This document shows, one piece after another, positions 1-60,746 of a stretch of DNA of 60,746 nt. Within the stretch, counting starts at the first letter, position 1. Each line of letters begins with the position of its first letter. The notes beneath the pieces are model-generated. The model did not search any database. It was not told where the DNA came from and worked only from the letters and a program-made list of their open reading frames with translations. Both the position numbers and the translations under genes were made by a program. The stretch is from Nitrospinota bacterium (GTDB lineage: Bacteria > Nitrospinota_A > UBA7883). Location: positions 1 through 60,746 of the forward strand of contig JAOUMU010000003.1 in NCBI GenBank assembly GCA_029881335.1, written 5' to 3'.

Positions 1-1
1 T

Positions 2-1354
2 ATGCATAACCGGAAGATAAGACTGTTGATCGTCGACGACGAAGACGCTTTTAGGGAACTTTTATTGCGCCGGTTTGACCGGTCAGAGTTTCTGGCAATG
101 GGCGCCCGATCGGGAGAAGAAGCCCTGGAAGTTATGAAGGCCAACATGTTCGATGTTGGAGTCATAGACATCAGGATGCCGGGCATCTCCGGAATAGATC
201 TGCTGAGGGAGATAAAGCTCCTGCAGCCGGATTTCGAGGCGATCATGCTCACAGGGCAGGCGACCATAGACACCGCCATAGAGGCGATGAAGATGGGGGC
301 TCACGATTATCTGGCCAAGCCATGTAAACTATTTGAGCTGGAAATCGTCATAAGAAAGGCGTTCGAGAAGAAAATGCTGGGGGAGCAGAACGCCAAACTG
401 CGAGCGGAGCTAAAGCAAAAAGCGGGTCGCCACGAGATCGTCGGAGACTCTATCCAGATGCGGGAACTACGCGAAAAAGTGAATAACCTGGCCCTGCTGG
501 ATGAGCCGGTGCTGATCCGTGGCGAAAGCGGCGCCGGCAAGGAACTGGCCGCCAGATGCATACATTACATCTCCAATCGCAAGGACAATCCCTTCTACGC
601 CATCAACTGCGGAGTGTTGACCGAGGGAATGCTGGAAGTGGAGCTGTTCGGCCATGAGGCGATGGCCTTCGTGGGAGCGGCCATGCGCAAAAAGGGGTAT
701 GTGGAATCGGCCAACGGAGGTACGATCCTGCTCAACGAAGCGGAGCAGATCCCCCCTTCCATGCAGGTGAAGATACTCTCATATTTAGAGACCGGCGAGT
801 TCCGCCGAGTGGGAGGCGAGGCTGACATTTCTGCCAACACCAGGCTTTTGTTCGCCACCACGGAGGACCCACGCCAACCCATCACGCACGACAGGTTTCG
901 CGACGATTTCTTTTACAAGATATCCACACTGTCGCTTAGCATTCCCTCGCTTCGAGAGCATAAGGAAGATATCACCGAGTTGGCCTCCTATTTCATAAAA
1001 AATAGCCTTATCCCCACAGCGCGTAACAAAAGGATCGCAAAGAAGGCCATGGACGCGCTTATGCGCTACCACTGGCCGTTCAACTCCCGGGAGCTTATCA
1101 ACGTGCTGGAGCGGGCCATAGGGCTCACGGCCCGCAACGTCATCCAGCTCAAGGACCTGCCGATCAGCTTCGAGAAAAAATCGAAAGCTGGCCGCCAGCG
1201 TCACCTGCAGAGCCTGTCGGAGATCGAACGGGAGCATATCCTCCATGTGCTCGACGCGGTGAACGGAAACATATCCCAGGCCGCCAGGATACTGGGGATC
1301 AGCCGACCGAAGCTGTATCGGAAGCAGGAGCGCTACCGCACCGAGACTGCGTAG
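2..1354 (+). CDS. sigma-54-dependent (NtrC/Fis family) response regulator: REC + AAA+ activator domain + Fis-type HTH
   Basis: 450-aa ORF. Receiver domain (RLLIVDDEDAF ... VIDIRMPGISG). Walker A GESGAGKE, ELFGHE, Walker B GGTILLNE. C-terminal HTH NISQAARILGISRPKLYRK. ATG at nt 2, so the gene appears complete. Confidence 0.9.
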   Translation: MHNRKIRLLIVDDEDAFRELLLRRFDRSEFLAMGARSGEEALEVMKANMFDVGVIDIRMPGISGIDLLREIKLLQPDFEAIMLTGQATIDTAIEAMKMGAHDYLAKPCKLFELEIVIRKAFEKKMLGEQNAKLRAELKQKAGRHEIVGDSIQMRELREKVNNLALLDEPVLIRGESGAGKELAARCIHYISNRKDNPFYAINCGVLTEGMLEVELFGHEAMAFVGAAMRKKGYVESANGGTILLNEAEQIPPSMQVKILSYLETGEFRRVGGEADISANTRLLFATTEDPRQPITHDRFRDDFFYKISTLSLSIPSLREHKEDITELASYFIKNSLIPTARNKRIAKKAMDALMRYHWPFNSRELINVLERAIGLTARNVIQLKDLPISFEKKSKAGRQRHLQSLSEIEREHILHVLDAVNGNISQAARILGISRPKLYRKQERYRTETA

Positions 1355-1428
1355 CGGAAGGGAATGTCATTGAGAAGAAAGAACCAGGGCGGGAAATATT
1401 GAGAGCCGGTTTAATCCTTTTCGCTCCC

Positions 1429-1854
1429 CTACTTTTTGGTCGCCTCCACGAATTTCATCCTCAGGTCATACAGAAGATGCTTGATCAGTTTGGCCTCCTC
1501 CTCATTTAGGTTCCCCCTGGTTTTCTCCTCGATCATCGACAGGATATCAATGGCCTGCTTGGCTTGGCTCAGGTTCACTGAAGTCTTGCCACTGACCGGA
1601 TCCTGAAATCCGCCGAGGCTGTACACAGCGTTGGACGCCAGCGACAGAACGAAAGTGGAAAAATCGATGGGGGGCGCCTTCAGCTCCTCCTCTTCCGCGG
1701 AATATAGGCCTTCGTCGGCCGATGGGCCTTCGTCGGCCGATTCATCTTGCGTCACAGGCCTGCTCTCCTGGACATCCTCCTGCTCTTCGTGGCGATGGCG
1801 CTTATCTACAAAAGAGAAGGTTCCCTCCTCTTTTTCATTGCTGGCGGAGGGCAT
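1429..1854 (-). CDS. DUF1844 domain-containing protein (acidic N-terminus, conserved C-terminal half)
   Basis: 141-aa ORF. The IDFSTFVLSLASNAV ... QAKQAIDILSMIEEKTRGNLNEEEAKLIKHLLYDLRMKFVE pattern matches my recollection of DUF1844. Its start overlaps the rpoZ stop by 1 nt (TAATG). Confidence 0.72.
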   Translation of the reverse strand: MPSASNEKEEGTFSFVDKRHRHEEQEDVQESRPVTQDESADEGPSADEGLYSAEEEELKAPPIDFSTFVLSLASNAVYSLGGFQDPVSGKTSVNLSQAKQAIDILSMIEEKTRGNLNEEEAKLIKHLLYDLRMKFVEATKK

Positions 1855-2108
1855 TATTCTTCTTCCGTGTTCACAGATTCCATGGTGGCGAAAAGATCCT
1901 CGCTGGTGGTAATCTCTTCCTTGCGGGTCTCTATCTTTCCCTCGGCGATTTCCTTGAGGGCGATATCAATCGCCGAAAGGCCCTCATACTCCACCAGCGG
2001 ATCCGCCCCTTCCTGGAGCTGCCGCACTCTCTGGGTGACTGTATTGGTAAGCAGAAAAGATTGTGTGATCTTTTTGTTGGCCTCGGAATATAGCTGCATA
2101 TCAAACAT
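1854..2108 (-). CDS. rpoZ: DNA-directed RNA polymerase subunit omega
   Basis: ORF 1854..2189. The internal ATG at 2108 is preceded by AGGAG with 9-nt spacing. Omega-like core RVRQLQEGADPLVE ... ALKEIAEGKI. Confidence 0.68.
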   Translation of the reverse strand: MFDMQLYSEANKKITQSFLLTNTVTQRVRQLQEGADPLVEYEGLSAIDIALKEIAEGKIETRKEEITTSEDLFATMESVNTEEE

Positions 2109-2124
2109 CTGTATGGTCTCCTGA

Positions 2125-2502
2125 TTAACTTTTAAAGGCGGGATTTTCCCCCGCCTGGGTTTTTTCGCTCTCTTCCTGGCAATGAACACACAGGATGGAA
2201 TAAGGTTGGGCGGCCAATCTCTTTTTCGCTATTTTCCCTTCACACTCGGCGCATGTGCCATACTCGCCATGGTCGATTCGCTTGAGCGCCTCTTCAATAA
2301 GCCTCAATTCGTCCTTACCACGGCTTTTGAAAAGATAAGCCATCTCTTGCTCGTAAGCCGATTCTGCTATGTCCGCCTCGTCTCCATGGCGACCTTCCAG
2401 GTCCCTTTTAATCTCACGATCTATATTCTCGTCCGCTTTGAGCAAAAGAGCTCGTTTTTTCAGCAAGAGCTTTCTAAAGTCCTCAAATTCTTGGGATTTC
2501 AT
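2125..2502 (-). CDS. dksA: DksA/TraR family C4-type zinc-finger transcription factor
   Basis: ORF 2125..2553. ATG at 2502 is preceded by GGAGTGAG/GGAAGGAG. Coiled-coil region followed by CAECEGKIAKKRLAAQPYSILCVHC (CxxC-x17-CxxC). Confidence 0.82.
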   Translation of the reverse strand: MKSQEFEDFRKLLLKKRALLLKADENIDREIKRDLEGRHGDEADIAESAYEQEMAYLFKSRGKDELRLIEEALKRIDHGEYGTCAECEGKIAKKRLAAQPYSILCVHCQEESEKTQAGENPAFKS

Positions 2503-2749
2503 AATCTCACTCCTTCCATATCCGCTCAGCTTCACATGACGCCGGGAAGCCATCCAGCTTTATAGGGCCTCACACAGGTTTTATTGTCCCGGCGGTTTTT
2601 TAAAGTCCTGATATCATAGTTAAATATAAACCTTTGGGCAAGAAAATAACATAAGCCACCTAAAGATTCAGCAAAACTTAGTGACCGAACTTATGTCAGG
2701 AGGCCGCAACAACACACGAGGTGGGCCTTATTATACAATGTCTTATACC

Positions 2750-3577
2750 TTACAAAGCCTTCAGCCTCCTGGATGGAGAAGCATATGAGTGCTTCTCTGA
2801 AGGATACTCCCCACCGCGCACTTCCCTGGTGTACTCCCGGAACGCATCGTGGGCCACTGTGGCCATATCGGCATATTCCTTTACAAATTTTGGCGCATGA
2901 CCTTCCGAAAGCCCCAGCATGTCGTTGGCCACCAGCACCTGCCCATCGCAATAAGGCCCGGCGCCTATACCAATGACCGGAATCTGAACCCTGGAGGACA
3001 CTTCCGCACCCAGATCCATAGGGACGCATTCCAGCACCAAGGAGAACGCGCCGGCGTCCTCCAGCCTGCGGGCGTCATCAATCAGCTTTCTTTCCGCCTC
3101 CAGCCCCTGGCCCTGCACCTTGAAACCGCCCAGCGCATGCACCGATTGAGGGGTGAGCCCAAGATGGCCCATGACAGGAATACCTGCCGCCACGAGCTCT
3201 TTAATGGAATCTATGAGCGACTCCACCCCTTCAAGTTTCACAGCTTCCGCTCCCTCGGCCACCAGCCTGCCGGCATTTTCCAGGGTCCGGCCAGCTCCCA
3301 GCCGGAACGACATGAAAGGCATATCCGCCACAACAAACGCCCGCCCGGTTCCCTTTCGCACAGCCCTGGTATGGTAAACCATATGATCCATTGTCACCTT
3401 CAGGGTGTTCTCCTCTCCCTGGAACGTCATTCCCAGCGAATCGCCCACCAGCACGATGTCCACCCCCGCCCGATCCGCCAGGGAGGCCATGGCAAAGTCA
3501 TATAAAGCAAGCGCGGCGATTTTCTTCCCCTCGGTCTTCATCTGGCGGATTGTAGTGACTGTAACTTTGTCTTTCAT
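2750..3577 (-). CDS. panB: 3-methyl-2-oxobutanoate hydroxymethyltransferase (ketopantoate hydroxymethyltransferase)
   Basis: 275-aa ORF. The N-terminus TIRQMKTEGKKIAALALYDFAMASLADRAGVDIVLVGDSLGM and the overall length are typical of PanB. Confidence 0.92.
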   Translation of the reverse strand: MKDKVTVTTIRQMKTEGKKIAALALYDFAMASLADRAGVDIVLVGDSLGMTFQGEENTLKVTMDHMVYHTRAVRKGTGRAFVVADMPFMSFRLGAGRTLENAGRLVAEGAEAVKLEGVESLIDSIKELVAAGIPVMGHLGLTPQSVHALGGFKVQGQGLEAERKLIDDARRLEDAGAFSLVLECVPMDLGAEVSSRVQIPVIGIGAGPYCDGQVLVANDMLGLSEGHAPKFVKEYADMATVAHDAFREYTREVRGGEYPSEKHSYASPSRRLKAL

Positions 3578-3864
3578 TGTCTTTCCCGGATATCAATTAA
3601 ATGCGGATGTCGGGAGGGGGGGGGAGCGCCAGGCATGAGGCCTGCGTCGAATATGGCTTTCTCTCCAACCGTCCCGGTCCGCGCTAATAAACGGATCCAA
3701 GCGGATACCTGGTGATTGTATCCTATTTTTAAATGATTTAAAAGATGTTCGCCCCGTCTCTCTCCATGCGCGTTTTATATGTCGCAAAGCGAGCTTCTCC
3801 TTGCTTTTCATCGCTGGGCGCCTTAAAGTATATGTCTTTTCTTACTTTTTGGAGGTTGCATTAC

Positions 3865-5013
3865 ATGGCTGTCCGCATAGCCGCTGGTATCACTGTTCTC
3901 GCCCTGATAGGCGGTTCGATATTTTTCATCAATATGTCCCAGTCCTCTGGGCCGGAGAAGACAGCCACCCATCAAACGCCGTCGGGTGACGCCGAATCCA
4001 AACTGAGCTTTGACCTGGAGGATACCGTTCCCAAGATCGATTTCGATTCCATTCCGGATATTATCGCCGAAGTGGACGGCCAGCCGCTCCCCAAGGACGA
4101 ATACGTAAAAGAACTCAAGTTTTTCCAGGAGATGGTAAAGAAGAGCAACCAACCCATCGGTCAGGAATACACCGAACAGATCAAGAATCAGATATTGACC
4201 AAGATCGTGGACGGACACATGTTCCTTGCCAAGGCGGATAAGGTCGGGATCGAGGTGGATCCCGCTGAGGTGAAAAGTAGCCTGGAAAAAATGAAAGCTG
4301 GATTCGGCGACGAAGCCAAGTTCAAGGATTTTATGGAAACCAGAGGTTTCACCGACGAGTCGTTAGCGGAGGAAATGGAAAAGGGGATGCGCATCAGAGC
4401 TCTTCTGGACCAGGAAGTGGCAAAAAAGATAGAGATTGGCGAGCCCGAGGCGAAACAGTTCTACGATAGCAATCCTGATAAATTCGAGGCCAAGGAGAGG
4501 GTTCACGCCTCCCACATACTAGTCATGTCCAGCAATCCGGCGGACACCGAAGGGGACAAGACAGCCAAGGCCAAGGCGGAAGCGATCCTGGCCAAGCTTA
4601 AGGGTGGCGCGGATTTCGCCGAAACAGCCAAGGCGGAAAGCGACGACAAAGGCTCCGGCGCCAATGGCGGCGACCTGGGATTCTTCGCCCAGAAAGACAT
4701 GGTCCCCGAATTCGGCGAGGTCGCCTTCTCCATGAAACCTGGAGAGTTGTCCGACCTGGTGAAAACCCAGTTCGGATATCACATCATCAAGGTTTTCGAG
4801 AAGAAACCGGCCGGGAATGTCCCTTTCTCGGAAGTCCGGGACAATATCATCCAAAAGCTTAAGATGACCAAATCCAACAATGCCGTGATGGATTATATCG
4901 ACCAGTTGTACGTGGAGATGTCGGTCAAGGTTATAGACAAGGATAACAAGATGGGCCCCATCACCTTGAAGAAAGACGCCTCAGCCGGAGCCGGACACAA
5001 CCCGCCGAATTAA
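3865..5013 (+). CDS. periplasmic peptidyl-prolyl cis-trans isomerase, parvulin type (SurA/PpiD/PrsA-like)
   Basis: ORF 3745..5013. ATG at 3865 sits 9 nt after GGAGG. N-terminal membrane anchor/signal (AVRIAAGITVLALIGGSIFF). Rotamase motifs HASHILV, GGDLGFF, FGYHIIKV. Confidence 0.85.
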   Translation: MAVRIAAGITVLALIGGSIFFINMSQSSGPEKTATHQTPSGDAESKLSFDLEDTVPKIDFDSIPDIIAEVDGQPLPKDEYVKELKFFQEMVKKSNQPIGQEYTEQIKNQILTKIVDGHMFLAKADKVGIEVDPAEVKSSLEKMKAGFGDEAKFKDFMETRGFTDESLAEEMEKGMRIRALLDQEVAKKIEIGEPEAKQFYDSNPDKFEAKERVHASHILVMSSNPADTEGDKTAKAKAEAILAKLKGGADFAETAKAESDDKGSGANGGDLGFFAQKDMVPEFGEVAFSMKPGELSDLVKTQFGYHIIKVFEKKPAGNVPFSEVRDNIIQKLKMTKSNNAVMDYIDQLYVEMSVKVIDKDNKMGPITLKKDASAGAGHNPPN

Positions 5014-5892
5014 GGGCCACAGGCCAGGATTCGCAGGCAAAACTCCGACAGAGTTTTTGGCGGCCAGCTTTTGTCCGCGGTTGGCGTAGCAATAGGCGCA
5101 TCCGGCGGGGCAGGTATCATAGGCCCCTATGTCCATGCTGGCGTGGCATCCACACAGCCGCCGGGTGGGCCTCTTCGGCAGCCCCGAAAGGTCCACCCCC
5201 GTCACGGCAGCCATCCTTTCCCGGTCCACGCAACTTGAGGCGGGAATGTCGCCTCGGATATCCTCCTTCTCGCAACAGGCCGAAAGCCTTATTCCCCTCC
5301 TGGCGGCGATGGCCGCCATGGATGAGACCAAGGTTGGCAGATCTCCGGGGGCCGGGGCCAGAATTGGCGAACAGTTCTCTTCCATCAACCGCGGAAGCCG
5401 CCTGGAGAACTTGGCGTAGAAGTCGATAAACGATGTGACGCATTCATCTGTGGCGCCCTCCATCATGTCGGCCAGCCCGGCGAAATTCCTCAGATGCCAT
5501 TCGGCGTCCATCCCCTCGGCCAGCATCACCGGATCATAGCGCCACACCACGGCCTTGGGGCCATGCCGAAGGGCCAGGGCGTGGGCCGTCCGCACCGCTA
5601 TCTCGATCGGCGGCGAGCCAGGATCCACCCATTTGGGATATCCGATGATAGTGAACTGGAAATAAAAGTGGTACCCCATATCTGATAGCCTTGCGCAGTC
5701 ATCGAGCATTGGACGGTAATCACGCGACCAGAAGACGATTCCATCCACATCCTCAAGCCTGAGGGAGACTTCCCGCGTATGACCATCGAATGGATTTTTC
5801 ACCATGGCCTGGCCCCGCTCTATCTTGTCCATGAACCATCGAGAATGGAAGGCGGGGATATCTGTCCTGCGGGAAGCGGAAATTATGGCCAT
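4981..5892 (-). CDS. DUF1848 domain-containing protein (Cys-rich C-terminus with CX3CX2C)
   Basis: 303-aa ORF. N-terminus ISASRRTDIPAFHSRWF and C-terminal CGCHASMDIGAYDTCPAGCAYCYAN match my recollection of DUF1848. The 3' end overlaps the convergent PPIase gene by 33 nt. Confidence 0.78.
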   Translation of the reverse strand: MAIISASRRTDIPAFHSRWFMDKIERGQAMVKNPFDGHTREVSLRLEDVDGIVFWSRDYRPMLDDCARLSDMGYHFYFQFTIIGYPKWVDPGSPPIEIAVRTAHALALRHGPKAVVWRYDPVMLAEGMDAEWHLRNFAGLADMMEGATDECVTSFIDFYAKFSRRLPRLMEENCSPILAPAPGDLPTLVSSMAAIAARRGIRLSACCEKEDIRGDIPASSCVDRERMAAVTGVDLSGLPKRPTRRLCGCHASMDIGAYDTCPAGCAYCYANRGQKLAAKNSVGVLPANPGLWPLIRRVVSGSG

Positions 5893-5935
5893 ATCGCAAT
5901 GGGAACCATAGACACAATGGGAGCCATTGTCGCCA

Positions 5936-7639
5936 TCAGCTCTTCTGGGCGTCGGCCAGCGCTTCCCGGGCCCATTTCAGGGCAGCCTTGGCGGCCTCAC
6001 CATCGCCCACTCCGCCAGCCATCCGCGCCAGTTCCTCTATCTTCTCCTGCTCCCCCAGGATGCTGGCCTCTACATGGGTTCTTCCTTCCACCACCTTTTT
6101 GCCGATCCGCAGGTGCAGGTCCGCGTGGCGAGCCACCTGGGGCAGATGGGTGATGCAGAACACTTGACAACCCCGGGAAAGCTCCCTTAATTTCTTGCCA
6201 AGTGTGTCCGCCGTGGCGCCACCCATTCCGGAGTCTATCTCGTCAAACACCATCACCGCGGCGGGCTGGTCGCCGGGGAGCACTGTTTTGATGGCCAGCA
6301 TCAGCCGACTAATCTCCCCTCCGGAAGCAATGCGGGCAAGAGGCTTTTGCGGCTCCCCCGGATTTGCGCTGAATATAAACTCCATGCCTCGTATCCCCTC
6401 CGGGTCGAGCTTGGGCGCCCCCGCATCGCCGCCTTGAGCGGCAGGGGGACCGAAATCCGCGGCTAACATCGCCTTCTCCATGTTCAGGCTTTTCAGCTGG
6501 GCCACTGCCGCCGAGGTGAACGATGGCGCCCCGCTGGCGCGTTCTGCGTCCAACCTCCTCCCCAGCACCAAGGCCTCCTTATGGAGACGGTGGGCCTCCT
6601 CCCGCAGTTTGTCGATATTGTCACGCATAAACACCAGTTCATCGAGTTCGGTTTCCGCAGCTTGCCCAAACCGGAGGATATCTTCCACTCCACCGCCATA
6701 CTTTCGCTTGAGCCCCCGAATCAGATTCAGCCGGTCATCCACGCTCTCAAGCCTGGCCGGATCCATGTCCACTCCCGCCAGGTATCCGCGGATGGCCCCG
6801 GCTGCCTCATCAATCTGGAGCAAAGCTCCTTCCAGGGCGGACTTGGCAGGATTCAAATCACTGTCTATGGTGGACATTTTCTCCAAGACTCCCATAGCCT
6901 TGTTCAGGCCCAGGTTGGATGAGCCCTCCGGCTCATCCATCAGCGCCAATACCTGCGCCAGACCTTCCACCAATTTCTCCGCGTTGGCCAGCTTATGTTT
7001 CTCCGCCGCCCAGGTCTCCTCTTCGCCCGGCTTTAACTCCGCCCCGATTATTTCGGCCACCTGGTGCCGCAGGATGTCGATGCGGCGCTCCCGTTCCCGC
7101 TGGCCGCTTTTGGCGGTGTCCAGCTTTGCCTGGGCCTCCAGCCAATCGGCACGAGCCGTCTGGTATTGCGCCTTCAAGGGCAAAAGCCCCAGGAATTTGT
7201 CCAGGATCATCATATGGATGGAAGGGTCAAGCAGTGTCTGGCTGTCGTGCTGCCCCAGGATATCCACCAGCATGGCGCCTGCGGCCTTCACCTGGGCCAC
7301 CGTGGCGGAACAGCCATTTATGAAAGCGCGGTTCTTCCCTCCCCGGCTAAGCACCCGGCGCAAAAGCAGGCCCTCGGCGACATCGAATCCGTTCACCTCC
7401 AGCCAGGAGGGAAGCCCCGGCGCCCCGCGGGTATCGAACATGGCTTCCACCACCGCCTTCTCTTTTGAAGAGCGGATCATATCCTCGCTGCTTCTGCCGC
7501 CCAGGACCATCTCCAGCGCCCCGATGATGATAGACTTTCCGGCGCCGGTCTCCCCGGTGAAAGCGCAAAATCCGGGGGTGAACTCCAGCCGCACCTCGTC
7601 GATGATGGCGAAATCACTTACGTAAAGTTCCTTTAGCAT
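5936..7639 (-). CDS. recN: DNA repair protein RecN (SMC-like ATPase)
   Basis: 567-aa ORF. N-terminal Walker A FTGETGAGKSIIIGAL, long coiled-coil middle, C-terminal signature SGGEISRLMLAIK and Walker B VMVFDEIDSG. Confidence 0.93.
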   Translation of the reverse strand: MLKELYVSDFAIIDEVRLEFTPGFCAFTGETGAGKSIIIGALEMVLGGRSSEDMIRSSKEKAVVEAMFDTRGAPGLPSWLEVNGFDVAEGLLLRRVLSRGGKNRAFINGCSATVAQVKAAGAMLVDILGQHDSQTLLDPSIHMMILDKFLGLLPLKAQYQTARADWLEAQAKLDTAKSGQRERERRIDILRHQVAEIIGAELKPGEEETWAAEKHKLANAEKLVEGLAQVLALMDEPEGSSNLGLNKAMGVLEKMSTIDSDLNPAKSALEGALLQIDEAAGAIRGYLAGVDMDPARLESVDDRLNLIRGLKRKYGGGVEDILRFGQAAETELDELVFMRDNIDKLREEAHRLHKEALVLGRRLDAERASGAPSFTSAAVAQLKSLNMEKAMLAADFGPPAAQGGDAGAPKLDPEGIRGMEFIFSANPGEPQKPLARIASGGEISRLMLAIKTVLPGDQPAAVMVFDEIDSGMGGATADTLGKKLRELSRGCQVFCITHLPQVARHADLHLRIGKKVVEGRTHVEASILGEQEKIEELARMAGGVGDGEAAKAALKWAREALADAQKS

Positions 7640-7679
7640 GGCTTTTTGATATTAGTGTCTATTGTTTCCGGGCGCTCTG

Positions 7680-8537
7680 TCACTCCCCCCATCGCAGCTT
7701 GCCGCGAAGCAGGTTGTAGTAATCTGTATATGGCGACTGTATGATCCTGGTGATATCCTCTGACCGGCGGATGGTGATCCTGGATCTGGTGTCCAGCCCG
7801 AATACCACCTGCCCGTCCAGGGTGGCCTGAGCGGCGTTCCCCTTGGCCCTGGGCGTGACGGAGAGACGGATGGTTACATTGTCCGGGATGACGATGGGCC
7901 GTATCGACAAAGTCTGCGGACAAATGGGCGTGATGATTATGGCGTTTAGCGACGGATATACGATTGGACCGTTGGCGGAGAGGTTGTAGGCCGTGGAACC
8001 GGTGGGAGTGGAGATGATCAACCCATCGGAAGTGTAGTGGTTGAGCAGTTCGCCATTGACCTCCACCCGTACGGTGATCAACTGGCTGGTACTCCCCCGG
8101 TGGATAAGCACATCGTTTAGCGCCGTATATGAAACCCCCTTCTTGCCATCGAAGGATATTTCCGCCGCCAGCATTATCCGGTCCTCGTAGGTGAAGTCGC
8201 CATTGAGAACCTTTTCCAGCGCGGGAAACATATCCTCCAGGGTGAACTCCGTCAAGAAACCGAGGCTCCCCAGGTTTACGCCCAGCACCGGGGCCTTACG
8301 CCCTTCGAGCAGGCGGGATAGCCCTATCAAGGTTCCATCACCTCCGAGTACCACCACCAGGTCCGCCTCCTGGGCCAAGGCGGATTTTTCCATTCCCCCA
8401 TCCAGGCCCGCGGCGTCGGCGGTGTCCTGGTCCAGCAAGGGGGCGATTTTTCTCTCCCGCAGCCAACCGACCAGCCGGGCCACGGCTTCTGCGGCCAAGG
8501 GGCTTTGTGTGTTTGCAACGATTCCAATCTTTTCCAT
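7680..8537 (-). CDS. nadK: NAD(+) kinase
   Basis: ORF 7680..8594. The likely start is the ATG at 8537 (MEKIGIVAN). GGDGTLIG motif and TPTGSTAYNLSANGPIV motif. Confidence 0.9.
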   Translation of the reverse strand: MEKIGIVANTQSPLAAEAVARLVGWLRERKIAPLLDQDTADAAGLDGGMEKSALAQEADLVVVLGGDGTLIGLSRLLEGRKAPVLGVNLGSLGFLTEFTLEDMFPALEKVLNGDFTYEDRIMLAAEISFDGKKGVSYTALNDVLIHRGSTSQLITVRVEVNGELLNHYTSDGLIISTPTGSTAYNLSANGPIVYPSLNAIIITPICPQTLSIRPIVIPDNVTIRLSVTPRAKGNAAQATLDGQVVFGLDTRSRITIRRSEDITRIIQSPYTDYYNLLRGKLRWGE

Positions 8538-8666
8538 AAGCGCTTTCTTTACATGCCCAGGCTTCCAGCGCCAGTCCTTGTGGGGAATTGACAAGGCAGC
8601 CGGTTTGCCGCATAGTAATCAGGATCGAGTTTCTATTATACAAAACATAAGTTCCCAACGTTCAAT

Positions 8667-9461
8667 ATGTTTATTCCTTATTTTTCAAAAAGGGCCCATG
8701 GGGCCGCAGCCGGGCTGCCGCTAATATTATTTCTTCTGCTGTCAACCGGGGTGTCTGGTTGCGTGCAGACACACGTTGAGATGGTCACGGACGACTCGCG
8801 GCTTTTAGAGAGGGCCAACAATTTCTACGCCCGCCAGAGGTATAACCAGGCCACAGAATCATACCGGAAGGTGATGGATGAATACCCCGATTCCAAGTAC
8901 AGAAAAGTGGCCGTCATTGGCCTGGCCGATTCCCTTTACAAGGAGGGCCAGTTCGATGAGGCAAATCTGTACTATGAGCGGTTCGTGGAGATGTATCCAC
9001 TGGATGAATTGACTCCCCGGGCGCTTTTCTATTACGGCATGTGCTACATGATGCTCACCAGCACGCCGGACCGGAGCCAGAAACAGACCAGATTGGCCAT
9101 ACAGATGTTTGATGGATTCCTCACCAGATACCCGGATCACATCCTGGCTCCCACCGCGGCCTGGAACAAGGAGCAGATGGAGGCCATGCTGCTGCAGAGC
9201 AAGCTGGACGTGGCGCGGTTTTACTTCAACACCTACAAGAGCACAGCCGCCATTGATCGGCTAAAGGAATATTTAAGCAATAATCCAAAGTCGCCCGACA
9301 CCCCGGAGGCTTTGTTCATGCTGGGAGAGAGCTTTAGACGGAAGCAGTCTTATAGAAAGGCCGCGGAGGTGTTCACCGTGCTGATAGGTGACCACCCGAA
9401 TGACGAATGGGCCAAAAAAGCAAGGGAGTCCGCCGCCAGGCTGACCGTAAAATCCAACTAA
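8667..9461 (+). CDS. bamD: outer membrane protein assembly factor BamD-like TPR lipoprotein
   Basis: 264-aa ORF. Lipoprotein signal ending LLSTGVSGC. TPR-like repeats (YPDSKYRKVAVIGLADSLYKEGQFDEA ... YPDHILAP) are typical of BamD/YfiO. Confidence 0.72.
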   Translation: MFIPYFSKRAHGAAAGLPLILFLLLSTGVSGCVQTHVEMVTDDSRLLERANNFYARQRYNQATESYRKVMDEYPDSKYRKVAVIGLADSLYKEGQFDEANLYYERFVEMYPLDELTPRALFYYGMCYMMLTSTPDRSQKQTRLAIQMFDGFLTRYPDHILAPTAAWNKEQMEAMLLQSKLDVARFYFNTYKSTAAIDRLKEYLSNNPKSPDTPEALFMLGESFRRKQSYRKAAEVFTVLIGDHPNDEWAKKARESAARLTVKSN

Positions 9462-9491
9462 ACTCGCACCGAAACCCCACAGGGAAGCTGC

Positions 9492-10001
9492 ATGAAAAGA
9501 GTTTTGATGGTGGCGGCGCCGGATAAATTCCGCGACGAGGAACTGGCCATCCCCAGGCAGGTCCTGGAGGCGAAAGGGGCCGAGGTGACTCTGGTTTCCA
9601 CCAGGGCAGGCGTCATAAATGGTATGTTGGGCGCCACAGCCCAGGCCGGGGATATCGCTGAATCCGCAGGCGCCATTTTCGACGCCGTGATCGTTGTGGG
9701 GGGCGCTGGCGCCCCAGAGGCCCTGTGGGACAATAATATCCTGCGCCAAATCCTTAAGACACATCACGCCGCCGGGAAAGTGGTGGCGGCCGTATGCCTT
9801 GCCGGCGCGGCGTTGGCCAGGGCTGGAATCCTGTCGGGAATCGAAGCGACGGTGTTCAAGACCGAAACCTCCATGAAGGTGTACAGGGAGTGTGGTGTTA
9901 TTTTCCGCGAGAAACCGGTGGTGACATCCGGAAAAGTGATCACCGCCAATGGCCCGGCTGCGGCTCGGGAATTCGCCCTGGCGGTGGCGGCGGCGATGTA
10001 G
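9492..10001 (+). CDS. DJ-1/PfpI family protein
   Basis: 169-aa ORF. MKRVLMVAAPDKFRDEELAIPRQVLEAKGAEV start and nucleophile-elbow-like AAVCLAGAALARAGIL. Confidence 0.82.
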   Translation: MKRVLMVAAPDKFRDEELAIPRQVLEAKGAEVTLVSTRAGVINGMLGATAQAGDIAESAGAIFDAVIVVGGAGAPEALWDNNILRQILKTHHAAGKVVAAVCLAGAALARAGILSGIEATVFKTETSMKVYRECGVIFREKPVVTSGKVITANGPAAAREFALAVAAAM

Positions 10002-10206
10002 GAGAAAGATACAATCTCCCCTGAGTTCGAGGCGCCATCTTTGCCTTGGGTCCCTCTCTTCCCCCCCTTTCATCACCCTTCATGAGGTTCGCCCTGTCCG
10101 TCCTATTCCTTTTGTGTATAAACCTGGATGGGCGTAGGATAGAATATGCAAGTGGCCCATGACGGTTTTGCGTTTTGACAACAGAAACGATTTTGCGGAG
10201 ATATCA

Positions 10207-10752
10207 ATGTTAAATATTGCGCGAGCGGCGGTGATTGTGGCGATGCTGGCGGCCCCGGCGGCCGCCCAGAACTTCGAGGCGGCAAATGTGGAGAACCTGC
10301 GGTCGGTCCTTTCCGGATACCATGAAGTCCCCGGTCCGGACTACTGGCAGAAGCTGGACGCAAACATGGCCAGGGCGTCGCTTCTGAGGCTTTCCGCCGA
10401 CAAGAATGAGCTTATCCACATCAGGACCAGGGCCTTGTCGGCATTGGCCAACTTTGTAGATCCTCAGGTGGAGCGGAGCCTTATTCAAATATTCAACAGC
10501 CAGGAACGCGGCTATTTACGCGCGGCGGCGTTGAACACATATTCCGCGATCCGGGGCCGAGAGGCTGTGCCCGCGCTGGAGAAAGGCCTGTCCGACAAGG
10601 ATGAGATCGTCAAAATTTCAGCCATCAGGGGCCTGGGCCGCGTGGGAGGAGAGCAGGCGGCGCGCATCCTTCAACGCGCCATGCATACGGAAATTGACCC
10701 CGTGGCCAAGGACGCCATGGCCCGCTCCCTGCGAAGCGTCTCCGGGCGCTAA
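10207..10752 (+). CDS. secreted HEAT-repeat protein
   Basis: ORF 10159..10752. The ATG at 10207 gives a signal peptide (MLNIARAAVIVAMLAAPAAAQ). Repeated R.AL.ALA / AA.N.Y..I / ISAIRGLGRVGGEQA HEAT-like helices. Confidence 0.62.
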   Translation: MLNIARAAVIVAMLAAPAAAQNFEAANVENLRSVLSGYHEVPGPDYWQKLDANMARASLLRLSADKNELIHIRTRALSALANFVDPQVERSLIQIFNSQERGYLRAAALNTYSAIRGREAVPALEKGLSDKDEIVKISAIRGLGRVGGEQAARILQRAMHTEIDPVAKDAMARSLRSVSGR

Positions 10753-10770
10753 GCCACCGAGGCTCAAGCC

Positions 10771-11688
10771 ATGGACGCCGTCATCCTCTGCGGCGATAAG
10801 GGAGCAAGCCGCATGGTGGAAGGGGAGTCGAAAGCCTTTCTATTCATGCACGGCATGCCTCTGTTCCTGAGAGTGGCTCTGGCCGCTGACGAGGTGGACC
10901 GGGTGGCCCGGCTTTTTATTATCGGCAACAAGGCCAAGATCGATCTCCACCTCTCCCGCCATCCACCACTGTCAAAGCCGGTGGTCACCCTGGAGCAGGA
11001 AGGCTCGCTGCTGGAAAACATCCTGGCAGGATTTATCGCCACCATAGATGGCTATCAGCCCGGAATGGAGAGCAGGGACCCCTCCATCAGGGAGAAAGTG
11101 GTGGCGCTTATGCCAGGAGACGCGCCCTTGCTCCACCCGGCGGAGATCAACGAGTTTCTGGATGGAGCGGACATGGAGAAATCCGATTACGTGGCCGGGC
11201 TGACCCCCGACCATGTGATGGCCCGCTACTGTCCGGCTGGTGACAAACCCGGTATCTCGATGGCCTATATGCACTTCCGGGAGGGGAGGTTTCGCATCAA
11301 CAACCTTCATGTCGCCCGCCCTTTCGCCTGCCGGAACAAGGATGTTATACAGCTCATATACGCTTCCCGCTATCAGAAGGACATCAAGAATATCATCCGG
11401 CTGACCAGGGATATGTTGGCGCATCATGTGAAGACGCAAAGCCTTTTTCTATACGCCAGACTGCAGGTGGCCATGTTTCTTTCATTCGTACGGCTACGGT
11501 TTCTCAGCGACATCATCCGGAGGCGCATTCCTATGGAATCCGTGGCGGAAGCCGCCGGCAGAATACTGGGTATGCGTGTCAGTTGGTCGGTGACCAACCG
11601 GGGAGGGGCGGCGTTGGATGTGGATAACGACATCGACTACGAAACGATGAAGAAAATGTTTCACCGCTGGAAAGGTATGCAGGAATGA
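10771..11688 (+). CDS. MobA-like NTP-transferase family protein
   Basis: 305-aa ORF. N-terminal nucleotide-binding loop AVILCGDKGASRM ... KAFL..HGMPL and MPGDAPLL motif. Confidence 0.68.
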   Translation: MDAVILCGDKGASRMVEGESKAFLFMHGMPLFLRVALAADEVDRVARLFIIGNKAKIDLHLSRHPPLSKPVVTLEQEGSLLENILAGFIATIDGYQPGMESRDPSIREKVVALMPGDAPLLHPAEINEFLDGADMEKSDYVAGLTPDHVMARYCPAGDKPGISMAYMHFREGRFRINNLHVARPFACRNKDVIQLIYASRYQKDIKNIIRLTRDMLAHHVKTQSLFLYARLQVAMFLSFVRLRFLSDIIRRRIPMESVAEAAGRILGMRVSWSVTNRGGAALDVDNDIDYETMKKMFHRWKGMQE

Positions 11689-12569
11689 AACTTGCCCCAC
11701 TGCTTGCCGGGACGATACTCCTTCTGTGCCCGGAGCAGGCATGGGCATGGGGCGCCGGAGTGCATGTGGCCCAGGGAACCTATATCCTGGAGCACTTGGC
11801 CCTTATCCGTCCGGAAATAGCCGCCATAATACAGGCCTATCCGATGGATTACATATACGGTTGTATCAGCGCCGATATTTTCATAGGCAAAGGGGTGAAA
11901 CGCCGCCCGGACCACTGCCACAACTGGAGCGTGGGGATGGCCACCCTGGACAAAGCCAGCACAGATTCCACCAGGGCATACTCCTATGGCTACTTGACCC
12001 ATCTGGCCGCGGACGTGATCGCCCACAACTTCTTCATACCCCGGCTGCTGTGCCTCACACCGGCCACCAGCGGTGTGGGGCATGTGTACTGGGAGTTTCG
12101 GGCGGACAGGTTTGTCGAGAAGAGACATTGGAAGCTGGCCACCCATGTGGTCTCCATGCACAACCGGGACAACGACGATCATATCAAGAATATCGTCAGC
12201 CGCGCCAAATTCGGCTTCCCCGTAAGGAAAATGGTGTACAAAAGAGCGGTCCACTTGTCAGACCTGACCCTGTGGCGCGATTACGTCACCTCCACCGTTA
12301 CCTTCGGCCGGGCGGGCAAGGTCACCCGCAGGGGGGTGAACCTACTGAACAGTTACTCGCTGAACCTGATATTGGACCTTTTCACCAACATGGAAGACTC
12401 GGTTTGCCTGCGATATGACCCGGTGGGCACAGACTACATAGTCATGGCGCGCCACATCCGCCGGGCAGGACGCGTCTCCAGGAAGAATATCTCCATAGAC
12501 GAAATATTCGCCCCCCCCAGCGAGATCCTGGACCTGAAGTACCTGGACCACGATCAACAGACCATCTAG
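11685..12569 (+). CDS. zinc-dependent phospholipase C-like family protein
   Basis: 294-aa ORF. Its start overlaps the upstream stop (ATGA). Signal peptide then WGAGVHV ... YIYGCISADIF ... HNW ... YGYLTHLAADVIAHNFF histidine/aspartate pattern. Confidence 0.68.
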   Translation: MKLAPLLAGTILLLCPEQAWAWGAGVHVAQGTYILEHLALIRPEIAAIIQAYPMDYIYGCISADIFIGKGVKRRPDHCHNWSVGMATLDKASTDSTRAYSYGYLTHLAADVIAHNFFIPRLLCLTPATSGVGHVYWEFRADRFVEKRHWKLATHVVSMHNRDNDDHIKNIVSRAKFGFPVRKMVYKRAVHLSDLTLWRDYVTSTVTFGRAGKVTRRGVNLLNSYSLNLILDLFTNMEDSVCLRYDPVGTDYIVMARHIRRAGRVSRKNISIDEIFAPPSEILDLKYLDHDQQTI

Positions 12570-12647
12570 CTGGCGCAATCCGGCTCCCGGACTGGCTTCC
12601 CCTGTCCCCCTTCGAGAACGTCGCAGCCCGAAGGCGGAGCGACCGGT

Positions 12648-13415
12648 CTACCTCTTTTCCCGCTTCATATCCAGGGATTTCATGAAGGGCTCTATGAAGT
12701 CCATGGGTAGCGGAACGATGATGGTGGTCGATTTCTCGTTGCTCATTTCCCGCATGGTCTGCAGATATCGCAGGGTCAGCGCCGCAGGAGTTTTTTCCAT
12801 GATGGCGGCAGCTTCCGAAAGCCTGGTGGACGCCTGATATTCACCCTCGGCGTTGATCACCTTCGCCCGGCGTTCGCGTTCCGCTTCGGCCTGGCGGGCC
12901 ATGGCCCTCTGCATATCCAAAGGCAGGTCCACATGCTTTATCTCCACGTTGGAAACCTTGATCCCCCATGGATCGGTGCGCATATCCAGTATCTGCTGAA
13001 GCTTGGTATTGATATTGTCCCGCTCGGACAATAGCTCGTCCAGTTCCACTTGCCCCAGTACGGAGCGCAAGCTGGTCTGGGCCAATTGCCCTGTGGCGTA
13101 GAAGTAGTCCTCCACCTTGACGATGGCCTTCTCCGCGTCCATCACCCGGTAATAGACCACGGCATTCACCTTCAAGGAGACGTTGTCGCGCGTGATGATA
13201 TCCTGGGTGGGCACGTCCAGGGCGATCACCCGGATCGACACACGCACCAGCGTCTCCACGCCGGGGATGATAAACCGGATACCAGGCTGGCGGACCGAGT
13301 GAAGCTTTCCGAATCTGAATACCACGGCTCTTTCAAATTCATAGATGAACTTGATGCTGATCAGCGCAACAAAGCCCAACAGGGCCAGGAAAAATCCAAG
13401 ACCGAAAACTGGCAT
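12648..13415 (-). CDS. SPFH/Band 7 (stomatin-like, slipin) membrane protein
   Basis: 255-aa ORF. N-terminal TM helix, then [13 protein letters not shown] ... [11 protein letters not shown] ... coiled-coil [17 protein letters not shown]. Confidence 0.9.
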
Positions 13416-13625
13416 TTCAAACCCTCCAAGTCAAAGTGTTCATTGGCGCCATGCTCCTCCGGTTTGCAGACTTTCAAGCCCACCGCTTTTCTACAGCGCC
13501 TATCACACCCCCATGATACTAGATTCGCCCATTCGCCGTCTTGTGTAATCGGACGGCCACGCCCGATCAGCCCTAAGCTCTACCATTGGGACGGGCATAG
13601 GTCTATAATGTTTCAAAGGGAGAGT

Positions 13626-14417
13626 ATGATGCCAAATAAAAATATCATAAACGCGGCCAGGGGGCTGTCCGCCGTCATCCTCACCGTGATCCTGTCCACC
13701 GGGGCCATGGCTGACGCCGAGACAAACCAGGAAAAAGCGGTACGTATTCTGGAACGAGTGGACGACATGTGGCGCGGAGAGAGCTCCCGGGGCGTGTTCT
13801 CCATGGAAGTAAGAACCAAGCGATATAAAAGGAAGCTCTCCCTGGAGGCGTGGAGCAAGGGCAAAGACTTGTCACTGGTGGTGATCAAGGCGCCGGTGAA
13901 GGAGAAAGGAACCGCCACCTTGAAAAGCGGAACCAGCATATACACATACCTGCCAAAGACCGACCGGACCATCCGGCTCACATCCGGAATGATGATGGGC
14001 TCCTGGATGGGGAGCCATTTCACCAACGACGATCTGGTGAAGGAATCGCGCATGTCAGACGATTACGACGTTTCCATCATCTTCGATGGGGAGCGGGACG
14101 GCCAGATGGTATACGAGTTCGAGCTGATCCCGAAGCCGGACGCGGCCGTGGTGTGGGGCAAGATAACCATTGCGGTGCGCCAGGACGACCTGATGCCGAT
14201 AGTCTCCACATATTTCGACGAGGATATGGAGAAGATGAGGACCATGGATTTTTTCGACATAAAGACGATGGGTGGGCGAAAGTTCCCCGCCACATTGCGG
14301 GTGACACCGGAAGACAAACCGGACGAGTACACCGAGGTGGTGTACCACGAGATGGAATTCGACATCCCTATCGACGATTCGGATTTTTCCATCGCCGCGC
14401 TGAAGAGAAGCAAATAA
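13626..14417 (+). CDS. outer-membrane lipoprotein-sorting (LolA-like) periplasmic protein
   Basis: The real gene is the 3' part of ORF 13050..14417. ATG ATG at 13626/13629 follows GGGAGAG. Signal peptide (LSAVILTVILSTGAMA). LolA_like pattern SLVVIKAPVKEKGTATL ... YTYLPKTDRTIRL ... GSHFTNDDL. Confidence 0.75.
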   Translation: MMPNKNIINAARGLSAVILTVILSTGAMADAETNQEKAVRILERVDDMWRGESSRGVFSMEVRTKRYKRKLSLEAWSKGKDLSLVVIKAPVKEKGTATLKSGTSIYTYLPKTDRTIRLTSGMMMGSWMGSHFTNDDLVKESRMSDDYDVSIIFDGERDGQMVYEFELIPKPDAAVVWGKITIAVRQDDLMPIVSTYFDEDMEKMRTMDFFDIKTMGGRKFPATLRVTPEDKPDEYTEVVYHEMEFDIPIDDSDFSIAALKRSK

Positions 14418-14426
14418 AAGAGCGCC

Positions 14427-15647
14427 ATGAATATCCTGCCCCTGGCTTATCGCAACATCTGGCGGCGCAAGCTGCGCGCGGTCACCACTATAGGCGCGAT
14501 GGCGTTCGCCGGGGCTATCATGATCTTCTACTCCTCGCTGATGTTGGGGATGCTGGAGGCGCTGGAGCGAAACCTTATCATTATGAACATGGGGGACGCG
14601 CAGATACACAAGGAAGGCTACCGTAGCGACCCGGACCTGTACACAAGGATTGATGGATATGAAAAGATTCTCCAGGATCTCGAAGCCCTAGGTTTCAAGG
14701 CCTCCCCCAGGCTGTTCGGCTTCGGGCTGGTGGCCCACGAGCAAAATTCGGCCGGTGTCTCCATCATGGGAGTTGACATAGAGCGGGAGAAATCCGTCAC
14801 CCAGACATACAAGCACCTCTCCTCCGGCGTCTGGCTGGACGACAGCGATCCCAACGGAGTGGTCCTTGGCAGAAAACTGGCCAAAATCCTGAACGTGCGA
14901 CAGGGAGATGAACTGGTGCTGGTGAGCCAGGCGGCGGATGGCTCCATGGCCAACGACCTGTACCAGGTCCGCGGTGTGCTAAAGGGTGTGGGAGACGCGG
15001 TGGACAGGGGCTCCCTGTTTATGACGCAGCAGGCCCTGCGCGATTTCATGTACATCCCGGATGGGGTCCACGAGATCGTAGTCCTGCGCAATGACAGGAA
15101 TGAGCCTTTGGACGAGGCGATGGAGCAGATAATTCAGGTGGCGGGCGGAAACGAGGCAAAAAGCTGGAAGCAGCTACAGCCGCTAATGGCCAGCCTCATG
15201 GAAGTTTCCGACGCCAGCTTGATAGTGATGGTGCTGATCATGTACGCCGCCGTGGGAATGGTGTCGCTAAACGCCATGCTGATGAGCGTCTTCGAGCGGA
15301 TTCGGGAATTCGGAATAATGAAAGCCCTTGGCGTGTCACCGTTGCAGGTCATGGCCGTAGTGGTCCTGGAAGCGGCCATACAGGTGACAATCGCATGCGC
15401 CCTGGCCATGGCGGCAGGGATCCCTCTCTCCATGTATTTCGAAACTCATGGAATCAACTTCTCCGCCCTGGGAGAGGGTGTAAGCCTAGGAGGGGTCACC
15501 TGGGATCCGACCATCTTCTGCCATCTCACCACTCGGGCCATTGTCACTCCCTTGGTCACCCTGGTGGTGATAGTACTCCTGGCGGTGATATATCCCGGCA
15601 TTAAGGCCGCGGTGATCAGACCTGTGGAAGCGATCCACCATATATGA
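14427..15647 (+). CDS. ABC transporter permease, FtsX/MacB/LolE-like
   Basis: 406-aa ORF. N-terminal LAYRNIWRRKLRA, large periplasmic domain, C-terminal FtsX-type 3-TM bundle (RIREFGIMKALGVSP). Confidence 0.88.
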   Translation: MNILPLAYRNIWRRKLRAVTTIGAMAFAGAIMIFYSSLMLGMLEALERNLIIMNMGDAQIHKEGYRSDPDLYTRIDGYEKILQDLEALGFKASPRLFGFGLVAHEQNSAGVSIMGVDIEREKSVTQTYKHLSSGVWLDDSDPNGVVLGRKLAKILNVRQGDELVLVSQAADGSMANDLYQVRGVLKGVGDAVDRGSLFMTQQALRDFMYIPDGVHEIVVLRNDRNEPLDEAMEQIIQVAGGNEAKSWKQLQPLMASLMEVSDASLIVMVLIMYAAVGMVSLNAMLMSVFERIREFGIMKALGVSPLQVMAVVVLEAAIQVTIACALAMAAGIPLSMYFETHGINFSALGEGVSLGGVTWDPTIFCHLTTRAIVTPLVTLVVIVLLAVIYPGIKAAVIRPVEAIHHI

Positions 15648-15666
15648 GACAGGAGCGGGAGGTAAA

Positions 15667-16908
15667 ATGTTAGTGAAGCTGGCCTGGCGAAGTCTTTGGC
15701 GGCGCAAACGCAGGACGTTCATCACCTGCTTCACCGTCGCAGGCGGGATATTGCTCTCTGTGGTATTTACCGGCTCCGGCGATTACACCTACACACAGAT
15801 CATAGACACCAGCGCCACCATGGGCCTGGGGCACATAACGGTGGAGCCGAAAGGGTACAACGACATCCCCACACTCCAGAAGAGGATGAAAAACACATCT
15901 TTGGTCCGAGAAACGGCGCTGAATATCCCCAGGGTCACGGCGGCCGCCGAGCGGATTACGGGGATGGCCATGTTCGCCAGCGCGGCAAAAAGCGTGGGGG
16001 GTATTTTCTTCGCGGTGGATCCGGCCCATGAAACCGCCAAGATAAACACCTTCGTCCGCGCCATGGTGGAAGGCGAGATGCCGCCAGACGCCGATGGGCG
16101 CAAGATCGTGATCGGGGCCAAAATGGCGGAAAAGCTTAAGATCGGCCTGGGCAAGAAACTGGTCTACACAATGACCGATGTGGATGGGGAAATCGTCAGC
16201 GAAGTGGGGCGCGTATCGGGCATATTCAAAACAGGCGTCGAAGAGGTGGATGGCGCGTTTGCCCTCATACCCATAAACCGCATGCGCAAGGTGCTCAAAT
16301 ACGCGCCGGACGAGGCCACCATGGTGGCGGTGTTTATCGATGACCAACGAAGAGTGGACGGGGTGGGCGGCCTTATCGCCTCCGCCCTGGGAAACGATAG
16401 CCTTGAGGTGCTCAACTGGAAGACCACCCAAAAAGAGGTCTCCGGAATGATCAAGGTGGACCGGAGCGGAAACTATCTGTCCCAGTTTCTGGTGGGGCTC
16501 CTTATCGCGGCAGGGATCCTGAACACCATCTTCATGAGCGTGCTGGAACGCCAGCGGGAATTCGGGGTGATGCTGGCTGTAGGATTGAAGCCTGGCTCGC
16601 TGTTCAGGCTGGTGGTTCTGGAATCGCTTTTTATCGCGATAGTGGGCTTGATAATGGGGATCATCCTTACCGCTCCATTCTTTTATTACCTCTATTATCA
16701 AGGGCTGGATCTGCGGCAATTTGCGGACAACATGGAAGGATACGCCGTTGGTGGGACCGTGGTGGATCCAATTATGAAAATCCGTTTGTTCAAGGAGAGT
16801 GCCATCGCCATCCTGATTGGTGTGTTCGGTTTGACGATCTTGGCCGGATTGTACCCAGCCTGGAGAGCCGGCCGACAGGCGCCTGTGGAGAGCCTGAAAA
16901 CCATATGA
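15667..16908 (+). CDS. ABC transporter permease, FtsX/MacB/LolC-like (second copy)
   Basis: 413-aa ORF. LAWRSLWRRKRRT start, periplasmic domain, RQREFGVMLAVGLKP FtsX motif. Confidence 0.88.
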   Translation: MLVKLAWRSLWRRKRRTFITCFTVAGGILLSVVFTGSGDYTYTQIIDTSATMGLGHITVEPKGYNDIPTLQKRMKNTSLVRETALNIPRVTAAAERITGMAMFASAAKSVGGIFFAVDPAHETAKINTFVRAMVEGEMPPDADGRKIVIGAKMAEKLKIGLGKKLVYTMTDVDGEIVSEVGRVSGIFKTGVEEVDGAFALIPINRMRKVLKYAPDEATMVAVFIDDQRRVDGVGGLIASALGNDSLEVLNWKTTQKEVSGMIKVDRSGNYLSQFLVGLLIAAGILNTIFMSVLERQREFGVMLAVGLKPGSLFRLVVLESLFIAIVGLIMGIILTAPFFYYLYYQGLDLRQFADNMEGYAVGGTVVDPIMKIRLFKESAIAILIGVFGLTILAGLYPAWRAGRQAPVESLKTI

Positions 16909-17654
16909 GCAATGCAAGCCAGGGCAAGGTGTGGCAGGATCCGCGACAGGCGGCAAGTTACCTGGCTCATGCCCGAGGGGCCATCCCCCTTGCCGCGGAG
17001 CAGCTGCGACTGGCTGTGGGCCTGGCGGAAACCATGGCGACGAAGGTGGAGAGAATCCTGGACCTGGGGTGCGGTGATGGCGTGATGGGCATGGCCATGG
17101 TGGAAAGATGGCCCGGCGCCACTTTAACCCTGGCCGACTTTTCAGATACAATGTTGACAGCCGCCAGCCAAAGAGCGGAGGCGGCGGGAGTGGACGCGAA
17201 CCTGGTCAATCTCGACTATTCCGATCCTTCATGGCCAAGCCTGGTGTCCGGGCGTGGTTCGTTCGACCTGGTGGTGTCCGGTTTTTCCATCCACCATCAG
17301 ACAGGAGGGCGGAAGGAGGAAGTCTACCAAGAGGTGTTCGGTCTGCTGACGACGGGGGGGGTGTTCCTGAATCTGGATAACGTATCCTCCCCCACCGAAA
17401 AGCTGGCCCGGTTTTTTGAACTAGACTTTGTGGACGCGCTGGTTTCCGAAAGAGTCCACAAGGGGCTGGCGGCGGACCGGGAAGCGATATTTGGCGAATG
17501 GTGGACGCGACGAAAAGAGGATCTTGCCTGCTGTTCGCCATTGGAGGATCAGCTGGGGTGGTTGCGCGATATCGGCTTTGAAAACGTTGATTGTTATTTC
17601 AAGTATCTTGAATTCGCGCTGTTCGGCGGAAGCAGGCCGATGGCAGGTATATGA
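16905..17654 (+). CDS. class I SAM-dependent methyltransferase
   Basis: 249-aa ORF. ATGA overlap with the upstream permease. Motif I ILDLGCGDGVMG; post-I LADFSDTML. Confidence 0.84.
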   Translation: MSNASQGKVWQDPRQAASYLAHARGAIPLAAEQLRLAVGLAETMATKVERILDLGCGDGVMGMAMVERWPGATLTLADFSDTMLTAASQRAEAAGVDANLVNLDYSDPSWPSLVSGRGSFDLVVSGFSIHHQTGGRKEEVYQEVFGLLTTGGVFLNLDNVSSPTEKLARFFELDFVDALVSERVHKGLAADREAIFGEWWTRRKEDLACCSPLEDQLGWLRDIGFENVDCYFKYLEFALFGGSRPMAGI

Positions 17655-17671
17655 CAGGAAAGTAGTCACAT

Positions 17672-18196
17672 ATGAAGTTTGGGGAGTTTTACATTCAGAC
17701 CGCTATCATGGCAGGCATCGCCTTGGTCCTGGTGGCGATAGGTTACTTGAAAGGGGACGGGCAGCATATAAAAGGGCTTCAATCCGGGCTTGGTATGATT
17801 GTGCCCACCTTGCCGCTGATCCTGGCTGCGTTTATTGTGGCCGGATTGATGCAAGCGCTGATTCCAAAGGATGTGGTGGTTCGATGGCTGGGGGCCGACG
17901 CCGGACTGCGCGGAATTGCCGTGGGCGCCATGGCCGGCGCCTTCACCCCTGGCGGGCCGTTCACCAGCTTTCCCATAGCCGCCGGACTGGTGAAAGCGGG
18001 CGCCTCCATCGGGCCCGTGGTGGCTTTTCTTTCCGGATGGCTGTTGTTGGGTGTCACAAAGCTGCCATTGGAGGTTGGATTTGTGGGTTGGCAGGTGACT
18101 CTGGCGCGGGTAGGGTCCACCTTTTTTGTCCCATTTCTTGCCGGATGGATCGCGCAGACGCTGTTCTCCAGGCTCGGCACGGGGGTGGCCCAATGA
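17672..18196 (+). CDS. small polytopic membrane protein, half-size permease (ArsP_1/PF03773-like)
   Basis: 174-aa ORF, strongly hydrophobic, with GAFTPGGPFTSFPIAAGL-type motif. The overlapping ORFs 17428..18297(+) and 17666..18226(-) look non-coding. Confidence 0.62.
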   Translation: MKFGEFYIQTAIMAGIALVLVAIGYLKGDGQHIKGLQSGLGMIVPTLPLILAAFIVAGLMQALIPKDVVVRWLGADAGLRGIAVGAMAGAFTPGGPFTSFPIAAGLVKAGASIGPVVAFLSGWLLLGVTKLPLEVGFVGWQVTLARVGSTFFVPFLAGWIAQTLFSRLGTGVAQ

Positions 18197-18287
18197 TCCA
18201 ATTATGGCCCCCAACATTGCGACCACACGATATAATGAGCGATAGGATTTGTATTACGATACTCTCATATTTACATAGCCAAGGAGA

Positions 18288-19052
18288 ATGGAAGTGAGAT
18301 CAGCGATATTTATCTCGGCGTTGGCGTTGGCTCTTTGCGTCCAGCCCGCTCTGGCCCAGACGGCGATTGTGTATATCCAGGCGGGGGATAACCTGCGCGC
18401 TAAATTCGACAACAAAGGAGCGTTGGAGCAGTATCGCAAGGCGCTAGAGCAGAATCCCGAAAGTGTGGTGGCGCAAACCAGACTGAGCCAGGCCCTGGTG
18501 GATAATGGCGAGGATCTGGATTCGAAAGAGTCGGAAAAGTACTATACCGAGGCCATGAACGTGGCAAAACAGGTGGTGGAGGGCAATCCATCCTTGGGCG
18601 AGGGGCACTACCTGCTGGCGCTGGCCACCGGCAAGCTGGCGCTGTTCCGCGGTGGAAAGGAAAAGGTGAGGCTCTCCCGGGAAGTGGAACAAAGCGGCGT
18701 GAAGGCGCTGGGACTGGACCCAAAACACTCCCGTGGGCACATTCTGATGGGCGTTTACTACAGGGAGATAGCGAACCTGAACTGGGCGCTGAAAATGTTC
18801 GCCAACACATTTTTCGGCGGTCTGCCAAAGGGGACAAATGAAGACGCGATCCTGGAGCTGAACAAGGCGTTGGAGCTGGATCCGACGTCGATTCGCGCTT
18901 GGTTCGAACTTGGTAAAACCCACGAGGTCATGGGCGATGACGAAGCTGCGGCCAAGGAATACAGAAGCGCCATTAACCTGCCCCTCACCGACCATCTGGA
19001 CGCTAGATTTATCGCCGAATCAAAACTCGGGTTACAACGGGTGGGCGAATAA
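18288..19052 (+). CDS. secreted TPR-repeat protein
   Basis: 254-aa ORF. Signal peptide ALALALCVQPALAQ. TPR-like ALEQYRKALEQNPES ... LNKALELDPTS ... AAKEYRSAINL. A GTG at 18294 is an alternative start. Confidence 0.68.
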   Translation: MEVRSAIFISALALALCVQPALAQTAIVYIQAGDNLRAKFDNKGALEQYRKALEQNPESVVAQTRLSQALVDNGEDLDSKESEKYYTEAMNVAKQVVEGNPSLGEGHYLLALATGKLALFRGGKEKVRLSREVEQSGVKALGLDPKHSRGHILMGVYYREIANLNWALKMFANTFFGGLPKGTNEDAILELNKALELDPTSIRAWFELGKTHEVMGDDEAAAKEYRSAINLPLTDHLDARFIAESKLGLQRVGE

Positions 19053-19056
19053 TACG

Positions 19057-19803
19057 ATGAGTCAAGGTCATACAGGGAAGGAGAATAAGCTTAGGGAGCC
19101 TGTGCAAATTGGCGGCGCAATCGTTCGGCTGGAGAAAGTGTCCCGGGTGTACCAACAGGGGAAAGTGGAAGTGAAAGCGGTGGACGATCTTTCCCTGATT
19201 ATAAATAAAGGAGAGTTCACGGTGATCAGCGGCCCTTCCGGAAGTGGCAAGACCACCACCTTGAACATGATCGGCGCTCTGGATATCCCCAATTCCGGGA
19301 CAGTGGAACTGGAAGGTAGAAACCTGGGAACCCTGTCACGGACCCAGCTTTCCGAGTTGCGCCGTGACAGGATTGGTTTCGTTTTCCAAGCCTACAACCT
19401 GGCGCCCGTGCTGACGGCATATGAAAACGCCGAGTTTGTGCTGGCCCTTCAGGGCGTTCCCGCCGCCCGGCGCAGGGAGCGGACCATGAAGGTTCTCGAC
19501 GAAGTAGGGCTAAATGGGCTGGAGGACCGACGGCCGGACGAAATGTCTGGCGGGCAACAGCAAAGAGTGGCCATCGCCCGGGCCATCTGCCCCAGGCCGG
19601 CCATCGTGCTGGCGGACGAGCCCACCGCCAATGTGGACTCTCACACTGCGGAATCGATTCTGACTCTGATGCAGCAGCTTAACCAGACGGATGGGATCAC
19701 TTTCCTTTTCTCTACCCATGATCCTCAGGTGATGGAACGGGCTCGCAGGATCATCACCATGCGTGACGGGAAAGTGTTTGATGACATTACCAAGTCATTT
19801 TAG
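19057..19803 (+). CDS. ABC transporter ATP-binding protein (LolD/MacB-type)
   Basis: 3' part of ORF 18910..19803, with ATG at 19057. Walker A GPSGSGKTT, Q-loop, signature MSGGQQQRVAIARA, Walker B IVLADEPT, H-loop STHD. Confidence 0.92.
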   Translation: MSQGHTGKENKLREPVQIGGAIVRLEKVSRVYQQGKVEVKAVDDLSLIINKGEFTVISGPSGSGKTTTLNMIGALDIPNSGTVELEGRNLGTLSRTQLSELRRDRIGFVFQAYNLAPVLTAYENAEFVLALQGVPAARRRERTMKVLDEVGLNGLEDRRPDEMSGGQQQRVAIARAICPRPAIVLADEPTANVDSHTAESILTLMQQLNQTDGITFLFSTHDPQVMERARRIITMRDGKVFDDITKSF

Positions 19804-21040
19804 CGCAAGCTGGACTCTGCTGGCTGCGGGAATAGTCATTCTTCTTTTTGCCACTCCCTGCTTTGGGTTCTATGAAAGCCAGGAAGATGAGACACACCTC
19901 TCCTTGCGCGCATCCATCCGCGCATTGGGGGTGATGACGGAAAACCCGGAAGCCCCGCAGCTGTTCAAAAGCCAGAACGACTACGTAGCGGGAGGAATGA
20001 CCAGGCTGGAATTTTCCGGCGCCTGGGGTGGCTGGCTCTCCATGGAACTCAACGCGTACGCCCTGGGGTATTACAACTCCGCGGGCGCCCAGGGATCCTC
20101 CTTTGTGAAACTACAATCGGCGGATCGCAGCGGCGCTCCGGAGATTGGACTATTTAAATCCATCGACTCCAAAGGCGAAATGGCGTTGGACTGGGCCAAC
20201 CTGACAGCAACCCTTGGCGGAGCGGATCTTTCAATCGGTCGCCAGCCTGTAAACCTGGCCAGCACACTATACTTCACCCCCAACGATTTTTTCGCCCCCT
20301 TCGCCGCCGATGTGTTCTATCGGGTGTACAAGGCGGGGGTGGACGCTGTCCGGCTGGAAGCGGGGCTGGGCGCCTTGACCCAGCTGACACTTCTGACAGT
20401 GGCTGGATATGGTCATGACCAGGACACCATAAGCGGATTCGAAAACACTCCGGACAAGGATCGCACTTCATATCTTTGTCGGATATCCACTGTGGCGTTC
20501 GACTACGAGTTCATGGCTCTGGGAGGAAAAGTCCGCAGGATGATGGTGTACGGCGGATCATTTCAAGGGACGTTTTTCGACTGGCTTGGAGTCCGGGCGG
20601 AGGGGCACTGGGCAGAGCGGATGGATAATAAAGAAGCGAAGCTTGAGTGGACGCTGGAGCTGGAGCGAAGATTCCCCAGTTCGCTGGATCTGCGTCTGGC
20701 CGTCTACCACCATGGCGCTGGCGTGGAGTATGTGGATGAATACACCAAATACCTGCTTTCCGAGGGACTTGAGAGCCCATACATCGCGCGTTGGTATGCG
20801 GGGATGGGAGCGTCGTATGAGTTCACACCGCTATGGACCGGGACAGCCCTGGCGCTGATGAACCTGGTGGATGGTTCATCCACCCTCAGCGTGAACGCTG
20901 TCTACTCCCTCTCCGACGAGGGGGAGATGTTTATGGGTCTTTCCCTCCCTGCGGGCGACGCGCCCAAGGGATTTATATTAAAAAGCGAGATGGGCGCCAG
21001 ACCCAGGGCCGCCAGCGTGGAAGCGCGATACTATTTTTAG
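19781..21040 (+). CDS. putative outer-membrane beta-barrel protein
   Basis: ORF 19763..21040 (GTG), first ATG at 19781. Signal-like WTLLAAGIVILLFATPCFG. Alternating hydrophobic pattern. C-terminus ...SVEARYYF ends in an aromatic residue, as OMP barrels typically do. Confidence 0.55.
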   Translation: MTLPSHFSASWTLLAAGIVILLFATPCFGFYESQEDETHLSLRASIRALGVMTENPEAPQLFKSQNDYVAGGMTRLEFSGAWGGWLSMELNAYALGYYNSAGAQGSSFVKLQSADRSGAPEIGLFKSIDSKGEMALDWANLTATLGGADLSIGRQPVNLASTLYFTPNDFFAPFAADVFYRVYKAGVDAVRLEAGLGALTQLTLLTVAGYGHDQDTISGFENTPDKDRTSYLCRISTVAFDYEFMALGGKVRRMMVYGGSFQGTFFDWLGVRAEGHWAERMDNKEAKLEWTLELERRFPSSLDLRLAVYHHGAGVEYVDEYTKYLLSEGLESPYIARWYAGMGASYEFTPLWTGTALALMNLVDGSSTLSVNAVYSLSDEGEMFMGLSLPAGDAPKGFILKSEMGARPRAASVEARYYF

Positions 21041-21172
21041 CCGACCATTGGGGCGCTGGCGATCGGGGCGAATGTCTCGGCCCCGGTTGACACATCGGCC
21101 ATTGTGGCGCCAGAATCAAAGGATATTACTGGGGAACGTATTCAAACCGGCGCCAAGCCAGAAAGAGGGCCC

Positions 21173-22060
21173 ATGCTGGAACCTTTGCGAGCCATTCCTG
21201 GCCCGGACTTTCTCTGGTATTTCCTGGGTGCGCTGGTTGTCACCTGGTTCCTTGTCCGGCGCTGGGCCTATAACGACGGCTCGCTGGATCACATGCCCCC
21301 CCAGATGACCAGGGTGGATCCTTACTCCATCGCCGCCCTGCGCGGGGGCGCCGCGGAAACTGTGAAGGTGGCCATATACGACCTGGAGCAGCAAGGGTTG
21401 ATAAAGCTTTCCGGGGAAGGAGCGGAAATCAGGATGAGCGCCGAGGCGGACCCCAGCCGTCCACTGAACATAGTCGCCGCGGAAACCCTCGATTATATTT
21501 CCGGCAACGATTCCCCTCGCCAGATGTTCGCCGATAGCGCGTTCATAAGCAAGGTGGAGAGTCATCTTTCCTCCCACTACGACGATCTGAAACGCAAACA
21601 TCTGATGCGCGATGAAGATATGCAGTCCGCCGCTTGGATGGCGTTCATCGTCGGGGTTCTTCTTCTGGAGGGCATCGGAGGCGCCAAGATGTATTTGGGA
21701 GTGGTGAACAGCAAACCGGTTCTTTTTCTGGCTCTGCTCCTTCTCATAACCCCTGTCGCTCTCTGGTTCGCCGCCGATCCGTTGGGCAGGATCAGCGCCC
21801 TGGGCCACAAACACATCTCCTCCCTCAAAAGCCACTTTGGCTGGGTGAAGGATTCCCTTTCGAAGGAGAAGGAGACGGACAACATGAATGTGGCTTTCGC
21901 CCTGGCGGTGTTCGGCTCTGGAGCGCTAGCCGGAGGACCGCTGTACGACCTGTATAACAAGGCGGCGCAGCCCTTGAACCAGGGGGGAAGCAGCAGTGGA
22001 TGTAGCGGGTGTAGTGGGTGCGGTGGTGGATGTGGCGGTGGATGTGGAGGGTGTGGATGA
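21173..22060 (+). CDS. TIGR04222-like membrane protein with C-terminal Gly/Ser-Cys repeat tail
   Basis: ORF 21104..22060 (GTG). ATG at 21173 follows AGAGGG. N-terminal GPDFLWYFL TM helix, DPYSIAALRGG motif, three further TM helices. The last 25 aa are GGSSSGCSGCSGCGGGCGGGCGGCG (7 Cys). Confidence 0.75.
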   Translation: MLEPLRAIPGPDFLWYFLGALVVTWFLVRRWAYNDGSLDHMPPQMTRVDPYSIAALRGGAAETVKVAIYDLEQQGLIKLSGEGAEIRMSAEADPSRPLNIVAAETLDYISGNDSPRQMFADSAFISKVESHLSSHYDDLKRKHLMRDEDMQSAAWMAFIVGVLLLEGIGGAKMYLGVVNSKPVLFLALLLLITPVALWFAADPLGRISALGHKHISSLKSHFGWVKDSLSKEKETDNMNVAFALAVFGSGALAGGPLYDLYNKAAQPLNQGGSSSGCSGCSGCGGGCGGGCGGCG

Positions 22061-23190
22061 GGTTTCCCTGGGATAGCGGATTATTTCCGTGGCGACGAAA
22101 GTTCCCCAGGTACAAGCGGGGGCTGCTTCTCCAATGGCATATCACTAACCGGTGTCAGCTACGATGCGCACACTGCTACCAGGATGAATATGGTGGCGGC
22201 GAACTTGGCCTTGACGACCTGATGGGGATTCTTGAGCAATACAAGGCTCTGCTCGGCTCGCTTGGAGGGCATAGCCACTCCGGCCGTCGCGGCCTCTTGG
22301 GGAATCGCGGCCATGTCACTATCACCGGTGGGGAGCCCTTCGCCAGGGAGGATATCTGGGAGCTTTTAGATGCGCTGGTGGCGCATCGGGACTTGTTCGG
22401 ATTTGCCATCCTGACCAATGGTTATGACATGGACATCGCCATGGCCAGGCGTTTGGCCCGGCTGGGGCCCAGGTTTGCACAGGTTAGCTTGGAGGGGACG
22501 CAGGAAATTCACGACCGTATCCGGGGCGAAGGAGATTATGATCGTGTGGTGAAAGCATTGAAGGTGATGATTCGGGGCGGATTGCAGACAATGATCTCTT
22601 TTACCGCCCACTCGAAAAACTATCGGCAGTTTCCCGATGTGGCTGCACGGGGCAGGCTGCTGGGCGTGGGGAAGGTGTGGACAGACCGGATGGTCCCTTG
22701 TGGAGGCGCGGCTACAAGTAATCAGGATGTCAAGCCGCTGGATATGGATCAGACCCGTGAGTATCTTCAGATAATTGATATGGAAAGGCGCAAGGCGTCC
22801 AGGAGTTTTTTCCAGGGAACTCAGGTGGGGGGGGATCGGGCGCTGCAGTTTCTGGCCGAAGGAGGCAGACCGTACCGCTGCCAGGCTGGGGAGGGATTGA
22901 TCACCATCATGCCGGATGGGAGCCTGTACCCTTGCCGCAGGATGCCGGAAGCCGTGGGCAACGTGATGGAGACACCCCTGGTGGAGCTTTACCACGGCGC
23001 GGAGCTGTTTAAAAGTTTACGGGACGAGAACAAGATAAGCCAAGGGTGCGAGAGATGCCTGTATCGACGGTTCTGCAGGGGAGGCCTGAAATGTATGTCC
23101 CATGCGGCATTGGGGGATCCGTTTTTGGCGGATCCTGGATGCCCGTTGGCCGGGGCGAGCTCTCAAAAAGAAATGAACACTTATTTGTGA
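22057..23190 (+). CDS. radical SAM enzyme with C-terminal SPASM domain
   Basis: ORF 22018..23190. ATG at 22057 overlaps the upstream TGA (ATGA). CQLRCAHC (CX3CX2C) and ITGGEPF. SPASM pattern CQAGEGLITIMPDGSLYPC ... CERCLYRRFCRGGLKC ... GC. Confidence 0.88.
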   Translation: MRFPWDSGLFPWRRKFPRYKRGLLLQWHITNRCQLRCAHCYQDEYGGGELGLDDLMGILEQYKALLGSLGGHSHSGRRGLLGNRGHVTITGGEPFAREDIWELLDALVAHRDLFGFAILTNGYDMDIAMARRLARLGPRFAQVSLEGTQEIHDRIRGEGDYDRVVKALKVMIRGGLQTMISFTAHSKNYRQFPDVAARGRLLGVGKVWTDRMVPCGGAATSNQDVKPLDMDQTREYLQIIDMERRKASRSFFQGTQVGGDRALQFLAEGGRPYRCQAGEGLITIMPDGSLYPCRRMPEAVGNVMETPLVELYHGAELFKSLRDENKISQGCERCLYRRFCRGGLKCMSHAALGDPFLADPGCPLAGASSQKEMNTYL

Positions 23191-23197
23191 GACAGCC

Positions 23198-23932
23198 ATG
23201 AACGAGTTTGAGAATCTGGATAAGACGAAACTTTCAGCGGCGGAGAGGAAGGCGGTGGAAAGGTTTTGCTGGGAAGCGCGAGAGGGACTGGGGGAGAAAC
23301 TGTTGTCGATCACGTTGTATGGCAGCGCCGCCCGGAATGACTACCATCCTGGGCGCAGTGATATCAATATTCTGGTGTTGACCTCCACATTGAGTTTTCC
23401 CGCCATGCAGACGCTGCTGGACCCTGTGTCCAGGGGATTGCGGGTGGGCATTCATCCTTTGTTGATGACCGATGGTGATCTTCACTCCTCCACGGATATC
23501 TTCCCTGTTAAGTTTCTTTCGATGAAGGAGAGCCACTACACCCTGTGGGGGGAGGATCCTCTCTCCGGGCTTGTCATCGAGCGGGAGCATTTGCGGCTGC
23601 GGTGCGAGCAGGAAATCATGAACCTTCTGCTTCGGCTACGAAGGTACTATATCTATCATGGCGGGTGGAACCTGGAGGAAAAGATCTCCGGCAGCGTCAC
23701 CGGTTTTCTGGAAAATCTGCGAGTGGCTCTCTCCCTGGGGCAGGAAGCCATCCTCACCAGGGATCAGACCTATGAGGCCGCGGAAAAACATGGCATCTCC
23801 TCGTCCACCCTGGCCCGAGTGGTGGCAGTGAAAAACCAATCGCCCCCCAGAGAGGAACTGGAGACCATATATAGTGAGTACCTGGTGGCGGTGGAAAGGG
23901 CGGCCAAGATTGTTGATAGCGGCGAAGTGTGA
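23198..23932 (+). CDS. Pol-beta superfamily nucleotidyltransferase domain protein
   Basis: 244-aa ORF, 7 nt after the rSAM gene. LYGSAARNDYHPGRSDINILVL (GS ... D.D NTase motif). Confidence 0.68.
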   Translation: MNEFENLDKTKLSAAERKAVERFCWEAREGLGEKLLSITLYGSAARNDYHPGRSDINILVLTSTLSFPAMQTLLDPVSRGLRVGIHPLLMTDGDLHSSTDIFPVKFLSMKESHYTLWGEDPLSGLVIEREHLRLRCEQEIMNLLLRLRRYYIYHGGWNLEEKISGSVTGFLENLRVALSLGQEAILTRDQTYEAAEKHGISSSTLARVVAVKNQSPPREELETIYSEYLVAVERAAKIVDSGEV

Positions 23933-24050
23933 AGCGAGAGCCGACCGCGTTTGGCCGTGGAATGGCCCCCGGAGAGGGGACCAGGATATTTCCTGATACG
24001 CGAGCATTAAAATACAATATAATTTCGGAATAATCCAGGAGGGGAAAAAC

Positions 24051-24869
24051 ATGAAACTAAACCTGCTTCGATTCATTTCCATCGCTTTGATTGTCGCCGT
24101 GGCTTCTTGCACCGGGGCGGCGAAAAAGAGTGACTCCGTGCTCAAGGCGGAGGAAGCCTTTAAAAGGCGGGACTACGTATCCGCTTTCAACCTTTATATG
24201 GGGGAGGCTGAGAGAGGCGATCCAGAAGCCCAGTTCCGGGTGGGTTATATGTATTCCAACGGCAAGGGTGTGAAGAAGGATCAGACTCAGGCGGTGGATT
24301 GGCTCACCAAGGCCGGTAATGGCGGACATGCAATGGCCCAGCATAACCTGGGGCTTATCCACCAAAATGGCCGAGGTGTGCAAAAGAGCACAGCTGAGGC
24401 TGCCCGCTGGTATGGCATGGCGGCTAAACAGAAAGTGATCGATTCACAAATCAACCTGGCTATCCTCTATTACAAGGGGGACGGAGTGGAGAAGGACAAA
24501 GTCACTGCCGCCAGATATTTTGGCATGGCCTCCGACAGTGGCAATGTGCGCGCGCAAACAAGCCTTGCCATGATGTATATGAAGGCGGACGGCGTGCCCC
24601 AGGACTACGCTCAGGCGCTCAAGCTGTTCAAGTCCGCCGCCAATGCCGGCAATCCTTACGCCCAGAAGTACCTGGGCGATATGTATGCCCAGGGCATGGG
24701 CGCCACCCAGAGCCGCTCGGAAGCCCTGCATTGGTTCTACCAGGCGGCCGATTCATATCTGAAACTTGGACAGAAGAAAAGGGCGGAAGAGGTCGCCAAG
24801 ATGATCGGAAAGATAGATCCAAACAGCCGCGAATACGGTGAATTGCTGGACAAAATAGGAAGTCCATAA
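24051..24869 (+). CDS. Sel1-like repeat (SLR) lipoprotein
   Basis: 272-aa ORF. Lipobox ALIVAVASC. At least five repeats of the A..W..KAA..G...AQ..LG.MY..G.GV..D type. Confidence 0.85.
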   Translation: MKLNLLRFISIALIVAVASCTGAAKKSDSVLKAEEAFKRRDYVSAFNLYMGEAERGDPEAQFRVGYMYSNGKGVKKDQTQAVDWLTKAGNGGHAMAQHNLGLIHQNGRGVQKSTAEAARWYGMAAKQKVIDSQINLAILYYKGDGVEKDKVTAARYFGMASDSGNVRAQTSLAMMYMKADGVPQDYAQALKLFKSAANAGNPYAQKYLGDMYAQGMGATQSRSEALHWFYQAADSYLKLGQKKRAEEVAKMIGKIDPNSREYGELLDKIGSP

Positions 24870-24911
24870 TTTTCCAGATCATGAAGCAGGGGCCGCGAGG
24901 AGGTGGCTGAT

Positions 24912-25673
24912 ATGTCACGGGCCCCAGTGGTGGGTCTGACTGCCGACACGGATTCCGTTGTCGCCCAGAAGGGATATACGCAGGAGAGGTTCCTCCTGAA
25001 AAGGGCCTACTTCGACGCCGTTATCGCCTCCGGTGGAGTGCCTCTGCTTATCCCGGCCTATGAGAAACCACGCCATACCGATATCTATCTTTCCATGATA
25101 GACGGGTTGATTATCACCGGCGGCTATTTTGATATCGACCCAAATTTCTATGGTGAGAAGAAACGTTTCAGGATCGACAAGGTCAAGCCCGAGCGCACCC
25201 TGACGGAAATCCGGCTGATAAGAAAGGCCGTCCGCCTGAGCATGCCCACCATGGGCGTTTGCGGGGGAATGCAGGCGATAAACGTGGCATACGGTGGCGG
25301 CCTATATCAGGATATATTCTCGCAAGTCAGCGGCGCACTGCGGCACGAACAAAAGCCCATGCCTGCCAATAAACCGAGCCACGCCGTCCAGTTGGCCCCC
25401 GCCAGCCGCCTGGCCAGGATCATGAAGGCCGAGACGATCATGGTAAACTCCACCCACCACCAGGCGATCTGGAAAGTGGGACGGAACCTGACAGCTTGCG
25501 CTTTCTCCTCCGATGGGGTGGCCGAAGCGATAGAGGGAAAGGGCCCCGGCTTCCTGCTGGGTGTGCAGTGGCATCCGGAACAATTATTGGGGAAAACCCC
25601 GGAAAGCGCCAAGCTCTTTAAGGCATTCGTAGCCCAGTGCCGCAATTTCAAAAAGTCGCGGGTAGGCCGATAA
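24912..25673 (+). CDS. class I glutamine amidotransferase, peptidase C26 / gamma-glutamyl-GABA hydrolase (PuuD-like) family
   Basis: ORF 24903..25673 (GTG). ATG at 24912 lies about 10 nt after GAGGAGG. Catalytic GVCGGMQ, HHQA and VQWHPE motifs. Confidence 0.87.
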   Translation: MSRAPVVGLTADTDSVVAQKGYTQERFLLKRAYFDAVIASGGVPLLIPAYEKPRHTDIYLSMIDGLIITGGYFDIDPNFYGEKKRFRIDKVKPERTLTEIRLIRKAVRLSMPTMGVCGGMQAINVAYGGGLYQDIFSQVSGALRHEQKPMPANKPSHAVQLAPASRLARIMKAETIMVNSTHHQAIWKVGRNLTACAFSSDGVAEAIEGKGPGFLLGVQWHPEQLLGKTPESAKLFKAFVAQCRNFKKSRVGR

Positions 25674-26310
25674 TCGCCATCACGTCCCTCTAAAGCGGAC
25701 AAGTGTCCCGTTTCCCAACCATCCGCCCCGTCCGGTTTCAGGACAATTGTCACCGTCTAGATCCTTGTAGATTGGCTAACATGTTGAATAACATGGCAGA
25801 ACAATGATGGCGCCTCGTTTGCAGTAATATTAATCGAAATAGTTGAATTGGTGACAAGGAAGTTCAATTTAAAATTAGTAAATAAAAATTTGCCTCTATT
25901 CCTGTTGAACGCGTTGGCCGGGCTGTCCACCGTTTGCGCGGTGGCGGCCTTCGCTTCACACATGCTACATGCGAATTAAGCATGAAGCCAGCAGAATTTA
26001 TCTGAAAAGCATTTGGGTTTACACCATCGATTGCTTAATCCTGATAATCAGCGCGGTGACCAGCCCGGCGTAGGCCGGGGAGATGGAATGAGTAAAATCG
26101 GGGGATGGTGGGTATAAAAACAGCGTTTTAGCTGAAAATCAATCCCTGGAAGCAAGGTCATGCTGGCATTCAACCAACCACCTATCAGGATTGCTAAAAG
26201 TTTGGATAAAACCGAGAGATCATGGTAGATTTACGGTAACAACGGGTATCATCCGGGAAATATCGGATAATAGTTACCAAGCCCAATAATCTGCCAGCCC
26301 TGATAAGCAT

Positions 26311-26790
26311 ATGGTTTATTTGAATCGGTTTATTTATCCTCTGGCGATTCTTTGCATGGCGGCCCTGGCGCATGGCTGCTCCTCCGGCTCCGGAGACAAT
26401 TCCGGCGTATCCCAGACCGCGGAGACAGGCTCCCCCTATTTATCAGGCGTCTATGAGTTCAAAGTGGATGTGGCCACCGCAAACTGCTCCGATGGGTCCC
26501 ATCCGCGGCAGGGATTCAACTTCTTGGCGGAGATTATCCAGAACGGGGATTTTTTGGAAGCCAGGCGCGATGGCCAGACAATTGGCCGGGGCGATATTGA
26601 CAAGACAGGCAAATTCCACATGTCCGGCGCCCTGGAGGCGCAAGGATTGAAGATCGTTGTGAACATGGATGGGCAGGCCGATGGCAAAACCCTTTCCGGC
26701 GAGTCGAAATCCGCCTGGGAGACGGCTCCCGGCCTGAGATGCAGCCACGTTTCCGGATTCACCGCCACGCCGAGCCAGGGAGGCGTGTGA
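26311..26790 (+). CDS. hypothetical lipoprotein
   Basis: 159-aa ORF. Lipobox AALAHGC followed by SSGSGDNSG linker. Its stop overlaps the next start (TGATG). Confidence 0.6.
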   Translation: MVYLNRFIYPLAILCMAALAHGCSSGSGDNSGVSQTAETGSPYLSGVYEFKVDVATANCSDGSHPRQGFNFLAEIIQNGDFLEARRDGQTIGRGDIDKTGKFHMSGALEAQGLKIVVNMDGQADGKTLSGESKSAWETAPGLRCSHVSGFTATPSQGGV

Positions 26791-28724
26791 TGCGAAGACG
26801 AAAATACACGCTGGCGGTGGTGGTTGTGGCGATGTTGTTCCTGCAGGCATGCCTTGTTGTCATAGCGCATAACTCCAAGGAAACCATTGAGGGAGAAGAG
26901 AGGGACGTACTCATTTACGCCGATGTGGAAATCGTGGACGCCGGCAGTTATTGGCACGATGTGGTGACCCAGCCCTCCTGCGGCTCCGTGTCCTCTGCAG
27001 TGGTAGACGGAGCCCTCGCTTTCTGGTTCGACCGCTCCTCCGGCGTGGCCAGGGGGACTTACAAGTTCAAATACTTCGTGCGCGGGGTCTCAAAAGCGTG
27101 GGGACTCGATTTGACGTCGGAAGCCGAGGTGGAGGTCCATTTTACGGAGACTATCCCCGCCCCCGACGGATCACCCCCTTGCGGCGCCCAATACCAGGCG
27201 TTTCTGGACAGCGCGTCGGATTCCGGCTCCGGCGCTGCCCGCTCCGTGTCGGTCTCCTGGCATGTGCCGGAGGATTCGGAGCCAGCGGATTCATACAAGA
27301 TCACCGTGACGGACACAAAAACAGGCGCGGCCCTGGGTGAAGCCACATTTGGCGCTCCTCAGGGGAATGCCATCCAGACAGCGAATATCAGCCACTCTCA
27401 GGCCCTAAGGCTGAAGATCACACTGGAGACGATACTCAACAATCAGGTGATGTATACAGACACCCTGGTTATCCAGGGCGCCCCGCTGGACTTCATCGCC
27501 GTGGACGACTACGTGACCGTGGACAGGAATAGAGGTGGCAGCGACCCGGTGAATGTGCTCGCCAACGACTATGATCTGTCCGGACAGCCATTGACCGACG
27601 CGATAGTCACTGTAGTTGATTCAGCCGGATTGATTCTGCATAAATTTCTTACCCAGACTCAAGAGATGGCCTTTGTTGTCATAATTAACCAGGAGACCGA
27701 GGCGGGCCAGCACAGGATAACACTAAGTGTACAAAAGGCGGGTTACAATTCCCAGACCGAATATCTGTATGTGGATGTCATTGGCGATGACTTCGTCGTT
27801 GTGGATGATTATGTGATGCTGGAGAGGGGAGTTAATGAGAGAGCCATTGTAGATGTGCTGGCAAATGATTACATACCAATAACCACGGCTGAAGGGATAT
27901 TAAAAGAGCCGCTAACTAACCCCAGATTAGACGTTGTAGACAACGCGGGCTTGTTTCTATGGAAGGTCTCCCAATCGGGAGGTAATGAGGCTATAAGAGT
28001 CCATATGTATCCTGAAACGGACGCCGGTGCGCACACCGTGCTTTTGCGCGTCACCCATCCCCAATATAATCCGCAGTACGAAAGGCTGACTGTGGAAATC
28101 AAGGTTCCGGATTTTGTGGCGGTGGACGATTATGCGCAGATGGTAAAAGGAGTAACAGCCAAAGTGGTGTTGAACCTTGGGGCCAACGACTATCTCCCCG
28201 ATAAGGCGCAGACGTCAACTCCACTGGAAATCGTGGGCGCCAGAATTGTGGATGACGGCGGCCTTATGTTTCACAAGATCCTGGATGAGCGTGGCTTGGA
28301 AGGCTATGCTTTGGTAGATTCGGGTCTTCCGCCCGGTCAATACACGGCGGTGTTCAAAATACTCGCAAGAGGACATAATCCGCAGTATTCAAAGCTGGTG
28401 GTGGATGTGGTTGATGCCCTTGAGGCCAATGACGACACCCTGGCAGGCCAGGCCGGATTGAACGTGAATCTGCCGGTGCTGAACAACGATACGACCTACG
28501 ACGGAGGGCCACTGACGATCATTGGGTTCAGCCAGCCGGGTGGCGCCATAGTCGCATCGTCAGGGAGCTCTCTTTCCATTTTCGGCCCGGCGGGGAAATA
28601 CGTTTTCGGCTACACCATCCAGGACCAGCATGGCAACCAGGCTTCGGCGAATGTGAGCGTGACCCTGGTGGAGCCACCTCCACCGAATCCATGCGAGGTT
28701 AATCCTTTTAACCCGAACTGCTGA
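26790..28724 (+). CDS. large secreted/surface protein with tandem cadherin-like (tandem-95 / DDY...NDY) repeats
   Basis: ORF 26739..28724. ATG at 26790 follows GGGAGG. Signal/anchor TLAVVVVAMLFLQAC. Four repeats start DF(I/V)(A/V)VDDY ... (L/G)ANDY. The last repeat reads ANDDT ... LNNDT ... YTIQDQHGN. Confidence 0.75.
   Translation: MRRRKYTLAVVVVAMLFLQACLVVIAHNSKETIEGEERDVLIYADVEIVDAGSYWHDVVTQPSCGSVSSAVVDGALAFWFDRSSGVARGTYKFKYFVRGVSKAWGLDLTSEAEVEVHFTETIPAPDGSPPCGAQYQAFLDSASDSGSGAARSVSVSWHVPEDSEPADSYKITVTDTKTGAALGEATFGAPQGNAIQTANISHSQALRLKITLETILNNQVMYTDTLVIQGAPLDFIAVDDYVTVDRNRGGSDPVNVLANDYDLSGQPLTDAIVTVVDSAGLILHKFLTQTQEMAFVVIINQETEAGQHRITLSVQKAGYNSQTEYLYVDVIGDDFVVVDDYVMLERGVNERAIVDVLANDYIPITTAEGILKEPLTNPRLDVVDNAGLFLWKVSQSGGNEAIRVHMYPETDAGAHTVLLRVTHPQYNPQYERLTVEIKVPDFVAVDDYAQMVKGVTAKVVLNLGANDYLPDKAQTSTPLEIVGARIVDDGGLMFHKILDERGLEGYALVDSGLPPGQYTAVFKILARGHNPQYSKLVVDVVDALEANDDTLAGQAGLNVNLPVLNNDTTYDGGPLTIIGFSQPGGAIVASSGSSLSIFGPAGKYVFGYTIQDQHGNQASANVSVTLVEPPPPNPCEVNPFNPNC
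27489..28673 (+). repeat. four tandem, diverged coding repeats of about 100-107 codons inside the surface-protein gene
   Basis: Repeat starts at 27489, 27789, 28110 and 28413, giving periods of 300, 321 and 303 nt. Similarity is at the protein-motif level (DFxxVDDY, ANDY, NPQY/NSQ), not near-identical DNA. Confidence 0.7.
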
Positions 28725-29120
28725 TGATCGGCCGCTTTCATGGAGGCCTGCGTGAGTGTCATCCTCATCCCTCCGGGCAGGTATTGCGGGGTAAGCCGGG
28801 CAAACGGGAATTCTGCGTGATCCAGGCTCTCACTTCACCCTCATCGCCTTGATAGCTGCCTCGTCTATCCGGGCGGAAACGCTCTTGGCCCCATGGACCG
28901 GCGCCTTGCCCGGGGGCGCGCCTTTCGGCTTTTTTTTTCTGCTTGGCCAGGCGCCAGGTCCTCCAGGGTCCGCGCCGCGTCCACAGCCTCCATCCCCCGG
29001 CGGGCCCTCCTTGTTCCACACATTCCTCCCAGCCGGGGGGATTTTTTCAGCGGTTTTAACTCTCCCCCTCCTCTTCCAGGCGCATATAATACAGGGGACC
29101 AAGATTATAGGGGAGGCGAA

Positions 29121-30026
29121 ATGAAGGTGTTTGTCACCGGGTCCACTGGGTTCGTGGGCCGGTATGTGGTGGCGGAGTTGAAAGCCCGCGGCCACACCCC
29201 CGTGCTCCTGGTCCGTCCCGGCTCCGAAGCGAAGCTCCCCAACCTGGAGGGGGTGAAGCTGGTTCCTGGAGATGTGAACCAGCCGGACCAATACATCCGC
29301 GCTCTGTCGGAAGTGGACGCCGTCATCCACCTGGTGGGGATCATCCGTGAGTTTGCCTCCCGGGGGATCACCTTTGACATTATGCATTACCAGGCCACGC
29401 GCAATATCACCCGCGCGGCCATCGACTCCGGCGTGCGGCGATTCATCCATATGAGCGCCAATGGAGCCGGACCCCAGGGCGTTTCCGATTACCAGATCAC
29501 CAAGTGGCGCGCAGAGGAACTGGTCATGAACTCCCGGCTGAAGTGGACAGTATTCCGCCCCTCGATGATCTTCGGCGATTCGCACGGCTTGCCCGAATTC
29601 ACCAGCCAACTGGCGGACGTGATCCGGCATGCGCCATGGCTCCCCATCTTCGGCGGGGGAAAGTACAGGATGGACCCGATAGCCGTGGAGGATGTGGCGC
29701 GCTGTTTTGTGGCGGCGCTGGAGAATCAGAGGACCGTCGGCCGGGCATACTGCCTGGGGGGTGGGAATCCCACGCGGTTTTCGGAGATCGCCCAGACCAT
29801 CGGCAAGGCCATGGGGAAGCCGCGCACCAGGACCATCAGTGTTCCCTTCTGGCTGGTACTGCCTGTGGCGAGGGCCATGGAGGGCTTTCCCTTTTTCCCC
29901 ATCACGTCAGACCAACTTCTGATGCTGCGCCAGGGAAACATCTGCGCCCGGCTCGACTATATGGACGTTTTCGATATCACCCCCATCCCCTTCACCTATA
30001 GGACCATGGGGTACCTGAAGACCTGA
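29121..30026 (+). CDS. NAD(P)H-binding, complex I NDUFA9-like / NmrA-like epimerase family protein
   Basis: 3' part of ORF 28893..30026. ATG at 29121 follows GGGAGG. Rossmann MKVFVTGSTGFVGRYV; YQITKWRAEE (YxxxK). Confidence 0.85.
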   Translation: MKVFVTGSTGFVGRYVVAELKARGHTPVLLVRPGSEAKLPNLEGVKLVPGDVNQPDQYIRALSEVDAVIHLVGIIREFASRGITFDIMHYQATRNITRAAIDSGVRRFIHMSANGAGPQGVSDYQITKWRAEELVMNSRLKWTVFRPSMIFGDSHGLPEFTSQLADVIRHAPWLPIFGGGKYRMDPIAVEDVARCFVAALENQRTVGRAYCLGGGNPTRFSEIAQTIGKAMGKPRTRTISVPFWLVLPVARAMEGFPFFPITSDQLLMLRQGNICARLDYMDVFDITPIPFTYRTMGYLKT

Positions 30027-30110
30027 GGGGAATGGCGCGGCTTTGATCCGGCCCCTTGTTTCCTGTCAAGTTTGACATTTGAGATTCCGGATCGAGCCAG
30101 GAATGTCCAC

Positions 30111-32615
30111 TTACCTATTCTCCGTGGTTACCAGAGCGCAATCCCGGCTCTCCTCCCACCCCATGCCCGCCGACCCTTCCAATTGCGCGGCCTCGGGCGA
30201 TTGCAGCCTGTGAGCCATGGCCCCTTCCGTCTCCTCCGCACTTTGGTTCACATCCGGGCCTAATATAACAAGTCCCATCCGCCGGGCTTCCTCCACATAT
30301 TCCACCGCGTTGTAAAAGCCGCCCCGGTTTGCGATCACCGCAGCCATGAACTGGGCCGGGTAATGGGCCTTCAAATACGCCGTGCGGTAGCTGATGACGG
30401 CGAAGGACGCGCTGTGCGCCTTGCAGAAAGCGTATCCGCCGAACGACTCCATCTGCCGCCATATCTCCTGGGCCACCGGCATGGGCGCGCCCCGCCCCAC
30501 GGCGCCCTCCATGAACATTTTTTTGTACTTGTCGAAGGCCTCCCAGTCCCGCTTTTTGCTCATGCATCGGCGCAATCCGTCCGCCTGCCCCAGGCTCAGC
30601 CCGGCCACCCGGTTTGCCACTTTTATCACATCCTCCTGGTACACCATCACGCCGAAAGTGTCTCCCAGCACCTCGCGCATGGCAGGCAGTGGATACACTG
30701 GCTCCTCCCGGCCCAGCCTGCGGTCTATGTAGGCTTTCATCATTCCAGAGTCGGACACGCCGGGGCGGATGATGGAGCTGGCCGCCACCAGAGTCTCGAA
30801 ATCGTCCACCGCCAGTTTTTTCAGCAGGGCGCGCATTCCCGGTGACTCTATATAGAAGCATCCGATGGTTTGGCCGGAGCGCATCAGGGCGCGGGTGGCC
30901 TCATCCTCCAATGGGTCGATCCGCTCCCAGTCCAGGGCCAGGCCATGGTCCCGGCGGACCTCCTCCATCGTATCCACCACCACCGCCAGCGCTCGCTGTC
31001 CCAGCAGATCTATCTTCACCAGACCCATATCCTCTATCGGGTACATATCGAACTGGGTGATCACCAGCCCGTTGGTGGAGCGCTGCAAGGGGACCAGATC
31101 TGTGATTGGGCAGGGCGCCACCACTATCCCGCCACAGTGGATCGATAAATGGCGGGGGAATCCCTCTATGGCCAGTCCTGCGCTGATGATGGAGCGGTAT
31201 GGCTCGTCCTCCATCGGCAGGCCCCGGCATTCGGGCACGGTGTCTCGGGCGGCGGCCAGGTCGGAAAGCCGGGTGAAGCCGGGGACCCGCTCGGCGAATG
31301 GGTCGATCTCCTCCTTCGGCAGGCCCATAGCCTTGCCCACCTCCCGGATGATTGAACGGCCACGGAATGTGGCGTGGGTGGAGATCATGGCGACACGATC
31401 GTTTCCAAAAGTTCCATATACATATTCAAGGATCTCATCCCGCCGGTTCCATGGGAAATCCAGGTCGATATCTGGGCAGTCCCCCCGCTCCAGGTTAAGA
31501 AACCTTTCAAAATAAAGGTTATATCTTAGCGGGCAGACATCAGTGATCCGCAGGGCATAGCAGACCAGGGAGTTTGCCGCGGAGCCTCGGCCCACGGTGG
31601 GGATGCCACGCCGGCGGGCTTCGGCAGCGATGTCGTTGACAATCATAAAGTACTCTGCGTACGCAAGCTTGCTGATGATGGCCAACTCATGCTCCAGCCG
31701 GGCCATGACGGCCGGTGGCAGGGAGGGGTATCGCTCACTGGCGCCACGATAAGCCAGCGCCCTTAAATGCTCCTCCGGCGCCACCCCGGCAGGGAGGGAA
31801 TAGGCCGGAAACTTCACCTTGCCCAGCTCCAGTCGGCAGTGGCACTGATCAGAGATTACAGTTGTATTATGATTGGCATGTGGTAGCTCCGCAAATAACC
31901 GGTCCATCAAGGAAGCTGGTTTCAACCAGGCCTGTGGGCTAGCCACGGCGCCGGGGGGGAGGCGGTGGATAGTGGCATTGGTCCTGATGGCGGAGAGCAA
32001 TCGGTGTGTCTGGTATTTTTCAGGCGTGGTGAAGTGGACATTGTTTGTGGCCGCCACAGGCAAGTCCAGGCGCTTTGCCAGCCGGAGCAGATAGGAAATC
32101 TGATGGCGGGATGCCGTATCGCCATTGTTTATAAGCTGTACATACATGCTCTGTTCGCGACCGGCAAAACGCCCCGCCTCCAGCACAGGCAAGTCCGATG
32201 AAATTACAATCACCTTCCCCCCAAGCGCGGCAGTGGCCATGGCCAGATCGAAATCAGGGTCCAGATGGCGCGCCGTTATCAGTCGGCTGATTTCTGAATA
32301 GCCATCCAGATCCCGCGCCAGAAGAACCGCATGACCCGTTCCACCGGGGCCGACTGGAAAGTCGCCGATTCTTGCGCCGCTCCGGATATCGGGCTCCGGT
32401 CTATCAACCACCGCCCCAATGATCAAGCGGATGCCCTGCTTGTCCGCCCTCTTTTGGGCCGGGACCGCCCCGTACATTCCGTTGGTATCTGTTAGCGCGA
32501 TGGTTTCCATACCCAGCGTTGACGCCTGGGCGAAGAGCGAGTCCAGGCTATCCGCGCCAGAAGCCATGGAATAACAGGAGTGGCAATTGAGATGGACGAA
32601 GATTGGCGGATTCAT
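30111..32615 (-). CDS. DNA polymerase III alpha-subunit family protein (PHP + polymerase core), C-terminally truncated; possible pseudogene
   Basis: ORF 30111..32804. ATG at 32615 follows GGAGG. PHP start FVHLNCHSCYSMASGADS ... IALTDTNGMYG. Core motifs DIDLDF, PRHLSIHCGGIVV, IIRPG, FAVISYRTAYLKAHYP. The reading frame ends shortly after GPDVNQS. The HhH/beta-clamp-binding and OB-fold regions expected in DnaE/DnaE2 (about 1000-1160 aa) are absent. Confidence 0.72.
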   Translation of the reverse strand: MNPPIFVHLNCHSCYSMASGADSLDSLFAQASTLGMETIALTDTNGMYGAVPAQKRADKQGIRLIIGAVVDRPEPDIRSGARIGDFPVGPGGTGHAVLLARDLDGYSEISRLITARHLDPDFDLAMATAALGGKVIVISSDLPVLEAGRFAGREQSMYVQLINNGDTASRHQISYLLRLAKRLDLPVAATNNVHFTTPEKYQTHRLLSAIRTNATIHRLPPGAVASPQAWLKPASLMDRLFAELPHANHNTTVISDQCHCRLELGKVKFPAYSLPAGVAPEEHLRALAYRGASERYPSLPPAVMARLEHELAIISKLAYAEYFMIVNDIAAEARRRGIPTVGRGSAANSLVCYALRITDVCPLRYNLYFERFLNLERGDCPDIDLDFPWNRRDEILEYVYGTFGNDRVAMISTHATFRGRSIIREVGKAMGLPKEEIDPFAERVPGFTRLSDLAAARDTVPECRGLPMEDEPYRSIISAGLAIEGFPRHLSIHCGGIVVAPCPITDLVPLQRSTNGLVITQFDMYPIEDMGLVKIDLLGQRALAVVVDTMEEVRRDHGLALDWERIDPLEDEATRALMRSGQTIGCFYIESPGMRALLKKLAVDDFETLVAASSIIRPGVSDSGMMKAYIDRRLGREEPVYPLPAMREVLGDTFGVMVYQEDVIKVANRVAGLSLGQADGLRRCMSKKRDWEAFDKYKKMFMEGAVGRGAPMPVAQEIWRQMESFGGYAFCKAHSASFAVISYRTAYLKAHYPAQFMAAVIANRGGFYNAVEYVEEARRMGLVILGPDVNQSAEETEGAMAHRLQSPEAAQLEGSAGMGWEESRDCALVTTENR

Positions 32616-33098
32616 GGTGCATCCTCCAATTGCGGAGAAAAGGGGAAAAAGAGTGGGTCGCCAAATGGTGAGAGTGCGGCAGGACGCGGCATGATGAGTC
32701 GGGACCAGTGTATTCGCATCGTTATGCCTGGCGCCGCTTGCCCCAGAATCGCGACACCAGAAGAGAAACCGCCATAAGGATATGCACTGAACATTTCCCG
32801 ACACCTATGACCAAGCCAGACCGAACCGATTAGCGCTACGAAAATTGTATTCGCGAGGCGCCATAACATCACACTATTTCGCTATATGTTCGTATTGTAC
32901 CGCCACAGAAGACGAATAACAAGCGAAAACAGCCTTTATTTTGATAATGATCAAGAAGCAGCCACAGGTGAGTTTGTGTAGGCATGAATCTGCCACCAAA
33001 GAGGAGAATCTCATCTGTTTGGTGTGATGCCAGGAGTTGTTGCAGTAAGGTTTTCAGCTCATATGTTTTTACCCTACTGTCTGATGTGCGGGATATAA

Positions 33099-33209
33099 CG
33101 GCCAACTAGGCTGATCGAATATAACGAGGAGCGGCCCCATGAGTCGCTGGGCAACCTGCCGCCGGCTGAATATCTGGCGGCGGAAAAACAGCAGGATACT
33201 TCAATTTAG
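33099..33209 (+). pseudogene. relic of an IS3-family transposase (extreme C-terminus of OrfB/integrase only)
   Basis: Translates as RPTRLIEYNEERPHESLGNLPPAEYLAAEKQQDTSI*. YNxxRPHxSLGxxxPxE is the conserved tail of rve/DDE IS3 transposases. An in-frame stop lies immediately upstream, and no remaining transposase body is present. Confidence 0.6.
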
Positions 33210-33407
33210 AGTGGCGCTAAAAAGGGAGGTTTACAAGTTTACACAACTGATCTAAAGGTACCGGCAAGCGAATATCGCGGGAGCACAAATGCGCAATCCA
33301 TAGTAATACAGAAAATAATTTAGATGTTCTCACTCTTGCCATCTTAGGATTAGCCATGTATCTTAAGGTACTGTCATATCCGCATAATCGGGAAAAGGAA
33401 CAACATC

Positions 33408-34984
33408 GTGAAAAGGGAAAACTGGGCCTCACGCCTGGGAATAATCCTGGCCGTGGCCGGCTCCGCCGTGGGGCTGGGCAATTTCATGCGGTTTCCTGTC
33501 CAGGCGGTGGAGAATGGTGGTGGCGCCTTCATGATCCCATACATCGTGGCGTTACTGCTGTTGGGTATCCCCCTTTGCTGGGTGGAGTGGACAATGGGCC
33601 GAGCCGCGGGGGGGCATGGTCACGGCTCCGGGCCGGGTATATTCAACGTCTTCTGGAACAGCCGCCTGTCTCGCTGGTTCGGCGCCTTGGGTATTTTCAT
33701 TCCCCTTGTTATCTACTTCTACTATGTGCTCATAGAGGCGTGGTGCCTGGGATACGCGTGGCATGCGCTCTCCGGTTCGCTGGGGATGGCCGCCTCCGAG
33801 GGGCAGCTGAAGGAGTTTCTCTCAGGCTTCCAGGGAGTGGCGGACAACAAATGGTTTTCTGGTGTCAGCGCTGGATACGTCTTCTTCCTAATCGTTTTTT
33901 TCCTCAACTTCTTTGTCATATACTTCGGCGTGGCCCGAGGCATTGAGTGGATATCGAAAATCGCCATGCCGGTGCTGGTCCTGTTGGGAGCGTTCATCAT
34001 GTTCCGCGTGCTGACCCTGGGCGCGCCGAATCCGGCCCAACCAGACTGGAACGTATTCAACGGATTCGGATTTTTCTGGAATCCAGATTTTAGCGCGCTG
34101 ACAGACTCCAAGGTGTGGCTGGCGGCGGCTGGGCAGATATTTTTCACCACATCGGTGGGCCTGGGGCTGATCATCACATATGCAAGCTACCTGAAGCAGA
34201 ATGACGACGTGGCGCTCTCTGGATTGACGGCCATCTCCATCAATGAGTTCGTGGAGGTTGTCATCGGCGGGTCCATCGCCATCCCGGCGGCCTTCATCTT
34301 TTTCGGCGGCCCGGGGCGGAGGAGGTGGCCAAAAGCGGGGGATTCAATCTGGTGTTCGTCACCATGCCATATGTTTTCGACCAGATGGCTTTCACCGCCC
34401 TCTTCGGTTTCATGTGGTTTTTTCTGCTGTTTCTGGCGGGAGTGACATCCAGCGTGTCGATGCTCCAGCCGGCGATCGCGTTTCTGGAGGATGAGTTCAA
34501 CCTCAACCGTCATCAGTCGGTGGGTATCCTGGCCGTAGTGTCATTCATAGCCTGCCAGCCTACGGTTTTCTTCCTGGCCAACGGAGTGCTGGATATGCTC
34601 GACTTCTGGGCGGGGACGGTGCTTATAGTGGTTTTCGCTACGGGCGAGGTGATCCTTTTCGCCTGGATATACGGCGTTGATAAAGGTTATGACCAAATGA
34701 TGCATGGGGCGGATATCAGAGTCCCCTCTTTTGTGAAATTTGTCATCAAGTATGTGACTCCTTCGTTTCTGCTGATCATCCTCGGCTCCTGGTTTTACCA
34801 GAACATCCTGATGATCTTCCTGGCGCCGGACGACGACACTTATAACGAGCTGTTCCTTGTGAAAATGTTCAGTGGAGATGACCGGGCCTACGCCATCGGG
34901 GCCATGGCGGGGATGGGGCTTTTCATGCTGCTGCTTATCGCGCTGGTGGAGATCGCCTGGCGCAGAAGGGAGAATGCGAAATGA
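33408..34984 (+). pseudogene. sodium-dependent (NSS/SNF family) transporter, interrupted by a single frameshift
   Basis: ORF 33408..34445 (GTG start; [34 protein letters not shown]) and ORF 34325..34984 ([15 protein letters not shown] ...) are consecutive parts of one NSS protein. The frames switch within GGCGGCCCGGGGCGG at about 34305-34318. Confidence 0.8.
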
Positions 34985-35175
34985 CTATCGCCGGGTGGGT
35001 AATGTTCCTGTTCAGCTGGACGCTGATCATATCGCTTTCCGCCTTTTGCATGGCGCGGGTGCTGAAGCTACAGGACACCCAGGTGGAGCATATCAGGCCG
35101 ATCCACGAGATAGACACAGGCGACCTGACCGATGAAGTGAAAAAACACAGGGAAGGTAAAGGCAGGCCCGAATAG
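34981..35175 (+). CDS. small single-TM protein, MetS-like NSS transporter small subunit candidate
   Basis: 64-aa ORF. ATGA overlap with the transporter stop. One TM helix (GWVMFLFSWTLIISLSAFCMA) then a charged tail. Confidence 0.5.
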   Translation: MTIAGWVMFLFSWTLIISLSAFCMARVLKLQDTQVEHIRPIHEIDTGDLTDEVKKHREGKGRPE

Positions 35176-35261
35176 CGCGACTGACCGCCAGCGGCCCCAG
35201 GCTGAAACCTCTTGCCCGCCAGCGCAATCAACCACCATTAACGTTCAAACAAGACGCGGAT

Positions 35262-37550
35262 TCACTTTTGCGTGTCCCTGATCTTGTTGAGCGCAGACCC
35301 TGCGCGGAACCATTCGATCTGTTCCTCGCTCAATGTATGAGCCACCTGGAACGACACAGTGGAGCCGCCCGGCCGCGACAGCTTGACAGTCAAGGGCCTG
35401 CCAGGGGCCATCTCCTCCATCCCCAGGATGGATACCTTGTCTGTCTGGTGAATCTTCTCATAGTCCTTCTGATCGCTGAATGTCAGCGCCAGAACTCCCT
35501 GTTTCTTCAGGTTTGTCTCGTGGATGCGGGCAAATGATCGGGCGATGATCGCCGCAACCCCCAGGAACCTGGGACTCATGGCGGCATGTTCACGGCTGGA
35601 GCCTTCGCCATAGTTTTCATCACCCACCGCCACCCAACGCAGCCCCCGGGTTTTGTAGGCGCGAGCGATTTCGTTGAATGGGGAATCCTTTTCCCCGGTC
35701 AGCTGGTTCAACCCGGCCCCAGGCTGGCCAGTGAAGGCGTTGATGGCGCCGGTGAACATATTGTCGGAGATATTATCCAGATGTCCGCGGAACTTGAGCC
35801 ACGGGCCTGCGGGGGAGATATGGTCTGTTGTACACTTCCCCCTGGCCTTGAGCAATAGGGGCAGCTCCGTGAAATCCTTCCCGTCCCATGGGGCGAAAGG
35901 CTCCAGCTTCTGCAATCTTTGACTTTTAGAATCTATCGCCACCGTCCCTGTCGATGGCGCCCCGGATGGAGGAGCGTATCCTTCCATATCAAAGATGAAT
36001 CCTTCCGGCGGAATCTCCGGCGCCTCGGCCGGGGGGAGAAGATGGAAGGGGCCGTCCTTGCCTTCGAGAGTGTCCGACAGCGGGTCAAAATCGAGTGATC
36101 CTGCCAGTCCGAATGCTATCACTATTTCCGGGCTGGCGATGAAGGTGAAAGTGGCCGGGTTCCCATCGTTTCTTTTTGGGAAGTTGCGGTTATAGCTGGT
36201 GATGATGGAGTTGGGGGAGCCCTTGGTCACTTCGTCGCGGCGCCACTGGCCGATGCAGGGGCCGCAGGCGTTGGCCAGCACGGAGCCACCCAGTTCCTGT
36301 AAAGCTTTCATCTGGCCATCCCTCTCTATGGTGGATGCGATCTGGCGCGAGCCGGGAGTCACCATAAATGGGATCTTTATCTTGGCCCCTTTGGCGGTGG
36401 CCTGTCTGGCGATATCCGCGGCGCGCGTCAGGTCCTCGTAGGAAGAGTTTGTGCAGGAGCCGATAAGCGCGGCGGAAAGCTTGGCGGGGAACTCTCCCTT
36501 TCGCGCGTCGTCGGCCATCCGTGAAACGGGACGGGCCAAGTCCGGTGTGTGGGGCCCCACCACATGCGGCTCCAGCGAGGAGAGGTCTATCTCCACCACC
36601 AGATCGTAAAAGCTCTCAGGGTTTGCCACCGCCTCCTCGTCGGCGGCCAGCATATGGGCCACCTGATCCGCCGCATCGGAGCAGAAGCCCCGGTTTGTGG
36701 CGTCTAGGTATGTTTTCATCTTCCCATCGTAAGGGAAGATGGATGTGGTGGCGCCCAGCTCCGCGCCCATATTGGTGATGGTGGCCTTGCCAGTGGCGGA
36801 GATTGTGGCGCATCCTGGGCCGAAGTATTCTATTATCCGGTTGGTACCCCCCTTCGCGGTGAGCGTACCGGCCAGTTTCAGGATCACATCCTTGGGTGAA
36901 GTCCATCCGCCAAGATCACCAATTAGCCGCACACCCACCACTTTCGGGAAGAGCACTTCCCACGGCATACCGGCCATCACATCCACGGCGTCGGCGCCCC
37001 CCACTCCCACGGCGATCACGCCCAGACCACCGGCGTTCGGGGTGTGGCTGTCTGTGCCGATGATCATCTGGCCGGGAAAGGCGTAGTTCTCCAGCGCCAC
37101 CTGGTGGATGATGCCTGCGCCAGGCTGCCAGAATCCTATGCCGTATCTGGCGGAGATATCGCGCAGAAAGTTGTATACCTCTTCATTTTCCTTGTTGGCG
37201 ACCTTCAGATCCGGGCCAGAGCCCTGGTGGGCGCGGATCAAGTGGTCGCAATGGACCGTGGAGGGAACCGCTGTTCTGTCTATGCCCGCGCTCATGAACT
37301 GGAGCAGTGCCATCTGGGCTGTGGCGTCCTGCATGATCACCCGGTCGGGCCGCAGCTGCAGATAACTTTTTCCCGGTATCATGTCCTGGTGTTCCGGGTC
37401 GTGCAGGTGGCCTAGTGTGATTTTTTCCGCCAAAGTCATGGGCCTGTTGAGCCTGTTGCGGACAACGGACAAGGTTTGCTCAATGCGGGTGTATACCTGG
37501 TCCACCCACTCGGGTGATAGAGCTACGGGATCTGTCATCTCATCCTCCAT
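35262..37550 (-). CDS. aconitate hydratase (about 760-aa, mitochondrial-type aconitase)
   Basis: 762-aa ORF. LAEKITLGHL ... LRPDRVIMQDATAQMALLQF, IGTDSHTPNAGGLG, IGSCTNSS and NACGPCIGQW (Fe-S ligand cysteines), swivel domain GDENYGEGSSREHAA. Confidence 0.93.
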   Translation of the reverse strand: MEDEMTDPVALSPEWVDQVYTRIEQTLSVVRNRLNRPMTLAEKITLGHLHDPEHQDMIPGKSYLQLRPDRVIMQDATAQMALLQFMSAGIDRTAVPSTVHCDHLIRAHQGSGPDLKVANKENEEVYNFLRDISARYGIGFWQPGAGIIHQVALENYAFPGQMIIGTDSHTPNAGGLGVIAVGVGGADAVDVMAGMPWEVLFPKVVGVRLIGDLGGWTSPKDVILKLAGTLTAKGGTNRIIEYFGPGCATISATGKATITNMGAELGATTSIFPYDGKMKTYLDATNRGFCSDAADQVAHMLAADEEAVANPESFYDLVVEIDLSSLEPHVVGPHTPDLARPVSRMADDARKGEFPAKLSAALIGSCTNSSYEDLTRAADIARQATAKGAKIKIPFMVTPGSRQIASTIERDGQMKALQELGGSVLANACGPCIGQWRRDEVTKGSPNSIITSYNRNFPKRNDGNPATFTFIASPEIVIAFGLAGSLDFDPLSDTLEGKDGPFHLLPPAEAPEIPPEGFIFDMEGYAPPSGAPSTGTVAIDSKSQRLQKLEPFAPWDGKDFTELPLLLKARGKCTTDHISPAGPWLKFRGHLDNISDNMFTGAINAFTGQPGAGLNQLTGEKDSPFNEIARAYKTRGLRWVAVGDENYGEGSSREHAAMSPRFLGVAAIIARSFARIHETNLKKQGVLALTFSDQKDYEKIHQTDKVSILGMEEMAPGRPLTVKLSRPGGSTVSFQVAHTLSEEQIEWFRAGSALNKIRDTQK

Positions 37551-37755
37551 TGAGCAAAGCCTCTGTTTACATGTCCAGAGTAACTATTAGGAGGGGATGG
37601 GTCAAGGGGGTGACTTATTCTGCGCCCTACGCCGGAAATATTATTGACCCACTACGCTCTGTCAGATACTATGGGCATAGTTGCTTTTCCATACATACCG
37701 TGAATCTTCTTGATATAACTGGGGGTACGATGAATTGCATATTGCGCGCAATAAT

Positions 37756-38507
37756 TGACCTTCCCCCTAAAAACTGGACAGCCTGCAGAGTGAGAAATTC
37801 GCCTCATTTTGCCTGATTTTCTCCTGTCTGGCAAACTCCGCTGGGGCCAGATAGCCCAGCGAACTGTGGGGCCGCACTTCGTTATACTCCACGCGCCACG
37901 CCTCGATCTTCTCCCGGGCTCTCCTTTGAATGGCAATCCACGATCGTCAGCGCCCGGAAGCGCCGATGACAGTACAGCGCGTCCGACACAAAATCCATGG
38001 CCCACACCTGGTTGGAACATGTGGGCTCAGGGCGCGTGATCCGCAACGCCGGAGCCTTGCGCTTGCGGCGCTTGGTGCGCAGAGCCAGCTTCAGCCCGCA
38101 GTACACGCGCTCCGTGCGCTTGTGTGGTTGACCACCAGCCCTTCGGCCTTCAGCATCGCGTGAAGCCTCGGTGAACCATAACTCGGATACCTGGCGGCCA
38201 ACTCTTTCATCCGCTCCTTCAGCGACAAGTCCTTCCTTTTCAGCTTGCGGTTCTCCTCCTCCAGTGCCTTAAGCTTCTTCGCATCGCTGATATCCATTCC
38301 GCCGAACTTGCTTTTCCAGCGGTAATAGGTCTGTTCCGATATGCTTTCGTCCCTGCACACGTCCTTGACCTTCCTGCCGGATTCGACCTCCTTGAGGATT
38401 CTGATGATCTGCTCTTCTGAAAAACGCTTCTTCATGTGAACTCTCCCTCGACATAATTTTATTGGAAAATTCACTCTGCGAACTGTTCGATCAACGGGGG
38501 AAGGTCA
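37756..38507 (-). mobile_element. internally deleted IS3-family insertion sequence (about 0.75 kb) with both terminal inverted repeats
   Basis: TGACCTTCCCCC at 37756-37767 is the exact reverse complement of GGGGGAAGGTCA at 38496-38507. A further shared GCAGAGTGA lies about 28 nt in from each end. OrfA-like HTH MKKRFSEEQIIRILKE ... YYRWKSKFGG ... LEEENRKLKR. Confidence 0.8.
37767..38435 (-). pseudogene. IS3-family transposase remnant (OrfA fused to OrfB fragments; DDE core deleted)
   Basis: ORFs 38091..38474 and 37882..38106, plus an unannotated C-terminal frame. OrfB N-terminus PNQVWAMDFVSDAL ... FRALTIVD jumps to the C-terminal tail [32 protein letters not shown]. Multiple frame changes. 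Confidence 0.75.
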
Positions 38508-38687
38508 CTAAGATAGGATTTGTAAATATACTGTGAAAGTACGCTCCTTTCTTTCCTTTTTGGGATACCTCCTGCGGCATAGAATTGGCCATGACTAATG
38601 AAACATGGAGATTGATTTTCTCACCCCACCTTTCCCCTTTCGTTCCAACCGGCGGATGCAAGGCTGGCGCAATTTCCGCGCAGTGTA

Positions 38688-40217
38688 TCAGCGTCGGCTC
38701 CATGAGAGCCACCATCCAAAAGCCTTTTTCAAGAATGGTGTCAGGCGGGTCTTGTTGTATGCGTCCGCCACGCGTTTGATCGCCTCCGCCTGGGTGGGGT
38801 ATGGGTGTATCACGTTTGCCAGGCCGCCCAGGCCCATTCCGGCGGACATGGCCACCGATATTTCGCTGATCATCTCCCCGGCGTGAGCCGCCACGATGGT
38901 GGCCCCAAGTATTTTATCGGAGCCATTTTTCACCAGGACCTTCACAAATCCCTCATCCTCTCCATCGACGATGGCCCGGTCATTCCCACTCATTTCCACT
39001 TTGTAGACGGAGGTCTTGATCCCATGCTTGCGCGCTTCATGCTCATACATCCCCACATGGGCGATCTCAGGCTCGGTGTAAGTGCACCATGGCATGTTCT
39101 GCGAGGAGAGCCGGGCCCGCCCCATGAAGAGCGCGTTCTTGAGCACTATGCGCGCCGCTGCGTCCGCCGCGTGGGTAAATTTGTGCGCCATGCATATGTC
39201 ACCGGCCGCGAATATATTCGGGTTTGCGGTCCGCAGGTGATCATCCACCGCCACTCCCTTCAATGGATCATAAGTCACGCCCGCCGCCTCCAGGTTCAAT
39301 CCCTCCGTGTTAGGCTTTCGTCCAGCGCCAATCAGTATTTCATCACACTCCAGGGTCTCCTCGCCGCTTTCAGTCAGAATGGTAACCATCTTTCTTCCAT
39401 TTTTCGAGGTCACCCGGAGAGGCTCCGCGTTTATCCGCACCTCCATCCCCTCCCTCCGGAATACTTTGCCCAGCAGCTCTGAAGCGTCCTGGTCCTCCCT
39501 GGGCAGGAAAGCGCCTCGTGAAACAATAACCACTCTGGAGCCGAGCCGGTGGAACGCCTGGGCCAGCTCACAGCCGATAGGCCCGCCACCGATCACCATC
39601 AACGAGCCGGGGAGTTTTGTCAGGTTGAACACGGTTTCGTTTGTCACAAAACCGACCTCCGCCAGCCCTACAATGTCCGGGTGAACCGCCCGGGCGCCTG
39701 TGGCTATTACCGCCTTTATGAAACGCAGCCTCTTCCCCTCCACTTCCACACTGTCCGGTCCATCGAACCTGGCCTCCCCGAAAAAGACATCCACTCCCGC
39801 CTCGGTGAAGCGCCGGGCGGAATCGTGGGGGCTGATGCTGGCTCTTATTTTTCTTAGCCGCTCCTGGATTTTGTGAAAATCCTCGGGCCTGGTTTCGGCT
39901 CCGGTCAATCCCAGTCTGGCGGCGTGTTTCATCTCGTGGGCCAATCTGGCCGGACGGATCAAGCTCTTGGAGGGGACGCATCCTACGTTCAGGCAGTCCC
40001 CCCCCATCATATGGCGCTCCACCAGTGCCACCTTGGCGCCCAGCCCCGCCGCGCCGATGGCGCTCACCAGCCCCGCCGTACCCGCTCCCACCACCACCAG
40101 ATTATAGACCGGGGCAGGTTCCGGATTTTTCCACTCCCCTGGGCGGACGTTGGAAAGCAGGGACCGGTTGCTTTCATCCATCGGCTCGAGGGGGAAACGC
40201 CAGGAATTACCCATCAC
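38688..40217 (-). CDS. FAD-dependent pyridine nucleotide-disulfide oxidoreductase (MerA/Lpd-like class I)
   Basis: 509-aa ORF. FAD fold VVVGAGTAGLVSA, redox-active GGDCLNVGCVPSK, NAD fold MVIGGGPIGCELA, dimerisation-domain HPYPT. The last roughly 27 residues (VADAYNK...SWSRR) contain no Cys, so the MerA C-terminal Cys pair is absent. Confidence 0.87.
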   Translation of the reverse strand: MMGNSWRFPLEPMDESNRSLLSNVRPGEWKNPEPAPVYNLVVVGAGTAGLVSAIGAAGLGAKVALVERHMMGGDCLNVGCVPSKSLIRPARLAHEMKHAARLGLTGAETRPEDFHKIQERLRKIRASISPHDSARRFTEAGVDVFFGEARFDGPDSVEVEGKRLRFIKAVIATGARAVHPDIVGLAEVGFVTNETVFNLTKLPGSLMVIGGGPIGCELAQAFHRLGSRVVIVSRGAFLPREDQDASELLGKVFRREGMEVRINAEPLRVTSKNGRKMVTILTESGEETLECDEILIGAGRKPNTEGLNLEAAGVTYDPLKGVAVDDHLRTANPNIFAAGDICMAHKFTHAADAAARIVLKNALFMGRARLSSQNMPWCTYTEPEIAHVGMYEHEARKHGIKTSVYKVEMSGNDRAIVDGEDEGFVKVLVKNGSDKILGATIVAAHAGEMISEISVAMSAGMGLGGLANVIHPYPTQAEAIKRVADAYNKTRLTPFLKKAFGWWLSWSRR

Positions 40218-40227
40218 TGTTTTCCTT

Positions 40228-40959
40228 TTACTCCATACGATCCGCCAGGGCGCGCCGCGCCATCCTGGTTATGTATACGGTGACGGCGATGGTGGCCACC
40301 AGGCCCAGAACATACATGGCCCACTCCGCGTTAGTTCTCTGTCGCTCGGCCGTGTCCTCCCCCAGCATGGCCAGCGATCCGGCCAAAGAGCCGATATAGA
40401 CGTACATCAGGCAGCCTGGCGCCATGCCCACGAGCGAAGCCCAGAAATAATGCTTCAGCGAAATCCGGGTGAGCCCATATGCGTAGTTGAGCAGGTTGAA
40501 GGGAAACACAGGTGAAAGACGGGTGAGCCCCACGATCTTCCATCCATCCTCGGCGATGGCCTGATCCATGGCGCGGAACATCGGCTTTTCCGCAATCCAC
40601 CTGGCCACCCACTCGCCGGCCAGGTAGCGCCCCACCAAAAACGCCGCCGTGGCGCCCATAGTGGCGGAGATGAGGGCTATAACAGTCCCTTTTGCCACGC
40701 CGAATATGATCCCTGCGCCCAACGTGAGAATTGATCCCGGGATGAATAAAACACAAGACAAAGTGTACAAGAGGGCGTACATCAAAATGCCAATCCATCC
40801 CAACTGGTCGATCCAGGCCAGGAGGCTTTTCAGGTGTGTCGCAAGGTCCAGGTATATCCATGAGGCTATGGCGCCGGCAATAAGAAGAATAATCCCGGCG
40901 GACTTGAGCCAGGCGAAAAGGGGGCGCTCCTGGCTGCTGTTATCAATCTCGTTACTCAA
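40228..40959 (-). CDS. TVP38/TMEM64 (DedA-related, SNARE-associated) family membrane protein
   Basis: 243-aa ORF. Multiple TM helices; FIPGSILTLGAGIIFG and RLSPVFPFNLLNYAYGLT motifs. Confidence 0.85.
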   Translation of the reverse strand: MSNEIDNSSQERPLFAWLKSAGIILLIAGAIASWIYLDLATHLKSLLAWIDQLGWIGILMYALLYTLSCVLFIPGSILTLGAGIIFGVAKGTVIALISATMGATAAFLVGRYLAGEWVARWIAEKPMFRAMDQAIAEDGWKIVGLTRLSPVFPFNLLNYAYGLTRISLKHYFWASLVGMAPGCLMYVYIGSLAGSLAMLGEDTAERQRTNAEWAMYVLGLVATIAVTVYITRMARRALADRME

Positions 40960-41824
40960 TCTTCTTCCTTCCCATCTTGTTCAAAGACCAGTTGTAGAAG
41001 GTATACTTTATTCGCCAGTCGCGCTGGTTGTCAAAATCTCCCCTATCCATGTCGGGCCAGAATGGGCGCAAAAACCCGAGCAAGCTCCTCTTCCCTTTTT
41101 CAAAGTCGGCACTGTACCACTTGAAGATGGGGGAGAGATGGATCACACCCGCGGCCCGGTCCACTCGGTTCTTTGTAGCGACGGACAAAAAGAGGCGCAT
41201 CTGGTTGTTGAGTTGTTCCTCCAGCCGTCGGCCCACGAACGCCTCATAGCGCAACTGAGGGCATCCCATGGCGGCGCATACCAGGGCCGCATGGATTCTC
41301 GGCTCATCATACCTTTTGCGGAGAATCTGATGCTCGATCATATCCAGGGTCACCGTAATGCCCCAAAGCTGGGCCACCGGCGCCTCCCAGGGGGTCGAGA
41401 ACCATCCGCCAATATCCTTGATGCTCTCCACAGGGTAGTGATCCAGTATCAGCTTTAACGTGGCGGCGTTGTACAGGTTTATCAGAAAGGCGATCCGGTC
41501 CGGCTCGTCCCATGCTGTGAATTGATTTTCTGGCACGGTGGCCAGGATGGCCAGGTATTGATCCAACCGCTTCCGGTTATTAGCCAATCCTGGGTAATCC
41601 ACACGCCCATCCTCCACGAATTCCCCCAGTAGTTTGTTGAAAATAGCATGATCATGATCGAAGCCCCCCCTGCCATGGGCGGCAGGTATCGGGTACAAGC
41701 ATAACCACGAGAGCGCAATCATGGCGAACACCAGCGGAATATGTCGGACGCGGGGCGCCTGGCTGATGAAAACCGGGATATGTGGGACGGAGGCGGCGCT
41801 CCTGCATGGTGTACTCTGGCTCAT
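40952..41824 (-). CDS. DUF547 domain-containing protein
   Basis: ORF 40952..41902. ATG at 41824 follows GGAGTGAGG. AFLINLYNAATLKLI ... IEHQILRK ... DEPRIHAALVCAAMGCPQL core. Its stop overlaps the TVP38 start by 8 nt. Confidence 0.83.
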   Translation of the reverse strand: MSQSTPCRSAASVPHIPVFISQAPRVRHIPLVFAMIALSWLCLYPIPAAHGRGGFDHDHAIFNKLLGEFVEDGRVDYPGLANNRKRLDQYLAILATVPENQFTAWDEPDRIAFLINLYNAATLKLILDHYPVESIKDIGGWFSTPWEAPVAQLWGITVTLDMIEHQILRKRYDEPRIHAALVCAAMGCPQLRYEAFVGRRLEEQLNNQMRLFLSVATKNRVDRAAGVIHLSPIFKWYSADFEKGKRSLLGFLRPFWPDMDRGDFDNQRDWRIKYTFYNWSLNKMGRKKIE

Positions 41825-42037
41825 CCTCACTCCATTGATAGCCACCATTAACAAATAATCGCCACTGCGAATTGCCGACCGCGGCATCAGTGCCTCGCTC
41901 ATTCTAACTCATACTTCCGCACAAGGCGATACTGTGGCGTTATTTGCAGTTAAGTCAGAAGATATTCGGCGTTTTCGATGGATGACTTTTATCCCCTATC
42001 CGCGCTATTATCTTCGCAGAATATACAAGGAGCCCTC

Positions 42038-42484
42038 ATGGAAAAGCGTAAGTTGTCTTTCGAGTCTTACGGCGAAGTGGTCCAGGAGATTGAGAGCCTG
42101 GAGCAATCGGGATACGAGATAAAGGGGAAATGGAGTTTGGGCCAGGCCTGCGCTCACCTTGATTACTATTATAAGGGTTCGTTGGATGGATTCGACCATA
42201 TGTTCCCATGGGTAGTCCGAGCCCTGTTTGGAAAGCTGGCGCTGTGGTGGTACTTGCGCGTGGGAGACAAGGAAGGAAATCCCACGGTGCCTCAGTCGGT
42301 CCCTATGGAAACTATTGACGCTAAGAAATCGATCGCTGACATAAAGAACAGCCTGCGCCGCCTGGCCACCGCCGAGCGGCTTCATCCCTCCGGCTTATTC
42401 GGCGCCCTGTCGGTGGAGCAGTGGAAGATTCTGCATTTAAAACATGCTGCCCATCACTTGGGCTTCCTGATTCCAAAATCCTGA
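42038..42484 (+). CDS. DUF1569/DinB-like four-helix-bundle protein
   Basis: ORF 41978..42484. ATG at 42038 follows AAGGAG. W.LGQACAHL ... C-terminal EQWKILHLKHAAHHLGFL histidine pattern. Confidence 0.65.
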   Translation: MEKRKLSFESYGEVVQEIESLEQSGYEIKGKWSLGQACAHLDYYYKGSLDGFDHMFPWVVRALFGKLALWWYLRVGDKEGNPTVPQSVPMETIDAKKSIADIKNSLRRLATAERLHPSGLFGALSVEQWKILHLKHAAHHLGFLIPKS

Positions 42485-42549
42485 AAGAAGATGCTTCGTA
42501 TAGGGCTGGAGCCCTGCCCGAGACCGAAGGGGGGGGCCAATTGGATCAA

Positions 42550-44568
42550 CTATCTTAGTGTCCCCACTTGGTCTTCTTTTTCCATCTCCGGCGCCGTAAT
42601 AGTGAACATGCTCCCCGCGCCAGGGGAGGATTCAACACGAATAGAGCCCCCGTGGGCCTCCATGATGTCTCGACAGTAGGGAAGTCCCAGACCACTGCCC
42701 CGCTCCCCCGCTGTTCCCAGGCTCGTCGTTTTCATGGTGTTGTCGAAAAGGTGGCCGATGATATTCTCAGGGATTCCGGTTCCCGTGTCCCGGACAGCCA
42801 AAGCGCCATTCTCCCCTTCTGGCCGATAAATGGTGACGCTGTCTCCCTGGCGGCAAAACTTCACTGCGTTGGACAGAAGGTTTTGGATCACCTCTCCCAG
42901 CAGGTGATAATCGGCGTACAGGACATAATCGGGGGGTATCTGGTTTATGATTTGCACCCCCTTTTCATCCGCCCTGAATCGTTCCACTTGGACGATGGAT
43001 TCGGTCAGCGACAAGACATTCACCCGTTTTATGGACACAGTCACAGAGCCGGTCTGCAGCCTGCTTATATCCAGCAGGTTGTCGATCATATCCATCAGCC
43101 CGTGGGCGGCGCGCGTCGCCATCGATATCAGCCGCCGGTTAGTTTCCGCCCCTTCAGGGTCCTCTCTCTCCGGCTTCACAAGCTCGAGCATATTTATCAT
43201 GGAGCCTAAGGGCGAGCGAAGGTCGTGGGAAACCAGCGCCACAAATTTATCTTTTAGCAGAGTGGCCTCCTCGGCCCTCTCTTTTTCATGGTAAAGCTGC
43301 GAGGTTCGTTGCGCCACTTTCGCCTCCAGCTCCATTTTTGCCGATTCCAGCGCGTCCATGACCATGGTTTCCGCGATTTCCTTCTCACGCCGCAATATGC
43401 TGATCCTGTCCGCCAAAGCGAAGGAGAGGAACACTGCGTCCGCCATGAACCCAACCTCCATCATCCGCCGCATAATCTCCGTGGGTGGCGCCAGATTGAC
43501 CACCGTGCTCATGGAGACAAGTTGTCCCACCAGAGAGGAGATCCAGGCCAGGATAAAAAACCTGGCGGCGGGAATCCTTCTGACATAGGCCAACCCTCCG
43601 GCGCCCCCCATTATGAAGGGGAATACCAACGCTACCAAAGAGCATGTAAGGCTGGTGAACAGGTAGTCGTCGGTGAGGAATCCATAAACTGGCAGCAGAA
43701 CGCATAGGGCCTGAAACGCGGTTATGGCCTTATGGACCATCGGCATGTTTCTGGCCGTACCCAGAAAGCTTTTAGCGATAAATATGGCCATGAACATTGA
43801 GAGGTATCCCGTGGGGAACACCATCCAGTTCTGCAGCCGCGGGCTCAGTGGCCACAGGTATTGATAAGCGTATCCCGAATATGTGAATATCATCAGCAAA
43901 AGGCTGAAAATATACAGGATGTAATGCAGGTAGGTGATATCCCGCAAGGAGAAGTATAAAAGCATGTTGTAAAAAAACACCACTGTAAGGCACCCGAACA
44001 CCAGCCCGAAATACATGTGAACCCTGCCGGAATAGGCCTGGAACGCATCCTCCTTCCACAGCGTGAGTGGGAGTTGCAAGGGATCCAGGCTTTCCACCCT
44101 CATCAGAATATTGACGGTGTCCCCAGGCCCAAGATCCAACCGGAACAGAAAGCGGTTGTGCTCCACTTCCCTTTGGGCAAAAGGATATTTTTCGCCGGCC
44201 TTGCGCAGCTCCGTCCGCCCATCCGGCCAAGTGAGGTACAGGTCCATTGAATCTATCCATGGAGTGAACTGATGCAGGATCAAAGGCTGGGCTTTCCCGG
44301 AGTCGTTCCTGATAGAGAATCTGAGCCAGAAAGCAGACCTGGAAAAAGAAAAATTCGGAACGCTCTTCCCCAGCGGGGCAAACAGGACCGAGGCCGGGCC
44401 TTCGGTCACTTGATCGAAGGTCAGTTGACCCTCCCGGTCCTCCAGAAAATCAGCATGCAGGCCAATAAGACGGCTATTTTCCGTGTCTGTGATGACTATG
44501 GGGGGCGAGGCATGGACAACCTGTGAACCCGAGGACACAAGCAAAGCGATAAAAACTAATAATCTCAC
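42550..44568 (-). CDS. sensor histidine kinase with 7TMR-DISMED2 extracellular domain and 7TM-DISM module
   Basis: 672-aa ORF. Signal peptide, periplasmic domain (AFWLRFSIRNDS ... ), seven TM helices, H-box FVALVSHDLRSPL, N/G boxes (NLLSNAVKF, DTGTGI, GSGLGL). Confidence 0.88.
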   Translation of the reverse strand: MRLLVFIALLVSSGSQVVHASPPIVITDTENSRLIGLHADFLEDREGQLTFDQVTEGPASVLFAPLGKSVPNFSFSRSAFWLRFSIRNDSGKAQPLILHQFTPWIDSMDLYLTWPDGRTELRKAGEKYPFAQREVEHNRFLFRLDLGPGDTVNILMRVESLDPLQLPLTLWKEDAFQAYSGRVHMYFGLVFGCLTVVFFYNMLLYFSLRDITYLHYILYIFSLLLMIFTYSGYAYQYLWPLSPRLQNWMVFPTGYLSMFMAIFIAKSFLGTARNMPMVHKAITAFQALCVLLPVYGFLTDDYLFTSLTCSLVALVFPFIMGGAGGLAYVRRIPAARFFILAWISSLVGQLVSMSTVVNLAPPTEIMRRMMEVGFMADAVFLSFALADRISILRREKEIAETMVMDALESAKMELEAKVAQRTSQLYHEKERAEEATLLKDKFVALVSHDLRSPLGSMINMLELVKPEREDPEGAETNRRLISMATRAAHGLMDMIDNLLDISRLQTGSVTVSIKRVNVLSLTESIVQVERFRADEKGVQIINQIPPDYVLYADYHLLGEVIQNLLSNAVKFCRQGDSVTIYRPEGENGALAVRDTGTGIPENIIGHLFDNTMKTTSLGTAGERGSGLGLPYCRDIMEAHGGSIRVESSPGAGSMFTITAPEMEKEDQVGTLR

Positions 44569-44660
44569 AAATTATCTTCCGCCTCGAAATGAACTCGCAA
44601 GGACTATACTAGGGCCAGGAGCTGTACGTAGTCAACAAGTTTGCGCCTCACGCGGAGGGA

Positions 44661-44697
44661 GAAAAAAAGCCCGCCTGGCGGTGTCGCCCCGGCGGGT
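44661..44697 (-). terminator. putative rho-independent terminator downstream of ndk
   Basis: On the minus strand: CCCGCC-(GGCG/CGCC inner stem)-GGCGGG hairpin (44670-44696) followed by CTTTTTTTC (A-run 44662-44668 on plus). Confidence 0.55.
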
Positions 44698-44721
44698 GAT
44701 TTTAGCGATTCGAATGGAGCG

Positions 44722-45141
44722 CTATGGTGCGATATCGGCTTCTGCGAAAAAGTATGATATCTCCCTGGCGGCGGACTCCGCCGAGTCGGAACCGTGAACC
44801 GAGTTTTTCTCCAGATCCACGGCCATCTCTTTTCGGATGGTTCCCTCGGCGGCATCGGCCGGGTTTGTGGCGCCCATGATTTCGCGCCATTTCACCTGGG
44901 CGTTATCTCCTTCCAGCACGGCGATGTAGCAGGGCCCGGAGCTCATGTACTCCGTCAGGGAGGTGTAGAACGGGCGCGCCTTGTGCTCGATATAGAATCC
45001 CTGAGCCTGAGCGGGGGTCATGAGTATCCTGCGCAGGGCGATCACTTTCATGCCGCTGGTCTCTATCCTGCTTATGATCTTGCCACTGAGGCCGCGGGAC
45101 ACGGCGTCCGGCTTTATCATGGCGAATGTGCGAGATGACAT
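44722..45141 (-). CDS. ndk: nucleoside-diphosphate kinase
   Basis: 139-aa ORF. RTFAMIKPDAV ... NSVHGSDS active-site histidine motif. Confidence 0.95.
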   Translation of the reverse strand: MSSRTFAMIKPDAVSRGLSGKIISRIETSGMKVIALRRILMTPAQAQGFYIEHKARPFYTSLTEYMSSGPCYIAVLEGDNAQVKWREIMGATNPADAAEGTIRKEMAVDLEKNSVHGSDSAESAAREISYFFAEADIAP

Positions 45142-45160
45142 TGTGTCTTTTCCTTTTTAC

Positions 45161-45200
45161 AAAATTAAAAAGGCGCCGGAACGATTGTCGATCCGGCGCC
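45161..45200 (-). terminator. rho-independent terminator/attenuator between korB and ndk
   Basis: Perfect 9-bp stem GGCGCCGGA (45172-45180) / TCCGGCGCC (45192-45200) with an 11-nt loop. On the minus strand it is followed by TTTTTAATTTT. Confidence 0.7.
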
Positions 45201-45211
45201 ATGATTGATGG

Positions 45212-46081
45212 TTATGGGATGTACTGGTCGATGACCTTGTTCAGATCAAAATTATCGTCTCCCTTGGCTTTCTGGCGAATCTCCGTCAGCCGCTCCACCA
45301 GGGTGGGCCGCTCAACCTTGTATAACAGGCCGATGGGGGTTTTGCCCTCCTTTGCCCGCAGAGCGATTTTCAGCGCGGCGTTCAGGTCGGAGGTGTCATG
45401 GTCCGCCGGCACCTCTTCCAGCGACTCCTTGTAGGAGTCGAAGGTGTTTATCTTGTTGAAAGTGGGGCAAGGCGAGATGATGTTCACGAAAGCGAAGCCT
45501 TTATGCTCCATGGCGCCGGTGACCAACTCTTGCACCTGCTTGCTTTTGGAGCTGTAAGCCTGGGCTACGTAAGTGGCGCCATAGGTCAGACAGAAAGCCA
45601 GCGGGTTCACCGGATTGTCCGGGGCGCCATAAGGAGTGGTGGTGGTCACCATCCCCACCTGGGAAGTGGGGGAGACCTGCCCCTTGGTCAATCCATAGAT
45701 GGAGTTGTCCATCAGGATGTAGGTCAGGTCGGTGTTTTTCCTCACCACATGGGGCACATGCCCCCCGCCGATGGAGAAACCATCTCCATCACCTCCGAAG
45801 GCTATGACGTTGAGGTCCGGCCGGGACATTTTCAGACCAGCGGCAACCGGCAGAACGCGGCCATGGGCGGTGTGCATGCCATAAGTCTTGACAAAATAGG
45901 GAAAGCGGGAGGAACAGCCGATTCCTGAGACCAGCACCGTATCGTCGATGCTCATCGTTTTGTCGGCGAAAGCCTTTAGCACGGCGTTGAGAACGCCGAA
46001 ATCTCCGCAGCCTGGGCACCAAGTGGGCGGAACAGTGCTTTTGTAATCTTTGGACTTCATGGGTTCTGTGGCCGTGGTCAT
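45212..46081 (-). CDS. korB: 2-oxoacid (2-oxoglutarate):ferredoxin oxidoreductase subunit beta
   Basis: 289-aa ORF. WCPGCGDFGVL N-terminus; TPP-binding GGDGDGFSIGGGH. Confidence 0.9.
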   Translation of the reverse strand: MTTATEPMKSKDYKSTVPPTWCPGCGDFGVLNAVLKAFADKTMSIDDTVLVSGIGCSSRFPYFVKTYGMHTAHGRVLPVAAGLKMSRPDLNVIAFGGDGDGFSIGGGHVPHVVRKNTDLTYILMDNSIYGLTKGQVSPTSQVGMVTTTTPYGAPDNPVNPLAFCLTYGATYVAQAYSSKSKQVQELVTGAMEHKGFAFVNIISPCPTFNKINTFDSYKESLEEVPADHDTSDLNAALKIALRAKEGKTPIGLLYKVERPTLVERLTEIRQKAKGDDNFDLNKVIDQYIP

Positions 46082-47817
46082 TTAGACACCTCCTTTATCT
46101 TTTCCAGTATCATCTTCGGGGTGAAAGGCATCCCGGAATAGATGTTATAGCTGATGGGTTTCATGTCGGTCTTCATCCGGAGAAGGCTGGCCAGCTGGCC
46201 CTGTTTGTTCACTTCCGGCACCAGAGTTTTCGGATACTTCTTCGCAAAGGCGTTCAGCGCCTTCAGCGGCAGAGGCCATACCAGCTTCGGGTAGATCGCA
46301 GCCACCTTCACTCCCTCCGCGCGCGCCAGCTTCACCGCCTCGCGGGCAGTGCCGATGGTGGAACCCCAGGCGATTACTCCCACTTGGGCGCCATCCATGT
46401 CGTCCACCTCGGTGGCCTGGACAAAATCCTCCAGGGTGTCTAGTTTGCCGAAGCGCTTGTCTGTCATGGAAACACGGTTCTCCGGGGAGTAGCGCGGCGC
46501 CGAGGAGGGCGCATGCTCCAGACCGGTGGAGATATAGTTGCCCCCAGGCTGGCCGGGGTGGCTCATGGCGGAGATTCCGGACTCGGTCAGCTCGTAACGT
46601 TCATAGGGTTTATCACCATTGGCGCCAGGCTCGTATTTCAACCGCTCGATCCGTTTGATTTTGGAGGGATCGGGTTTCTTTATGGAACTGGTCCTAAAGC
46701 CGAGCGATCCATCGGAGAGAATCAGGACGGGAACCTGGTATTGCTCTGCGATGTTGAAAGCTTCGGTGGTCAGGTATATACAGTCCTCCACTCCTTCCGG
46801 GCTGAGAACCACTTTCGACGCGTCCCCGTGGCTGCCCAGCGCCGCCAGGAACAGGTCGCTCTGCTCGTGCTTGGTGGGCAACCCGGTGGATGGCCCGCCG
46901 CGCTGCACATCGGCTATCACCACCGGCACTTCCATCATGGAGGACATGCCGATAAGCTCCTGCATCAGGGAAAGCCCAGGGCCGGAAGTGGCGGTCATCG
47001 ATTTCACCCCGCCATAGCTGGCGCCGATGACGTTGGCCAGCGAGGCGATTTCGTCCTCGGCCTGGACCAGGTTTCCATTCACCTTTGGCAGATGTTTGGA
47101 AAGGAATATAGCCACTTCAGTGGCTGGCGTGATGGGGTATGCAGAGAAGTATTTCACTCCCGCAAGCAGGGCGCCCAGGCCGATCGCCTCGTTGCCGGAT
47201 ATGATCATCACATCCTTTTGCGGCTTCCCCTCATCCATCTGAAATGGATCGGTCTTTTTCAGATGTTCGCGAGCGTGCTTGGCTCCGGCGTCCAGAGCCT
47301 TGAAGTTGATTTCCACCACTTCCTGCCCCTTCTTGCCGAACTTCTCCTGGATCAGTTCCCGCAAGGGTATGGCCCCTATGGAGAAGAGCTCCGAAATGGC
47401 GCCCATGGCCACCATGTTTTTGGAGCGGTAAGTGCTCAGCTCCTCCTTGGCGATCTTGCTCATGGGGACGGGGTAGCAATGCACCCCTTCGATATTCTGC
47501 TCCTCGGCGATATCGCCGCCGGGGAAGTCATATATCAACACGCTCCCCTTTTCTATTTGCGAGCGGTTGTTATCCAGCGCCTCCTTGTTAAAGCAGCACA
47601 GGACGTTGAATCCGCTTCCTTCGGAGAGAATAACCTCGTGGGAAAAGCGGATCTGATACATGGCGTAGCCGCCCCTGATTTCGGCCGGGAATGTCTTGAA
47701 GGTGAGCACCTCCAGGCCGGACCGGGCCGCAGCCTGGGTTATCATGTCGCCCGAAGATATGATACCCTCGCCCCCCTCGCCGCCGATTCGGATTATTAGA
47801 TCGTTAGCTTTGGTCAC
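46078..47817 (-). CDS. korA: 2-oxoacid (2-oxoglutarate):ferredoxin oxidoreductase subunit alpha (gamma-alpha fusion)
   Basis: 579-aa ORF. N-terminal IRIGGEGGEGIISSG (gamma-type domain) then the alpha domain. Its stop overlaps the korB start by 4 nt. Confidence 0.9.
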   Translation of the reverse strand: MTKANDLIIRIGGEGGEGIISSGDMITQAAARSGLEVLTFKTFPAEIRGGYAMYQIRFSHEVILSEGSGFNVLCCFNKEALDNNRSQIEKGSVLIYDFPGGDIAEEQNIEGVHCYPVPMSKIAKEELSTYRSKNMVAMGAISELFSIGAIPLRELIQEKFGKKGQEVVEINFKALDAGAKHAREHLKKTDPFQMDEGKPQKDVMIISGNEAIGLGALLAGVKYFSAYPITPATEVAIFLSKHLPKVNGNLVQAEDEIASLANVIGASYGGVKSMTATSGPGLSLMQELIGMSSMMEVPVVIADVQRGGPSTGLPTKHEQSDLFLAALGSHGDASKVVLSPEGVEDCIYLTTEAFNIAEQYQVPVLILSDGSLGFRTSSIKKPDPSKIKRIERLKYEPGANGDKPYERYELTESGISAMSHPGQPGGNYISTGLEHAPSSAPRYSPENRVSMTDKRFGKLDTLEDFVQATEVDDMDGAQVGVIAWGSTIGTAREAVKLARAEGVKVAAIYPKLVWPLPLKALNAFAKKYPKTLVPEVNKQGQLASLLRMKTDMKPISYNIYSGMPFTPKMILEKIKEVSK

Positions 47818-47879
47818 TTTAAAATCACCTCACAAAATGTTTTTCACATTACCCACCGCAGTTCTCGCGGCAAATTATA

Positions 47880-48971
47880 TTATCTTCCGCGGCGAGCCGA
47901 TTTGGCGCGCCCACCCTTTTTCAACGATGAAGGTTTTTTGGCGTTTACTTTGGCCTTTGGCCTTGCTTTGACCTTTATCGTCGGCTTCACCTTGGCTTTC
48001 GCCTTGACTCTTGCTTTCGTTTCAGATTTCGTTTTTGTCTTCGATGCTTTTTTTGCGGCCGCGGTTCTTTTTGCCTTCGCTTTGGCGCGGGCAGCCGCCT
48101 TTTCCAGGGCTGATTTTATGGTGCTTCCCAGATCCGCCGGGGACTTGCATACGGTGATCCCGCACTCGGACATCACCTTCATCTTCTCGTCCGCCGTCCC
48201 CTTGCCACCGGAGATTATGGCCCCGGCATGGCCCATGCGCCTGCCTGGAGGCGCAGTCTGCCCGGCGATGAAACCCACCACCGGTTTTTTCACGTTGGCT
48301 TTTATATATTCCGCGGCCTCCTCCTCGGCGCTGCCTCCGATCTCCCCTATCATACATATGGCTTTGGTCTGCTTGTCTTCATTAAACAGCTTCAGCGCGT
48401 CTATGAAATTAGTACCGTTCACAGGATCGCCGCCTATGCCGATGCAGGTGGACTGGCCAATGCCTAGCGCCGTGAGCTGCCCCACAACTTCGTAGGTAAG
48501 GGTCCCGGAGCGGGAGACCACTCCCACGGGGCCGGGGATGTGGATATGACCCGGCATGATACCGATCTTGGCCGCGCCGGGGGTGATGATACCGGGGCAG
48601 TTGGGCCCGATAAGCCTGCCCCTGCCGTGGCCTTTGATATAGCGTTTTATCTTCACCATGTCCAGCACCGGAATCCCCTCGGTGATACAGACGATAAGCT
48701 CGATTCCCGCCTCACTCGCCTCGAATATGGCGTCGGCGGCGAAGGGGGGAGGTACAAAGATCATGGTGGCGTTGGCCCCGGTGGCGTCCACCGCGGCCTG
48801 CACCGTGTTGAACACGGGGATTCCCTCCACGTTCTGCCCCTCCTTGCCGGGGGTGACCCCGCCCACCACGTTTGTCCCATAGGCGCGGCATCCCAGGGCG
48901 TGGAAGGAGCCCTCCTTGCCGGTGATTCCCTGTACTATCAGCTTCGTGTTTTTGTCGACCAGAACGCTCAT
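47880..48971 (-). CDS. sucD: succinate--CoA ligase subunit alpha with Lys/Ala-rich C-terminal extension
   Basis: 363-aa ORF. The first roughly 290 aa are canonical SucD ([29 protein letters not shown] with the phosphohistidine). It continues without a stop into [72 protein letters not shown]. Confidence 0.93.
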
Positions 48972-48986
48972 TGTATATTCCCGCTG

Positions 48987-50153
48987 TTAGCCGGCCGCGC
49001 CCACGGCGGCCACCGCCTTTTCGGCGCCATCCCGCATGTTGTCGGCCAGTATGAAGTTGAATCCGCTCTCTTTTAGAATCTTCTTTCCCTCTGCGACGTT
49101 GGTCCCCTCCATGCGGATGACCACTGGAATTGTCACGTTGATCTTCCTGGCGGCGTTCACCACGCCATTGGCAAGCCTGTCGCATCGCAGAATTCCACCA
49201 AATATGTTGATGAAAATCCCTTTGACAGCGCTATCGGCCAGGATGATCTTAAACGCGTTCTCTATCTGCTCCTCAGAAGCGCCACCCCCCACGTCCAGAA
49301 AGTTGGCCGGCTCGCCGCCGGAGATTTTTATGATATCCATGGTGGCCATGGCCAGCCCGGCGCCGTTCACCATGCAGCCGATGGAACCATCAAGCTTTAT
49401 GTAATTGAGGCTGAACTTGCTCGCCTCGATCTCCAGTTCCTCCTCCTCGTTAAGGTCGCGATACTCCACCACTTCCTTCTGGCGGAACAGCGCGTTATCG
49501 TCGAAGTTCATCTTGCAGTCTAGAGCCAGGATCTTGTTATCCGCTGTGAGCACCAGGGGGTTTATCTCCGCCAGGGAGCAGTCCCTGGCCACGAAAGCCT
49601 TGTACAGGTTCAGCAGGAAACCTACCGCTTCTCGCATCGCTTCCGGGGGAAGGTTCAGAAAGAAAGCCAGCTTTCGAGCCTGGGCAGGCATCAGCCCCAG
49701 CACCGGGTCCACCCATTCTTTGGTAATCTTCTCGGGAGATTTTTCGGCGACTACCTCTATCTCCATACCGCCTTCTTCGGAGGCCATGAAGCAAACACGA
49801 TCCTTTTCCCTGTCCAGGACGATGCCGACATACAATTCCTTGGCGATATTCATCCCCTCCTCCACCAGCACGGTGCCCACCTTCTGCCCCTCTGGGCCGG
49901 TCTGGTGGGTGATCAAGGTCATCCCATGGATGCTCTTGAAGGCCTCTTGGGCCTCTTCCAGGGTTTTGGCGACCTTTACGCCTCCACCCTTGCCGCGGCC
50001 GCCGGCATGGATTTGGGCTTTCACCACCACCGGCAACCCCAGTTCGTCCACAACGGCTTTTACATCCGCCACGTCCGCCACCACCCTGCCTTTGGGTACG
50101 GGAACCTTGTATTTTTCCAATATTTCCTTAGCTTGGTACTCGTGTATCTTCAT
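48987..50153 (-). CDS. sucC: ADP-forming succinate--CoA ligase subunit beta
   Basis: 388-aa [15 protein letters not shown] start, ATP-grasp, [15 protein letters not shown]. Confidence 0.95.
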
Positions 50154-50462
50154 AATTTCCTGTCAGTGATAAAGAAGAACGGACCTAACCCGAACCCACT
50201 ATATAACATACAGTTAAGAATAAGGTCAAAGAAAATCGGTTGTATAAAGGCGAAAACAAAAGGAGCGTTTGATTATCAAGCGATTATTCCCTAAGTCTCA
50301 ACCGCTCAATGAGGGCGGATTATTATAAATGAACAGAGGGTGGCGCTCGCTTATACATGGTGGGCGAGTATGTCGGGATTGGAAGCTAAATGGTCGTGCG
50401 AAACCTCTGATAATGGCATAAGGGGCATTACGGCAGAGAGGCGATGTCGTGGGCGGCGCAGG

Positions 50463-50819
50463 TCAGTTTTCTTTTTTCGGCCTTGGGCCGCTCATGACCG
50501 AATGCCTGGCCACAGCCAGCGCCAGAGCCATTCGCGCCTTGGCTTCAGGCAGGGTGAACGCCAGCTTGAATGTCCCCTGGACCCCCACTCTTTCATACAG
50601 GGTGTCCATGGATTTCAAAATTTCCTCCACCTCTGCTTTTGGGCAGTCCACCTGATAGCATGAACCCAGGATATCAAGCGTTCTCTTGGGGCCACCGGCC
50701 CTTTTTCCACACCCTCGAAAGGGACAATCCCCGGCGATTTCCGGAGGGCAATCCACATTGCCGCCCCTGCCGCCATTCATGTGACTATCCATTGGTTCAT
50801 CGCTCAAGAGTTTGAACAT
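50463..50819 (-). CDS. hypothetical Cys-rich protein
   Basis: ORF 50463..50873. No family recognised. Contains DCPPEIAGDCPFRGCG ... GSCYQVDCP. The start is uncertain (ATG at 50819 or 50792) and no clear RBS is present. Confidence 0.35.
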   Translation of the reverse strand: MFKLLSDEPMDSHMNGGRGGNVDCPPEIAGDCPFRGCGKRAGGPKRTLDILGSCYQVDCPKAEVEEILKSMDTLYERVGVQGTFKLAFTLPEAKARMALALAVARHSVMSGPRPKKEN

Positions 50820-50877
50820 GAGTATTCGCTGATCGAGTAGTTTGCTATAATTCCACCATAATAACAGAATCAATGAC

Positions 50878-50960
50878 TATCTTATTCGTGCCCGGGAGAA
50901 TATGATTATGGGGGAACACAATCCTCTCACCGCAAGGACCCCTCGGGCACGAATAAGATA
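50878..50960. repeat. 17-bp perfect inverted repeat separated by 49 nt
   Basis: TATCTTATTCGTGCCCG (50878-50894) is the exact reverse complement of CGGGCACGAATAAGATA (50944-50960). Confidence 0.8.
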
Positions 50961-51340
50961 GCCACTTCTAAATCTATGTCGCGTCTAAACATTACGAATG
51001 CAGTTAGAGAAAACCAAGGTAGCAAAGAAAAATAACTTCCTGACAGCCATATTGCCCTGCAATACGCATGCCAAGATTATGGCCAGCGAAACTCTCGTTT
51101 TATCAACAGCATGCGCCACTAGACAGAATTTAACCAGTGTAAAATGTCCTTCCATTAGGACAGTGGAATTTTGGAGGCTGCTTATGTACTTGAATATGAG
51201 CATGTTATGGCTACAGCAGAGGTGTCCAGTATATATTCGCCGGATTTATTTTTGGACGTAAACTTTTCTGTAAACAATACACAATTTGATTAAATTCAAG
51301 CACTTTTCACCATATAATGTACAGTAATGATTGATTTGCA

Positions 51341-52228
51341 ATGAAACGTAATAACTGTCTTGTTGTGGGCGCCACCAGCCTGGTTGGCAAGTTCCTTCTG
51401 CCTCGCATGGCCGGGGCGGGCTACTCCATCACGGCTGTCTCCAGGGATGTACAACCCCACAGCGGCCTGACCAAGGAGACATCAATCAAGTGGGTCCGGC
51501 TGGATCTCTCTTCGGATCCCCTCTCCTCGATGGGAAAGGAGGATATCGAGACGGTTATCAGCCTGGCGCCGATATGGGTCACAGCCACGTTTGCCCAGAG
51601 CCTTCCTCCATCGGCGCGGCGGCTGGTGGCTCTAGGCTCCACCAGCGTTCATACAAAGGCCGCCTCCCCCAGCGCAGGGGAAAGGGCCCTGGCCGCCCAG
51701 CTGCGAGATGCTGAGAACTCTGTCATGGAATCGTGCGCCCGCCAGGGTATAGAATGGACCATACTTCGCCCGACAATGATCCATGGTCAGGGATTGGACG
51801 GAAATGTGGCCGCCATCGCCAGGTTCATCACCAGGTTCCGGTTTTTTCCCCTGGTGGGGCAGGGCCTGGGGTTAAGGGCGCCGGTCCATGCCGGGGAAGT
51901 CGCCCATGCGGCGCTGGCCGCCTTGGAGAGCGAAAACGCCGTGGACAAGGCTTATGATATTTCCGGTGGAGAGACTTTGACATACAGGATGATGGTTGAG
52001 AGGATTTTCGAAGGGCTCGGCAGGAAGCCAAGGATAGCCCGTGTGCCACTGTGGGTGGCCAGAGGTGGGTTGCGAATCCTCTCCTTTCTCCCTCCATTTG
52101 GCCACCTTAATCCGGCGCTGGCGGACAGGATGTCCGTGGATATGGTCTTCGACTTATCGCCCGCCAAAATCGACTTTGAATACAGCCCCGGCCCCTTTCG
52201 GCCTGATATGGGCGCCACATCCCAGTGA
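51341..52228 (+). CDS. NAD(P)-dependent epimerase/dehydratase-family oxidoreductase
   Basis: 295-aa ORF. Rossmann CLVVGATSLVGKFLLPRM. Confidence 0.78.
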   Translation: MKRNNCLVVGATSLVGKFLLPRMAGAGYSITAVSRDVQPHSGLTKETSIKWVRLDLSSDPLSSMGKEDIETVISLAPIWVTATFAQSLPPSARRLVALGSTSVHTKAASPSAGERALAAQLRDAENSVMESCARQGIEWTILRPTMIHGQGLDGNVAAIARFITRFRFFPLVGQGLGLRAPVHAGEVAHAALAALESENAVDKAYDISGGETLTYRMMVERIFEGLGRKPRIARVPLWVARGGLRILSFLPPFGHLNPALADRMSVDMVFDLSPAKIDFEYSPGPFRPDMGATSQ

Positions 52229-53124
52229 CCACCCCCGCAAACGCCCAGGAGTCTCCCAGCTCTGGCTCGAGTTTGACCAGCGTGGTCATAGTCAACTATA
52301 ACGCAGGAAAACTTCTGGCGGAGTGCGTCGGCGCTGTTCTCTCCTCCACCGCCAGGGTGGATGTGACTGTGGTGGACAACGCATCCTTGGATGGTAGCGT
52401 CGCGGGCCTGCGCTCCCTGCATGGCTCTGACGGGCGGCTGGTCATCGTGGAGAATGAGGAGAACCTGGGATTCGCCGCCGCTAACAATATTGCCCTGGAC
52501 CGGACCAAAGGGGATTTTATTCTCTTGCTTAATCCGGACTGCATAATCGAGCCCTTCACCATAGAGAAGATGCTCAATGTCCTGTCGGCCCATCCGGAGG
52601 CGGGGATGGCTGGCCCTGTAATCAGAAATGAGGATGGGGCCGAGCAAGTGGGATGCCGCAGGGCTATCCCCACTTTAAAGACCGCTTTCTTCAAGGCCTT
52701 CGGATTATCTCGGATATTTGGCGTTAAGGATTTCAATCAGGCAGGCACGCCGCTGCCGGAGGGGCCGGCCCCGGTGGAGGCTATATCCGGAGCGTTCATG
52801 CTGGTCCGCCGGATCGCGCTGTTAAAGGTGGGTCCTCTGGACAAGGGCTATTTCCTCCACTGTGAGGATCTGGACTGGTGCCTTCGGTTCACCCAGGCAG
52901 GCTACACCATACTGTTCGTCCCCTCTGTGGATGTGGTACACCACAAGGGCGCCTGCGGGATTGATATTCCACTTCAGGTGGAACTGTACAAGAGCCAGGG
53001 GATGACACGTTTCTACAGAAAATTCCATGGAGGCGGCCCCCTCTACTGGTTGGTGGCGACTGGGGTGTGGATCAGATACGCAGCGATGCTAATGTCACAC
53101 ATCGGCCGAGGAAAACATAGGTGA
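52225..53124 (+). CDS. family 2 glycosyltransferase
   Basis: 299-aa ORF. ATGA overlap with the upstream gene. SVVIVNYNAGKLL ... VVDNASLDGS ... LLLNPD ... GAFMLVRR ... EDLDWCLR. Confidence 0.88.
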   Translation: MTTPANAQESPSSGSSLTSVVIVNYNAGKLLAECVGAVLSSTARVDVTVVDNASLDGSVAGLRSLHGSDGRLVIVENEENLGFAAANNIALDRTKGDFILLLNPDCIIEPFTIEKMLNVLSAHPEAGMAGPVIRNEDGAEQVGCRRAIPTLKTAFFKAFGLSRIFGVKDFNQAGTPLPEGPAPVEAISGAFMLVRRIALLKVGPLDKGYFLHCEDLDWCLRFTQAGYTILFVPSVDVVHHKGACGIDIPLQVELYKSQGMTRFYRKFHGGGPLYWLVATGVWIRYAAMLMSHIGRGKHR

Positions 53125-53345
53125 ACCGGACACTCCTGACTTCTGGGCAACGAGCGCAAGCGTGCATGGACAGCGAAAGCGGGCATAAATAATTGTCACC
53201 CCCCCCCAGGTGGGTTCAGATGGACACAGATATGGTGCGGGAGGACCCCGGAATGCGGCGGTCCACGAGCCCTTTATAGGAGCATCACCCTTGCACACGA
53301 CAGGGCGCTGACGGACCAGCCCGTGGCAGGTGTGGAAGACCCGGT

Positions 53346-53519
53346 TTATTTCCCGACCTTCTTGACGATTTTTTCCGCTGTCTGCCGTGAATAGTAGGCG
53401 CAAGCGCCCTTCTTGGCGTCCGGCTGCACACCGGCTTCCTTGATCGCCTTTTTGAATTGAGCTTCCGGAACACCCAGTTCCTTGGCCCATTTGCCCGCGC
53501 TTCGCATATCTTCAGCCAT
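53346..53519 (-). CDS. small hypothetical basic protein (57 aa)
   Basis: ORF 53346..53612. ATG at 53519 lies 6 nt after GGAGG. MAEDMRSAGKWAKELGVPEAQFKKAIKEAGV... No family recognised. Confidence 0.5.
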   Translation of the reverse strand: MAEDMRSAGKWAKELGVPEAQFKKAIKEAGVQPDAKKGACAYYSRQTAEKIVKKVGK

Positions 53520-53652
53520 CAAAACCTCCATGAATAGTGTTACAATTTCGGAGTTTTCCCCGAATGTTCTTTCTCTTTCAATCGACATTCGATGGGAATA
53601 TACTATAGCCAAAAGCCAAACTTAAGAAAACATATCCAAACGAGGAGGGGAC

Positions 53653-54660
53653 ATGGCGGTAAAAGTCGGCATCAACGGGTTCGGTCGTATAGGACGAAAC
53701 TTTTTCCGGGCCTGCATGGGCCATGATGATATAGAAATCGTCCTGGCCAACGATATCACCGACGCGGTGACGCTGGCTCACCTTCTGAAGCACGACTCCA
53801 CCATGGGTGTGCTGCCGGACCAGGTGGAGGCGGGGGAGAACGCCGTGATCGTGAACGGCAAATCGATCCGCATCACCGCAGAGCGCGACCCGGCCAACCT
53901 GCCATGGAAGGAGATGGGAGTGGACGTGGTGGTGGAATCCACCGGGCTGTTCACCAAGCGCGCCGACGCGGCAAAGCACCTGGCGGCAGGAGCCAAAAAG
54001 GTGATCATATCCGCCCCGGCAAAGGAAGAAGACATTACCATAGTGCTGGGCGTGAACGACGACAAATACGACCCCGCGGCGCACCATGTGATCTCCAACG
54101 CATCGTGCACCACCAACTGCCTGGCGCCCCTGGCCAAAGTGATGATGGACAATTTCGGCATTAAAAGCGGGCTGATGACCACCATCCACAGCTACACAAA
54201 TGACCAGCGAATCCTGGATCTGCCTCACAAGGACCTGCGCCGCTCCAGGGCCGCTGCCCTTTCCATGATCCCCACCACCACCGGCGCTGCAAAGGCCCTG
54301 GCCCTGGTGATCCCGGAGCTGAAGGGGAAGCTGGACGGGCTCTCCATACGGGTGCCCACCCCCAACGTCTCCATAGTGGATCTGGTGATCAACACAGATA
54401 AATCCACAACCGTGGAGGAAGTGAATGCCGCCGCCAGGGCCGCCAGCGACGGCCCCTTGAAGGGGATATTCGAATACTGCGATAAACCGCTGGTCTCCAG
54501 GGACTTCAACGGCAATCCGGCCTCCAGTATCTTCGACGCAGGCACAACTTACGTGGTGGGGGGAACTATGGTGAAGGTCATGAGCTGGTATGACAATGAA
54601 TGGGGCTACTCCTGCAGGGTGCGCGACCTGATCAAGTTCGTCGCTTCCAAGGGAATCTAA
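53653..54660 (+). CDS. gap: type I glyceraldehyde-3-phosphate dehydrogenase
   Basis: 335-aa [15 protein letters not shown], active-site [12 protein letters not shown]. Confidence 0.95.
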
Positions 54661-54734
54661 CTCAGGTCTTAGGATCGATCCTGGCTCCGGCGCCTGAGGA
54701 GCGCGCCGGGGCCGTCGATCAAAGGGGGATCGGC

Positions 54735-55919
54735 ATGAAAAAACTTTCCATTGAAAATGTGGATCTGAAGGGGAAGAAGGTCTTTATCCGGGTGGACTTT
54801 AACGTTCCCCTGGAAAGCGGCAAGGTGGCGGACGTCACCAGGATAGAACAGGCACTGCCCACCATCCGTCACGCTATCTATGCGGGGGCAAAGGTAATAG
54901 TCGCCTCCCACATGGGCCGACCCAAAGGGGTGGCGGATCCGAAAGCCTCGCTGAGCCAGGTGCTGGATGTATTCAAGTCAATGCTTGGCCGCCCGGTGGC
55001 TTTCGCCGAGAACTGTGTGGGGGAAAAAGCCCAAACGGCGGTGGCGGCTTTGCAGGAGGGCCAGGCCTTGCTGCTGGAAAACCTGCGGTTCCACAAGGAA
55101 GAAGAAAAGAACGACCCGGAATTCGCAAAAGAACTGGCCTCGCTGGCGGATGTGTATGTGAATGACGCTTTCGGAGCGGCCCACCGGGCCCATGGCTCCA
55201 CCGTGGGGATAACGAGATTCGTCAAGCCTTGCGCCGCCGGATTCCTGATGCAAAAGGAGATCGAGTATTTCACCCGCGCTCTTACCGAGCCCAAGCGGCC
55301 GTTGGCGGCCATACTGGGGGGGGCCAAAGTATCCAGCAAGATATACGCTCTGGAGAACCTGATAGACAAATGCGACATCATGATTATCGGCGGAGGGATG
55401 GCCTTCACCTTCCTGAAGGCCAGGGGGCTGGAGATCGGAGACAACATTCTGGAGCCGGACATGGTGGAGGGGGCAAAAAAGGTGCTGGAAAAAGCCAGGG
55501 TGAAGGGAGTTAAGTTTTACATGCCGGTGGACTTTGTGGTGGCGGACAAAATCGAGGAGGGCGCCGAGACGGAACTGGTGACCTTCCACGAACTCCCCAA
55601 AGGGAAGATCGCTCCGGATATCGGCCCCGCCTCGATATCCTTGTTCGACACTGCGTTGGCCAGGGCGGGCACCATAGTTTGGAACGGGCCGATGGGAGTG
55701 TTCGAGATAAAAACATTCTCCGTCGGCACCCGGGGGATGATCAAAACCCTTACAAACAGCGATGCGCTGACCGTGGTGGGTGGCGGAGACAGCGCCCTGG
55801 CCGTGAGCATGGCCGGGGCTACGAAGTCCATGGATTTTATCTCCACCGGCGGCGGGGCGTTTTTGGAACTGCTGGAAGGAAAAACTCTGCCAGGCCTGGC
55901 GGCGCTGGACGACGCCTGA
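54735..55919 (+). CDS. pgk: phosphoglycerate kinase
   Basis: 3' part of ORF 54600..55919, with ATG at 54735. KKVFIRVDFNVPL, SHMGRPKG, GGGDS. Confidence 0.95.
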   Translation: MKKLSIENVDLKGKKVFIRVDFNVPLESGKVADVTRIEQALPTIRHAIYAGAKVIVASHMGRPKGVADPKASLSQVLDVFKSMLGRPVAFAENCVGEKAQTAVAALQEGQALLLENLRFHKEEEKNDPEFAKELASLADVYVNDAFGAAHRAHGSTVGITRFVKPCAAGFLMQKEIEYFTRALTEPKRPLAAILGGAKVSSKIYALENLIDKCDIMIIGGGMAFTFLKARGLEIGDNILEPDMVEGAKKVLEKARVKGVKFYMPVDFVVADKIEEGAETELVTFHELPKGKIAPDIGPASISLFDTALARAGTIVWNGPMGVFEIKTFSVGTRGMIKTLTNSDALTVVGGGDSALAVSMAGATKSMDFISTGGGAFLELLEGKTLPGLAALDDA

Positions 55920-55955
55920 CAAGGCAAACAACATACCTCTGGAGCTGATAGCATA

Positions 55956-56726
55956 ATGCGCAAGATCATAATCGCGGGCAACTGGAAGATGAACAACACC
56001 ATAAGCCAGGCCCAGGACCTGATGGCCGCCCTGATAAAAAACGGCGGGGACATGCACAAGGTGGAGGTGATCGTGGCGCCTCCCTTCACCGCCCTTCGCA
56101 GCGTGTACGACATCCTGGGCCAGTCCAGCGTCCACATTGCCGCCCAGAACCTGTTTTGGGAGGAGTCTGGCGCCTACACTGGCGAGGTTTCCCCCATGAT
56201 GGTCAAGGAGACTGGATGTAAATGGGTGATCATCGGCCATTCAGAGCGTCGCCAACTCTTCGGCGAAACCAATGACACTGTGAACAAACGTACCACTGCC
56301 GCCCTTCGGATTGGGCTCAAACCGATAGTCTGCATCGGCGAGACATTGGAGGAGAGAGACTCCGGGCAGACCTTCGAAGTGCTCAACCGCCAACTGGAGG
56401 GAGGGCTGAAAGATCTCACAGGGGAGAATATGGCAAAGGTCTCTATCGCCTATGAGCCGGTGTGGGCCATCGGCACCGGGAAGACCGCCACCTCCGCCCA
56501 GGCCCAGGAAGCTCATGAGAAAATCAGGGCGAAGTTGGCATCCATGTTCCCCCAGGGGGTGGCGGACAAGGTCCGCATTCTATACGGCGGGTCCATGAAG
56601 CCTTCCAACGCATTGGAGCTTTTGAGCCTGCCCGATGTGGACGGTGGACTGGTGGGCGGCGCCAGCCTGAACGCTCACGATTTTATCGAGATCATAAAAG
56701 CGGGCATCAAAGCGGAGCAGTTGTAG
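55956..56726 (+). CDS. tpiA: triose-phosphate isomerase
   Basis: 256-aa ORF. IIAGNWKMN, IIGHSERR, AYEPVWAIGTG. Confidence 0.95.
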   Translation: MRKIIIAGNWKMNNTISQAQDLMAALIKNGGDMHKVEVIVAPPFTALRSVYDILGQSSVHIAAQNLFWEESGAYTGEVSPMMVKETGCKWVIIGHSERRQLFGETNDTVNKRTTAALRIGLKPIVCIGETLEERDSGQTFEVLNRQLEGGLKDLTGENMAKVSIAYEPVWAIGTGKTATSAQAQEAHEKIRAKLASMFPQGVADKVRILYGGSMKPSNALELLSLPDVDGGLVGGASLNAHDFIEIIKAGIKAEQL

Positions 56727-56771
56727 GTTTGTGTCGACTTCAATTGTGGATATGATGGTGGAGATTACTCA

Positions 56772-57893
56772 ATGAATCAAGAACCATTTTTACGTCCTCG
56801 CCTTATGGGTCCTCGATTTGAAGGGCATGCCATTCCGTTGGAATTCTTAAGAGATTTGGCTGTGCTTGACGAAATGATCGTTGAGGTAGCAAAGTGGAAA
56901 TATTTACAGCGACACCAGGAACGTAAGCGTATACCTCGAGGTTTCACAAAGGGTATTGAGTTGAAGCTTGAAGGTCTGGAGGATGGTAGCGCTATTGTAG
57001 TTATCAGCTTATTTGTTTCTTCAATGACGCTGCTACCTCCTGAAAACAAGCAATACTTTACTGAGGCGAAGGATTCCATAGTCGCCGCTATCGAAGCGGC
57101 GGATCAAAACAAACCAATTATTAATGATTTGCCGGAATCCGCCTTGAGTTATTTTGATCGCATAGGTAGGAGCCTTCGAGATGGTGAGTCGATTGAGTTT
57201 GACACTAACGTACCTTCAAAACCGGCAAGACTTACTAAAGAAAGTCGACATGCGCTACTTTCTGCTACAAAGTTAAAAGAATTCACGGATGAAACGACTA
57301 TCATTGGAACTATACCAGAGGCTGATCAGGATAATCTGACTTTTGAAATTCAGATGAATGACAAACGAAAAGTAAAGGCGCCTTTGGCCACACAACACCA
57401 GGATGTTATCCTTGAAGCCTTTAATGGATACAAAACCGGTGCTAGAGTGCAACTACAGGGGATAGGTAAATATTCCAGAGAAGGTAGACTCAAGGGTTTT
57501 GAATCTATTGAACATGTTAGCGCTCTTGATCCCTTGGATATTTCTGCTCGTCTAGATGAACTGCGCACCTTGAAAGCTGGATGGCTTGATGGCAAAGGAC
57601 TAGCTCCTAGACATGATGAACTAGATTGGCTGGCTAGAGAGTTCGAAAATAAATACCCAGATGGTCTGCCTTTGCCATATATTTATCCTACAGCAGAGGG
57701 CGGGATACAAGCGGAATGGTCCTTGGAGTCGACTGAAATCACATTGGAAATTGATCTTGAAGAGCGCAGAGGTTCGTGGCATGCCATGGATTTGAACTCG
57801 GATTATGAAGAGATAAAAGACCTAAGCATGGATATTGATGATGATTGGAAGTGGATTGTTGAGCGAATCAAACAATTGAACCCGAAAACATAA
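56772..57893 (+). CDS. hypothetical protein (373 aa), AT-rich cassette gene 1
   Basis: The long ORF is the only open frame here. Codon usage is clearly more A/T-ending than in its neighbours. No Walker, nuclease or HTH motif that I can name. The C-terminal module LKAGWLDGKG ... PYIYPTAEGGIQAEWS ... ITLEIDL resembles small beta-rich partner/antitoxin-like domains. Confidence 0.68.
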   Translation: MNQEPFLRPRLMGPRFEGHAIPLEFLRDLAVLDEMIVEVAKWKYLQRHQERKRIPRGFTKGIELKLEGLEDGSAIVVISLFVSSMTLLPPENKQYFTEAKDSIVAAIEAADQNKPIINDLPESALSYFDRIGRSLRDGESIEFDTNVPSKPARLTKESRHALLSATKLKEFTDETTIIGTIPEADQDNLTFEIQMNDKRKVKAPLATQHQDVILEAFNGYKTGARVQLQGIGKYSREGRLKGFESIEHVSALDPLDISARLDELRTLKAGWLDGKGLAPRHDELDWLAREFENKYPDGLPLPYIYPTAEGGIQAEWSLESTEITLEIDLEERRGSWHAMDLNSDYEEIKDLSMDIDDDWKWIVERIKQLNPKT

Positions 57894-57894
57894 G

Positions 57895-58266
57895 ATGACA
57901 AACGACACACTGCTTCTAAGACAAGTAAATCCAACTTGGGTGCAAGAAGGCCGTGTGACTTCACAGGTATTTCGCCCCACACCTAAAGATGAAAAACTTC
58001 TTTCTGTTTATGACGGAGATAAAATCTCTGCGGAAGATGCATGGAAACATCACGTAGAAAATTACCCCTCGGTCGGCGTTATGGGTGTAACTGTGGGAGA
58101 ATGTAAAACAAATAGAGTAACCGCAAAATCTGATCCAGCGCCATTTCCTGAACATGCAGTGATTGATTATACAGGGCATGCAGAAAATCAAATTAGAAGA
58201 ATATCTAAAGAGCTTAAAGCGACCGCTGAACAACGAAACTGGTTGTATCAAGCTAATGATAACTGA
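57895..58266 (+). CDS. hypothetical protein (123 aa), AT-rich cassette gene 2
   Basis: ORF starts 1 nt after the gene 1 stop (TAAGATG). LLRQVNPTWVQEGRVTSQVFRPTPKDEKLLSVYDG ... FPEHAVIDYTG. No family recognised. Confidence 0.62.
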   Translation: MTNDTLLLRQVNPTWVQEGRVTSQVFRPTPKDEKLLSVYDGDKISAEDAWKHHVENYPSVGVMGVTVGECKTNRVTAKSDPAPFPEHAVIDYTGHAENQIRRISKELKATAEQRNWLYQANDN

Positions 58267-58313
58267 TTTTGACAATTACTTTTATAGATAGTTGATTTTA
58301 GAATTGCCCCCCT

Positions 58314-58961
58314 TCAATCCAGCTTTATCACGCCGATCTTTATGGCGTATTTCACCAGGTCGGCGCGGGTGTGGATAGCCAGCTTTTCGTGGAGGCTGGT
58401 CTGGTGGGCGCCCACTGTCTTCACGCTTATCCCCAGATGTACGGCGATCTCCTTGGCGCTGGCCCCCTCCGCCAATAGTTTCAGCACTTCCTTCTCCCGG
58501 TCGGTAAGCCGATCATAGCCGTCCGTGGCCGGGCTCAAACCTCTGTATTCCTCGATAACGGTGGACGCAATGGCCGAGCTCAGGTACGAGCCCCCCGCCG
58601 CCACTGCGCGGATGGCGGATATTAACTCATCGCTTCCAGCTGTCTTTAGAATATATCCGGAGACTCCCGCCTTTAAAAACCGCTCCACATATTCCCTGTC
58701 GCCATACTGACTTATCACGATGATTCTGGTCCGGGGGCATTGGCGGCGAATTCGCAAGGTCGCCTCCATCCCTCCCAGCCCCGGCATGGCGATATCCATC
58801 AGCGCCACATCCGGCCCCAGGGTTACTGTCTTCTCCACCGCCTCGGCGCCATCGCCCGCCTCTCCCACCACCTCCACATCATCGTGGAAAGCCAGCATGG
58901 CCGCCACTCCTTGACGTACCAAGGCGTGGTCGTCAGCTATCAAAACGCGAATCCGGCTCAT
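58314..58961 (-). CDS. NarL/FixJ (LuxR-type HTH) response regulator
   Basis: ORF 58314..58970 (GTG). ATG at 58961 lies 9 nt after AGGAGG. REC (RVLIADDHALVRQG ... DVALMDIAMPG) plus LuxR HTH (LTDREKEVLKLLAEGASAKEIA). Confidence 0.9.
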   Translation of the reverse strand: MSRIRVLIADDHALVRQGVAAMLAFHDDVEVVGEAGDGAEAVEKTVTLGPDVALMDIAMPGLGGMEATLRIRRQCPRTRIIVISQYGDREYVERFLKAGVSGYILKTAGSDELISAIRAVAAGGSYLSSAIASTVIEEYRGLSPATDGYDRLTDREKEVLKLLAEGASAKEIAVHLGISVKTVGAHQTSLHEKLAIHTRADLVKYAIKIGVIKLD

Positions 58962-60746
58962 CGCAGCCACCCTCCTTTCTTATCGGAATGGTCACCGTTA
59001 TCCGGGTTCCCCGGCCGGGGGATGTGTCTATTTCCAGCGTCCCGCAAATCTGGGCCACCCGCTCCTTCATTCCCACAAGGCCGAAGCCAGCCTCCCAACC
59101 GGTGTCGATGGTCTTGAACACCTCTTCCTTGTCGAACCCCTTCCCATCGTCGTTAACCTGGATCACCAGGGTATCCTCCTCCGCGCGTAAACTCACGGTA
59201 ACAGCTTTTGCATTTGAGTGCCTCGCAATGTTTATCACCGCTTCCTGAACCACTCTAAACAGCCGCAGCTCCGCAGCCTTGTCCAGCCTGGGGATCGAGG
59301 GCAGGGCCTGAAGAGAATATGTTATCCCCTTTTCCTCCAGGTGACTGTCCAGAAGCCAGCGGATGGAGGACTCCAGCCCCAGGTCATCCAGGGCTGGTGG
59401 CCTCAGGTCGCGGATGATTCTTTTTATCCCCCCCAGCAACTGGTTGGCCTTCGATCTGTTTTCCATCAATGCGCTCTCGGTCAGCTTATTTTCCCGAAGT
59501 TCCATGGCCGCCACTTCCAGGCTCATCCCCAATGCCGTGATGGCCTGGCTGGTCTCGTCGTGCAGTTCCCTGGCGATGCGCATCCTCTCCTCCTCCTGAG
59601 CGCGGATAACCTGGTCCAGGGTCTTGGCCAGCCTTCGTCGTTGAGCGTCCAGCTCGATGGTGCGGTCCATCACTCTCATCTCCAGGTCCACCCCGTATCG
59701 GCGGACGTTTTCCATCGCCCCGGCCAGCTTGCCGCGCATGGACTCAAAGCTTTGCGCCAGGGTGCCGATCTCGTCGTCACGGGTGAAGCTGATCGGCTCG
59801 GAGAGCTTTTCCCGAGCCAGTAACCGGGTGGCTTCTATGAGGGCATGGATCGGCTTCACAATGCTCGCCGAAAGTCCCATCGCCAGCAACGCGGAGGTGA
59901 ACGCGATTATCAGCCCCATGGCGGCGAAGGAGCCGCGCATTCCGGTGGAGGGGGCATACACCGCATCTTTAGCTTCTATCACCGCCACTCCCCACGGCGC
60001 CGCGGACAAGGGAGTGAATACCAGTATCTCGTCGCTCCGGTCCCCGGCCACTCCTTTTTTCGCGTGGCAATTGTGGCACTGCTCCACCGCAGGCTTCCCG
60101 GTGGAGATGAGCGTCGCTATATAGCGGTTATGGTCACCATGGGCCAGCACCCTCTCCGACTGGCTGGAATATATGATCACCCCGGATTGCTCAATGATCT
60201 CTATTCTTGTTCCCGCCGGGCTCTGCGCAGGCTCCAGCGCTCCGGCGAAAAGACCCAGGGCTGGATCCATTCTGCCAGCGGCCACTCCCACCGGGGCGCC
60301 ACCTTTGTCCAGCAAGGGGACCATGGCGAAGACGCTTTTATCTCCTGAGCCCACTATGGAATAAAGGTTCGATATGAACGGGCCTCTCCCCCGGAAAGCG
60401 AAATCGGCGCCGGGAATGGCGGCCAGATCGACTCCACCGGAGGCGCCGGGTGGGTATTCGGCCACCATGCGCCCATCCAGACCGACCACGAAAACACCGC
60501 CGGAGAAAATGGAGAGCCGGTGAATCCCCTCCAGCATAACCAGCCCTCCACGGTTTTCAGGTTCGGAGCCGATGAAGTCGCCGAATGGCATCCCCTCCAG
60601 CATGGCGAGGTCTTTTCGCAGCGCGTAATCGATGCTACCGGCGATCACCTGGGCCAGGGCGAGCCTTCCCTGCAACGACGACTCTATGCTTTGCCTTATC
60701 GCGAAGTGACTTACCAGCCCCATTCCGGCCAGGGTCACCAGCACAC
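58933..60746 (-). CDS. NarX/DesK-type (HisKA_3) sensor histidine kinase, N-terminus beyond the window end
   Basis: 603-aa partial ORF. Periplasmic domain, TM helix, HAMP (LAREKLSEPISFTRDDEIGTL), H-box RIARELHDETSQ, HATPase (DDGKGF, GFGLVGMKER). It overlaps the response regulator start. Confidence 0.88.
   Translation of the reverse strand, partial: VLVTLAGMGLVSHFAIRQSIESSLQGRLALAQVIAGSIDYALRKDLAMLEGMPFGDFIGSEPENRGGLVMLEGIHRLSIFSGGVFVVGLDGRMVAEYPPGASGGVDLAAIPGADFAFRGRGPFISNLYSIVGSGDKSVFAMVPLLDKGGAPVGVAAGRMDPALGLFAGALEPAQSPAGTRIEIIEQSGVIIYSSQSERVLAHGDHNRYIATLISTGKPAVEQCHNCHAKKGVAGDRSDEILVFTPLSAAPWGVAVIEAKDAVYAPSTGMRGSFAAMGLIIAFTSALLAMGLSASIVKPIHALIEATRLLAREKLSEPISFTRDDEIGTLAQSFESMRGKLAGAMENVRRYGVDLEMRVMDRTIELDAQRRRLAKTLDQVIRAQEEERMRIARELHDETSQAITALGMSLEVAAMELRENKLTESALMENRSKANQLLGGIKRIIRDLRPPALDDLGLESSIRWLLDSHLEEKGITYSLQALPSIPRLDKAAELRLFRVVQEAVINIARHSNAKAVTVSLRAEEDTLVIQVNDDGKGFDKEEVFKTIDTGWEAGFGLVGMKERVAQICGTLEIDTSPGRGTRITVTIPIRKEGGCDEPDSRFDS

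Follow-up and report, generated by a model that had tools for sequence, protein, structure and literature searches.

A family of radical SAM (rSAM)/SPASM enzymes is genetically locked to membrane proteins whose sole common feature is a C-terminal Cys/Gly/Ser tail, and comparative genomics strongly supports that this tail is the substrate of the enzyme and remains tethered to the membrane. The enzyme is probably an O2-independent alternative to the MNIO enzymes; it would turn the Gly-Cys units of the tail into thiooxazoles, which would leave a tail that is anchored in the membrane and probably binds metal. What is said below about the chemistry, topology and physiology of the tail system is inferred. 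The sequence studied belongs to a Nitrospinota bacterium (GCA_029881335.1, contig JAOUMU010000003.1, positions 1–60,746 of the forward strand), and this whole stretch of 60.7 kb is called the window in the following text.

In the window, positions 21173–23932 of the forward strand hold a three-gene module, which consists of a TIGR04222 membrane protein, an rSAM/SPASM enzyme and a nucleotidyltransferase (NTase)-like protein. The first gene (21173..22060, +) starts with the ATG at 21173 and encodes the tail carrier of 295 aa, which is recognised by the TIGR04222 HMM and is called identically, at 295 aa, in the contig records. The second gene (22057..23190, +) encodes the 377-aa rSAM/SPASM enzyme, that is, the proposed tail maturase, and the third (23198..23932, +), which begins 7 nt past the rSAM stop codon, encodes an NTase-like protein of 244 aa, which is conserved as the third part of the module. 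The TGA of the carrier (22058–22060) overlaps the ATG of the rSAM gene (22057–22059) in the sequence ATGA (22057–22060), and a GGAGG Shine-Dalgarno sequence of the rSAM gene (22046..22050, +), read from the sequence, lies within the tail codons, at a distance of 6 nt from the ATG. That is to say, the overlap and the position of the Shine-Dalgarno sequence together indicate translational coupling of carrier and rSAM. A promoter-like site, TTGACA-18-CAGAAT (21087..21116, +), agrees with the consensus at 10 of 12 positions and is located in the 132-nt gap upstream of the operon; since such sites are no commoner in the region than in shuffles, it is plausible by position only.

The carrier scores 93.6 bits against the TIGR04222 HMM (curated cutoff 43), with profile positions 3–229 of 229 covered, and has the features of the family: an N-terminal TM segment with GPxFL, a DPYxIAxLRGG module and a low-complexity Cys/Gly/Ser C-terminus. 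In its AF2 model (pLDDT 84, pTM 0.75), TM helix 1 (residues 10–33; 21200..21271, +) contains GPDFLWYFL (residues 10–18), of which G10, P11, F13 and L14 do not vary in the family alignments. It is followed by a soluble helix-helix-hairpin module (residues 49–88; 21317..21436, +; helices 50–58 and 60–73, strands 77–80 and 85–88) with the motif DPYSIAALRGG (residues 49–59), in which D49, A54, R57 and G59 are invariant; this module is predicted to be cytoplasmic from the positive-inside count and may resemble a winged helix. Next comes the TM2-TM3 helical hairpin (residues 148–200; 21614..21772, +; helices 148–178 and 184–200, Kyte-Doolittle peaks 1.83 and 2.58), and then a fourth hydrophobic segment, VAFALAVFGSGALAGGPLY (residues 237–264; 21881..21964, +), which is marginal (Kyte-Doolittle 1.53; helix 237–251, a kink and helix 256–264) and contains the nearly invariant F247 and G248. 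It is this marginal segment that decides on which side of the membrane the tail is located. According to published topology predictions (PMC12452194), the tails of TIGR04222 proteins lie in the periplasm, in which case modification would have to precede translocation. A Foldseek comparison of the AF2 carrier model with the PDB gave no match below E = 1, and a single-sequence homologue search with the tail-less carrier gave only 3 matches, because the sequences of the family diverge too far for the word index.

The last 25 residues of the carrier, GGSSSGCSGCSGCGGGCGGGCGGCG (21983..22057, +), were read directly from the sequence and are the proposed substrate; they contain six Cys, each preceded by Gly, and GGCG occurs in them three times. 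The tail is disordered in the AF2 model (pLDDT <50), and its columns are nearly invariant in a 30-sequence alignment. Gly stands before 104 of the 106 Cys in rSAM-linked TIGR04222 tails, and the termini of the tails differ among loci (...CG, ...GGD, ...SSSF). No comparable tail was present in any of 1205 control-locus ORFs of at least 60 aa. At the DNA level the tail consists of imperfect repeats, in frame, with units of 9 and 12 nt. That repetitive DNA had given rise to a spurious ORF was considered and ruled out, because the reading frame is kept across phyla with different codon usage.

The maturase candidate exceeds the gathering scores of both PF04055 (Radical_SAM; 70.4 bits, GA 29.5) and PF13186 (SPASM; 31.6 bits, GA 21.5). 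Its CX3CX2C radical SAM cluster motif is CQLRCAHC (C33/C37/C40; 22153..22176, +), and its SPASM region (22879..23142, +) has the arrangement C275-x12-G-x4-C293, then C331-xx-C334-x5-C340-x5-C346, with C362 beyond, i.e., a CX2CX5CX5C rather than a CX2CX5CX3C spacing. By their number, these seven Cys would suffice for two auxiliary 4Fe-4S clusters, and 29 homologues keep all ten cluster Cys (3 + 7) without exception. The rSAM core has just 24 residues before it, and an N-terminal RRE domain is absent. More than 100 homologues at 49–82% identity are present in public data, and no equivalog model of NCBIfam release 20 reaches its cutoff with the window rSAM, so that a family of this size, at no less than 49% identity, is an annotation gap in that release. 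The best sub-threshold NCBIfam match is TIGR04340, the rSAM of the ACGX system (131 bits, cutoff 400). On the SbtM model TIGR04082, the window rSAM reaches 113 bits against a cutoff of 350 and has about 26% identity to SbtM-type enzymes, so the same chemistry is not guaranteed for it. SbtM is among the top three sub-threshold NCBIfam matches of the window rSAM and of its relatives, and is slightly outscored for the window rSAM by the ACGX-system and TIGR04053 models, for neither of which a function is named in NCBIfam. Several known maturases were considered and rejected. An anSME was ruled out by the family assignment, as no anSME model is among the best 25 NCBIfam matches, and by the neighbourhood, as none of the sulfatase Pfam families is present in the 10 kb that flank the locus on each side; heme or NirJ/Ahb-type, PQQ and mycofactocin maturases were ruled out by scores far below the cutoffs (about 70–100 bits for the MftC, PqqE and NirJ/Ahb-type models) and by the absence of their cognate genes nearby.

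Much of this had been anticipated by the original prediction, in which the first product was taken as a polytopic TIGR04222 protein from its GPDFLWYFL and DPYSIAALRGG motifs, the stop and start codons as overlapping in ATGA, and the second product as an rSAM with a SPASM-type Cys motif; the HMM searches and direct reading of the sequence agree with it on all of these. Its (Gly/Ser-Cys)x7 tail holds in kind and position, and the Cys count is corrected from seven to six.

The genetic link between enzyme and tail was examined in both directions. When the rSAM family was taken as the relatives scoring about 180 bits or more, a membrane gene with a Cys/Gly/Ser tail adjoined the rSAM in 37 of 50 informative species-level loci and in 0 of 29 loci of more distant rSAMs. 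Chance adjacency is ruled out by a Fisher p of 1.3e-11, calculated for 36/49 against 0/29 before one locus (L009) was added. Three further metagenome or genome loci, from Desulfomonile, Aminicenantes and Pirellulaceae, all have the pairing. In 13 of the 50 loci, a tail gene is missing from the surrounding 5 kb or so. The carriers beside the rSAM belong to TIGR04222, DUF2207, a TPM-domain family and a zinc-ribbon fusion, and the tail is the only feature common to them; since the carriers come from different families, what they share is the tail. The loci differ in gene order and strand (upstream, downstream or convergent), and no other small ORF that could be a substrate is conserved across them. 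The original prediction had named an absence of rSAM enrichment beside Cys/Gly tails, or an rSAM from a family with an unrelated substrate such as a sulfatase nearby, as grounds for giving it up; the enrichment is present, and neither such a family nor a sulfatase was found.

In the reverse direction, TIGR04222 loci were collected by a degenerate DNA scan for DPYxIAxLRGG. Among 61 such loci with a Cys tail, an MNIO/DUF692 gene is adjacent in 47, an rSAM/SPASM gene in 7, both in none and neither in 7; the last group consists mostly of truncated loci. The neighbouring enzyme was confirmed as MNIO by PF05114 at 275 bits, and the MNIO HMM has no match in the window or in any of 80 rSAM loci. Two of the seven rSAMs (L114 and L191) are bona fide members of the SbtM family, with 509 and 476 bits on TIGR04082. 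That is to say, the slot beside the tail gene holds an MNIO, an SbtM-family rSAM or a member of the window rSAM family, never two together, and the maturase gene directly adjoins the tail gene, usually overlapping it or lying within a few nucleotides. Moreover, the closest relative of 8 of 20 rSAM-linked carriers is an MNIO-linked carrier (identity up to 48%), so that the maturase has been swapped repeatedly. A split between aerobes and anaerobes is a tendency only, for the MNIO type also occurs in one 'Clostridia' MAG and in several Thermoanaerobaculia. Among genomes that have TIGR04222 genes with a Cys tail, about one in three is reported to have no MNIO (PMC12452194). According to the author's own account in PMC9204691, SbtM converts the Gly-Cys/Sec of a GGUG motif into a thio(seleno)oxazole (−4 Da, absorbance at 304 nm), a chemistry thought to run via an anSME-like thioaldehyde intermediate, and MNIO enzymes form the same heterocycle as SbtM (PMC12668002, PMC12452194).

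The following course of events is therefore proposed only as the probable one. The tail would be the last part of the carrier to leave the ribosome, and the translationally coupled cytoplasmic rSAM would bind it without an intermediary, as an RRE domain is absent from the enzyme and a leader peptide from the carrier. With 5'-deoxyadenosyl radicals and two auxiliary clusters, the rSAM would oxidise each Gly-Cys unit, most likely to a 5-thiooxazole, with a shift of −4 Da and the use of two SAM for every Cys; this reaction has been demonstrated for SbtM on GG(C/U)G and for MNIO enzymes on bufferins. The rSAM would therefore be an oxygen-independent replacement for the O2-dependent MNIO. The product would stay on the membrane protein as a tail of several heterocycles, which, by analogy with bufferins, would probably bind metal of the copper type.

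The systems known so far each share a part of this arrangement. The precedent for an rSAM/SPASM enzyme and an O2-dependent metalloenzyme performing the same Cys oxidation on a protein is formylglycine generation by the anaerobic anSME and by the O2-dependent FGE; their target and product are different, and no sulfatase is present near the window rSAM. The ACGX system takes its name from a peptide with Cys-Gly repeats; such a peptide is absent here, and the NCBIfam model TIGR04340 is a hypothetical equivalog. Bufferins and oxazolins, MNIO-made 5-thiooxazole copper-binding RiPPs, offer a proposed analogy, in that a Gly-flanked Cys becomes a metal-binding heterocycle before export. However, bufferins carry Sec signals and are soluble peptides or proteins of the periplasm, made by O2-dependent iron enzymes with DUF2063 partners, whereas the window has an rSAM enzyme and an NTase-like partner, and its product would be membrane-anchored. 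In the SbtM/SbtMa system for thio(seleno)oxazole (Lewis et al. 2021, after the account in PMC9204691; TIGR04082), an rSAM/SPASM enzyme acts on a GG(C/U)G target, comparable with the GGCG repeats of the window, and enzymes of this family hold the slot of the window rSAM in L114 and L191. The window rSAM differs in lacking the N-terminal region of about 195 aa of canonical SbtM, and its substrate would be the end of a 295-aa membrane protein without selenocysteine, whereas that of SbtM is a free peptide. Close counterparts are also the TIGR04222-MNIO clusters (Microb Genom 2025, PMC12452194), which have the same carrier family, a Cys/Gly/Ser tail often ending in ...CGGGCGGCG, an NTase-like neighbour and the maturase gene directly after the carrier gene; in the window, by contrast, neither an MNIO nor a PME-type 2 partner is present, and an rSAM/SPASM enzyme occupies the slot.

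Other products of the same enzyme have to be weighed against the thiooxazole. SPASM rSAMs acting on Cys-rich peptides typically form thioethers, and an enzyme of the sactisynthase or ranthipeptide type would join the Cys sulfur to the alpha or beta carbon of a neighbouring Gly or Ser, giving a rigid, thioether-laddered tail. The maturases of that type (CteB, SkfB, AlbA, PapB) likewise have a SPASM domain with two auxiliary clusters and a Cys-rich substrate next door, and among the solved structures closest in sequence to the window rSAM are those of two sactisynthases, CteB (5wgg) and SkfB (6efn). However, we regard this outcome as unlikely: the weak matches to the PapB (60 bits, cutoff 340), StsB (68 bits, cutoff 625) and AlbA models, like every other thioether-maturase model, fall far below the cutoff; the interchangeable enzymes of the slot, MNIO and SbtM, are not thioether formers; the strict Gly-Cys context fits the SbtM site; and the system described here has no RRE domain, leader peptide, protease or exporter, nor a substrate that would be released. 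Less probable still is another radical chemistry on the tail, such as conversion of Cys to formylglycine or thioaldehyde as by anSME, epimerisation, or C-terminal decarboxylation as by MftC. The thioaldehyde intermediate thought to occur in SbtM and the sub-threshold MftC, PqqE and NirJ/Ahb-type matches speak for it, whereas none of its families reaches the cutoff and the neighbourhood is free of sulfatases; the varied tail termini also argue against a reaction specific to the C-terminal residue.

It is very improbable, lastly, that the tail is an unmodified metal- or Fe-S-binding appendage and that the rSAM (elsewhere the MNIO) acts on another molecule or takes the tail as a metal or electron donor. 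Cys-rich tails can indeed bind metals unmodified, and the rSAM loci without a nearby tail gene, together with the third of TIGR04222 genomes without MNIO, would be in keeping with this. Against it stand the three unrelated Cys-modifying maturase types that alternate directly beside the tail gene, the lack of anything but the tail in common among the carriers, and the absence of another conserved small ORF as a candidate. The thiooxazole reading thus keeps the membrane-tethered Cys/Gly tail as the rSAM substrate, as had been originally predicted, and the co-localisation, the tail as sole common feature and the other occupants of the slot all favour that part; Cys modification as such is likewise kept as likely, and the thioether/crosslink or formylglycine outcome foreseen for it gives way to a likelier thiooxazole.

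It is also quite possible, if short of probable, that membrane proteins of several unrelated families (TIGR04222, DUF2207 and TPM domain) carry poly-thiooxazole tails, i.e., membrane-anchored metallophore arrays on full-length proteins rather than released RiPPs, made by three interchangeable maturases (MNIO, SbtM-type rSAM and the unnamed rSAM/SPASM family), with a conserved, non-canonical NTase-like partner beside TIGR04222 carriers. If this is true, a new and widespread modification of proteins would be served by a pair of enzymes, one aerobic and one anaerobic. An O2-independent rSAM could explain some of the Cys-tail genomes without MNIO, especially those of strict anaerobes (Ruminococcus, Clostridium, Syntrophobacter, Desulfomonile and Anaerolineales). 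The recognised unit appears to be the tail and not the TIGR04222 domain, and the substrate class would also take in the proteins with DUF2207 or a TPM domain, two large families whose Gly-rich C-termini are unexplained. Three unrelated enzyme types on one kind of substrate offer a test of the convergence of rSAM and MNIO on the same heterocycle, and the system also allows modification on a full-length membrane protein to be tested against that on a peptide. The original prediction knew of no described function for the pairing. This holds for the rSAM, for our literature searches found no description of the rSAM pairing, of DUF2207/TPM carriers or of the NTase-like partner, none of the pairing under SPASM with Cys-rich membrane tails or thiooxazole with rSAM, and nothing joining ACGX or DUF2207 with radical SAM; it does not hold for TIGR04222 tails, which were proposed as MNIO substrates in 2025 (PMC12452194). 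In that paper MNIO modification of the tails is only proposed, and rSAM, SPASM and nucleotidyltransferase are not mentioned. Therefore, what is new here is the rSAM pairing, the other carriers and the NTase-like partner.

The NTase-like partner is a further uncharacterised component of the tail systems. The 23198–23932 product scores 22.4 bits on PF01909 (GA 21), is matched by a family HMM built only from MNIO-type loci (E = 1e-36), and a PDB profile search relates it to the N-terminal domain of ANT(3'')(9) adenylyltransferases (E = 3e-7); a single-sequence PDB search gave chance annexin matches only, and the single-sequence AF2 model (pLDDT 46) is unusable. In the family alignment, the NTase motif G42-S43-x10-S54-D55-I56-N57 (23321..23368, +) has G42 and S54 invariant and S43, D55 and N57 nearly invariant, and Asn (N57) stands where canonical NTases have the second metal-binding Asp of hG[GS]-x9-13-D-h-[DE]. 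No NTase-like gene was found beside DUF2207 or TPM carriers. The family occurs in 30 of the 61 TIGR04222 loci and accompanies all three maturase types (MNIO, SbtM and the window rSAM family), and the protein would be an accessory of the carrier, not of any single maturase.

The membrane protein gene of the window (the carrier, 21173-22060, + strand, 295 aa) contains GPDFLWYFL at residues 10-18 and DPYSIAALRGG at residues 49-59, and its score of 93.6 bits on NCBIfam TIGR04222, against a cutoff of 43, confirms the family named in the original prediction. The C-terminus of the carrier is GGSSSGCSGCSGCGGGCGGGCGGCG, encoded by DNA that repeats imperfectly and in frame in units of 9 and 12 nt; direct reading gives 6 Cys in this tail instead of the 7 counted earlier, each of them preceded by Gly. 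The stop codon TGA (22058-22060) does share nucleotides with the ATG (22057-22059) of the following radical SAM (rSAM)/SPASM gene, as had been claimed, the overlap being 4 nt by the contig gene calls, and the GGAGG ribosome-binding site of the latter (22046-22050, + strand) lies within the last tail codons. A third gene, encoding a nucleotidyltransferase (NTase)-like protein (23198-23932, + strand, 244 aa), begins 7 nt after the rSAM stop and is separated from a Sel1-repeat gene by a gap of 118 nt (contig gene calls). The gap upstream of 21173 contains a promoter-like hexamer pair, which is weak evidence, and we read 21173-23932 as a single operon.

An upstream cluster (~14900-21040), which looks separate from this operon, encodes a TP_0789/LolA-like protein, two MacB-type FtsX permeases, a TPR protein, an ABC ATPase, a class I methyltransferase (16905-17654), a half-size ArsP_1-family permease (17672-18196) and a 419-aa OMP-like protein without Pfam match, whose end ...ARYYF resembles an outer-membrane beta-barrel signal. 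It is also kept in L003, the 82%-identical Nitrospinota contig.

The ORF after the carrier (22057-23190, + strand, 377 aa) passes both Pfam Radical_SAM and SPASM and has the motifs of both, so its earlier assignment holds. It is complete as an rSAM enzyme with a two-cluster SPASM region and has no RRE: the CX3CX2C cluster motif is C33/C37/C40, and the SPASM region contains seven Cys (C275-x12-G-x4-C293, C331-xx-C334-x5-C340-x5-C346 and C362), these ten Cys being invariant in 29 homologues. No NCBIfam equivalog is reached at its cutoff; the best sub-threshold matches are the ACGX-system rSAM (TIGR04340, 131 bits, cutoff 400), TIGR04053 (127 bits, cutoff 395) and SbtM, the thio(seleno)oxazole-forming rSAM (TIGR04082, 113 bits, cutoff 350). 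The nearest relatives are Nitrospinota MAG proteins with 82% and 68% identity.

In the forward test, a 29-sequence rSAM alignment was scanned against one genome per GTDB species, giving 80 loci in which all ORFs were listed, an ORF being scored as tail-bearing if its C-terminal 30 residues held 2 or more Cys and were at least 60% Gly/Ser/Cys. A tail ORF directly adjoins the rSAM in 36 of 51 close loci (rSAM scoring at least ~180 bits with the window enzyme), mostly just upstream, overlapping or a few nt away, and sometimes downstream or convergent. None was found adjacent in the 29 distant rSAM/SPASM loci, nor was any tail found among 1205 control ORFs. Chance adjacency is statistically excluded (36/49 vs 0/29, Fisher p = 1.3e-11); with L009, whose tail is cut by the locus edge, counted as a carrier and L007 uninformative, the count becomes 37/50. 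The loci come from Nitrospinota, Thiotrichaceae/Thiomargarita, Anaerolineales, Planctomycetota, Syntrophobacteraceae, Verrucomicrobiota, Armatimonadota, Nitrosomonadales, Clostridium, many Ruminococcus/Oscillospiraceae, Electrothrix and one archaeal MAG. The pairing also occurs in 3/3 extra assembly loci (a Desulfomonile tiedjei MAG, a 9-Mb Aminicenantes chromosome and a Pirellulaceae contig), two of which also have the third gene (245 aa). In Candidatus Thiomargarita nelsonii (L012:5031-6633) the carrier is broken into three ORFs and the rSAM has a truncated one, which reflects either frameshifts (pseudogenes) or assembly errors.

The carriers beside the rSAM belong to several families. TIGR04222 proteins occur in 21 rSAM loci, with the typical tail end ...CGGGCGGCG; in Ruminococcus there are DUF2207 proteins of 550-700 aa (...SSCSSCSSCGGGGAD) and TPM domain proteins of 270-340 aa (...CSSCSSCGSGGSSSF); L033 has a zinc-ribbon fusion (...CGGCGGCGGCGD), and Electrothrix (L035) a 155-aa protein without family match (...CGGGGGGCGGCGGG). 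All that they have in common is a membrane anchor with a Cys/Gly/Ser tail after it, and no other argument speaks as strongly for the tail as the element that the enzyme requires. In Ruminococcus L043-L052, a ~545-aa zinc-ribbon protein, a TPM-domain protein whose Ser/Cys tail ends in ...GSGGSSSF and the rSAM make up a fixed trio (in L046, ORFs 3522-5165, 5155-5979 and 5983-6966). Tandem TIGR04222 tail genes are seen in rSAM locus L030 (7060-7998 and 8098-8976) and in L183 (5453-6391 and 6333-7259), a locus with MNIO, the DUF692/PF05114 O2-dependent iron enzyme.

It has been reported in a 2025 survey that Cys-tail TIGR04222 proteins often adjoin MNIO and are proposed as its substrates, one third of TIGR04222 genomes being without MNIO; its text has no mention of rSAM, SPASM or nucleotidyltransferases (PMC12452194). 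In the reverse test, genome-collection DNA encoding DPYxIAxLRGG was scanned, 61 loci in which a Cys-tail TIGR04222 gene was complete were kept, and maturases were counted with HMMs built from neighbour genes. MNIO (PF05114 at 275 bits) is adjacent on the same strand with a gap of about 0 in 47/61, rSAM/SPASM is adjacent in 7/61, both occur in 0/61, and neither in 7/61, most of them tiles that break off next to the gene. Neither the window nor any of the 80 rSAM loci contains an MNIO or PME-type 2 gene. For 8 of 20 rSAM-linked TIGR04222 proteins the closest relative is MNIO-linked (up to 48% identity), and the tails of the two sets are similar, with 5-6 Cys, 2-3 residues apart, and many ending ...CGGGCGGCG(G/S); Gly precedes 104/106 Cys in the rSAM-linked TIGR04222 tails. 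Mutual exclusion, interleaved carriers and like tails therefore suggest that rSAM and MNIO are alternatives for one functional slot, in which they look to have been swapped repeatedly during evolution. All strict anaerobes in the sample use the rSAM. MNIO-type loci occur in an uncultured Clostridia MAG (L147) and in Thermoanaerobaculia (L092, L107, L142, L163 and L175), lineages usually regarded as anaerobic, so the link of MNIO with aerobes and of rSAM with anaerobes is a tendency and no rule.

Two of the seven reverse-test rSAMs belong to the SbtM family (TIGR04082, cutoff 350): L114:1666-2697 (- strand, Oligoflexia MAG, 509 bits) and L191:6125-7132 (- strand, Kineosporiaceae MAG, 476 bits). 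Both sit directly downstream of Cys-tail TIGR04222 genes and are without the N-terminal ~195 residues of the model; to our knowledge, SbtM has been described only with selenopeptides in Geobacter and Desulfobacteria. Their place beside such tails provides a precedent for the tail chemistry. As its discoverer describes it, SbtM belongs to the rSAM/SPASM enzymes and turns Gly-Cys/Gly-Sec of a conserved GGUG motif into thio(seleno)oxazole, with a change of -4 Da and a chromophore at 304 nm, taking H from the Cys beta-carbon and leaving the thiol alkylatable (PMC9204691). The same 5-thiooxazole is installed by bufferin-type MNIO enzymes (PMC12452194, PMC12668002). The window tail is built of GGCG-type units. 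Along its entire length the window rSAM shows homology to SbtM-type enzymes, but at only ~26% identity, vs 37-45% within its own family, and by sequence it is a separate family outside SbtM.

Carrier and rSAM are genetically coupled, the tail is the shared element, and the rSAM alternates with MNIO and SbtM in a mutually exclusive manner. The tail is probably the rSAM substrate; the enzyme would bind it directly, nascent or completed, and would oxidise each Gly-Cys unit to thiooxazole with two SAM per site. Thiooxazole is a plausible though tentative product, and a metal-binding role is put forward more hesitantly still, in which the modified tail, still attached to the membrane protein, would be a multidentate ligand for soft metals; the rSAM route would serve organisms or conditions without O2. 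Cross-linking of the tail through thioethers would agree with the nearest solved structures by sequence (PqqE, CteB and SkfB), but the slot is common to MNIO and SbtM and the window rSAM is without RRE, which makes this chemistry rather unlikely. Other radical chemistry on the tail, i.e., formylglycine formation, epimerisation or decarboxylation, is improbable.

That the tail is no substrate at all is highly improbable; in favour of it, 13 of 50 informative family loci (rSAM 181-389 bits) are devoid of a Cys-tail ORF out to about 5 kb (L008, L013, L015, L016, L020, L036, L037, L042, L047, L049, L051, L054 and L055). L020 has instead a 95-aa Cys-rich ORF (3355-3642) 2.3 kb upstream. TIGR04222 Cys-tail proteins as putative MNIO substrates (2025), SbtM as a thiooxazole-making rSAM (2021) and MNIO thiooxazole metallophores are already known. 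In the literature searched and NCBIfam release 20, no description was found of this rSAM/SPASM family as a dedicated Cys-tail neighbour, SbtM-type enzymes beside TIGR04222, DUF2207 and TPM carriers of such tails, rSAM/MNIO mutual exclusivity, or an NTase-like partner of tail genes.

The AF2 model of the carrier from a 30-sequence alignment (pLDDT 84, pTM 0.75) has TM1 at residues 10-33 and a helix-helix-hairpin module at 50-88, after which comes a helical bundle; a TM2-TM3 hairpin (148-200) and two short helices lead to a helix with a kink (237-251 and 256-264), and the tail (271-295) is disordered; Foldseek with this model found no solved relative. From charge counts, the ~120-aa domain and the 202-239 loop are predicted to be cytoplasmic, and since the fourth hydrophobic segment is marginal, the tail may be cytoplasmic or periplasmic. 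Published work predicts TIGR04222 tails to be periplasmic (PMC12452194). TPM/DUF2207 carriers have a signal or TM helix, an ecto-domain, a TM helix, a K/R-rich stretch and the tail, which predicts a cytoplasmic tail. Whichever the tail side, an rSAM that is cytoplasmic and oxygen-sensitive has to modify the tail ahead of any translocation, and the tight translational coupling is consistent with this.

The third gene product has a marginal NTP_transf_2 match, and an HMM made exclusively from the flanking genes of MNIO-type TIGR04222 loci recognises it (E = 1e-36). Members of its family occur in 30/61 reverse-test loci, of which 25 have MNIO and 3 an rSAM (SbtM-type in one case), and in at least 9 forward loci with varying gene order. 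It stands beside TIGR04222 tail genes with MNIO, SbtM-type or window-type rSAM alike and is absent from DUF2207 and TPM loci, a distribution by which it appears to belong with the TIGR04222 carrier and no particular maturase. In a profile search of PDB sequences the protein matches the N-terminal domain of the ANT(3'')(9) adenylyltransferase (E = 3e-7), and its motif G-S-x10-S-D-x-N has a nearly invariant Asn in place of the second metal-binding (catalytic) Asp; it may act as a nucleotidyltransferase in altered form or as a scaffold without catalysis. Other family members include L142:3224-3949, L025:7839-8573 and L206:5137-5874.
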